From sequence record DRR378314_1571: a stretch of 40,895 nucleotides of DNA; one strand, given 5' to 3'. Below the pieces are notes generated by a model that had not been told where the DNA came from, did no database searches, and worked only from the letters and a program-made list of their open reading frames with translations. This document shows positions 1 to 40,895 of the stretch, piece after piece. The translations under genes were made by a program, and so were the position numbers. Within the stretch, counting starts at the first letter, position 1, and each line of letters opens with the position of its first letter.

Positions 1-265
1 CCTGGCCATCGCCAACGACACCGAGTTCGGTCTGGGTGCCGGCCTATGGACCCGCGACATCAACCGTGCCTATCGCATGGGCCGCGCGATCCAGGCAGGC
101 CGCGTATGGACCAACTGTTACCACCAGTACCCGGCCCACGCTGCCTTTGGGGGTTACAAGAAGTCCGGCGTTGGCCGCGAGAACCACAAGATGGCGCTGG
201 ACCACTACCAGCAGACCAAGAACCTGCTGGTCAGCTACGACATCAACCCGCTGGGCTTCTTCTAA
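1..265 (+). CDS. exaC: NAD+-dependent aldehyde dehydrogenase, ExaC/AldB type (3' fragment, starts before the window)
   Basis: Frame from nt 2 reads [64 protein letters not shown]...PLGFF, the typical AldB/ExaC C-terminus; lies just upstream of pqqA as in Pseudomonas exa-pqq clusters. Confidence 0.88.
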
Positions 266-420
266 GCCCGATAACGACTGTTGTGCCCGGGCCCTCCCAC
301 ACAGGCCCGGTGGCGAGTCAGCACATGGATGTGCACCTTCCTCCCCGGCGCCTGGTCGGGGTGCATCTCTACCGGGTTACCGTTGACTGGTGGGGGTGGA
401 TGGGTCTTCCTGCCATATTT

Positions 421-444
421 AGGTCCTTCCCAGGGCCTTTTTTT
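421..444 (+). terminator. Rho-independent terminator after the aldehyde dehydrogenase
   Basis: AGGTCCT-TCCC-AGGGCCT hairpin (one G-U pair) followed by a T run. Confidence 0.75.
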
Positions 445-629
445 GTGCCTGCGCCGGCGTTCACCGTAATGGGTCGAAAGGATGAGTTTCGGGGCCCGGA
501 TCGGCCGGAAATCAGTGCCAAAGTACCATATTTGCCTCTTCGAGGACTGGGTAGGATTGAAGGTGAGTTACCGGACAACCGGTTAACGGATCCTCAATGC
601 CACAACAATCATCACAAGAGGTAAGCGTT

Positions 630-701
630 ATGTGGACCAAACCAGCCTATGAAGACCTGCGGATCGGCTTCGAAGTCACCATGTACTTCGCCAACCGTTG
701 A
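630..701 (+). CDS. pqqA: PQQ precursor peptide PqqA (23 aa, absent from the ORF track)
   Basis: [23 protein letters not shown] with the conserved E-x-x-x-Y motif; AAGAGG RBS; directly upstream of pqqB. Confidence 0.97.
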
Positions 702-753
702 GAAGTGATGGCCAGCCTCGTGCGCTGGCCATTTTGCTTCCGGAGTTTCCGTC

Positions 754-1683
754 ATGCAGATTCGTATCCTCGGTTCCGCCGCCGGCGGCGGGTTTCCCCA
801 GTGGAACTGCAATTGCGCCAACTGCGATGGTTTCCGCAAAGGCACCCTGAATGCCAGCGCGCGCACCCAGTCCTCCATCGCCATCAGCGAAGACGGTGAG
901 CACTGGATTCTCTGTAATGCGTCTCCCGATATTCGTGCACAACTGGCAAGCTTTGATGCCATGCAGCCGGCGCGTGCGCTCCGGGATACCGGAATCAATG
1001 CGGTGCTGCTGATAGACAGCCAGGTGGATCACACCACCGGGCTGCTGATGCTGCGCGAGGGCTTGCCGCTGGATGTCTGGTGCACGGCACAGGTCCATGA
1101 AGACCTCAGCGGCGGCTTTCCCTTGTTCAGAATGCTTGAACACTGGAATGGAGGGCCCCGGTGGCAGGAAGTGCCCTGTACCGACCAACAATCCTTCACC
1201 ATCCCCTGCGCACCGTCGCTGAGGCTGACAGCCATACCGCTGCTCAGTAATGCGCCGCCGTATTCGCCGCGCCGGAACAACCCGCACCCGGGTGACAACA
1301 TTGGCCTTTTCATAGAAGACACCCGCAGCGGTGAAACGGTTATGTACGCGCCAGGGCTCGGGCAGCCCGATGAACAGATCCTGCAATGGATGCGCAAGGC
1401 CGACACCCTGCTGGTGGACGGCACGGTGTGGCATGACGACGAAATGTTGCGCTGCGAGGTGGGCACGCGCACTGGCCAGGAAATGGGGCACCTCGCCCAG
1501 AGTGGTCCCGGCGGCATGATCGACGTGCTGGATACCATGCCAGCGCGCCGGAAAATTCTTATCCATATCAATAATACCAACCCCATTCTGAACGAGGATT
1601 CGCCGGAACGGGCCGTGCTGACAAGCCATGGCATCGAGGTGTCGTTTGACGGAATGCATCTGGTTATGGAGGTGCCCTTGTGA
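754..1683 (+). CDS. pqqB: PQQ biosynthesis protein PqqB (metallo-beta-lactamase fold)
   Basis: N-terminal [26 protein letters not shown] and [10 protein letters not shown] signature motifs. Confidence 0.97.
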
Positions 1684-2435
1684 ACGCAATCGCCACACCC
1701 GTCATGAGCCGTGGGGATTTTGAGCAGGCCCTGCGGGCGAAAGGCCAGTACTACCACATTCACCATCCGTACCATAAAGCCATGTACGGCGGCGACTGCA
1801 CCCCGGAACAGATTCGTGGCTGGGTCGCCAACCGGTACTACTATCAGATCAATATCCCCCGCAAAGACGCGGCCATCATGGCCAACTGCCCGGATGCCTC
1901 CGTTCGACGGCTATGGTTGCAGCGCGTGTTGGATCACGATGGCCACAGTGATGACGAGGGCGGTATCGAGGCCTGGCTTAGCCTGGCGGAAGCGGTCGGG
2001 TTGGCTCGCGAAGAGGTCGTCGACCAGCGCCACGTGCTCCCGGGTGTTCGTTTTGCTGTCGATGCCTACCTGAACTTTGCCCGCCGGGCGACCTGGCAGG
2101 AAGCGGCCTGCTCTTCCCTGACAGAGCTGTTTGCTCCCGAGATCCACCAGTCCCGGCTGGATAGCTGGCCACAGCATTATCCGTGGATCAAAGCGGATGG
2201 TTATGCCTATTTCCGAAAGCGGTTGTCGGAGGCGCGCCGTGATGTCGAGCATGGCCTGACCATTACCCTGGATCACTTCACCACCGCGGCGCAGCAGGCC
2301 CGTGCCCTGGAAATCCTCCAATTCAAACTGGATATTTTATGGTCTATGTTGGATGCCCTGACTATGGCTTATCAGCACCACACGCCGCCGTACCACACCG
2401 TGACCGACCAGCCGGTCTGGCACCGGGGGTTGTAG
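1680..2435 (+). CDS. pqqC: Pyrroloquinoline-quinone synthase PqqC
   Basis: [40 protein letters not shown] motifs; GTGA overlap with pqqB. Confidence 0.97.
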
Positions 2436-2710
2436 TGGCCACGCCCATGGAGTGCACGCCGCGGCTTCGCCCGGGCTTCCGCTTCCAGTGGGAGCCGGCC
2501 CAGAAGGCCCATGTGCTGTTGTATCCCGAAGGTATGGTGCGGCTGAACGACAGTGCCGGGGCGGTGCTGAAGGAAGTGGATGGTCAGCGCACCGTGGCCG
2601 ACATTGTCGCGATCCTGGAGCAGCAGTTTCCCGACGCCGGGTCGCTGGCAGACGATGTCTGCGATTTCCTCAAGGACGCTGAGCAGCAGCACTGGATACT
2701 GTTTCCATGA
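2435..2710 (+). CDS. pqqD: PqqA peptide chaperone PqqD
   Basis: [27 protein letters not shown] motif; GTG at 2435 overlaps the pqqC stop (alternative ATG at 2447). Confidence 0.95.
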
Positions 2711-3861
2711 ATCGGCACGACACCATGCCGGCGGGTGATCGCCCGGGTATTGGCCCACCCCTGTGGCTGCTGGCGGAGCTGACCTACCGCTGCCCGCTGC
2801 AATGCCCTTATTGCTCCAATCCGCTGGATTTCGCCCAGACACAGCAGGAACTGACCACCGAAGAGTGGGGCAGGGTGCTGCGCCAGGGCCGTGAGATGGG
2901 AGCCGCCCAACTGGGCTTTTCCGGGGGCGAGCCGCTGGTGCGCCAGGATCTGCCGGAGCTGATCGCAGAGGCCAGGCATCTGGGCTATTACACCAATCTG
3001 ATTACCTCCGGATTGGGGCTCACCGAGGCCAAGGTGAATGCTTTCCGCGACGCCGGGCTGGACCATATCCAGGTCAGTTTCCAGGCCTCGGACCCGGAAC
3101 TGAACAACGCCGTGGCCGGCTCCCGTAAGGCGTTCGACCAGAAAATGGCCATGGCCCGTGCGGTAAAAGAGGCGGGTTACCCCATGGTGCTCAACTTCGT
3201 GATCCATCGCCACAACATCCATCAGATGAACGACATCATCAGCCTCTGTGACCGTTTGGGAGCGGACTATGTGGAGTTGGCCACCTGCCAGTACTACGGT
3301 TGGGCCTTCGAGAACCGGGAGGGGCTGATGCCCTCCCGGGCGCAGTTGGAAAAGGCGGAGGCTGAGGTCAACCGCTATCGTCAACGTCTGGCAGACGACG
3401 GATCGGCGATGAAGCTGATCTTTGTCACACCGGACTATTACGAAGAGCGGCCAAAAGCTTGTATGAATGGGTGGGGCAGCCTATTCCTCACCGTAGCGCC
3501 AGACGGCACCGCGTTGCCCTGCCACAGTGCTCGCCTGTTGCCGATTGAGTTTCCCAATGTGCGGGATTCCTCACTACACTCAATCTGGTATGACAGCCCG
3601 GGTTTTAACCATTACCGGGGTGATAGCTGGATGCCGGAACCCTGCCGATCCTGCGACGAAAAAGGGAAGGACTTCGGCGGCTGCCGATGCCAGGCCTACC
3701 TGCTGACCGGTAATGCCGACAATGCAGACCCGGTTTGCAGCAAGTCACCCCATCACGACCGCATCCTCGCCGCCCGCCAGGCGGCGGACCACGCCACCGC
3801 CGGGCTGGAGGAGCTGACCTATCGCAACGCCAACAACTCCCGGTTGTTCTTCAGGGGCTGA
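2707..3861 (+). CDS. pqqE: PqqA peptide cyclase PqqE (radical SAM/SPASM)
   Basis: [20 protein letters not shown] (CxxxCxxC), ACMNGWG, CRSC...GGCRCQA SPASM cysteines. Confidence 0.97.
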
Positions 3862-3922
3862 TGCGCCCCTTGAGGCTGGTACAACGACAGGGCTGACGCC
3901 CGAACAGGCCTCTTCGGCGCTT

Positions 3923-5713
3923 TTGCAGCGTTCAGAGCTAGCGGCATCTGCGACCGGTGTATTCTGGCTGGAGTCCGACCCGGTCAGTGGTGGCAATGTG
4001 ATAATGACCTTAGAGGCGGGCGTCGGGATTCCTTTGCTCTCTCGCAGCTTCAGCGCTCGCAGCCAGGTTAACGGTTATGGAGGTGGTGCGCTCTGTGCCG
4101 GGCCCGAAAGCGTATTCGCCGTCGAGGCGTCCGGGCAGCAGGTTTATCACATTGATATGGCCACAGGAGCGTGCTCTCCACTCACTGACGACGATGCCTG
4201 CTATGGCGGACTCGCCTGGGACGCGGCGCATCACCGGGTGTTGGCAGTGCGTGAGGCGAACGGACGCCAGCAACTGATGGGTATTGCCCTAACGGACAGT
4301 GAATCAGCCAACTGCATACTCCACGAGTCGGAAGACTTCTACAGCGCCCCGGCGGTATCAGCCGACGGGCGGCACCTGGCCTGGGTGAGCTGGTCACTAC
4401 CGGACATGCCTTGGGTTGCCTCCGTACTCTGGACAGCATCGGTTCAGCAGGACGGCTCACTGACCCAGGCGCGACGCTGGCCCTCGCCCTCAGAAGGCAG
4501 TGTTCAGCAGCCGATATTTGATGGCGACGACGTGATTGTGTTGTCGGATCATGAGGGGTGGTGGCAACCGTGGCGGCTGACGTCCGGCGGGCAATGGCAC
4601 TTGCTGGATGACAGCCGGGAGGATCATGCCAGCGCCCTCTGGCAACTGGGTGAGCGTCATCACCAATGCCTTCCCGAGGGTGGTTGGGTACGTGTGCGGT
4701 ACCAGGCTGGAGTCGGGCAGTTGTGGTTGTGTTCAGGGAATGAAGAAACAGGCGTGCGGATCGCCAGGGAGTATGTCGACTTTCGATGCCTGGTTGTGCA
4801 GGGCCAGAGGGTGTTGTGTATTGCCCGCTCGTCCACCCGGCTCGATACGGTGTTGTCGGTCGATTGGAGCACCGGACATGCCGAGCCACTCTCCGGTGGC
4901 GAAGAGCCTTTCCCTGGAATGACATTGTCTCAGCCGGAACTCTTCAGCGTTCCTCCATCAGCCGGTGGTGTCGATGCCATCAGCGGCTTTTTCTACCCGC
5001 CAGTGCCATCCGCGTCTGATGGTAAGTCGGTACCAGTCATCCTGATTGCCCATGGCGGCCCGACCTCCACGACCTATCCGGTGCTCAACCTCCAGACCCA
5101 GTTCTGGTGCCGTCAGGGGTTTGCCGTGGCTGACGTGAACTACCGCGGCAGTTCTGGCTTCGGCCGGGCCTTTCGCATGGCGTTGGCGGGGAACTGGGGA
5201 CGTGTGGACGTGGCGGATATGGAACGTGCTGCTCGCTGGCTGGTCGCCAACAAAGCCGTTGATCCCGCCAGGCTTTTCATCCAGGGCCGCAGTTCGGGCG
5301 GTTATACCGTATTGCTGGCTATGGTCCAAACCGACGTGTTTGCGGCGGGCGCCAGCCAGTTCGGTGTCAGTGATCCCCGGCGGCTGCGAGCGATGACGCA
5401 TCGATTTGAATCCGGTTATCTGGACTGGTTGTTGGGATCTCCCGACGACTGTGCCGACAACTGGCAGCAGAGGTCGCCACTGGCTCAGGCAGATCGCCTC
5501 TGTCGACCGATGATCTTTTTCCAGGGTGCGCAGGATCGGGTGGTGGTCCCGCAGCAGACCACTGCCATCGTCAATGCGCTGCGTCGCAATGGTGGCTCTC
5601 CGGAGGTGTATGTGTACCCTGACGAGGGTCACGGATTTCGCAAGCAGAGCAACGTTGCCGATATGCTGGAACGATTGCTTCGGTTTTATCGCAGGCAGTC
5701 GACCGATCAGTAA
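3923..5713 (+). CDS. S9 prolyl-oligopeptidase-family peptidase associated with the pqq operon (PqqG/PqqH-like); true start may lie further upstream
   Basis: HGGPT, NYRGSSGFGR, nucleophile motif GRSSGG, QDRVV Asp and EGHGF His; N-terminal propeller-like region; directly after pqqE. Confidence 0.88.
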   Translation: MQRSELAASATGVFWLESDPVSGGNVIMTLEAGVGIPLLSRSFSARSQVNGYGGGALCAGPESVFAVEASGQQVYHIDMATGACSPLTDDDACYGGLAWDAAHHRVLAVREANGRQQLMGIALTDSESANCILHESEDFYSAPAVSADGRHLAWVSWSLPDMPWVASVLWTASVQQDGSLTQARRWPSPSEGSVQQPIFDGDDVIVLSDHEGWWQPWRLTSGGQWHLLDDSREDHASALWQLGERHHQCLPEGGWVRVRYQAGVGQLWLCSGNEETGVRIAREYVDFRCLVVQGQRVLCIARSSTRLDTVLSVDWSTGHAEPLSGGEEPFPGMTLSQPELFSVPPSAGGVDAISGFFYPPVPSASDGKSVPVILIAHGGPTSTTYPVLNLQTQFWCRQGFAVADVNYRGSSGFGRAFRMALAGNWGRVDVADMERAARWLVANKAVDPARLFIQGRSSGGYTVLLAMVQTDVFAAGASQFGVSDPRRLRAMTHRFESGYLDWLLGSPDDCADNWQQRSPLAQADRLCRPMIFFQGAQDRVVVPQQTTAIVNALRRNGGSPEVYVYPDEGHGFRKQSNVADMLERLLRFYRRQSTDQ

Positions 5714-5742
5714 TGTGACGCCTGTCCGCTTTCCCGTTTCGC

Positions 5743-5759
5743 TGTAAGACAGTCTTACA
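5743..5759. promoter_or_regulatory. Perfect palindrome TGTAAGAC-A-GTCTTACA upstream of the CotH operon; putative regulator site
   Basis: 8-bp perfect arms; a near-identical copy lies at 13592-13608. Confidence 0.65.
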
Positions 5760-5838
5760 TACAGTTTTCAGTCCCCCCGACAATACTCTTCCATCAGACA
5801 AGAAACCGGCCAATTCGGCCTGATGTGGGGACAAAACA

Positions 5839-7611
5839 ATGAAAATAGGGACTGATGGATTTTCGGGAAAGACAATCGTTCTGCTGGGCGCTCTGGCGGT
5901 ATTGACCGGCTGCGGTGGCGGCGGGAGCAGCAGCGAATCCAGCCCGTCGGATTTTGACGCACCGGTAGAGCCGGTCAACATCGGCGGCGATGGCGATATT
6001 TTTGACCCGGAGCGCCTGCTCGACGTGGACATCACCATGTCCGCCAGCAACTGGCGAACATTGAAAGCCGAGGCGCGAACGTTGGCTGAAACCTCCCGCG
6101 AATGCCTGCCGGAGTTCGAGTACACCGAGTTGCCCGCCACCGTCACCATCGACGGCGATACCATGGGCAACGTGAACGTGCGGAAAAAAGGCTTTATCGG
6201 TTCACTCAGCCCGGACCTGCCTTCCCTGAAACTGGATTTTAACGACCTGCAGGAAGGGCGTACTTACCAGAACGTGTCCCGTATGACCCTGAACAACAAT
6301 CGTCAGGATCCCTCCAATGTTCGTCAATGCCTGGCTTACGACCGGTTCCGGGATATCGGTATCGCAGCGCCGTTATGCAACTACGCCCAGGTGACCGTCA
6401 ATGGCGAGGATTTGGGGGTTTTTGCCCATGTTGAACCTATCCGGAAGCCCTTTTTGCGGCGCACGTTTGGCGATGACTCGGGCAATCTGTATGAGGCGCA
6501 GCAGGCCGATTTCGGCAACTATCTGATCCGCCGGTTCGAGACCAAGACCAACGAAGACGCCAACAACCGCTCTGATTTGCAGGCCGTTGCGGACGCCATG
6601 GCGCTGGATGATGAGGCGATGATGGACGTGTTGCCCCAATTGCTGGATGTGGATGAGTTCATCCGTTTCTGGGCCATGGAAACCTTGCTGGGCGCGTGGG
6701 ATTCAGCGAGCGGCAACGCCAATAACTTTTACCTCTACCATTCTCCGGACGATGGGCTGTTCCACTTCATCCCCTGGGGCGCTGATACCGCCTTTCGTGG
6801 AACCCATCCCCTGAAGCCTGGCTCCGCGCCTCTGTACCGTAACTTCCGTCTGGCGGAGCGGCTTTATGGGATGCCGGAATACCGCCAGCAATACCTGGAC
6901 GCGCTGGAAGACCTGCTGGCCAACCACTGGGACGAAGAAGCGATGCAGCTGGAGATCGAGCGGGTGATGGCGTTGACCGGGACCACGGAGGCCGACGTTG
7001 AAAGTGTTGAAAGCTTCCTGCTTGGCACCGGCATGCCCGGAGACGACGGGTATGAGCGATCGCAACGGGAGGTGTTGCTCAGCGCCATCGCCGGAAACGA
7101 GCCGGAAGTGGCGGTGACCTTGCTGGAGGATACCCAGCCGGACTGCTCCGAGCCGGCCAAGACCAACCTGACCGCCAGTGTTTCAGCGGTATCCGGTACA
7201 GACTCCGGGGTATTCAGTTTCACCTTGCCGGATGGTCGACAGGTCAGCGCGAGCCTGACGTTCGCTGCCTTTGAAGTAGACAGCCTGGTGTACTCCGTTG
7301 ACACCGAGCTGGCTCCCGCCGTGCACAGTTTATTGCTGATTGGTGTCGACGCCGCCCAGGGCTTCAAGCCTTATGTGTTGCAGGTGTTTATCGAAGACAC
7401 CGATTACAGACCCGGAACCCATAAACTCCATGGCTTTGCCACCAATGCGCTGCTCTTTGAGGTGGACGAATCCGTACCCGGCGACGTGGTGTCGCTGGCG
7501 CTGGGTGCGACCGGCACCATCACCCTCAACAGTGTGGGCAGCGGACCGAACGTCGGCGACGTGGATATGGACATCGACATGACGCTGGAATACCTCCCGG
7601 GTGCTGAATAA
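5839..7611 (+). CDS. CotH-family kinase, predicted lipoprotein, with an extra C-terminal beta-rich domain
   Basis: Lipobox LAVLTG-C followed by a Gly/Ser linker; CotH-type motifs VRKKG, LKLDF, LNNNRQDPS, VTVNGEDLGVF-x2-VE, WDS-x-SGNANNFYLY, FHFIPWGAD. Confidence 0.82.
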   Translation: MKIGTDGFSGKTIVLLGALAVLTGCGGGGSSSESSPSDFDAPVEPVNIGGDGDIFDPERLLDVDITMSASNWRTLKAEARTLAETSRECLPEFEYTELPATVTIDGDTMGNVNVRKKGFIGSLSPDLPSLKLDFNDLQEGRTYQNVSRMTLNNNRQDPSNVRQCLAYDRFRDIGIAAPLCNYAQVTVNGEDLGVFAHVEPIRKPFLRRTFGDDSGNLYEAQQADFGNYLIRRFETKTNEDANNRSDLQAVADAMALDDEAMMDVLPQLLDVDEFIRFWAMETLLGAWDSASGNANNFYLYHSPDDGLFHFIPWGADTAFRGTHPLKPGSAPLYRNFRLAERLYGMPEYRQQYLDALEDLLANHWDEEAMQLEIERVMALTGTTEADVESVESFLLGTGMPGDDGYERSQREVLLSAIAGNEPEVAVTLLEDTQPDCSEPAKTNLTASVSAVSGTDSGVFSFTLPDGRQVSASLTFAAFEVDSLVYSVDTELAPAVHSLLLIGVDAAQGFKPYVLQVFIEDTDYRPGTHKLHGFATNALLFEVDESVPGDVVSLALGATGTITLNSVGSGPNVGDVDMDIDMTLEYLPGAE

Positions 7612-8432
7612 TGGCCAGCAGTTTCAGCCTGAACGCATTTGAGCCCCACTCACTGGCGGATCAGAGCTCGTCAGCGTTGATGGATCGGGTGGATACCAAG
7701 TATCTGCTCGACGCTGACGAACTGAACCGGTGTCTGGCAGGGCTGGCGTCGGAATACACGGTGCTGGAGATGAACGGGTGTCGATCGATGGCGTACGACA
7801 CGCTCTATTTTGACACGCCCGGCCGGCAGCTCTATCTCGATCACCACAATGGCAAGCTGAACCGTATAAAGGTCCGTGCCCGCCACTACCGAGCGACCGG
7901 TGAGCGTTTTCTGGAGGTCAAGCTCAAGACCAACAAATTGCGAACCACCAAACAAAGGATGGTAGTGACCGGGGCAGAGCCAGACGCGCAAACCCTACGC
8001 TACTTCCTTCACGAGCAACTGGGCCTGCCGGCGACACGGATGCTGCCGGCTCTTTTTGTTCACTACCGTCGCATCACGCTGCTCAGCAGGGCCGGTCAGG
8101 AACGGGTTACCGTGGATACGGATATCTGCTTCGAGCATACCGGGCAGCACCAGCGTATCGGGTTGCCGGGTGTTGCGCTGATGGAGGTCAAATCGTTGCG
8201 CCATCAGCGACGTTCGCCTGTTCTGGATCTCCTGAAAAGGAGAGGACACAAACCCATCAGCTTCAGTAAATATTGCATCGGCACGGCGCTGCTGTGTCGG
8301 GGCCGCATCAAGGCCAATCGTTTCAAACCGGTTTTATCGAAGCTCGATGCGCTTCGGGACCCCAGGGAATGCCGTTACTTCAAGGAGCCATCATGGAATC
8401 CGCAGTTGATGTCCATTTCTTTATCCGCCTGA
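7611..8432 (+). CDS. Polyphosphate-polymerase (VTC / CYTH-like TTM) domain protein
   Basis: RVDTKY, TLYFDT, KVRARHY, FLEVKLK, RVTVDTD, LMEVK, FSKY motifs; basic protein; TAATG overlap with the CotH gene. Confidence 0.85.
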   Translation: MASSFSLNAFEPHSLADQSSSALMDRVDTKYLLDADELNRCLAGLASEYTVLEMNGCRSMAYDTLYFDTPGRQLYLDHHNGKLNRIKVRARHYRATGERFLEVKLKTNKLRTTKQRMVVTGAEPDAQTLRYFLHEQLGLPATRMLPALFVHYRRITLLSRAGQERVTVDTDICFEHTGQHQRIGLPGVALMEVKSLRHQRRSPVLDLLKRRGHKPISFSKYCIGTALLCRGRIKANRFKPVLSKLDALRDPRECRYFKEPSWNPQLMSISLSA

Positions 8433-8971
8433 TCATCAACCTGATCTCGGTTTTTATCCTGATCCGGTGTTACTACGCGTTCTCCCACCATCGTGAAAAC
8501 GCCGCCTCGTTCATCCTCTTCGGCGTGGGTGTGTTTCTGGTCACGGCCTTACTGAATTCGGTGACTGTATCCATGGGCTTCGCCTTCGGGTTGTTCGCGG
8601 TGTTCTCCATGTTGCGATACCGCACCGAAGCGTTGGGCATCAAGGAAATGACCTATCTGTTTCTGGTGATCGCCATGGCGCTGCTGGCGGCCGTCGGGAA
8701 CGTGGCGCACTGGGTGTTGGCGTGTCTGAACGGCTTGGTGATCGCCATCGCCTTGTTGCTGGAAACCCGGATGATGCTGCCATTGTGCGGTGAGAAGGAC
8801 ATCGAATACGAAAAAATTGACCTGATTCACACGGACCGCCGAGAGGAATTGATTGCCGACTTGCGATCGCGGACTGGCCTGGACGTGAATCGGGTGGATG
8901 TGGTCTCCGTGAGCTTTCTACGGGATACGGCGCAGCTAAGGATGCATTACCGAATGGAGCACGGATCATGA
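8393..8971 (+). CDS. DUF4956-family membrane protein
   Basis: GFAFGLFAVFSMLRYRTE and KEMTYLF signature; several hydrophobic helices plus a soluble C-terminus; AAGGAG RBS before ATG 8393; overlaps the VTC gene by 40 nt. Confidence 0.85.
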   Translation: MESAVDVHFFIRLIINLISVFILIRCYYAFSHHRENAASFILFGVGVFLVTALLNSVTVSMGFAFGLFAVFSMLRYRTEALGIKEMTYLFLVIAMALLAAVGNVAHWVLACLNGLVIAIALLLETRMMLPLCGEKDIEYEKIDLIHTDRREELIADLRSRTGLDVNRVDVVSVSFLRDTAQLRMHYRMEHGS

Positions 8972-10089
8972 TGGACGATCTTCGCTGGGCCCTATTGGTT
9001 TTGTGGCTGATGGTCAGCTTTTCCCTGCAGGTACAGGCAGACACCAAAGGTTTTGAAGCCGACATTGGAGGCTATGTAGTGGCTGGTGTGGACCATTACG
9101 GCGCCTTCTATGATGAGGAGGGCGTTGACTCGACCACCAACACGGTTCTGCGGAAACTCAGGCTCGGACTCGAGTTGGCCTATGGCGAACACTGGTCCTT
9201 CGAGCTCGATGGTGACTACCAGTACGACGGCGATGAGCAAGTACTGGAATTCGATGACGTCTGGTTGCGATACGATGGTTTTGGCTGGGGTGGTGTCCAG
9301 GTGGGGCAGATGAAAGAGCCTTTCGGTTTTGAACGTACCAGTGGCTATTCCAGCCTGATGACCAACGAACGCTCCCTGGCGACCAGCGCCTTTGCGCCGG
9401 GGCGCTCCGAAGGCGTGATGGTCAACCGGGCCGGTAAAAAGGCCACCTGGGCACTGGGCGTGTTCCGGGAAGATGCCGATGCCAAGTCGCCCAGGGCGGT
9501 AACGGGCCGCGTGACCTTCGCCCCGCTTCGCTCTGAACACCAGACGGTCCACCTGGGGTTGGCCGGCTCCTGGCGAGACTTGCGCGGCGAACGGTTTCAG
9601 ATACGCGACCATGGGGAGGTCTACAGTGCCGACAATGTGATCCGAAGCCCGCGCTTCGATGCGGATGACCTGGCGTTGCTGGGTGGTGAGTTTGCCTGGA
9701 CTCGCGGTTCGGTCACCCTCATATCGGAAGCGATGACCCAGCGAGTCAGGCAGGTCGGGGGCGATGAGTGGCAATTCAGTGGCGGCTATGCCCAGCTGGG
9801 CTATCTGCTCACGGGCGAACACCGGGGGTATAGCCGGGGCGAGTTCGACCGCATTGATCCGCTCAGCCATCTGGGTGCCGTTGAACTGGTGGCACGCTGG
9901 AGTGGGGTGGATCTCCGGCAGCGGGATGTGGGCGCCGAAGCCTCCATAGCGATGCTGGGGATCAACTATTATTGGCGTAAATCGGTTCTGCTGAGGGTGA
10001 ATTACCTGATTCCGACCATCAGCGGCAACGCGTTGATGGCAAACCCCGATGGGGATGCGGTCACCGTGCGTGCCCAGCTCAGGTTCTGA
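8968..10089 (+). CDS. OprO/OprP-family (phosphate-selective) porin
   Basis: Signal peptide ending VQA; GQMKEPFGFE...ERSL motif; GGYAQLGYLLTGEHR; LGINYYW; terminal Phe; ATGA overlap with the DUF4956 gene. Confidence 0.82.
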   Translation: MMDDLRWALLVLWLMVSFSLQVQADTKGFEADIGGYVVAGVDHYGAFYDEEGVDSTTNTVLRKLRLGLELAYGEHWSFELDGDYQYDGDEQVLEFDDVWLRYDGFGWGGVQVGQMKEPFGFERTSGYSSLMTNERSLATSAFAPGRSEGVMVNRAGKKATWALGVFREDADAKSPRAVTGRVTFAPLRSEHQTVHLGLAGSWRDLRGERFQIRDHGEVYSADNVIRSPRFDADDLALLGGEFAWTRGSVTLISEAMTQRVRQVGGDEWQFSGGYAQLGYLLTGEHRGYSRGEFDRIDPLSHLGAVELVARWSGVDLRQRDVGAEASIAMLGINYYWRKSVLLRVNYLIPTISGNALMANPDGDAVTVRAQLRF

Positions 10090-11455
10090 CGCGATCGGCC
10101 TCCAGGGGCAGCTCCAGTGTCACCCGCGTCCATTGCCCCAGCGCACTGCTAATCGACAGTGTCCCACCGTGGTGGCGCAGGATGGTCTGGCAGATGCTAA
10201 GGCCCAGCCCGAGGTTTTCCGGTGTGTCACTGGTCGAATAGAAAGGATCCGTCAGGCGACGTATCTCCTCCTCGGGAATGCCGCAGCCGTTATCGGCCAG
10301 TGTGATATCAAGGGTCCGGGCATCGCGAGTCGTCGACACATGAATGATGGCGGGCTGACGATCCAGTTGGCTCTGAAGCGCCGAGGCAGCATTGAGAAAA
10401 AGATTCACGAACACCTGAGTCAGCGCCGAAGGGTAGCAAGGTACTGTTAGGGTTTCCGGTACGTCGATCTCCAGGTCAATGCCGCGCAGTTTGTGTTTGG
10501 TGAAGCGCGTGGCGGCATTGATAAGCCCCGTGAGGTTTGCCAGTTCTTTGGCGTGCTCCGGATGAGGGACAGAGAAATCGATAAGGTCCGAGACGATGTC
10601 GGCAATGCGTTTCTGATGCGCCGCGGCATCGTCGATCGCTTCGCCCAGTTCGGGGTCTTCGTTGATATCCTTTGCGTACTGCAGCGCCTGCACGGAGCAG
10701 TTGACCGGATTCATGATTTCATGGAGCAGGCCCTTGGCCATGTGACTGAGGGCCTGATGCTTTTGTTGCTGGATCAGGTTTTCCTCAGTCACCTGAAGCG
10801 TTCGCAGAGTGCGGCTCAACATCCGGTTTCTGTCGCGCAACAGGAACTGCAGCGCCAGGATGTTTCGCACGAAGCGACGAAAAAAAACGGCTAACAACGG
10901 TGAAATGACCAGGCACATCAGAACCAGCCAGTTCAACAACACTTCCTGTAGCTTGGTTGCCACATCCGCTGCGGGTACCGCGGCCCAGGTAGCGGCGTAG
11001 AGAAACGCCAGATTGATGGCGATCATGATCAGGGTATGCCGTGGCGACAGCGTCACGATGCCGAGGAAGCTGATGAAGAAGTAGAGCCCGATCGTCGGCG
11101 TTAGATCGCCTCCGGTTTTGATAAAGGCAAGATAGCTGAACAGCGCCATGTTCAGCAAAACCAGATACATGATCAGTGGCGTGCGAAAACGCACTGCCTT
11201 GAATCGGTGGGCCACAATGAAACAGGAGAGAATCGCGGTGTAGACAAACAGTCCGCCCGGAACGTTGGCAGGGCCAAGCTGTGCGGCCAGCGTCATCATG
11301 TGCGCAAGGGTTCCGATCAGTGTGATCAGCAGCGAGACGTCCGCAAAAACCGGCAGGAACCGGAAACGGGCTTGGGCGTTGTAGAAACGCTCGAACTGTC
11401 GTTGCTTGCGCGGTGTAAGCTGCTGAACCTGTTGCAGCCCGTCGAGTATCTTCAT
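10079..11455 (-). CDS. Membrane-bound sensor histidine kinase
   Basis: Multi-TM N-terminus; H-box LLHEIMNPV, N-box QVFVNLFLNA, DNGCGI, PFYST, LGLGLSI. Confidence 0.92.
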   Translation of the reverse strand: MKILDGLQQVQQLTPRKQRQFERFYNAQARFRFLPVFADVSLLITLIGTLAHMMTLAAQLGPANVPGGLFVYTAILSCFIVAHRFKAVRFRTPLIMYLVLLNMALFSYLAFIKTGGDLTPTIGLYFFISFLGIVTLSPRHTLIMIAINLAFLYAATWAAVPAADVATKLQEVLLNWLVLMCLVISPLLAVFFRRFVRNILALQFLLRDRNRMLSRTLRTLQVTEENLIQQQKHQALSHMAKGLLHEIMNPVNCSVQALQYAKDINEDPELGEAIDDAAAHQKRIADIVSDLIDFSVPHPEHAKELANLTGLINAATRFTKHKLRGIDLEIDVPETLTVPCYPSALTQVFVNLFLNAASALQSQLDRQPAIIHVSTTRDARTLDITLADNGCGIPEEEIRRLTDPFYSTSDTPENLGLGLSICQTILRHHGGTLSISSALGQWTRVTLELPLEADRVRT

Positions 11456-12099
11456 GAGTCGAGATTGTTCCTGAAGCGTTTCATGAACAGCATCAGATCC
11501 GGTTGCCGTTCAAAGCCCATCTTGATGAATATGCGGTCCTTGTAGGAGTGCACCGTTTTATAGGAAACCCCAAGCTGATCGGCAATGGTCTTGAACGTAA
11601 CCCGATCTGCCATCAGTTTTGCGACTTCACGCTCCCGGGCAGACAGTGCGTGAAACGCCTCCAGGTCTGGAGGTGTCGCGGTAGCGGGAGTCTGGCACGA
11701 GTCCGCGTCTACATACACCTGCCCGTTGCGAATGTAGTGCAGGGATCGAATCAGTTCCTGGACGGGTTGGGTCTTGGCCACCACCGTTTTAATGCCTGAC
11801 TCCAGATAGATCGCCAGGCGCGCTGGCGAGACTGGCCGCTCCACGAGCAGTAGCACGGACAGTGCGGGGTGGTTGGAAAGGGCCACTTCCGCGATGGTCA
11901 GGCCATCGTTGTCCTGCAGGGCTTCTTCAATAATCAGCACGGAGGGCCTGGCGGTCGGAAGATGCTCCAGGGTATCGACACCGGTCGCGGATTCGCCCAC
12001 CAGATCAATGTTCTCCTCAAGGAGCAACTGATAGAGGATGGCGTCGCGGTAGAGGCGCTTGTCGATGGTGACGTACAGCCGGATATCGTCCTTTGTCAC
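11452..12099 (-). CDS. LuxR/NarL-family transcriptional regulator with an atypical receiver domain
   Basis: C-terminal HTH LSAREREVAKLMADRVTFKTIADQLGVSYKTVHSYKDRIFIKMG; receiver has VLIIEE where the acceptor Asp normally lies. Confidence 0.88.
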   Translation of the reverse strand: MTKDDIRLYVTIDKRLYRDAILYQLLLEENIDLVGESATGVDTLEHLPTARPSVLIIEEALQDNDGLTIAEVALSNHPALSVLLLVERPVSPARLAIYLESGIKTVVAKTQPVQELIRSLHYIRNGQVYVDADSCQTPATATPPDLEAFHALSAREREVAKLMADRVTFKTIADQLGVSYKTVHSYKDRIFIKMGFERQPDLMLFMKRFRNNLDS

Positions 12100-13529
12100 G
12101 GCTTCCGGCTCCCGCCCGAGGGGGCGCGCAGAGGCAATGACAGCTCAAGGGTGAAGCGTTGTTGGCCTCCCTGAAGGAGAACTTGGCCGCCCTGTTGTCG
12201 GGCCATGATATAGAGGGCAAGCAAGGCGCCCTGTTGCTTCAATAGCTGGCTGGACACACGGGCCATTGGCGAAAGGACATGACTGTAAAGGTGGAGGTTC
12301 TTGCCGGGTTCCAGCCGAAGGGTCGTGACGTCCTCATCCTGCTCGCTTATGAGGTGGTCACGGCTCATTCCGGACGCGCTCAACAGCACATCCAGCGCGG
12401 ACTGAATGGCGTCGGGCAGGGGGCCGTTGTTGGCTTCGGCGTCGGCTAACGGTATCTCCAGATAGTGGATCAGTTCGGCGCGTAGCCCACGGGCCAGGGC
12501 GGTATCCAGGACCTCAGGGCTCTGGTCACGAAAGTGGGAGGCGCCGGGTGGCAAGGTGTCGATGGCGTCCATATCCCTCAGAAAATCCTGTATCACGTCC
12601 GGTGACGCCATAGGGCCTGATGGCGATTCGGTCAGAGCCCTGAGGAGAGCGGCCTTTCGCTGTTCGCGAATGCCCTCGAAACGCTCAGCAAGTGCGACTT
12701 GTGACTGCTCCGATTTCCGGCGCGATGCGTGGTGCTGCGCAATAGCGTCTTCCAGCACCGGGAGCAGGGATGCGGCATGCCACGGCTTTTTCTGATAGCG
12801 GAAGATGCGCCCCTCGTTAACTGCGCCCAGGGCAACGTCCAGCTCCCCGTAGGCCGACGTGAGGATGCGAGTAATATGGGGATAGGACTGGCGCATCTCG
12901 TTGATCAACTGCAGTCCTTTCATGCCCGGCATGCGCTGGTCGGTCATCAGGACGGCGATCCGGTGACCCTCCTGATGCAGGGTCTCCAGAGCTTGTTGGG
13001 CGTCGGCGGCGCAGCGGATGTCGAAGCGGTCCTGCATTCGCATCAGTTGTTTGCTGAGGTACTTGGTCGCGGACTGTTCGTCGTCAACAATCAGTACCAA
13101 CGGCTTGGGATGTTCGCTCTCGACAGGGGCGGGCCTGGCGTTATCCTTCACCGACATGGTGGCTGCAAACAGGTCGGTGCGGACGAGATTCAGATCCCAG
13201 GGCTTGGCGTAGCAGCGGTCGACGACCCTGTTCTCCAGCAAGTGGATGATCTGGTCGAGGGAAATCTGGCTGCCAATGACGATTCGGAAACAGCAGCCAG
13301 CTTCGCTGACCTGCTGCAGTAGAGAAGACGCCAACAGATGCTCGGAGTCCGTGGTGATGAATACCAGGGCGTCAGGCAGGGATCGGCCCGATGCAAGGGC
13401 AGCCAGGGCTTCTTCGTCCGAGGGGTAGCTGTCGATTGAAAAGGCCCCGGCGAAATCCTGAACAAAAGCATCCCGATCGTCTTCCCGGTCGTACCGGAGA
13501 AGTACCCTATGTGGTTGATCAACCGACAT
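12096..13529 (-). CDS. Response regulator with two receiver domains (first one degenerate) and a degenerate HATPase-like C-terminus
   Basis: Second REC is canonical (VLIVDDE, LMTDQRMPG, LTSAY, KKPW); first REC keeps only KPW; C-terminal QQGGQVLL...FTLELSLP; ATG 13529 chosen with AAGGA upstream. Confidence 0.8.
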   Translation of the reverse strand: MSVDQPHRVLLRYDREDDRDAFVQDFAGAFSIDSYPSDEEALAALASGRSLPDALVFITTDSEHLLASSLLQQVSEAGCCFRIVIGSQISLDQIIHLLENRVVDRCYAKPWDLNLVRTDLFAATMSVKDNARPAPVESEHPKPLVLIVDDEQSATKYLSKQLMRMQDRFDIRCAADAQQALETLHQEGHRIAVLMTDQRMPGMKGLQLINEMRQSYPHITRILTSAYGELDVALGAVNEGRIFRYQKKPWHAASLLPVLEDAIAQHHASRRKSEQSQVALAERFEGIREQRKAALLRALTESPSGPMASPDVIQDFLRDMDAIDTLPPGASHFRDQSPEVLDTALARGLRAELIHYLEIPLADAEANNGPLPDAIQSALDVLLSASGMSRDHLISEQDEDVTTLRLEPGKNLHLYSHVLSPMARVSSQLLKQQGALLALYIMARQQGGQVLLQGGQQRFTLELSLPLRAPSGGSRKP

Positions 13530-13591
13530 GTAAGCTGGATCCTTGGCGAGAGGTTGGCCGGTGAATAATACCAATCGGGTATCGACCCGAA

Positions 13592-13608
13592 TGTAAGAAC
13601 ATCTTACG
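13592..13608. promoter_or_regulatory. Second TGTAAGA-N3-TCTTAC palindrome, upstream of the regulatory operon
   Basis: TGTAAGA-ACA-TCTTACG, matching 5743-5759. Confidence 0.6.
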
Positions 13609-13729
13609 CTGTTTGGGTGTCGAAAATCCCGGCACAGATCTCACGATGAGGAACCGGATGAGAAGCCACCCGGGTTGGGTTAAACTCCGGGTAAGACATA
13701 ATAACAACGACAAAACGGCGAGACCTCAG

Positions 13730-14893
13730 ATGAACTACGACATTTCCGCCCTGCGCAAGTTTGTGTCCCCTGAAATCGTCTTTGGCGCCGGCTCGCGCAA
13801 GGCAGTCGCCAATTTCGCCAGTAATTTTGGTGCCCGACACGTGTTCCTGGTGTCCGACCCTGGCGTGGAGAAAGCCGGCTGGGTTGCGGAAATCATGGAT
13901 ATCCTGGTGACAGCGGGTCTTCGTGTCACGGTTTTTACCGGTGTCTCCGCCAATCCGAAAGTGGACGAGGTCATGGCCGGTGCCGAGTTGTACAAATCCA
14001 GCCAGTGTGACGTGATTGTCGCCATCGGTGGCGGCAGCCCCATGGACTGCGCCAAGGGTATTGGCATCGTCAGCGCCCATGGCCGGAACATCCTTGAGTT
14101 TGAGGGTGTGGACACCATTACCTCGCCGTCGCCCCCGATGATCCTGATTCCCACCACGGCAGGGACATCCGCCGATGTCTCCCAGTTTGCGATCATTTCC
14201 GACCCCAACCGGCGTTTCAAGTTCTCCATTATCAGCAAGGCGGTGGTGCCGGATGTGTCGTTGATCGATCCGGAAGTGACGGAATCCATGGGCGCCTACC
14301 TGACCGCCTGTACCGGGGTGGATGCCATGGTGCATGCTATTGAAGCGTACGTCTCCACCGGCAGTGGGCCGTTGACGGACACCAATGCCCTGGAAGCCAT
14401 TCGGCTGATCAATCGTCACCTGGAGCCGCTGGTTCAGAATACCGCCAATGTGCATTTGCGGGAGCAGATCATGCTGGCCTCCATGCAGGCCGGCCTGGCG
14501 TTTTCCAATGCCATCCTGGGGGCGGTGCATGCCATGTCCCATAGCCTGGGTGGCTACCTTGATTTGCCCCACGGCCTTTGTAACGCTCTCCTGCTGGAGC
14601 ATGTGGTGGCCTACAACTACGCCTCGGCAGAGGATCGATTCCGGCGCGTGGCTGAGGCCATGGACATCGACACCCGCGGTATGTCGAAACCGGTGATCAA
14701 ACAGCGCTTGATGGAGAGAATCATCACCTTGAAACAGGCAGTGGGGTTGGACGCAAAACTGGCCAAGCTGGGCGTGACCACCTCCGACATACCCTACCTG
14801 TCGGGGTTCGCGCTGCAGGACCCCTGCATCCTGACCAATCCCCGAAAGTCCTCCCGCCGTGATGTCGAAGTGGTTTATGAAGAAGCCCTCTGA
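13730..14893 (+). CDS. ercA: Iron-containing alcohol dehydrogenase-like regulatory protein (ErcA-like)
   Basis: LRKFVSPEIVFGAG start, GGGSPMD, PTTAGT, HAIEAY, HAMSH...HG metal ligands; paired with a PAS hybrid kinase near pqq genes. Confidence 0.85.
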   Translation: MNYDISALRKFVSPEIVFGAGSRKAVANFASNFGARHVFLVSDPGVEKAGWVAEIMDILVTAGLRVTVFTGVSANPKVDEVMAGAELYKSSQCDVIVAIGGGSPMDCAKGIGIVSAHGRNILEFEGVDTITSPSPPMILIPTTAGTSADVSQFAIISDPNRRFKFSIISKAVVPDVSLIDPEVTESMGAYLTACTGVDAMVHAIEAYVSTGSGPLTDTNALEAIRLINRHLEPLVQNTANVHLREQIMLASMQAGLAFSNAILGAVHAMSHSLGGYLDLPHGLCNALLLEHVVAYNYASAEDRFRRVAEAMDIDTRGMSKPVIKQRLMERIITLKQAVGLDAKLAKLGVTTSDIPYLSGFALQDPCILTNPRKSSRRDVEVVYEEAL

Positions 14894-16628
14894 CCCCAAC
14901 GATGCCGACTACGATATCAGTGATCTGCTTGGCCTTGGCAGCCAGTCCGTAAGAAAGAACTATTACCCGGCACTGCAGGCGCGGATCGATGAACTCGAGA
15001 AGGAGCGCAACCGATACAAGTGGTTGTTTGAAAACGCCCTTCACGGCATTTTTCAGGCCAACCTGAGAGGCGGCTTTGTGGCCGCCAATCCCGCCATGGC
15101 CAAGATCTGCGGGTATGAGAGCGCGGAGGCCCTGATTACGGGGGTTATCCGTCTGCGCGAGCAGCTGTTCTGCAGCTCCGGAGAGTTTGATGCCATTCGC
15201 CAGGAATTACTCGATAACGGCAGCCTCAGCGCAAGGGAGACGAGGCTCAGACGATCGGATAACACGCCGGTGCAGGTGGCTATTACGCTCTTGCGGCGGC
15301 CTGATTTGGGGCCAGAGGTGGTGGAAGCGTTTGTGGCGGACATTACCGAGCGCTACCAGGCACGGGAAAAACTGCGGCAGCTCAATGCGGACCTGGAGCG
15401 CCGCGTGGAAGAACGCACCGACGAACTGCAGAATGCCAACGTGGTTCTGCGCTACCAGATTGAGCAGCGGAAAAAGGTGGAGCGGGAACTGGTCGTTGCC
15501 GTGGACGCGGCGCGGGAAGCTAACGAGAGTAAAGACAAGTACCTGGCGGCGGCCAGCCACGACCTGTTGCAACCGCTGAACGCAGCCAGATTGCTGGTTT
15601 CTGCCCTGATCGACAGCCCATTGCCAACGGACGAGAGCCACCTTGTTCAGCGTGTGCAGAGATCCCTGGAGAGTGCTGAAGACCTGCTGGCGGATTTGCT
15701 CGATATCTCCAAACTCGACCAGAAAGCGATACAGCCGGACAGCGTCGATACCGACATTGGCGAACTGATGCGGGGGCTGGCGCAGGAATTCGAACCGGTG
15801 GCAGAGAACGCAGAGCTGCATTTTCGGGTGCGTTTGGGGGCAGGTTACGTGCGCTCTGACCCGCGAATGCTGACCCGGATACTCCGCAACCTGCTCAGCA
15901 ACGCGTTTCGCTATACCCGTGAGGGTGGTGTGCTGTTCGCGGCCCGCAAGCGGGGCCCAAACCTAGAGGTGGGGGTGTGGGACACCGGTGTGGGCATCGA
16001 GCAGGAAAAGCTCGAGGACATCTTCCGGGAGTTTCACCAGATCCTGCCCAAGGGTGGCGGTCGCCAGGGGGTGGGCCTGGGGCTGGCAATTGTTGAACGC
16101 ATGGCAAGGATACTGGCGTGTGATATCCGCGTGGATTCACATCACGGCAAAGGCTCCTGTTTCAGTATTCTCATTCCCCTGGCCCAGTACACCGGCGTGC
16201 CTGCCAGCAGCCGGAAAGCGGAACCTTCACCCGTTGCACCCACGTCTTTCGATGGGCTTCGTATTCTGGTGATCGACAATGAGGAGCCGGTACAGGAAAG
16301 CATGCGGGCCCTGCTGGAGCGTTGGGGATGCGTGGTCGCCACGGCAAGCAGTGCGGTTGAGGCCGTGGCGTATTGCGGCGGTACCGATATCATCCTTGCG
16401 GATTTCCACCTGGATGAGAACCTGACGGGCTGTCAGGCCGTGTATACCGTACGTCGACACTTCGGGCATGATATCCCGGCGGCGATCATTACCGCGGACC
16501 GCAGCGATGAAACGCGAAGGCTTATCAATGCGCAGTCCCTGCCAATTCTCAACAAGCCCGTGAAACCCAACCGCCTTCGGGCACTTGTCTCCAGTCTTGC
16601 CGCTTCCCTGAACTCAGGATCGCAATGA
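14877..16628 (+). CDS. ercS: Cytoplasmic PAS-domain hybrid sensor kinase (ErcS-like)
   Basis: LLGLGSQSVRKNYYP N-terminus, PAS (ending DITER), SHDLLQPL H-box, NLLSNA, DTGVGI, GVGLGL, C-terminal REC (IDNE, ADFHL, NKP); start uncertain (14859, 14862 or 14877). Confidence 0.85.
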   Translation: MKKPSDPNDADYDISDLLGLGSQSVRKNYYPALQARIDELEKERNRYKWLFENALHGIFQANLRGGFVAANPAMAKICGYESAEALITGVIRLREQLFCSSGEFDAIRQELLDNGSLSARETRLRRSDNTPVQVAITLLRRPDLGPEVVEAFVADITERYQAREKLRQLNADLERRVEERTDELQNANVVLRYQIEQRKKVERELVVAVDAAREANESKDKYLAAASHDLLQPLNAARLLVSALIDSPLPTDESHLVQRVQRSLESAEDLLADLLDISKLDQKAIQPDSVDTDIGELMRGLAQEFEPVAENAELHFRVRLGAGYVRSDPRMLTRILRNLLSNAFRYTREGGVLFAARKRGPNLEVGVWDTGVGIEQEKLEDIFREFHQILPKGGGRQGVGLGLAIVERMARILACDIRVDSHHGKGSCFSILIPLAQYTGVPASSRKAEPSPVAPTSFDGLRILVIDNEEPVQESMRALLERWGCVVATASSAVEAVAYCGGTDIILADFHLDENLTGCQAVYTVRRHFGHDIPAAIITADRSDETRRLINAQSLPILNKPVKPNRLRALVSSLAASLNSGSQ

Positions 16629-16677
16629 CGGTCTACACTTTATTCTGCCAATCATCGTTTTGTCAGGAGAGTGTGCC

Positions 16678-16962
16678 ATGTCCGTTCCCGAAAACGCCCT
16701 TACCAATCACGAAGTGACTGTTTGCCTGTCTGGTGGTGCCATTCTTGGCCCCTTCAATGCCACCTGGTCGAGGGACGAGGGTGGCGACGTGCGCGAGCTG
16801 GTGCGGGAGTATGACGGCTTCCTTCAGGGGGAAAAACAGCACCGTTTCAAGTTCCACCTGCACGATACCTATACCAACACGGTTCATACCCTGATCCTGA
16901 ATTTTGATCAGGTTACCGGCATTTGCGACCATGTGAGGCTGAAGTCCTCGCCTAACGGGTAA
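16678..16962 (+). CDS. Hypothetical protein (94 aa)
   Basis: AGGAG RBS before ATG 16678; fills the gap between ercS and fumC. Confidence 0.7.
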   Translation: MSVPENALTNHEVTVCLSGGAILGPFNATWSRDEGGDVRELVREYDGFLQGEKQHRFKFHLHDTYTNTVHTLILNFDQVTGICDHVRLKSSPNG

Positions 16963-16994
16963 AGACCACGTAATGGTGAACAGAGGAGGAAACC

Positions 16995-18371
16995 ATGACG
17001 AATTTCAGGACTGAGAAAGACAGCCTGGGCGACGTGCGTGTTCCCGAGGATGCCCTCTGGGGGGCTCAGACCCAGAGAGCGGTGGAGAACTTTCCGGTCA
17101 GTGGCTTGCCGATGCCTCCGGCGTTCATCGCGGCGGTGGTACGGGTAAAACAGGCGGCCGCGGATGCCAACGCCAGCCTTGGTCTGCTCGATAACGATCT
17201 GCGGGATGCGATTGTTGCCGCTGGCGACCGTCTGGTAAATGGCGAATTCGCCGACCAGTTTCCCATTGACCGTTACCAGACGGGGTCTGGCACCAGCACC
17301 AACATGAATGTGAACGAGGTCATCGCCGCCCTGGCGGCGCGGGAGGACGTCGAGATCCACCCCAATGACCACGTCAACATGAGCCAGAGCTCCAACGACG
17401 TGATCCCGACTGCCATCCATATCAGTGCGGTGGCGGGCATCTATGAACGGCTGATTCCGGCGCTGACCCATCTGTGTGGGGTGATCTACGAGCGTGAGGC
17501 GCTGTTCGCGGATCAGGTCAAGACCGGCCGCACCCATTTGATGGATGCCATGCCGGTCACCCTGGGCCAGGAACTGAGGACCTGGCGGGAGCAATTGCTC
17601 GCCACGAAAAAGCGCCTTGAGGCCGCGGCCGATGATTTGCTGGCGGTGCCCCAGGGTGGCACCGCCGTTGGAACGGGAGTGAATGCGCTGGAGGAGTTTC
17701 CGGGGCAGTTCGTCAAGTTCCTTTCATCCAACACTGGTTACCAGTTCCGGTCCCTGGAACACAAATTTGTGGGGCAGAGCGCCATCGACGCGCCCGTGGC
17801 CCTGTCGTCGCAACTGCGGGGACTGGCCATCGTACTGACCAAGATCGCCAACGACCTTCGCTGGATGAACAGCGGGCCGATCCACGGCCTGGCGGAAATC
17901 AGCCTGCCGGCCCTGCAGCCCGGCAGCAGCATCATGCCGGGCAAGGTAAACCCGGTGATTCCTGAGTCCGTGGCCATGGTCGGGGCCCAGGTCATGGGTC
18001 TGGACAGCACTGTGGCCATGGCCGGTCAGTCGGGCAACTTCCAGTTGAACGTGATGTTGCCGCTGGTAGGCGCCAATCTGCTGGACATGATTGAACTGCT
18101 GACCAACGCCTCGACCATGCTCGGTGACAAGGCGATCCGGGACTTTACCGTGAATACAGAGCACCTGGATGCCGCCGTCGGCAAAAACCCGGTATTGGTG
18201 ACCGCGTTGAACCCGGAAATTGGGTACAGCCTGGCCTCTGATATTGCCAAGGAAGCCTACCAGACCGGCAGACCGGTGATCGATGTGGCGGAAGAACGCA
18301 GTGGCCTTGATCGGAACCGGCTGGAGGAACTGATGGACCCGCTGAAGCTGACCAAAGGCGGGCTAGCCTGA
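16995..18371 (+). CDS. fumC: Class II fumarate hydratase (fumarase/aspartase superfamily)
   Basis: RTEKDSLG, QTGSGTSTNMNVNE, GRTHLMDA, GSSIMPGKVNP; GAGGAGG RBS. Confidence 0.92.
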   Translation: MTNFRTEKDSLGDVRVPEDALWGAQTQRAVENFPVSGLPMPPAFIAAVVRVKQAAADANASLGLLDNDLRDAIVAAGDRLVNGEFADQFPIDRYQTGSGTSTNMNVNEVIAALAAREDVEIHPNDHVNMSQSSNDVIPTAIHISAVAGIYERLIPALTHLCGVIYEREALFADQVKTGRTHLMDAMPVTLGQELRTWREQLLATKKRLEAAADDLLAVPQGGTAVGTGVNALEEFPGQFVKFLSSNTGYQFRSLEHKFVGQSAIDAPVALSSQLRGLAIVLTKIANDLRWMNSGPIHGLAEISLPALQPGSSIMPGKVNPVIPESVAMVGAQVMGLDSTVAMAGQSGNFQLNVMLPLVGANLLDMIELLTNASTMLGDKAIRDFTVNTEHLDAAVGKNPVLVTALNPEIGYSLASDIAKEAYQTGRPVIDVAEERSGLDRNRLEELMDPLKLTKGGLA

Positions 18372-18413
18372 CATTAACCGCCAAACGGGCGGCCCTGACG
18401 GAGATCGAGCCGA

Positions 18414-18896
18414 TTGCTGATTTATATCGAGCTCTTCGTGATGCTGGTGCTGGCAAATGGCGCACCGGTTCTGGCCGCCCGGCTATTGGGCCGGCGCTGG
18501 TCGGCCCCTGTCGACGGGGGCAGGCATTGGCGTGATGGGCAGCCGTTGCTGGGAAAAAGCAAAACCTGGCGCGGCGTGATATCCGGCGCATTGGCGTGTT
18601 GTCTGTTTGCGTGGATTGCGGGGATAGGGGCGTTGTTTGGCCTGATATTCGGGCTGCTGGGCCTGGTTGGCGATATCATCAGCAGCTTTGTCAAACGCCG
18701 TGCGGGGCTTGCCTCCAGTGCCCGGGCGGTCGGGCTTGATCAGGTTCCCGAAGCCTTGCTGCCAATGATCCTGGCATGGTCATGGCTTGGGCTGGGTTGG
18801 TTCGCGGTGGCCTTGGTTGTTGTGTTGTTCACCCTGGCCAACATCCTGCTGTCGCCGTTGCTGTACCGCCTGGGCATTCGACACCAGCCCCACTGA
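18414..18896 (+). CDS. CDP-archaeol synthase (CarS/DUF46)-like membrane cytidylyltransferase
   Basis: ANGAPV...PVDGG...DGQPLLGKSKTWRG and GDIISSFVKRR...LDQ motifs; TTG start with GGAG upstream. Confidence 0.8.
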   Translation: MLIYIELFVMLVLANGAPVLAARLLGRRWSAPVDGGRHWRDGQPLLGKSKTWRGVISGALACCLFAWIAGIGALFGLIFGLLGLVGDIISSFVKRRAGLASSARAVGLDQVPEALLPMILAWSWLGLGWFAVALVVVLFTLANILLSPLLYRLGIRHQPH

Positions 18897-18905
18897 GCAA
18901 GGTAG

Positions 18906-19880
18906 TCAGCCTGGCCCCCGCGTGAGGGTGTGTATGGTTACTTCCGGCGGGCAGTTCAGGCGTACATTGACCACCGACGTACCGGCGCCGGGCGAGGTAT
19001 AACCCTGCATGCCGTTGCGGTGCCAGTAGCCGCGGCCGAGCTCCCTGGGGCAATCGGCATCCAGGGTCACCGGAATACCACCAGGCAGGCAGATCTGGCC
19101 GCCGTGGGTATGGCCGCACAGGAAAATGTCGTAGCCCGCATGCGCCGCCTCCCGCCAGATTTCCGGGGTATGGCTGAGCAGGATGCTGATACCTCCGGGC
19201 GGAATGTCATCGCCTGCCCGGTGCAGGTTGTGAGCTTTGTAGAAATGGGCATCGTCGACGCCCGCCAGGTAGAGTTTTTCCCCGCCCCGCTGAAGTTCCG
19301 CCTGCTCGTTCATCAGTAAGTGATAACCCATGTCTTCAAGGCCCGGAACCATGCGTACACTGTCGTGGTTGCCCAGCACGGCGTAGGCCTTGCCGCGAAT
19401 GGCGTCCCGCAGCCTTGCCATGCCGTCCATGGCGCCTTCAATCGGGCCCCAGGTGAGCCGACGGTAGTCCCCGGTGAGCACGCAAACATCGTACTCAAGG
19501 GGCTCGATTTGCCGCATCACCGCCTGCAGGTTGGCCTCGTCCATATCCACATGCAGGTCGGTAAGGTGCAGTATGCGGAAGCCTTCGAAGGCTTGCGGCA
19601 GGCCGGGGATGTGAAACTGGTTGTGGGCCGTGTTCAGCCGGCGGCTGTTGTGCTGTCCACGCCGGAACATACCCGACAGCTTCAGACAGGCGCTGATGAA
19701 GCGCGGAGCGGACGTGATGTTTTCCAGATGGAATGAACGGCGGTCCGGCCCGAATACGCGTGCTTCCGCTTCGCGCTCAATGCCAAGGCGCTGGCGCGCA
19801 TGTACTGGGCCAAGGCGGAGGCTCAGGCGATACTCCAGGAGTTCATCCTGATTGTCTGGTGTATGGGCCCGGGCGGTCAT
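18906..19880 (-). CDS. Calcineurin-like metallophosphoesterase (YkuE/YaeI type)
   Basis: DLH, GDY, GNHD, SHTP and GHTHGGQ motifs. Confidence 0.9.
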   Translation of the reverse strand: MTARAHTPDNQDELLEYRLSLRLGPVHARQRLGIEREAEARVFGPDRRSFHLENITSAPRFISACLKLSGMFRRGQHNSRRLNTAHNQFHIPGLPQAFEGFRILHLTDLHVDMDEANLQAVMRQIEPLEYDVCVLTGDYRRLTWGPIEGAMDGMARLRDAIRGKAYAVLGNHDSVRMVPGLEDMGYHLLMNEQAELQRGGEKLYLAGVDDAHFYKAHNLHRAGDDIPPGGISILLSHTPEIWREAAHAGYDIFLCGHTHGGQICLPGGIPVTLDADCPRELGRGYWHRNGMQGYTSPGAGTSVVNVRLNCPPEVTIHTLTRGPG

Positions 19881-20025
19881 TGGCGGTCCTGTTGGTTGTT
19901 GGAAACGTTACCTGTCACGATCCGGTCAACCCGTCCCTTCATTATGGTCGGGACTGTGAGTGATGCAACCAGGGCGTCATAATGTTCATCATTCTTAACA
20001 CACGTTGCCACCATCAGAGCGTTCC

Positions 20026-21219
20026 ATGACCAAGGATAGCTTCTCCAAGGATACTTATGCCGGGGCCCTGCCTGTCTGGCACATTTTCCTGCTGTTTCTG
20101 CGCCTGGGCCTGACGTCTTTCGGCGGTCCGGCTGCCCATCTGGGGTTCTTTCACGACGAATTCGTAAAACGTCGGCGGTGGCTGTCGGACGCCGCTTATG
20201 GCGAGGTTGTGGCGTTGTGTCAGCTGTTGCCCGGCCCGGCTTCCAGCCAGGTGGGGCTGACCCTGGGGTTCTTGCAGCGGGGGTATGGGGGCGCTGCCGC
20301 AGCCTGGCTTGGGTTTACCCTGCCATCGGCTGTGCTGATGACGCTGTTTGCCCTGGGTCTTGGCGTGTGGCCGGGCGCCGAACAGGGTGGATGGATAACC
20401 GGCCTCAAACTCTTTGTGGTGGCGGTGGTTGCCCAGGCGGTATGGCAGATGGGAAAAACCCTCTGCCCGGATGCGCCGCGCCTGTCGATTGCCGTGGGGG
20501 TCGCGGTTGTTCTGTTGGCGGCGGGTGCGGCCTGGATGCAGATACTGGTTCTGCTTGCTGCCGGTGCCGTGGGTGCGGCAATGAAACTGCCGCAAAAGCG
20601 GGCCGAAGAGACGTTAACCATACCGGTTCAGACCCGCCGGCCGATGGTATTCCTGGCGGTGTTCTCGGTGCTTCTGTTATTGGCGTTCGTTCCTCTGGCT
20701 TCCGGCTCCCTGGCCTGGATCTGGTCCGAGCTCTACCGCGCTGGGGCGCTGGTGTTCGGGGGTGGTCATGTGGTGTTGCCCTGGCTGCAGGCGGGGTTTG
20801 TGTCGCCTGGTCACCTGTCAGCAGATACCTTCCTGGCGGGCTACGGCGTCGCCCAGGCTATGCCCGGCCCCCTCTTTACCTTCTCGGCGTTTCTGGGCGG
20901 TGTCCAGAGCGGGTGGGCCGGTGCCGCCGTTGCTGTGTTTGCCGTTTTCCTCCCAGGAACCCTGCTGGTATTTGCCGGTCTACCCCTGTGGTCGTACATT
21001 CGTAACCATGCCGTCGCCCGGGCTGCCCTGTCGGGGGTGAACGCCGGAGTCGTGGGGCTTCTTCTGGCAGCGCTTTATGATCCGGTCTGGACCTCTGCCG
21101 TAGATAGTTCCGGCGGGATTGCGTTTGTCCTGCTTGCCTGGGTGTCCCTGGCGATCTGGAAGGTGCCGGTCTGGTTGCTGGCGCCGGGCAGCGCGCTGGT
21201 TGGTCTGCTGATTTTTTGA
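20026..21219 (+). CDS. chrA: Chromate ion transporter, CHR family
   Basis: Two homologous halves with SFGG...QLLPGPASSQ and VFGGGHVVLP...QAMPGPLF. Confidence 0.92.
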   Translation: MTKDSFSKDTYAGALPVWHIFLLFLRLGLTSFGGPAAHLGFFHDEFVKRRRWLSDAAYGEVVALCQLLPGPASSQVGLTLGFLQRGYGGAAAAWLGFTLPSAVLMTLFALGLGVWPGAEQGGWITGLKLFVVAVVAQAVWQMGKTLCPDAPRLSIAVGVAVVLLAAGAAWMQILVLLAAGAVGAAMKLPQKRAEETLTIPVQTRRPMVFLAVFSVLLLLAFVPLASGSLAWIWSELYRAGALVFGGGHVVLPWLQAGFVSPGHLSADTFLAGYGVAQAMPGPLFTFSAFLGGVQSGWAGAAVAVFAVFLPGTLLVFAGLPLWSYIRNHAVARAALSGVNAGVVGLLLAALYDPVWTSAVDSSGGIAFVLLAWVSLAIWKVPVWLLAPGSALVGLLIF

Positions 21220-21316
21220 TGCCCCAAAAGTGGGGTAGCTAAAACCGATCAGGGAGGCCACACTTGGGCATTGGAAAATAGAATGAACGGTAACGACTCA
21301 GAAACAGAGGCTGATT

Positions 21317-21964
21317 ATGTCGACATCCTGCACGATTCCAGGCCTGAATGTACCGAAAAGCCGCTTTCCGGACCCCGAAAGCGATTTGCCGGCCGGTGAT
21401 GGCCACGAGCAACGGGTGGTGCTTGGCGGAGGCTGTTTCTGGTGCGTGGAAGCGGTTTTCCTGGCGGTTAACGGCGTAAACCGGGTGGAGTCCGGCTACG
21501 CTGGTGGCAGTGCGGAAACCGCCAACTATGACGCGGTGTGCAGTGGCCAGACCGGCCATGCCGAAGTGGTGAATGTGCATTACGACCCACAGACGGTCAG
21601 CTTCGGGGAAATCCTGAAGGTGTTCTTCTCGGTGGCCCACGACCCAACGCAGCTGAACCGTCAGGGTAACGATCGTGGTACGCAGTATCGGTCGGCTGTG
21701 TTTTACGAAAATGACGAACAGAAACAGGTAGCGGACGCCTACATTCGCCAACTGGACTCGGCGGGTGTTTATGAAAGTCCCCTGGCGACCACCCTGGAGC
21801 CTTTGGACGCTTTTTATCCGGCGGAAGAGTATCACCAGAACTTTGCCGCCCGGAACCCGTATCAGCCCTACATTATGGCCGTTGCGGCACCGAAGCTGGA
21901 AAAGCTTGTGGATACGTTCGGTGACCAGCTCAAGCCCGGTTACACCGACAACAACATTGCCTGA
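21317..21964 (+). CDS. msrA: Peptide-methionine (S)-S-oxide reductase
   Basis: GGCFWC active site, [31 protein letters not shown]. Confidence 0.96.
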
Positions 21965-21974
21965 GGAGGCTGCT

Positions 21975-22403
21975 ATGAGCGTTTCTGCTGCAGGTTATGA
22001 TCTGACCCCGCTTACCCCACAACAGGTGGACGAGAAAGCTGCGGGCCTCACGGATGAAGAGCGTCGTGTGTTGCTGGACCACGGCACCGAGCGGCCGTTT
22101 TGCGGCACCTTGCTCGACAACAAGAATACCGGCGCTTACTACTGCCGGCTGTGCGAACTGCCGCTGTTCAGTTCCGACTCCAAGTTTGATTCCGGTACCG
22201 GTTGGCCCAGCTTTTTCCAGCCCTTCGACACCGACCATATCCGTTACATCGAAGACACCAGCATGGGCATGACTCGCACGGAAATCCGCTGCCCGCGCTG
22301 CGACAGTCATCTTGGGCATGTGTTTCCCGACGGGCCACCACCGACCGGGCAACGCTATTGCCTGAACTCGGTGGCGATGGTGTTCCGGGAAAATCAGGGC
22401 TAG
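21975..22403 (+). CDS. msrB: Peptide-methionine (R)-S-oxide reductase
   Basis: GTERPF, CxxC zinc pairs, [33 protein letters not shown] before ATG 21975. Confidence 0.96.
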
Positions 22404-22408
22404 GACGT

Positions 22409-22451
22409 TGCGGAGGGCCGGATTTTACTCGGTACAATCCGGCCCTCCGCA
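22409..22451. repeat. 16-bp perfect inverted repeat between convergent msrB and antiporter genes (REP-like / bidirectional hairpin)
   Basis: TGCGGAGGGCCGGATT-N11-AATCCGGCCCTCCGCA; no U tract on either side. Confidence 0.75.
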
Positions 22452-22456
22452 GTGGT

Positions 22457-23428
22457 TCAGCGAATGAGTGTGGACACCAGATAGCTGGTATAGCAGACGT
22501 ATACGACGAGCAGCAACAGTCCGTCTGGCCGGCCAATCACCCGGGCCCTGCCAGCCAAGCCCATGCTCATCATCAACAGGCCGACGGTCAGGGCCGTCAT
22601 GAGCGTCCAGTCGCGATAGAGCACTTCCATGTCGACCGACAGCGGTTCAATGGTGGCTGCCAGGCCAACCACCGCCAGGGTGTTGAATATCCCGGACCCG
22701 ACGATGTTACCCAGGATCAGGTCATGCTCGTTTTTCTTGACCGCTGCCAGTGCAGATGCGAGCTCAGGCAGTGATGTGCCGATGGCTACAATCGTCAGGC
22801 CGATAATGAGGTCGCTGACGCCCAGGCTCTGAGCGATGAACACCGCGCCCCAGACCAGCATTCGAGAGCTTACCAGCAGCAGCACGAGGCCAATGACCAG
22901 CCACATCAGGGCGATCTTCAGCGGCATCGGGTGGGCGGCCAGTTCTGAGTCTGTCTCGCCAATCAGGGAGTCGCCCTTGCCCCGGATTCCCTGGTAAATG
23001 GACCAGCCCATTACCATTGCGAAGACCGCCAGCAGAACCCAGCCGTCGGCCCTGGACAGTTCGCCATCAATCAACTGGTAGCCGGCAATGGCCGTCAATA
23101 CCAGCAGCAATGGCAGTTCCTTACGAATCACCTGGGAATGCACAGCAATGGGGGCGATCACCGCAGTAAGGCCAACGATCACCGCAATGTTGGTGATGTT
23201 CGACCCGTAGGCGTTACCCAGGGCGAGTCCGGGATTGCCATCCAGGGCGGCCATGGCTGACACCGCCAATTCCGGCGCAGAGGTGCCGAAACCGATGATC
23301 ACCATGCCAATCAGCAGTGATGGCATGCCAAGGTGTTTGGCGGTGGCCGCTGCGCCTTCGATGAAGCGGTCAGCGCTCCAGACAAGTAGAACCAGGCCAG
23401 CAATGATTGCTGCGATTGCCAATAGCAT
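22457..23428 (-). CDS. Calcium/sodium antiporter (CaCA family, YrbG-like)
   Basis: Alpha repeats GTSAPE...GNAYGSN and GTSLPE...GNIVGS; ATG 23428 chosen as start. Confidence 0.92.
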   Translation of the reverse strand: MLLAIAAIIAGLVLLVWSADRFIEGAAATAKHLGMPSLLIGMVIIGFGTSAPELAVSAMAALDGNPGLALGNAYGSNITNIAVIVGLTAVIAPIAVHSQVIRKELPLLLVLTAIAGYQLIDGELSRADGWVLLAVFAMVMGWSIYQGIRGKGDSLIGETDSELAAHPMPLKIALMWLVIGLVLLLVSSRMLVWGAVFIAQSLGVSDLIIGLTIVAIGTSLPELASALAAVKKNEHDLILGNIVGSGIFNTLAVVGLAATIEPLSVDMEVLYRDWTLMTALTVGLLMMSMGLAGRARVIGRPDGLLLLVVYVCYTSYLVSTLIR

Positions 23429-23760
23429 AAAAGGTGCCTTGTTGATGTAAGCCGCACGGTATGAGACTAAAGTGGCGGTGATATCGTTGAACACAGACGC
23501 GAGAATGTAACAAGGAGCGCCCGGCGAGCGCATTTTAAACGTTTGACCCACGCACGGCCACCGTCCGTAAAATAATCAGTAGGTTGGCCCCTGCCAGATA
23601 CGCCGGCGCACCCAGCCCATGCGGGCTCCGATCGGGAGTCAGTTGTTTATCGCAATTTATTATCCGATCAAAAAGCGGGATAATCGCGCCGCAACTTCAC
23701 AAAGCCCCTCTGCTGATCGTGGACGGGCGACAGGCTTTAAACTAGCTAGGGTGATAACCA

Positions 23761-25242
23761 ATGGCCGTTAGACAGGCAGATGTAGTGCTGGTCGGCGGTG
23801 GCGTCATGAGCGCTACCCTCGGCATGATGCTCAGGCAGCTGGATCCTTCCCTGGACATCGTGATGGTGGAACGTCTTGACCACGTTGCCCATGAAAGCAC
23901 CGACGGATGGAATAATGCGGGTACCGGGCACGCAGGCTACTGTGAGCTCAATTACACGCCGGAAACAGAGAGTGGCGACGTAACCATTGAACGGGCCCTG
24001 AACATCAATGCCTCGTTCGAAGTGTCACTGCAGTTCTGGTCCCATCTTGTTGAGCAGGGCATCCTGCCTGAGCCCAAGACCTTTATTAACCGAACCCCTC
24101 ACCAGAGTTTTGTCTGGGGCGAGGACGGCGTGAAGTTCCTCAAGCGCCGTTACGAAAAGCTCAGCGCCCACCACCTGTTCCGCGAAATGGAATACACCGA
24201 ATCCCCACGGGATCTGGAAGAGTGGATGCCGCTGGTGGTCAACAACCGGGACCCGATGCAAAAGGTAGCCGCCACTCGAATCAAGCACGGGTCAGACGTG
24301 GACTTTGGCTCGCTGACCCGCAGCATGGTGGAGTTCCTGGAAACCACGCCGAATTTCGAATTGATGCTGAGCAGCCCCGTGCATTACCTGGCCAAGCGCG
24401 ATAACGGCCGCTGGAAGGTGCGGGTGAAGAACCAGAAAACCGGAGAGTTGACCAAGCTGGAAGCCGGGTTTGTGTTCCTGGGCGCCGGTGGTGGTGCGTT
24501 GCCGATGCTGCAGAAGTCCAATATTGACGAGTCCAAGGGCTACGGTGGCTTTCCGGTCAGCGGGCAGTGGCTGGTGTGCCAGAAGCCGGAGATCGTCGAA
24601 CAGCATCACTCCAAGGTATACGGCAAGGCACCGATCGGGGCACCGCCCATGTCGGTGCCGCATCTGGACACCCGCATTATCAATGGTGAGCCAGCGCTTC
24701 TGTTTGGCCCGTTTGCCGGTTTCACGACGCGCTTCCTCAAGCAGGGCTCGGTGTTTGACTTGTTTGGTTCCGTGCGGTCCGCCAATCTTCGCCCCATGCT
24801 GTCGGTCAGCCGTACCAACATGGACCTGACCCGCTACCTGATTGGCGAAGTCTTCCAGTCACACGAAGACCGCGTGGCGTCACTGCGGAACTACTTCCCG
24901 GACGCACAAGAGGAAGACTGGCGCCTGCAGGACGCCGGCCAACGGGTTCAGATCATCAAGAAGTCTCCCGATGGTGGCGGCAAGCTCGAGTTCGGAACCG
25001 AAATCGTGGCTGCAAAAGACGGCACTCTGGCTGCACTTCTGGGAGCGTCGCCGGGTGCGTCAACCGCCGCCCACGCCATGATCGATGTGATTGAACGTTG
25101 TTTCCCGGAGCACATTAAATCGCCGGAGTGGCAGGAGCGTATGAAAGTGATGGTGCCGTCGTATGGCCAATCGCTGGTGGATGATGAGCAATTACTCAAT
25201 AAAGTGCGGGAAAGGACGCTGTCCACCTTGAAATTGGGGTGA
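23761..25242 (+). CDS. mqo: Malate:quinone oxidoreductase
   Basis: DVVLVGGGVMSATLG, WNNAGTGH, GAPPMSVPHLDTR, AALLGASPGAST. Confidence 0.96.
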   Translation: MAVRQADVVLVGGGVMSATLGMMLRQLDPSLDIVMVERLDHVAHESTDGWNNAGTGHAGYCELNYTPETESGDVTIERALNINASFEVSLQFWSHLVEQGILPEPKTFINRTPHQSFVWGEDGVKFLKRRYEKLSAHHLFREMEYTESPRDLEEWMPLVVNNRDPMQKVAATRIKHGSDVDFGSLTRSMVEFLETTPNFELMLSSPVHYLAKRDNGRWKVRVKNQKTGELTKLEAGFVFLGAGGGALPMLQKSNIDESKGYGGFPVSGQWLVCQKPEIVEQHHSKVYGKAPIGAPPMSVPHLDTRIINGEPALLFGPFAGFTTRFLKQGSVFDLFGSVRSANLRPMLSVSRTNMDLTRYLIGEVFQSHEDRVASLRNYFPDAQEEDWRLQDAGQRVQIIKKSPDGGGKLEFGTEIVAAKDGTLAALLGASPGASTAAHAMIDVIERCFPEHIKSPEWQERMKVMVPSYGQSLVDDEQLLNKVRERTLSTLKLG

Positions 25243-25269
25243 TATTCCCAAACGTTCTAAGAACTGCAG

Positions 25270-25316
25270 AAGCACTGCCAGCACTGGTTTAAACGCCCGT
25301 GGTGACAGTGCTTTTT
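25270..25316 (+). terminator. Probable terminator after mqo
   Basis: AAGCACTG...CAGTGCTT stem with a large imperfect interior, followed by Ts. Confidence 0.5.
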
Positions 25317-25394
25317 GCGTTCTAGGCACCCCGTTTGTTTGCGATTTGCACCTGACGCGTTAGGTTATAAGAACACCCACAAAGGAGAAGGCAT

Positions 25395-26627
25395 ATGAGC
25401 GAGCAAACGTTCGACCCGAATAAAGGCTATGTTGCGCTCCTGGGCTGGAGTCTGAACGCGGTGGAAGCCGCGGACAAGTTCGACCGCCGCTATGTGGTTG
25501 TTGCGCCCGATTGGGCGGAAGCCTACTGCAAAGAACACGACATTCCCTATGTGCCCTGGAACTTCGAGCGCCTGAACGACCGCTCTGTCGAGATTGCACA
25601 GACACTCAAGGAAATGGGCGTCAACGTGGCCATTCCGTTGTTCGAGGAAACGGTGGAGTGGGCCGGTGCTATCAATTCGGTACTGATGGATCAGCCCAAA
25701 CTGTTCGGCCAGTCCATGCTGTTGCGGGACAAGGCCCTGATGAAACGCCGCGCCCAGCTGGGCGGTATCCGCGTTGGCATCTTTGAGGAAGCCCACGATC
25801 GGGAAGACGTCATCCGCTTCCTCAAACGCGTTAACCAGACGCTGCTGAAGCTGGATGGGGACCCCAATGACCCGATTCACCTGAAAGCCTTCGACAAAGC
25901 CGGTTGCCTTGGCCACCGTGTGATTCGGACGCCGGATGAAGTGGACACCATCCCCGATGAAGAATTCCCAGTGTTGATGGAGTCCCACCTGGATGGTTGG
26001 GAGTTCGCGGTTGAGGCCTGGATTCACAACGGAAAGGTTGCGTTCCTGAACATCTCCGAGTACGTCACACTTGGCTATTCCGTGTTCGTTCCGGCCACGC
26101 CCGATCTGGAGCGTTACCGCGAACAGATTACCCGGGAGATCGAAAAACTGATCAAGACCTTCGACATCGAATTCGGGTTTATCCACCCCGAGTACTTCGT
26201 CACCAGCGACAGCACCATGTACTTCGGTGAGGTAGCGTATCGCCCACCGGGCTTCAAGGTGTTCGAGCTGCTTGAAAAAGCCTACGGCTTCAACGCCTAT
26301 CAGGCATTGATCATGACGTTCGATCCGAAAACCACCGACGAAGAGGTCAAGACCTTCTTCCCGAAAGAGGTGGTGGACGCGAAAGGCTATGCGGGTTGTT
26401 TCGGTGTTTATCCGCGTCGTCGCGTAGTCAGCACGCTGGAAATGCCCGAGGAAACAGAAAATCACGAGTATTTCGAGTCTCACGAGCTGACGCCGCCGCT
26501 GGAAGAAACCGTCACCAAGCGTACGGCCTTCGGCACGCATTGGGGGCTGATTTACTTCTTCGGTGAAGACCCCTACGTGATGCGGGATTTACTGAAACAT
26601 CAGGAAGAACTGGATTTCTATGTATAA
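25395..26627 (+). CDS. ATP-grasp carboxylate-amine ligase of unknown specificity
   Basis: RDKALMK, HLKAFDKAGCLG, MESHLDGWEFAVE, FIHPEYF, FGEVAYRPPG; AAAGGAG RBS. Confidence 0.85.
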   Translation: MSEQTFDPNKGYVALLGWSLNAVEAADKFDRRYVVVAPDWAEAYCKEHDIPYVPWNFERLNDRSVEIAQTLKEMGVNVAIPLFEETVEWAGAINSVLMDQPKLFGQSMLLRDKALMKRRAQLGGIRVGIFEEAHDREDVIRFLKRVNQTLLKLDGDPNDPIHLKAFDKAGCLGHRVIRTPDEVDTIPDEEFPVLMESHLDGWEFAVEAWIHNGKVAFLNISEYVTLGYSVFVPATPDLERYREQITREIEKLIKTFDIEFGFIHPEYFVTSDSTMYFGEVAYRPPGFKVFELLEKAYGFNAYQALIMTFDPKTTDEEVKTFFPKEVVDAKGYAGCFGVYPRRRVVSTLEMPEETENHEYFESHELTPPLEETVTKRTAFGTHWGLIYFFGEDPYVMRDLLKHQEELDFYV

Positions 26628-26680
26628 TTCCGCAAGGAATTAACAACAACGGGCCTGGTCCAGGCCCTGAGGAAGACAGT

Positions 26681-28705
26681 TTGAACAATTCCGACGCTGG
26701 AAGCCCAGCCCCCGTCGTCAATTTCGACAAGCTGGTGCAGCGACTGGATGATGCCATTGTGGCTCTCGATGAGAGCCGCGCTTTCGCCAAACCTGGCAAG
26801 CTTCCCCGGCTGTTCGATACCGTTCGCCGGGTGTTGCTCCAGCCTGGCGGTTGCCATGCGGTCCAGGAGCGCTCCGAACGGCTTGAGCGGGCTGGCGTTT
26901 TCCTCGGAACCGACTGGGCGGACCCTTCCATCCTGCTGCCGTCACTAACGACCTTTTCTTTGCAAAGCCCCCAGGCCGACACGGTTATCATCGAAGCTCT
27001 CAGCGAGCTGCGCCTTCTGGCGGTCGCGCACGGGGACTACCAGCATGACTCCATCTCTGCGGAGCAGGCGCACCACTACCTGACCCAGGTGCTGGCCATC
27101 AACCTGAACATGCTGTTTGGCGAGTCGGGGGAGGCCGAGCGGGAGCAGGGCAAGCTGGCGCTGGTCAGCCGTGCGGTGGTACAGCACATTGCGGCCCAGG
27201 TCGGCTACGAGCACGTGATTGATCAGTTGATTGAAGAGATCTGGCGCATATTGCAGCAGAGGCCGATCCAGGTCAGCAGCGTGCGGCAGATGATTACCCA
27301 GATCGCACTCTGTCGCATTGATCCGAACGTCGATCTTGGCGGTGCCGGTCAGGGGGCGGAGCGCCTGATTTCAAGCCTTTACGGGCCGACCCAGGCGTGT
27401 CGGGAAGATCCGGGGATTCCTGTGTACCAGGAGCGGCTGCAGTCCATGGACGCCGTGGCCCTGCAAAGCGAGGCGACCGGCTTCGCCCGTTCCATGCATG
27501 ACACCGGTCTGGTATCGCCCTATCACGCCACCTTTGTCCGCCATATCCTGGAACGGCAGGATGCGCTTCTGACCGAATCCCTTGGCCTGTCCAGTACGGG
27601 TCGTGATTGCCTGCTTTGCTACAAGGATCTGGTGCACGAACTGATTGTAGAAGGCGTTTATCCGGAAACCGCTCAGGGCCTGTATGGCCTGGCGCTGCTG
27701 CTGGAACGGGGCATTCTCTACCAGCCACCACTGGCACCTGCGTTGTGGCGCCAGGCCCGGCTGTCTATCTGCCCAGAGGCCCGTGAGCGCATCCAGCTGG
27801 CGTACGGTTATCAGCCGCAGCCGAAGGCATGGTTGCTGCAGGGGGTGCTCAACATGCTGGGCCAGCCCCTTGGGGTAGGGCAGGGTAACAACCCCACCTG
27901 CCAATCAGCGCGAGCGTTGTCGATGTGGGCGTACAACGACCCGGACTATCTCCTGCAGATGGTGGCCTGGGCGGCCCGCGACAACGAAATCATCATGCAC
28001 TTCGAAGGTCACCCGGTGTCTTCCGCCTCCAGCAAGGGTGGTGTGGCTTCAGAAGTCACGCTCGATCTGGACCCGGTGTCGCTGGTAGTTGTTCCCCATC
28101 TTGACCGGATATACGCAGAAATGGGCCGGTTGTGTGTGGAGCGTCAGGGCGATCCCCACCAGTGGGTCAATCCCGAGTTCCATGGCTGGTCCGCCGGCCG
28201 GGGATTCCGCATCAACGTGGATGTGGCAACCGGGCATCTGGACGAACTGGAGACGTTTCTGCGCCACTTCTACGCCAGTTACCATCCCTACTACAACGGC
28301 AACCAACCGCTGATCCACCCGCAGCCAGCCGGCGTAGCGGTTACAGACAGCGCTGCAAGGTTCATTGGCTGGCACGCCATCACCATCCTCCGTGTGACCC
28401 TGGACCCCGAGGACGTCATGCGGGTGTATTTCTTTAACCCCAACAACGACAGCGGTCAGAACTGGGGTGATGATGTGGTGGTCAGCACTGCCAGGAAAGG
28501 CGAACGGTTCGGCGAGGCGTCCCTGCCCTTTGAACAGTTTGCCTCGCGGCTGTACATTTTCCACTTTGACCCCCTTGAGCGCGGCGAACCTGCGGAAGTC
28601 GGCGAAGAGGAACTGGAACGTGTGATTAGCCGCGTTCACCGCAGTTGGGGCCGTGACCGCTTGCCGGCGGACGCACTGCAGGCAGAGCCCCCGCAGGAAG
28701 GGTAG
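26681..28705 (+). CDS. Hypothetical 674-aa protein with a predicted papain/calpain-like catalytic domain
   Basis: QGNNPTC, GWHAITIL and YFFNPNN motifs in the C-terminal half; TTG start after GAGGA. Confidence 0.8.
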   Translation: MNNSDAGSPAPVVNFDKLVQRLDDAIVALDESRAFAKPGKLPRLFDTVRRVLLQPGGCHAVQERSERLERAGVFLGTDWADPSILLPSLTTFSLQSPQADTVIIEALSELRLLAVAHGDYQHDSISAEQAHHYLTQVLAINLNMLFGESGEAEREQGKLALVSRAVVQHIAAQVGYEHVIDQLIEEIWRILQQRPIQVSSVRQMITQIALCRIDPNVDLGGAGQGAERLISSLYGPTQACREDPGIPVYQERLQSMDAVALQSEATGFARSMHDTGLVSPYHATFVRHILERQDALLTESLGLSSTGRDCLLCYKDLVHELIVEGVYPETAQGLYGLALLLERGILYQPPLAPALWRQARLSICPEARERIQLAYGYQPQPKAWLLQGVLNMLGQPLGVGQGNNPTCQSARALSMWAYNDPDYLLQMVAWAARDNEIIMHFEGHPVSSASSKGGVASEVTLDLDPVSLVVVPHLDRIYAEMGRLCVERQGDPHQWVNPEFHGWSAGRGFRINVDVATGHLDELETFLRHFYASYHPYYNGNQPLIHPQPAGVAVTDSAARFIGWHAITILRVTLDPEDVMRVYFFNPNNDSGQNWGDDVVVSTARKGERFGEASLPFEQFASRLYIFHFDPLERGEPAEVGEEELERVISRVHRSWGRDRLPADALQAEPPQEG

Positions 28706-28733
28706 AACCAACCAAGCCAGAACAGGAGAGATG

Positions 28734-30404
28734 ATGACCGCTGAGGCCAATAATCGCCGCAACGGCGCCGAGCTGTTTGTTCGCGCCCTGGAAAACGAAG
28801 GTGTTCGGTACATCTTTGCGGTACCGGGTGAAGAAAACCTGGATCTTCTTGAGGCCTTGCGCGAATCCAGCATTGAGCTGGTGCTCAATCGCCACGAGCA
28901 GGCCGCTGGCTTTATGGCCGCAACCTACGGCCGCCTGACAGGCCGTGTGGGCGTTTGTCTGTCCACGCTTGGCCCCGGGGCCACCAACCTGGTGACAGCC
29001 GCCGCGTACGCCCAGCTTGGCGGCATGCCCATGATGATGATCTCCGGGCAGAAGCCCATCAAGTCATCCAAGCAGGGGTTGTTCCAGATTCTGGACGTGG
29101 TGGACCTGATGCGGCCGCTCACCAAGTACACTCGCCAGATCAGCAATGCCAACACCATTCCCGCCAAGTTGCGGGAGGCGTTCCGGCTTGCATCGGAAGA
29201 GCGCCCGGGAGCCGTCCATCTCGAATTACCGGAAGATATCGCCTCCGAGTTGGCAGACAGTGACACCCATATCTTCCAGCCCAGTGACGCCCGCCGGCCC
29301 ACCGCCAGTACCAAAAGCCTGGACACGGCCTGCGACATGATCAGCAAGGCCAGACACCCGCTGATCATGATTGGCGCGGGCGCCAACCGAAAACGGGTTT
29401 CACAGGCCCTGATTCACCTGGTAAACGTCACCGGCATTCCGTTCTTCACCACTCAGATGGGCAAAGGTGTTGTGGACGAGCGCCACCCCCGTTACCTGGG
29501 CAACGCGGCACTCTCGGCCGGTGATTTTGTGCACTGCGCCATTGACCACGCCGATCTGGTGATCAACGTTGGCCACGATGTTGTTGAGAAGCCGCCGTTT
29601 TTCATGCATCCCGAGGGTAAGCAGGTTATCCACGTGAACTTCAGTGCGGCCGACGTGGACCCGGTCTACTTTCCCCAGCACGAAGTGGTGGGGGACATCG
29701 CCAACAGCGTGGAATACCTGGCTGAAAAATGCGGTGAATGCTCCTCACATGACTTCACCCGGTTCATGGAAGTGAAGGCCTCCGTCGACAGGCACATGGC
29801 CGACAAGGCGGACGATGGCCGTTTTCCCGTGATCCCCCAGCGCATCGTCAATGACGTACGCCAGGTTATGCCGGACGACGGCATCATTGCGCTCGACAAC
29901 GGCATGTACAAACTCTGGTTTGCGCGCAATTACCCAGCTTACGACAATAACACCGTGCTACTCGACAACGCCCTGGCCTCCATGGGCGCCGGCCTGCCCA
30001 GCGCCATGATGGCGGCCATGCTGTACCCGCACTTGAAGGTCATGGCCGTCTGTGGTGACGGCGGCTTCATGATGAACAGCCAGGAACTGGAAACCGCCGT
30101 GCGGCTGAAGCTTAACCTGGTGATACTCATCATCAACGACAATGCCTACGGCATGATCAAATGGAAGCAGGCCCAGGAAGGTTTCCAGAGCTTCGGGCTG
30201 GACTACGGTAATCCAGATTTCGTGAAATACGCAGACGCCTACGGTGCAACGGGTCACCGAATCGCCCGCACCGAAGACCTGCGGCCGACTCTGAAAGAGG
30301 CCCTGAACTCGGGTGGCGTGCATCTGATTGATGTGCCTGTGGACTACAGCGAAAATCGCCGTGTGTTTGATGAAGAGCTGCGTGACCTGACCTGTAATCT
30401 CTGA
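28734..30404 (+). CDS. Acetolactate synthase large-subunit-like TPP enzyme, with no small subunit alongside
   Basis: VPGEENL, RHEQAAGFMA, TLGPGATN, GDGGFMMN...NDN TPP motif; AGGAG RBS. Confidence 0.9.
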   Translation: MTAEANNRRNGAELFVRALENEGVRYIFAVPGEENLDLLEALRESSIELVLNRHEQAAGFMAATYGRLTGRVGVCLSTLGPGATNLVTAAAYAQLGGMPMMMISGQKPIKSSKQGLFQILDVVDLMRPLTKYTRQISNANTIPAKLREAFRLASEERPGAVHLELPEDIASELADSDTHIFQPSDARRPTASTKSLDTACDMISKARHPLIMIGAGANRKRVSQALIHLVNVTGIPFFTTQMGKGVVDERHPRYLGNAALSAGDFVHCAIDHADLVINVGHDVVEKPPFFMHPEGKQVIHVNFSAADVDPVYFPQHEVVGDIANSVEYLAEKCGECSSHDFTRFMEVKASVDRHMADKADDGRFPVIPQRIVNDVRQVMPDDGIIALDNGMYKLWFARNYPAYDNNTVLLDNALASMGAGLPSAMMAAMLYPHLKVMAVCGDGGFMMNSQELETAVRLKLNLVILIINDNAYGMIKWKQAQEGFQSFGLDYGNPDFVKYADAYGATGHRIARTEDLRPTLKEALNSGGVHLIDVPVDYSENRRVFDEELRDLTCNL

Positions 30405-30408
30405 CCGG

Positions 30409-30426
30409 CTGTCACAAAGCTGTCAT
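30409..30426 (+). promoter_or_regulatory. PHO box (PhoB-type direct repeat)
   Basis: CTGTCAC-AAAG-CTGTCAT: two heptamers with 11-bp periodicity matching the PhoB consensus. Confidence 0.7.
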
Positions 30427-30442
30427 ACACGTCTGTTGATAT

Positions 30443-30523
30443 GGGTTTGGGTAAACCCCTGAAAGCGAACGCAGGAGCTGAAGCTCCACTGCATAATTGA
30501 GCCATTGGATGGCTCTTTTTTTT
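30443..30523 (+). ncRNA. Candidate phosphate-starvation sRNA (5' end uncertain)
   Basis: Lies between the PHO box and a terminator with no gene to serve; contains hairpins GGGTTT/AAACCC and GGAGC/GCTCC. Confidence 0.45.
30499..30523 (+). terminator. Rho-independent terminator
   Basis: GAGCCAT-TGG-ATGGCTC followed by T8. Confidence 0.85.
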
Positions 30524-30535
30524 GTCCGATCTTCA

Positions 30536-31132
30536 TTATCCCATCAGACCGTTGACCACAAACCAGCCGGTCAGCAGCGTGAACGACGTTGCCACAACGG
30601 CCAGCAACCCGTCCCTTGCGACAATCGCCAGACCAAATGCCGTCAACGCCGCGCCACCGCCATTGGCGCTGAAGGGCACCACCTCCATTGCCGGCATAGC
30701 CAAGGCAACCAGCATGCAAATGATGGCCATCACATAAAGCCCCGGCCCGTCCACCAGAAACACCAGGCGCGGCCCCGTCCAGCGATCCAGGAACCGGGCC
30801 GGTTTTTGTAGCCAGTCCAGTCCCTTCAAGAGCTTGTCCTGGGGAACAGAGCGCTTGGAAATCCAGGAAGGCAGCCAGATGGCGTGGCGGTGGAAAAGCA
30901 GTTGCCCCAATGTGAGCAGAACCACCAGCCCCAGAACGGTTGGGACGCCGGGAATGTCGCCGATCAATGGCGCGAGGGTGATCAGCCCCGCTACGAGTAC
31001 CACAGGCCCGAATGAACGCTCCCCGACACCATTGAGAATGTCGTCCACCGATACCTGCCTTGACCCGTCGGCCGACTCACGGATCTGTACCAGCAGTTGT
31101 TGCATGTTGGTAGGGTCGCCATTGTTGCGCAT
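30536..31132 (-). CDS. ExoD-family (exopolysaccharide synthesis) membrane protein
   Basis: GERSFGP...IPG...QLLF...IWLPSWI and VPF motifs; start uncertain (ATG 31132 versus TTG 31171). Confidence 0.8.
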   Translation of the reverse strand: MRNNGDPTNMQQLLVQIRESADGSRQVSVDDILNGVGERSFGPVVLVAGLITLAPLIGDIPGVPTVLGLVVLLTLGQLLFHRHAIWLPSWISKRSVPQDKLLKGLDWLQKPARFLDRWTGPRLVFLVDGPGLYVMAIICMLVALAMPAMEVVPFSANGGGAALTAFGLAIVARDGLLAVVATSFTLLTGWFVVNGLMG

Positions 31133-31313
31133 AGATAGGACTCTTCCTCGAATCAGGATCACGTCTGCCAAATTCGTCCTCTAAAACCTATCATTCCCAA
31201 CCATGGGAAAACAGCAAATGCGACCGAACAGCGGCGGAAATGATTGAAGCCTGTGCAGACCAGGACTAATCTCGATCCCACGACAACAAAAATTTCAGAA
31301 CTCGGAAATCCCC

Positions 31314-31823
31314 ATGGCAGACCTGCTCAACGTTGATTGGATGCTCACCCTCAACCACCTGCTGTTGATGGCCATTGCCTATCTCCTGGCGTTCCCCATC
31401 GGTTTCGACCGGGAAGAGCAGGGCCCCAGAATCGGCCTGAGAACCTTTCCACTGGTGGCGGTGGTCTCATGCGGCTTCATGCTCGTTGGCCGCGCCGTGA
31501 TCGACTCCCCGGGCGAACAGGGCCGCGTGCTGCAGGGCATTGTCACCGGCATCGGTTTCATTGGCGGCGGCGCCATCCTCAAAGACGACAGCCGTGTGAT
31601 CGGCACCGCCACCGCCGCCAGTATCTGGAACTGTGGCGCGATCGGTGTGGCGGTTGCGTACCACCACCTTGAAATTGCCATAGCCCTGAGCGCCCTGAAC
31701 TTCTTCACGCTGCGCTACATGGGAAGGCTGGTGCGGTCGGTAACCGGTGAGCCTGTGGTTGAAGATGGGCAGACGACCCAGCCTGTGAAAGTTCGGGAGT
31801 CTGATAACGAAAAAAGCCCCTGA
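31314..31823 (+). CDS. MgtC/SapB-family membrane protein
   Basis: IGFDRE...GLRTF, RVLQGIVTGIGFIGGGAI, TATAASIW. Confidence 0.88.
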   Translation: MADLLNVDWMLTLNHLLLMAIAYLLAFPIGFDREEQGPRIGLRTFPLVAVVSCGFMLVGRAVIDSPGEQGRVLQGIVTGIGFIGGGAILKDDSRVIGTATAASIWNCGAIGVAVAYHHLEIAIALSALNFFTLRYMGRLVRSVTGEPVVEDGQTTQPVKVRESDNEKSP

Positions 31824-31838
31824 AATCAGGGGCTTTCT
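31810..31838. terminator. Terminator for ssrA (minus strand), probably bidirectional with the mgtC-like gene
   Basis: AAAGCCCCTGA-AA-TCAGGGGCTTT inverted repeat with an A run on the left. Confidence 0.85.
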
Positions 31839-31848
31839 TGCGGTTGGT

Positions 31849-32213
31849 TGGTGGAGACGGCGGGAATTGAACCCGCGTCCGCCAGTACTCAGCCTTGAGG
31901 TCTACATGTTTAGCGTCTCTCTATTGATTTAAGTTCAAGCGACCCGAGAGCCAGGGTGCAAGAACCGAGTTCTTTAAATCTTAGCCGTTAGCCAGTGAAC
32001 TCTGGAAAACGGAGCATCCCGTAAGCGATGACGTCCTGAGATGTTGCTTCCGGGCTACGGGCGACCCGGTCAGGACGACTAGCAGCTTACGCTGCTAGTG
32101 CGTAGTTTTCGTCGTTTGCGACTATTGCGTTGCAGCTTTGGATTAACGAGATTGGCTGCCATCTCGACATGCACCCAAGGGTTCGCCACCGGCGTCGAAG
32201 CCATGTCGTCCCC
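31849..32213 (-). ncRNA. ssrA: Transfer-messenger RNA
   Basis: 5' GGGGACG pairs with 3' CGUCUCC-ACCA (G3-U pair); T arm GGUUCAAUUCC; tag reading frame ANDENYALAA-stop at 32119-32087. Confidence 0.97.
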
Positions 32214-32221
32214 TTACCGAC

Positions 32222-32251
32222 AGTATATGTGGCTGCTTCCGCCAACTTCAA
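32222..32251 (-). promoter_or_regulatory. Putative sigma70 promoter of ssrA
   Basis: TTGAAG-N18-TATACT ending 8 nt upstream of the mature 5' end. Confidence 0.55.
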
Positions 32252-32298
32252 GGTTTTCCTGGTTTTGTTTTGTGGTGCCGGGTGGTCAGTTGTACCTA

Positions 32299-33717
32299 TC
32301 AGCTCGCGGCCCGGGCGGTGTTCTGTTCGCTGTTGTGCAGCGCGGCGTCCAGGAGTTCGGCGAAGCTGTTGCGGAAATGCCCCATCACGCGTGCCGGGTC
32401 GGCCTTGATGTTCTTGTCGATGGTGATACCGAACTGCACGGTGCCGGCGTAACTGAAAATACTCATGCCGATACCAATGTTGCCGCTTTGGGGCACCCAG
32501 AACATGGGTTGGGTGAGCTTTGCCCCGGCCAGGTACACGGGCTCTTTTGGGCCCGGCACGTTGGTGAGTACCGCAGAAGCCTTGTTGCTGAGCATGGAGA
32601 GCGCTCGTCGTTCCAGCACATCGGGGCCGCGCCCGAACAGGTCCAGCAGGCTGTAGGTGACCTGTGCCTGGTAAGAGCGTTTGAGGCGGTTCATGTTTTC
32701 CTGAACCTGGCGGAACCGCATGATCGGATCGGTTTCCTCCACAGGCAGGGTGACCAGCACTAACCCGAACTGGTTGCCCAGGGTTTCGATGGGCTGCCGC
32801 ATCGGGCGCAGGTTGAATGGCACGGCCACGCGAATGCCGCACTCCGGCGTGGCTTCTCCCGTGGCGATAAAGTGTCTTTGCAACGCGCCTGCAGCAGCAC
32901 ACAGCAGCACGTCGTTGGCGGTACCGCGCAGGGCCCTGGCGCACACCTTCACTTCGGCCAGGCTCAGGGGGTCGGCCCAGGCGACATGCTTGCGACCGCT
33001 CAGGGGTGTTTTCAGGCAGGTGTCCGGTTCCGCCGGGGTCAGGCCTAACTTGAGCAAATCGAGGGCGATGTTGCCGGCGGTAGTGGCCAGTTTGAACGGG
33101 TAGCCCGGCTCGTTGCGGATGGACTTGAGAAAAAGCCCGGCCTGGTCGATGGCGGTTTGTCCATTATGCAACGCCCGGCTGGCGAGCTGGCGTAACCCTT
33201 TCGGAGCGTGGGCCTTGGAATGGCTGGATGTCGATACCCGGCTGAGTCTCGGTTCTGGAGAATTGTCGGTCAGCGATAGCAGCACGCGTACGAGCGAAAT
33301 GCCGTCGGCGATGCAGTGATGGATGCGTACCAGCAGGGCACAGCCACCCTGATAGTTCTCGATGTAGTGGATTTGCCAGAGCGGGCGGCGGAAATCCAGA
33401 GAGGTGCTGGTCAGGTCGCTGGTCAATGCCTGCAGTTCCTGTTTGTCACCGTCGCCGGGCAGGGCAAGAACGTGGATGTGGTTGTCGATGTGAAAGAGGG
33501 GGTCGTCCTGCCAGTACACGCGGTCGCCCTCGGTGACGACACGCTGGCGGAACCGCCGGAACGTGAGAAAGCGTTCGTCGAGGGTGCGTTTCAGGCGTTT
33601 CAGGGCGATGGGCTGCTCGAACACCAGCACCGCTGAAATCATCATCGGGTTCTCGGGGCATTCCATGCGTAGCCACGAACGATCTACTGCGGACATGGGT
33701 GTTTGTCTGCGCGTCAT
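32299..33717 (-). CDS. Wax ester synthase / acyl-CoA:diacylglycerol acyltransferase (WS/DGAT)
   Basis: Catalytic HHCIADG (HHxxxDG), LDFRRPLWQ, ANDVLL, TNVPGP. Confidence 0.93.
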   Translation of the reverse strand: MTRRQTPMSAVDRSWLRMECPENPMMISAVLVFEQPIALKRLKRTLDERFLTFRRFRQRVVTEGDRVYWQDDPLFHIDNHIHVLALPGDGDKQELQALTSDLTSTSLDFRRPLWQIHYIENYQGGCALLVRIHHCIADGISLVRVLLSLTDNSPEPRLSRVSTSSHSKAHAPKGLRQLASRALHNGQTAIDQAGLFLKSIRNEPGYPFKLATTAGNIALDLLKLGLTPAEPDTCLKTPLSGRKHVAWADPLSLAEVKVCARALRGTANDVLLCAAAGALQRHFIATGEATPECGIRVAVPFNLRPMRQPIETLGNQFGLVLVTLPVEETDPIMRFRQVQENMNRLKRSYQAQVTYSLLDLFGRGPDVLERRALSMLSNKASAVLTNVPGPKEPVYLAGAKLTQPMFWVPQSGNIGIGMSIFSYAGTVQFGITIDKNIKADPARVMGHFRNSFAELLDAALHNSEQNTARAAS

Positions 33718-33879
33718 CACGAGCTCCCTTTAGTTCCCGTCTGTCCCTGGGTCGCCGCTGTCCGTGTGCGGATGGGGGTAAGTGAACGAGTATAGGCTGA
33801 TCAGTCAGGGGCTAAAAGAGGGTGCAGATGCGACACAACTTGCGAGGGAAGGTGCCGGGCTCGGGGCCCGGTCGTCGGG

Positions 33880-34359
33880 TCAGACGTTGGCTTCGCGGAG
33901 GATGCGCTGCTTCTGACGGTTCCAGTCACGCTCTTTCTCGGTGGCGCGCTTGTCGAAGAGTTTCTTGCCTTTCACCAGGGCAATTTCACACTTCACCTTG
34001 TTCTTTTTCCAGTACATCGCCAAGGGGATGCAGGTGTGACCCGCCTGGTTAACCTTGCCGACGATCTTGGCAATTTCCTTGGCGTGCAGCAGCAGTTTGC
34101 GGGTTCGGGTCGGGTCCGCAATCACGTGGGTTGAAGCGGCGGTGAGCGGGATGATGTGGGATCCCAGCAGCCAAGCCTCTCCATCCTTGAGCAGCACGTA
34201 GGCATCGGTGAGCTGTGCCTTGCCGGCGCGGATGGATTTTACTTCCCAGCCGAGCAGGGCCAAGCCCGCCTCAAAGCGCTCCTCGATGTGATATTCGTGT
34301 TTTGCCTTTTTGTTCAGGGCAATGGTGGCGCTCGGTGCGCCGGATTTATTCTTGCTCAT
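33880..34359 (-). CDS. smpB: SsrA-binding protein
   Basis: [39 protein letters not shown]. Confidence 0.97.
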
Positions 34360-34538
34360 GAATCGTTGATCCGGAGTCGGACAGAAAATTTACCGTGCGT
34401 AATCGTGCCGGAAAAGCGCGCATTGTAGCTCAGGAGTGCCAGACTGGTCACGAAATCGGCGCGATTGACTGAGTCGATGGTCGTATGGGTTGTGATTCCT
34501 CCGCTACAATGTGCGCTGAGATGTCGTCAGGGAACGGA

Positions 34539-36146
34539 ATGCCTACTCCATACGAAACACCAATCGGGTCGTGGACCCGGCCAACCACTTTTTTCTGGGC
34601 CGCGACAGGGGCAACCTTTGGCTTGGCGAACGTGTGGCAGTTCCCCTACCTGGCGGGCCAGCATGGTGGCGGGTTGTTTATAGTGCTTTACCTGTCGTGC
34701 CTGTTGCTGGTGACGTTGCCGTTGATGGTGACCGAATCCGCCATGGGGCGATACGCCCGCCATGGGTTGGTGCTGGCGATGGATGGCTTCGTTCGCAGCG
34801 CACGGCGATCCCGCGGGTGGATCTGGGCTGGCCGGCTGGGGGTGCTGGCGGCGTTTCTGGTACTTTCTTTTACCGCCGTATTCGGTGCCATCGCTCTGGC
34901 TTACGTGTTCTATGGCGCCATGGGGCGCTTTATTGGCGCCGGAGAGGCGGAAGCGGCAGGTATCCTCTCGGCGCTGGTGTCGGACTCACGGGACTACCGC
35001 ATATTCATGGGTTGGCATGGGTTCTTCCTGTTGCTGGTGGTGTGGGTGTCGATGCAGGGGGTGGTAGACGGCATTGAGCGTGCGGTACGGGTTGTGGCGC
35101 CGGCAATGATGCTGATTCTGTTGATGCTCTGTGGCCTGGCCGCCTGGAGCGGGGATTTCCGCAGCGCGTCGGATTTTATGCTGGCTTTCCGCCCCGCCGA
35201 CGTGACCCTGGACAGTGTGCGGGCTGCGTTGTTTCACGCGTTTTTCACCCTCGGGCTCGGAATGGGCGTGTGGACCCTGTTTGGCGCCTACACACCGGCA
35301 AACACCCGGCTGAAGCGATCCGTGCTCGCGGTGGTGCTGATGGATACCCTGATTGCCATCGGTGCGGGATTGGCGATTTATTCCCTGGCTCCCAATGGTC
35401 ATTCCATGGAAGGCGAGCGCGGGTTCGGGCTGTTGTTCCTGTCGCTGCCGGTTGCCTTGTCGGATCTGCCAGGGAGCCAGTTTCTGGTGGCGGCCGTGTT
35501 CCTGGTGATTGTCATGATTGTATGGACAACGTCCCTCTCGCTACTGGAGCCGGTGGTCGGTTGGTTCCGCGAGTGGACAGGGGCGCCAAGGGGGCTGTCT
35601 GCTTTCCTGATGGGCAGCGCGGTGTGGCTGGCGGGGCTGGGGTCGTTGTTGTCATTCAATCTGTGGTCCGACGAGCGTTTCGCCGGTGGTACGTTGTTCC
35701 GCTGGCTTGAGCTGGTTACGGGCGGTTTGCTGATTCCGCTGGTGAGTATCCTGATTTCCGTCTTCGCTGGCTGGTGCCTTACTCGCAATCTGACCTTTAC
35801 CATTCTTGGAAAGACACCACGTCTTATCGGCCGTATATGGTTCTGGGTGATGAGATTGGTCCTGCCCCTGGTGGTGGCGTATATCGGCTTGCAGTACACC
35901 GCCACGTCGTTGGTTGCATTGTGTGACAGCGGAAACAACGGTTTCTGGTGCGAAGCTCCCATCGAGTTGGCGCCGGACTCAATGACGCCCGCTGCGCCCG
36001 AGTCGGGCGATTCGAACAGCGAGGCTGATGACGCCGGCGCGAACGGCGGGCCACAGCCTCAGCCGGGAGAGGGAAGCGGCAATAATGGTCCGGCTGGGCA
36101 GGAAAGTGCCCCCAACAACGGCGATATCCTTTATCATAGCGTCTGA
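34539..36146 (+). CDS. Sodium-dependent transporter, NSS/SNF family
   Basis: GATFGLANVWQFPYLAGQHGGGLF, AFFTLGLGMG; about 12 TM segments and an acidic low-complexity tail; start uncertain. Confidence 0.88.
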   Translation: MPTPYETPIGSWTRPTTFFWAATGATFGLANVWQFPYLAGQHGGGLFIVLYLSCLLLVTLPLMVTESAMGRYARHGLVLAMDGFVRSARRSRGWIWAGRLGVLAAFLVLSFTAVFGAIALAYVFYGAMGRFIGAGEAEAAGILSALVSDSRDYRIFMGWHGFFLLLVVWVSMQGVVDGIERAVRVVAPAMMLILLMLCGLAAWSGDFRSASDFMLAFRPADVTLDSVRAALFHAFFTLGLGMGVWTLFGAYTPANTRLKRSVLAVVLMDTLIAIGAGLAIYSLAPNGHSMEGERGFGLLFLSLPVALSDLPGSQFLVAAVFLVIVMIVWTTSLSLLEPVVGWFREWTGAPRGLSAFLMGSAVWLAGLGSLLSFNLWSDERFAGGTLFRWLELVTGGLLIPLVSILISVFAGWCLTRNLTFTILGKTPRLIGRIWFWVMRLVLPLVVAYIGLQYTATSLVALCDSGNNGFWCEAPIELAPDSMTPAAPESGDSNSEADDAGANGGPQPQPGEGSGNNGPAGQESAPNNGDILYHSV

Positions 36147-36228
36147 TATTGGCGTCCCTGATGAAGGGGCCCCCCTTTTTGCAGGGTCTTCAATTCAAGT
36201 GTAATCGCAAGCAGGACGTCCGGTTCCA

Positions 36229-36669
36229 ATGCCCCATCAGATCGACAAGACCGCGCTGGTCATGCACTCGGCGGAACGCATGTTCCATCTGGTTAACGAT
36301 GTTGCCAGCTACCCCGACTTTCTTCCCTGGTGCTCAGCGACCCAGATACATGAGCAGACAGACCACGAAATCATGGCGTCCATGGATATTGCCAAGGGTG
36401 GTATTCGTCACAGGCTGACGACGCGCAACCAACTGTATTTGCCGCATACTATCGAAATGAGTCTGGTGGATGGTCCTTTCCGGAATCTCACCGGCCGTTG
36501 GCAGTTCAAGTCCCTACAGGACAACGCTTGTAAGGTGGTTCTGACGTTGGAGTTTGAGTTTTCCGGATCGTTGTCGAGGATGACGTTCGGGCCGGTCTTC
36601 AATCAGGCTGCGAATACCATGGTGGATGCGTTCTGCCGCCGTGCGGATCAGGTATACCTTGGGGGATAG
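36229..36669 (+). CDS. ratA: RatA/PasT (Coq10-like START-domain protein)
   Basis: MFHLVNDVASYPDFLPWC, LVDGPFRNLTGRWQF, MVDAFCRRA. Confidence 0.93.
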   Translation: MPHQIDKTALVMHSAERMFHLVNDVASYPDFLPWCSATQIHEQTDHEIMASMDIAKGGIRHRLTTRNQLYLPHTIEMSLVDGPFRNLTGRWQFKSLQDNACKVVLTLEFEFSGSLSRMTFGPVFNQAANTMVDAFCRRADQVYLGG

Positions 36670-36672
36670 ACA

Positions 36673-36954
36673 GTGATTCGAATTGAGGTGGCCTTTGCCA
36701 GGCCGGACAAGCAGGAAATCATCAGCCTGTCTGTAGAGGAGGGCACGACGGCGGTGGACGCCGTCAAGCGTTCCGGCATTGTCGGGCTGTTTCCGGAGGT
36801 AGATCCGGACAAGGACGACATGGGCATATTTGGAAAGGTCATCAAAACCCCCCCAACTCACGAGTTGAGGGACGGTGACCGGGTTGAAATATACCGGCCA
36901 CTGAAGATCGATCCCAAGCAGGCCCGGCTTAACCGGGCAAAGAAGAAGGGGTGA
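36673..36954 (+). CDS. rnfH: RnfH/RatB-family ubiquitin-like protein
   Basis: IEVAFA, GIFGK, LRDGDRVEIYRPLKIDPKQAR. Confidence 0.92.
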   Translation: MIRIEVAFARPDKQEIISLSVEEGTTAVDAVKRSGIVGLFPEVDPDKDDMGIFGKVIKTPPTHELRDGDRVEIYRPLKIDPKQARLNRAKKKG

Positions 36955-36961
36955 AGCTGGT

Positions 36962-37288
36962 TTAGTAGGCGGGCGTTTCTTCGAGCAGCTGGGCCTCATA
37001 ATGGGAATACTGATCGTTGTTGTAGTAAACGATCACCCGCTGCTCTCTGATGTCCCCGCCACTGCGCTGGAAGGTGTATACATAGTACTCCCGCGACGGG
37101 TCGGCGGGGTTGGTCATCAACGGGGTGCCCAGCAGGGAATGGACCTGGCTGCGGGACATGCCCTCGGCCAATGATGTCAGCTCTTCGTCGGTCAGTATGT
37201 TCCCCTGTTGTACGTTGATCTTGTATACGCCTGGGAAAACACAGCCAGCCATGATGAGAGTTAGAATGAGAGCTGTGAGCTTTTGCAT
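36962..37288 (-). CDS. bamE: Outer membrane protein assembly factor BamE (lipoprotein)
   Basis: Lipobox MAGC, YKINVQQGN, GMSRSQV...LGTP; divergent from fur. Confidence 0.93.
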   Translation of the reverse strand: MQKLTALILTLIMAGCVFPGVYKINVQQGNILTDEELTSLAEGMSRSQVHSLLGTPLMTNPADPSREYYVYTFQRSGGDIREQRVIVYYNNDQYSHYEAQLLEETPAY

Positions 37289-37410
37289 CGCCGGGGGAAA
37301 TCCTCTATCTTGAAATCGCCTGCCAGGGGCAGGTGTGACACGGTCTGACCGTTAACATGCGGCTTCATCATACCGGAAGCCGTGAGGCACACCAAAGAGT
37401 GAATCGTAAC

Positions 37411-37821
37411 ATGTCATCCGAAAACACCGAATTACGAAAAGTCGGTCTTAAAGTCACTCTGCCAAGAGTGAAGATCTTCAATATCCTGGAGAATTCCGAG
37501 GAGCATCACCTCAGCGCCGAGGATGTGTACAAGAAGCTCCTCGAACAAGGTGATGACGTGGGCCTGGCAACCGTCTACCGGGTGCTGACTCAGTTTGAGG
37601 CGGCTGGCCTGGTTCTGCGCCACAACTTCGAGGGTGGGCACGCTGTGTTCGAGATGGCTGGCGACGATCATCATGATCACATGGTCTGTACTCAGACTGG
37701 TGAGGTCATCGAGTTCGTCGACGAGGTGATCGAAGAGCGGCAGCAGAAAATCGCGAAAGAGCGCGGTTATGAAATCGTGGACCACAGCCTGATTCTCTAC
37801 GTTAAACCCATCAAGTCCTGA
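37411..37821 (+). CDS. fur: Ferric uptake regulator
   Basis: GLKVTLPRVKI, HLSAEDVY, GLATVYRVLTQFE, HHDHMVC. Confidence 0.97.
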   Translation: MSSENTELRKVGLKVTLPRVKIFNILENSEEHHLSAEDVYKKLLEQGDDVGLATVYRVLTQFEAAGLVLRHNFEGGHAVFEMAGDDHHDHMVCTQTGEVIEFVDEVIEERQQKIAKERGYEIVDHSLILYVKPIKS

Positions 37822-37846
37822 TCAATCAGGGTTTGTCGAGGTTCAT

Positions 37847-37876
37847 AAAAAAAGGGGCGGGTTTGTAGCCCGCCCC
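37847..37876 (-). terminator. Rho-independent terminator for recN
   Basis: GGGGCGGG/CCCGCCCC stem with A7 on its left (U tract on the minus strand). Confidence 0.8.
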
Positions 37877-37923
37877 AACAACTCTCAGGATCGAGAGGGG
37901 AATAGGTTTAGCCTTTCAATGCC

Positions 37924-39603
37924 TCAGTGATGCGTCGCCTGGCCCTTGGTGAACATCTCATGGGCATGGGCAATGGTGTGTTCAGTCATGTCCACGCCGC
38001 CCAACATTCTCGCCACTTCACTGACCCTGCCGTTGTCGTCCAGTGACTCAATCTTCGAGTAGGTGGCGTCCGATTCCGTAAATTTGCTGACGAACAGGTG
38101 CTGATGGCATTGGGCCGCGACCTGGGCAAGATGCGTGACACATAGGACCTGTCCATTGCTGCCAAGACTGCGCAGAAGGCGACCGACCACCTCGGCGGTG
38201 CCGCCGCCAATGCCCACATCCACCTCGTCAAACACCAGCGTTGGTGTCGTGGAGGTCTGGGCAACGACTACCTGGATGGCCAGGCTGATGCGTGAGAGTT
38301 CGCCTCCCGATGCGACCTTGGCCAATGGCCGTGCAGGCTGGCCCGGGTTGGCGCTGACCAGGAACTCAATGTCTTCAATGCCATGGGGAGCGGGTTCGTC
38401 GCCCTTGTTCCGGTTCAGGTGGGTCACAAACTGAACTGCCGGCATGCTTAGTTGGGCGAGCTCTTCGGCGATGCGTTGATCGAGGTTGGCCGCAGCCTGT
38501 TGGCGAGCCTCTGACAGTTCGGTGGCCAGTTCATTAAACTGGGTTCGCTGTTCTCCCAGTTCTGCTTCCAGTTTTTCAACACTGCCTTCACCGTCATCCA
38601 GCGACGCCAATTCGACGCTGAGGCTCTGGTGAAATTCGGGCAGCGCCTCTGGATTGATGCGGTGCTTGCGGGCCATCTGATAAATGGCGCTCAGGCGGTC
38701 TTCCACTTCGGCCAGCCTGGCTGGATCGGCGTCGTAATCTTCCACAAAGTGGCGCAGGTTGTCGCCAGCCTCGGTAATCTGGATCTGGGCCTCGTTTAAC
38801 ATCTGGATGGTTTCCGCCAGGGCCGGTACTTCCACCGGTAACTGTTCCAGTTGCTGCAATGCCTGGCGCACCAGATCCGCCGCGCTATTCTCGTCTTCCG
38901 TGCACAGCAGCGTCGCCTGGTGGCTGCTGTGTAGAACGGTGTCTGCATGGCTGAGCTGTTCCTGCTCCTTCTCCAGCTCCACCTGTTCTCCGTCTTCCAG
39001 TGCCAGGCGGTCCAGCTCTTCCACCTGATAGCGCAGTAATTGCAGGCGGGCTTCTGCCTCGTCGGCATTCTGCTGGCGTTCGGTCAGCCGCTGGCGGGTT
39101 TTGTGCCAGCTCTTCCAGGCCTCCCTGGTCTGTTCGCTCAGGCTCTCCACACCGGCAAACTCATCCAGTAGTTTGCGGTGTGTTTCCTTGCGTAAGAGCG
39201 ACTGATGCTGATGCTGGCTGTGGATGTCCATCAGGGCGCTGCCCAGATCTTTCAGGTGGGCGAGTGGGCAGGGCTGGCCATTGATGTAGGCGCGCGAGCG
39301 GCCATCCTTTCTGATCACACGGCGAAGAATGCATTCATTGTCATCGTCGAGCTCATGCTCTTCCAGCCACTGTCGGGCCTCGGCAATACGGGACACATCG
39401 AAGGTGGCCGTGATGTCGGCACGTTTGGCGCCGTGACGCACGGCGCCCGCGTCGGCGCGCCCGCCCATGGCAAGCCCGAGGGCATCCAGCACAATGGATT
39501 TGCCGGCACCGGTCTCCCCGGTAAGTGCCGTCATGCCCTTTCCGAACTGAAGTTCGACCCGTTCGGCGATGGCGTAGTTGGAAACGGTGAGCTGTGTGAG
39601 CAT
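37924..39603 (-). CDS. recN: DNA repair protein RecN
   Basis: Walker A TGETGAGKS, HSQHQHQ, signature SGGELSR, Walker B FDEVDVG. Confidence 0.97.
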   Translation of the reverse strand: MLTQLTVSNYAIAERVELQFGKGMTALTGETGAGKSIVLDALGLAMGGRADAGAVRHGAKRADITATFDVSRIAEARQWLEEHELDDDNECILRRVIRKDGRSRAYINGQPCPLAHLKDLGSALMDIHSQHQHQSLLRKETHRKLLDEFAGVESLSEQTREAWKSWHKTRQRLTERQQNADEAEARLQLLRYQVEELDRLALEDGEQVELEKEQEQLSHADTVLHSSHQATLLCTEDENSAADLVRQALQQLEQLPVEVPALAETIQMLNEAQIQITEAGDNLRHFVEDYDADPARLAEVEDRLSAIYQMARKHRINPEALPEFHQSLSVELASLDDGEGSVEKLEAELGEQRTQFNELATELSEARQQAAANLDQRIAEELAQLSMPAVQFVTHLNRNKGDEPAPHGIEDIEFLVSANPGQPARPLAKVASGGELSRISLAIQVVVAQTSTTPTLVFDEVDVGIGGGTAEVVGRLLRSLGSNGQVLCVTHLAQVAAQCHQHLFVSKFTESDATYSKIESLDDNGRVSEVARMLGGVDMTEHTIAHAHEMFTKGQATHH

Positions 39604-39632
39604 GCAGAGTTCCTCCGCTCAATTCCTGAATA

Positions 39633-39667
39633 CTGTGATTACATACAGTGACTGTGAATATATACAG
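39633..39667. promoter_or_regulatory. Two tandem LexA (SOS) boxes upstream of recN
   Basis: CTGT-GATTACAT-ACAG (39633-39648) and CTGT-GAATATAT-ACAG (39652-39667). Confidence 0.92.
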
Positions 39668-39727
39668 GGTTTTCCCGGTTTGCAAACATCGATCGGCGAA
39701 TTTGTGAATGAATGAGGTCTGCAACGG

Positions 39728-39754
39728 TTGAAACATCCGATACGGGCCCCATAT
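39728..39754 (+). promoter_or_regulatory. Sigma32 (RpoH) promoter of grpE
   Basis: TTGAAA-N13-CCCCATAT. Confidence 0.85.
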
Positions 39755-39849
39755 CCGTTCGCAAACACGTTTTTTCCGGCCTCTGGCGGTCGGGAACCAA
39801 CCGTTAACCGGCCGGTCGTCTGGCCGCCGACGATCAAGCAGGAGTAGTC

Positions 39850-40455
39850 ATGAGCGCTGACGAGAATCGTAACGAACAGGTGGAAGAAGAGCTGAAAGAC
39901 GCTGCGGACGCCGCTCCCGAGGAGGAAAAAGCGGCGGAAGACGGTGCTGAAGGCAGCCCTGAAAGCGAAGTGGAGGCTCTGAAGGCCCAGGCGCAGGAGT
40001 TTCAGGAGCAGATGTTGCGTTCCCAGGCGGAGATGCAGAATGTTCGCCGCCGTGCCGAAATCGATGTGGAGAAGGCTCACAAATTTGCACTGGAGAAATT
40101 TGTGAAGGAGCTTTTGCCGGTCGCAGACAGCCTGGAGAAGGCAGTTGAAAGCACCGAAGGGCATGAGAATGCCGGTGAGTTGGTGGCCTCTATTCGTGAA
40201 GGGGTCGAGATGACCCTGAATCTGTTCATGGGTAGCCTCGGCAAGTTCAATGTGGTTCAGCTTAACCCTGTAGGTGAGCCGTTCGACCCACAGCAGCACG
40301 AGGCGATGTCCATGGTGCCGGCGCCCGACGCCGAGCCCAACAGTGTCGTGGCGGTGGTCCAGAAGGGCTACACCCTGAATGATCGCCTTGTTCGTCCCGC
40401 GATGGTGGTGGTCGCAAAGGCTGAGGACTCGCCAAAAATCGACGAGCAGGCTTGA
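39850..40455 (+). CDS. grpE: Nucleotide exchange factor GrpE
   Basis: [43 protein letters not shown]. Confidence 0.97.
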
Positions 40456-40478
40456 AAAGCAGATTAACGCGCCAATAT
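40451..40478 (+). promoter_or_regulatory. Probable sigma32 promoter of dnaK
   Basis: CTTGAAA-N13-GCCAATAT overlapping the grpE stop. Confidence 0.6.
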
Positions 40479-40538
40479 AGCCAGTAAATAGGCGGCGCAC
40501 CCGGACTCCGGGGCATGTTTCAAAGCAGCCGGAACTGA

Positions 40539-40895
<357 letters not shown>

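Follow-up and report, generated by a model that had tools for sequence, protein, structure and literature searches.

A CotH–VTC–DUF4956–Porin Operon Predicted to Move High-Energy Phosphate into the Bacterial Envelope

Four linked genes of a marine bacterium, whose closest loci belong to Marinobacter, most likely move high-energy phosphate from the cytoplasm to drive envelope chemistry, judging from the proteins they encode. The genes lie in a 40,895-nucleotide stretch of DNA (sequence record DRR378314_1571; hereafter, the window) and specify a CotH-family lipoprotein, a VTC protein, a DUF4956 membrane protein, and an OprO/OprP-type porin. We assign a probability of roughly 45% to a bacterial VTC-like polyphosphate (polyP) synthase-translocase that serves envelope enzymes; the whole chain, with CotH as user of the polyP pool, is doubtful. 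Equally tentative is the broader proposal of a widespread prokaryotic system in which polyP is made at the inner membrane, threaded outward, and used as phosphoryl donor by periplasmic or surface kinases. If true, it would explain how exported kinases are fueled and would give eukaryotic VTC a prokaryotic ancestor; two papers of 2026 still list VTC4 as eukaryotic.

Operon Architecture and Distribution

The operon noticed in an earlier sequence-only reading is confirmed. Its open reading frames overlap by 1 nt (cotH/VTC, TAATG), 40 nt (VTC/DUF4956), and 4 nt (DUF4956/porin, ATGA), and all four products score above the Pfam cut-offs: CotH (PF08757, E 2e-40), VTC (PF09359, 5e-29), DUF4956 (PF16316, 2.5e-47), and Porin_O_P (PF07396, 9e-44). 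NCBIfam gave no family match for any of the four. By Pfam, the operon is flanked by pqq genes and an S9 peptidase on one side and by two-component genes on the other, and a scan of 35 window ORFs showed no pel or glycosyltransferase gene. Conservation probably extends beyond the four genes to a unit at 5743–13608, which takes in both palindromes and the two-component operon convergent on the porin gene (Table 1). For DUF4956, the TTG start proposed by the ORF finder, at 8273, falls within the VTC gene.

Table 1. Features of the operon and the adjacent regulatory genes
Feature	Position	Strand	Remark
Palindrome TGTAAG-N5-CTTACA	5743..5759		80 nt before cotH
Putative −10 hexamer AATACT	5782..5787	+	22 nt after palindrome; spacing suggestive of a class II activator
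CotH-family lipoprotein gene	5839-7611	+	590 aa
VTC gene	7611-8432	+	273 aa
DUF4956 gene	8393-8971	+	192 aa counted from ATG
OprO/OprP-family porin gene	8968-10089	+	373 aa
Membrane histidine kinase	10079..11455	−	HisKA + HATPase_c; convergent on operon
NarL/LuxR-type response regulator	11452..12099	−	GerE + REC
Receiver-domain protein	12096..13574	−	Response_reg; first gene of regulatory operon
Second palindrome copy	13592..13608		1 mismatch; before regulatory operon

The co-occurrence of the four genes, on which the original proposal depended, proved wide: among 80 related loci, 27 share the gene order. VTC is present in 75 of the 80 DUF4956 loci (four of the five misses are contig ends), a linkage beyond chance. 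Every VTC-positive genome also carries DUF4956 (7/7 among 201 Pseudomonadota; 27/27 among 151 Bacteroidota), and a same-strand DUF4956 gene lies within 5 kb of 10/10 and 30/31 VTC matches, respectively. The system was seen in loci of Pseudomonadota, Bacteroidota, Bacillota, and Deinococcus, with family matches in C. glutamicum and M. acetivorans. Elsewhere, six records fuse VTC to DUF4956; two look intact, each a single sequence.

A Vtc4-Type Tunnel Protein

On sequence and model evidence, the VTC protein is predicted to be a cytoplasmic, Vtc4-type tunnel protein acting as a polyP polymerase. It has a pI of 9.86 and no hydrophobic segments, and its tunnel domain occupies residues 24–243. The top fold match of its structure model (pLDDT 89.9) is Vtc4 (3g3r; Foldseek E 4e-14; VIA Z 18.2, rmsd 2.8, 216 aligned), and the eight-stranded tunnel fold is common to YgiF (E 4e-10, Z 13.8, rmsd 3.1, 186 aligned). 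A broad profile, built from 33 sequences with 20–46% identity to the query, retrieved Vtc4 (E 1.6e-24), Vtc2 (1e-16), and Vtc3 (9e-12), but, with E values as high as 10 allowed, no CYTH enzyme.

In the accessible text of Liu et al. (10.1101/2023.01.27.525886), the Vtc4 active site comprises K200, R264, R266, K281, Y359, R361, E426, S457, and K458. All nine have counterparts here, in the same order: K30, R89, R91, K104, Y152, R154, E192, S219, and K220, the last corresponding to the residue that distinguishes active Vtc4 from Vtc2/3. Seven of the nine positions are invariant in both VTC alignments (62/62 and 33/33); S219 has no exception in the larger alignment and at least 90% conservation in the smaller, and Y152 is Y or F in 61/62. 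The first strand reads R26-V-D28-T-K30, with R26 likewise invariant (62/62, 33/33), and lacks the ExExK motif that marks strand 1 of CYTH/TTM triphosphatases such as YgiF and TTM3. The protein is nearer to Vtc4 than to the triphosphatases, and its mapping onto the Vtc4 polymerase site speaks against a mere soluble triphosphatase, the case that would have refuted the earlier reading. PPK1 is found in 25/27 VTC-positive Bacteroidota and in genomes G001 and G002, so VTC is no stand-in for cytoplasmic storage.

The acidic D28, at the position of Vtc4 Thr198, leaves room for hydrolysis. Its retention would suit a route in the opposite direction, in which external polyP or pyrophosphate passes an OprO-like porin and DUF4956 to reach VTC, which would hydrolyze it or phosphorylate ADP. 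We consider such uptake distinctly improbable, in part because the first strand follows the R-x-x-x-K pattern of Vtc4 and not ExExK.

DUF4956 as a Candidate Conduit

DUF4956 is predicted to be an inner-membrane protein that forms an oligomeric conduit. Its model has five N-terminal helices followed by a beta-alpha-beta-beta C-domain that looks half-ACT-like. R75 and R77 are invariant in 142/142 sequences, within an R75-Y-R77-T motif (R-[YF]-R-T in the family) that appears to face the cytoplasm at the end of helix 3. Fold searches returned no clear match of any kind, with no solved channel above Z 7.7. Weak matches to MgtC (PF02308; E up to 1, best 6e-6) were obtained for 21 of 42 family members; the window protein itself gave none. 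Like MgtC/SapB, the family combines a membrane domain with an ACT-like domain, but it differs in its invariant arginine motif and its fixed link to VTC.

The predicted assembly of four DUF4956 chains with one VTC scored 0.60 versus 0.01 for the best control, with at least 92% of contacts agreeing between runs and partner pLDDT of at least 77; in the tool's calibration, true complexes rarely fell in this score range (5 of 78), the four mismatches that passed all did, and the present job is unlike the calibration set. Modeling lends weak support to a VTC–DUF4956 complex, the interaction previously suggested, and returned neither a pore nor an interface.

These results bear on a quite unlikely reading without any channel, in which an MgtC-like DUF4956 anchors or controls VTC, and VTC makes either polyP that stays in the cytoplasm or a short phosphate signal. 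CotH would then be a structural lipoprotein or a pseudokinase, and co-regulation alone would unite the genes. The MgtC relationship, found in our profiles and also in the accessible text of PMC12345266, the ACT-like C-domain, and the lack of channel matches all fit it. It leaves unexplained, however, three unrelated outer-membrane channels in one slot, and HlyD/TolC operons that, in the regions read, hold no other pump gene beside DUF4956.

An Interchangeable Outer-Membrane Partner

The porin carries a signal peptide and is homologous over its full length to Pseudomonas OprP (2o4v, E 4e-17) and OprO (4rjw, 3e-15). Four of five basic constriction positions checked are kept: R62, K63, R123, and R135 align with OprP R59, R60, K121, and R133, residues with a role in phosphate binding. 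It departs from OprO/OprP in the loss of R34, in its synthesis-type operon, and in its upstream region, where no Pho-box-like repeat was found at up to 3 mismatches (two good ones occur elsewhere in the window); a miss with this pattern is compatible with Pho control.

OprO has a role in taking up polyP under phosphate starvation, and this homology speaks for the uptake route, as do a Pit transporter in L092 and L094, an exported phytase-like protein in L094, L123, and L126, and a metallophosphoesterase in L106. The exported phosphatases would nevertheless make import of intact polymer needless and fit recycling of exported polyP equally well; the upstream region without a Pho-box-like repeat also counts against uptake. 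Across the 80 loci, the outer-membrane slot holds a porin O/P in 30 and a DUF2490 barrel in 23, never both; 30 loci have VTC without the porin, 19 of these also without DUF2490 or CotH. HlyD-type adaptors adjoin VTC–DUF4956 in 6 of 16 VTC regions, and the monoderm loci read carry no annotated barrel gene. HlyD/TolC assemblies are exporters, and a partner that can be porin, DUF2490 barrel, or HlyD/TolC favors export. Of the two directions first proposed, export is thus favored and uptake disfavored by the same HlyD/TolC variants.

Export could also serve storage and recycling, with the periplasm holding a reserve of polyP or acting as a sink for metals, in bacterial analogy to the acidocalcisome, and with CotH as an unrelated passenger. 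We judge this very improbable: CotH-less loci do join VTC–DUF4956 to Pit and exported phytase-like genes, an arrangement reminiscent of yeast, where VTC works alongside luminal phosphatases and an exporter of Pi, but CotH is the first operon gene in the window and in 26 more loci, and a porin would make the store leak.

CotH and the Phosphoryl Donor

The CotH protein begins with a lipobox (LTG-C25) and a Gly/Ser tether, followed by a kinase core (about 110–400) and a beta-rich C-domain (about 430–590) with no usable Atlas match (best 0.77). It matches B. cereus CotH (5jd9) at E 1e-20 as a single sequence and 3e-42 as a profile. Shared with the Bacillus spore-coat enzymes (5jd9/5jda) are the core, D288 (equivalent to Asp228) and N296, both kept in 26/26 and 120/120 homologues, and W313, the counterpart of Trp245, which stacks on adenine. 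In contrast to them, the protein is a lipoprotein of a non-sporulating bacterium, works outside the cytoplasm, and has the extra C-domain.

Its site differs as well. Glycine (G314) stands in place of the second aspartate, D251, an equivalence that we base on the 23-residue spacing in the 5jd9 comparison, in 18/26 and 120/120 homologues; E219 replaces the other adenine-stacking residue, Tyr142, whose tentatively mapped position holds only E or K across the 146 aligned sequences. Glycine pairs with E219 in 138/138 cases and aspartate with lysine in 8/8, although, as one clade, this counts as one event. The apparent lack of the essential second aspartate in this clade is new here. According to the available text of 10.1101/469122, mutation of D251 inactivates B. 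subtilis CotH, so the apparent replacement by G314 would suit a pseudokinase; against that reading, ten other site positions are invariant in 120/120 homologues, and the G314/E219 pairing looks like a relocated carboxylate. If polyP does feed exported kinases, the E219/G314 clade would represent kinases whose site has been remodeled to take the polymer.

CotH accompanies VTC in 27/27 VTC-positive Bacteroidota and 5/7 Pseudomonadota; genomes G137 and G165 have VTC–DUF4956 without a CotH match, and the Aminobacter and Shinella loci have no annotated CotH nearby. It also follows DUF4956 where VTC is missing, being present in 45/48 DUF4956-positive versus 12/103 DUF4956-negative Bacteroidota, counts from related rather than independent genomes. 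VTC has no match in 21 of these 48, and a broader profile found none in the five VTC-less genomes retested. In 14 VTC-less DUF4956 regions, an HlyD gene stands beside DUF4956 in 10 and a TolC-like gene in 9, which indicates that the conduit can exist without VTC. With the apparently missing D251 equivalent, these patterns weigh against the tentative suggestion of the sequence-only reading that polyP is the phosphoryl donor for CotH.

The association of CotH with DUF4956 even where VTC is missing would fit DUF4956 passing ATP itself, or exchanging ATP for ADP, to supply exported kinases, with an optional VTC as cytoplasmic gate or handler of polyP/PPPi and not as source of the transported molecule. 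An ATP-grasp (PPDK_N) protein with a signal peptide occurs in 5/151 genomes, all DUF4956-positive (P about 0.009, from the four non-query genomes); in two of the five its gene adjoins DUF4956, and these two yielded no VTC or CotH. Characterized CotH uses ATP, per the accessible text of 10.1101/469122, and W313 is kept. We still hold this reading to be unlikely. The VTC polymerase site is invariant, and none of 352 genomes has VTC but no DUF4956; ATP would, we reason, be wasted if it left by an HlyD/TolC duct or a porin; the Tyr142 position, if correctly mapped, is never aromatic in the 146 sequences; and PPK1 offers another polyP source in the retested VTC-less genomes.

Related Accessory Genes of pel Loci

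Adjacent cotH, polyphosphate polymerase, and DUF4956 genes are described as accessory genes of Gram-positive pel loci in the accessible portions of 10.1101/768473 and PMC12345266 (SIR_1594/1593/1592), and C. perfringens NELoc-2 carries the same three families side by side (PMC2879425, accessible text). The authors suggest that these genes act in phosphate metabolism or regulate Pel, with no mechanism given in those portions. The present operon has the same trio but belongs to a Gram-negative bacterium, comes with a porin and a two-component system of its own, and is not contiguous with pelDEAFG and DUF4832. Whereas the accessible text of PMC12345266 reports the trio as not found outside the Pel locus, it stands apart from Pel in the window and in many other loci.

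The earlier view that no functional description exists was not quite right, for the same text reports S. intermedius knockouts of all three homologues. Strains lacking the CotH or the DUF4956-like gene aggregated less, and the two knockouts changed Pel level in opposite directions; the strain without the polyP-polymerase-domain gene kept aggregating, and no such defect is reported for it. A linear pathway predicts like phenotypes, so these differences argue against one; the pattern fits ATP passage through DUF4956.

Proposed Mechanism

In the favored synthase-translocase reading, VTC would take the gamma-phosphate from cytoplasmic ATP and add it to a polyP chain that grows within the tunnel, an activity suggested by its residues. 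VTC would dock on a DUF4956 oligomer, as weakly predicted, and the invariant arginines at helix 3 would draw the chain through a putative pore in the inner membrane. The periplasmic polymer could then form a high-energy phosphate pool that the anion porin joins to the surface. In the last and least supported step, the CotH lipoprotein would be a local user of this pool, phosphorylating an envelope protein or glycan with polyP directly or with a nucleotide regenerated from it.

The arrangement resembles the eukaryotic VTC complex (S. cerevisiae Vtc4/Vtc3/Vtc1; 3g3q, 3g3r, 7ytj, 8i6v) in tying a Vtc4-type tunnel domain with a full active site to a small membrane protein whose basic residues are conserved, and in the proposed coupling of synthesis to translocation, here drawn from sequence and model. 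Unlike in that complex, the catalytic domain forms a soluble protein of its own with neither SPX nor transmembrane domain, DUF4956 as membrane subunit is modeled with five helices and appears distantly related to MgtC, in place of the three-helix Vtc1 type, and an outer-membrane channel and exported kinase are added.

A Palindrome Links the Operon to Adjacent Two-Component Genes

The window holds two matches to the palindrome with up to 1 mismatch, versus none in 100 shuffles. The palindrome precedes cotH in 14/14 loci with the regulator genes and in 0/15 other cotH upstream regions scored; at the second position, a TGTAGGA-N3-TCCTACA-type variant is present within 2 mismatches in the same 14/14. 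Its presence at both places connects the operon with the neighboring two-component genes, a link that is new here. The histidine kinase gene overlaps the porin gene by 11 nt; 14 of the 80 loci (L001–L013, L025) hold its orthologue at this position and also carry the response regulator and receiver-domain protein.

The upstream copy is probably the binding site of the adjacent LuxR-type regulator, which likely reads both palindromes; the second copy suggests autoregulation of the regulatory operon. In Marinobacter-like bacteria, the operon would then be switched through the palindrome by its own two-component system and not evidently by PhoB. The sigma-70 scan made no call on the putative −10 hexamer; by eye, (A/G)ATACT recurs at similar spacing upstream in 14 relatives. 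The response regulator resembles UhpA and UvrY/GacA, below cut-off, and the true start of the receiver-domain protein is probably a downstream ATG.

Operon and conservation

The sequence-only reading had proposed four overlapping genes in one operon. All four open reading frames were confirmed on the plus strand of the window at the positions proposed, with an overlap at every junction, and an HMM check bore out the family assignments, all four products exceeding the Pfam cut-offs for CotH, VTC, DUF4956 and Porin_O_P. For the DUF4956 gene, the start codon is the ATG at 8393. In GC and GC3 the four genes are similar to neighbouring genes, and no phage match was found for VTC. Among the loci listed, the nearest relatives are from Marinobacter (L001–L011), with DUF4956 proteins 76–80% identical.

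In the best 80 of at least 571 confirmed DUF4956 loci, a set biased towards kin, VTC is encoded in 75 and CotH in 38 by profile (39 counting a Pfam hit in L076). A porin O/P occurs in 30 and a DUF2490 barrel in 23, never both, and the order CotH-VTC-DUF4956-porin in 27. Because of this kin bias, whole genomes were sampled too, each sample containing a centre genome picked for having the genes. The 201 Pseudomonadota genomes held DUF4956 in 8, VTC in 7 and CotH in 20; for the 151 Bacteroidota the counts were 48, 27 and 57. DUF4956 is present in every VTC genome (hypergeometric 8e-11 and 1e-16, respectively, centres left out and relatedness ignored). CotH accompanies VTC in 5/7 Pseudomonadota and 27/27 Bacteroidota, and is also found in many genomes lacking VTC. 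Among 14 control genomes, the three families occur together in B. thetaiotaomicron, C. glutamicum and M. acetivorans, and B. subtilis has a CotH match too. Thus VTC depends on DUF4956, the reverse does not hold, and both CotH and the porin act as common yet exchangeable partners.

Adjacent cotH, polyP-polymerase-domain (VTC) and DUF4956 genes have been noted beside Gram-positive pel operons (10.1101/768473) and in C. perfringens NELoc-2 (PMC2879425). In S. intermedius, where each gene was deleted, aggregation in sputum medium fell by more than 50% without the DUF4956-like gene (MgtC plus ACT) or the CotH gene; the first of these mutants had more Pel and the second less. The polymerase-domain mutant kept aggregating (PMC12345266). 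Those authors proposed a role in phosphate metabolism and found no such trio outside Pel loci, a confinement contradicted by the loci found here. Their SIR_1592 is probably DUF4956, judging by the gene set in 10.1101/768473 rather than by alignment. In PMC13454231 and PMC10434189 the gene appears in expression tables only. VTC is treated as eukaryotic in a review (PMC10657179), and likewise in two 2026 papers. In the literature searched, whose coverage excludes subscription journals, no bacterial VTC appears as a polyP synthase or exporter that has been put to the test. The gene set is already in print and common, with no mechanism found in that literature; the operon is real, conserved and without a mechanistic explanation.

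VTC protein

The VTC model (pLDDT 89.9) is closest in fold to Vtc4 (Z 18.2, rmsd 2.8, 216 aligned), the best CYTH proteins reaching only Z 13.9 and 13.8, and Foldseek agrees with this ranking. A 33-sequence VTC profile aligned Vtc4 across the whole tunnel domain (E 1.6e-24); PDB searches that used VTC as a single sequence or a narrow profile did not recover it, and the broad profile alone did. In the profile alignment, K30, R89, R91, K104, Y152, R154, E192, S219 and K220 match the nine Vtc4 residues that bind triphosphate and Mn2+ according to the cryo-EM paper (10.1101/2023.01.27.525886). Strand 1 reads R-x-D-x-K, whereas its Vtc4 counterpart is R-x-T-x-K. It also differs from ExExK, the triphosphatase motif. 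Fold, active-site residues and strand 1 together make a polyP polymerase the best guess, and we consider this activity probable, with the caveat that D28 is retained.

PPK1 and PPK2, both cytoplasmic, are the credited makers of bacterial polyP. PPK1 was found alongside VTC in 25/27 Bacteroidota and 4/5 Pseudomonadota tested, so the VTC product probably has another destination. That the operon serves a periplasmic polyP store only is very unlikely. A 2026 paper describes microbial polyP metabolism as confined to intracellular cycling (PMC13318637). A VTC-type synthase-translocase, if true, would give bacteria a further polyP route and a dedicated exporter.

In the window, the VTC gene reaches deeper into the DUF4956 gene than in Marinobacter relatives, by about 23 codons (8360–8432), giving 273 aa rather than 250–252 aa; the tail is of low confidence in the model. 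A search for longer VTC forms gave none, which is weak evidence. An apparent VTC-DUF4956 fusion in locus L027 was rejected as a different reading frame. Four of six VTC-DUF4956 fusion records have an incomplete domain and resemble artefacts of a frameshift or deletion; the other two are intact singletons and were not counted as support.

DUF4956 and the candidate translocase

The DUF4956 model comprises five helices and a small beta-alpha-beta-beta domain. From the positive-inside pattern, the R75-Y-R77-T loop and C-domain would be cytoplasmic. R75 and R77 are invariant across 142 close sequences; a broader set of 42 keeps R77 throughout and R75 in at least 90%, and a Pit-linked subfamily deviates at R75. 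Yeast VTC has rings of basic residues at its channel mouth, to which these arginines are compared as an analogy, not a homology. The sequence-only reading had suggested modelling VTC with a DUF4956 oligomer. A complex of four DUF4956 and one VTC scored 0.60 (best control 0.01; contact agreement at least 92%, partner pLDDT at least 77), which the tool graded as weak support: its calibration placed 5/78 true complexes at or below 0.60, along with all 4 mismatches that passed, and the 4:1 stoichiometry is a guess.

Searches with DUF4956 gave no match in the PDB by sequence, none in Foldseek at E ≤0.001, no Atlas hit beyond its own family, and a best VIA Z of 7.7, among generic helical bundles. 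Vtc1 is missing from these lists, yet a kinship with it may exist. The family is weakly MgtC-like, a likeness that would suit an MgtC-like regulator forming no channel, a role we regard as improbable. An ordinary MgtC gene lies elsewhere in the window (31314–31823).

We estimate at somewhat under one in two (about 0.45) the probability of the likeliest reading, that the operon works like the VTC complex, though it is no member by architecture. The full chain, up to polyP-fuelled envelope phosphorylation, is doubtful.

Direction of transport and cargo

HlyD-type genes adjoin VTC-DUF4956 in 6/16 fetched VTC regions. In VTC-less Bacteroidota regions (14 fetched of 21), HlyD occurs in 10 and a TolC-like gene directly after DUF4956 in 9, the one that matched Pfam TolC doing so weakly (E 0.002). 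HlyD/TolC ducts work as exporters, and a scan of the window with a Pho-box consensus found no such repeat before the operon. Of the two directions left standing by the sequence-only reading, export is thus favoured and an uptake route quite improbable.

An exported ATP-grasp protein stands in for CotH beside DUF4956 in two genomes (loci L108 and L109); it occurs in 5/151 Bacteroidota genomes, all five DUF4956-positive, and this ATP-binding enzyme may replace CotH. Together with the VTC-less forms, it shows that the idea of a conduit stands on firmer ground than any view of what is carried. Such loci would also suit DUF4956 as an ATP conduit, which we nevertheless consider unlikely beside a VTC resembling a polyP polymerase. 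Either cargo, if true, would be new envelope biology.

A conserved DUF4956-HlyD-TolC-like-short-chain-dehydrogenase run was seen at L102–L105, L110, L111 and L113–L115. No VTC was found in 5/5 such genomes retested; genomes with the run contain several unlinked CotH genes; the 239-aa gene of the run, considered as a divergent VTC, proved to be the dehydrogenase. At L092, L094, L123 and L126, which lack CotH, the genes after DUF4956-VTC encode a Pit phosphate transporter, an exported phytase-like protein or both, a variant suggesting that polyP is exported and then recycled.

CotH lipoprotein

In this lipoprotein, R115, K117, K131, N153, D157, Y218, D288, N296, W313 and D316 are invariant in 120/120 listed of 418 homologues, mostly of one clade. 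B. cereus CotH has PW-D-Y-D, compared with PW-G-x-D in the clade of the window CotH; by spacing, the Asp replaced by G314 would be B. subtilis D251, mutation of which abolishes kinase activity (10.1101/469122). G314 is invariably paired with E219 (138 sequences) and Asp with Lys (8 sequences). CotH Tyr142 stacks adenine next to Trp245 (PMC12189002), and window position 219 would correspond to it, with a one-residue offset. Either the protein is a pseudokinase, or its carboxylate has moved and it remains an enzyme; the second is the likelier. The earlier "kinase" label should be read with this reservation. We know of no donor for the CotH kinases exported by many non-sporulating bacteria, for which this operon offers a direct test case.

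Regulation and other features

Two-component genes and a palindrome, missed by the sequence-only reading, form the predicted on-switch. A perfect palindrome precedes the operon and a near copy precedes a convergent receiver/LuxR-regulator/histidine-kinase operon. Both occur in 14/14 loci having these three genes; 15 loci without them have no same-spacing site scoring above 9/12 before cotH. Shuffled sequence gave no matches, and five genomes held 0–2 sites each (control 0–1). The 14 loci are all relatives (Marinobacter, Allohahella, Hahella, Oleiphilaceae), so palindromes and regulatory genes are one inherited cassette. The motif resembles the GacA box, though its spacer is shorter by one base. 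A promoter/terminator scan of the window stayed at chance level, and RNA-run contigs of related strains, which may contain DNA, were rejected as evidence of expression or operon structure. With four genes, a culturable genus and this predicted switch, the compact operon suits experiments.

Features of the window, related loci and fusion records
Feature	Location	Strand	Remark
pqqB-C-D-E genes, then S9 peptidase	window 46-5713		directly upstream of operon; placement not conserved
Perfect palindrome	window 5743-5759
Near-copy palindrome	window 13592-13608
431-aa long ORF	window 13604-14899	-	no Pfam match at E 0.01; may be shadow of + strand gene
Pho-box-like direct repeat	window 19912-19928		1 mismatch to Pho-box pattern; between metallophosphoesterase and chromate-transporter genes
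674-aa long ORF	window 26681-28705	+	no Pfam match at E 0.01
Pho-box-like direct repeat	window 30409-30425		0 mismatches to Pho-box pattern
Signal-peptide protein, PEP-synthase-type ATP-grasp domain	L108:5775-7667; L109:5620-7494	-	convergent on short VTC-less DUF4956 gene
DUF4956-DUF2490 fusion records	P0083, P0157, P0161, P0164		internal signal-like segment kept
DUF4956-CotH fusion records	P0069, P0154, P0163		internal signal-like segment kept

Unannotated ORFs of 130–142 aa recur beside VTC or DUF4956 in Bacteroidota operons (L041, L047, L053, L055, L056); grouped by similar size alone, they have no clear Pfam family. In three distant genomes (L038, L052, L074), an 880-aa galactokinase-like gene runs divergently from VTC-DUF4956; it lacks a signal peptide and was dropped. 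In the DUF4956 fusions with DUF2490 or CotH (one cluster n=36), the signal-like segment separates membrane protein from exported part; these may be artefacts of a frameshift or else polyproteins that signal peptidase cleaves.
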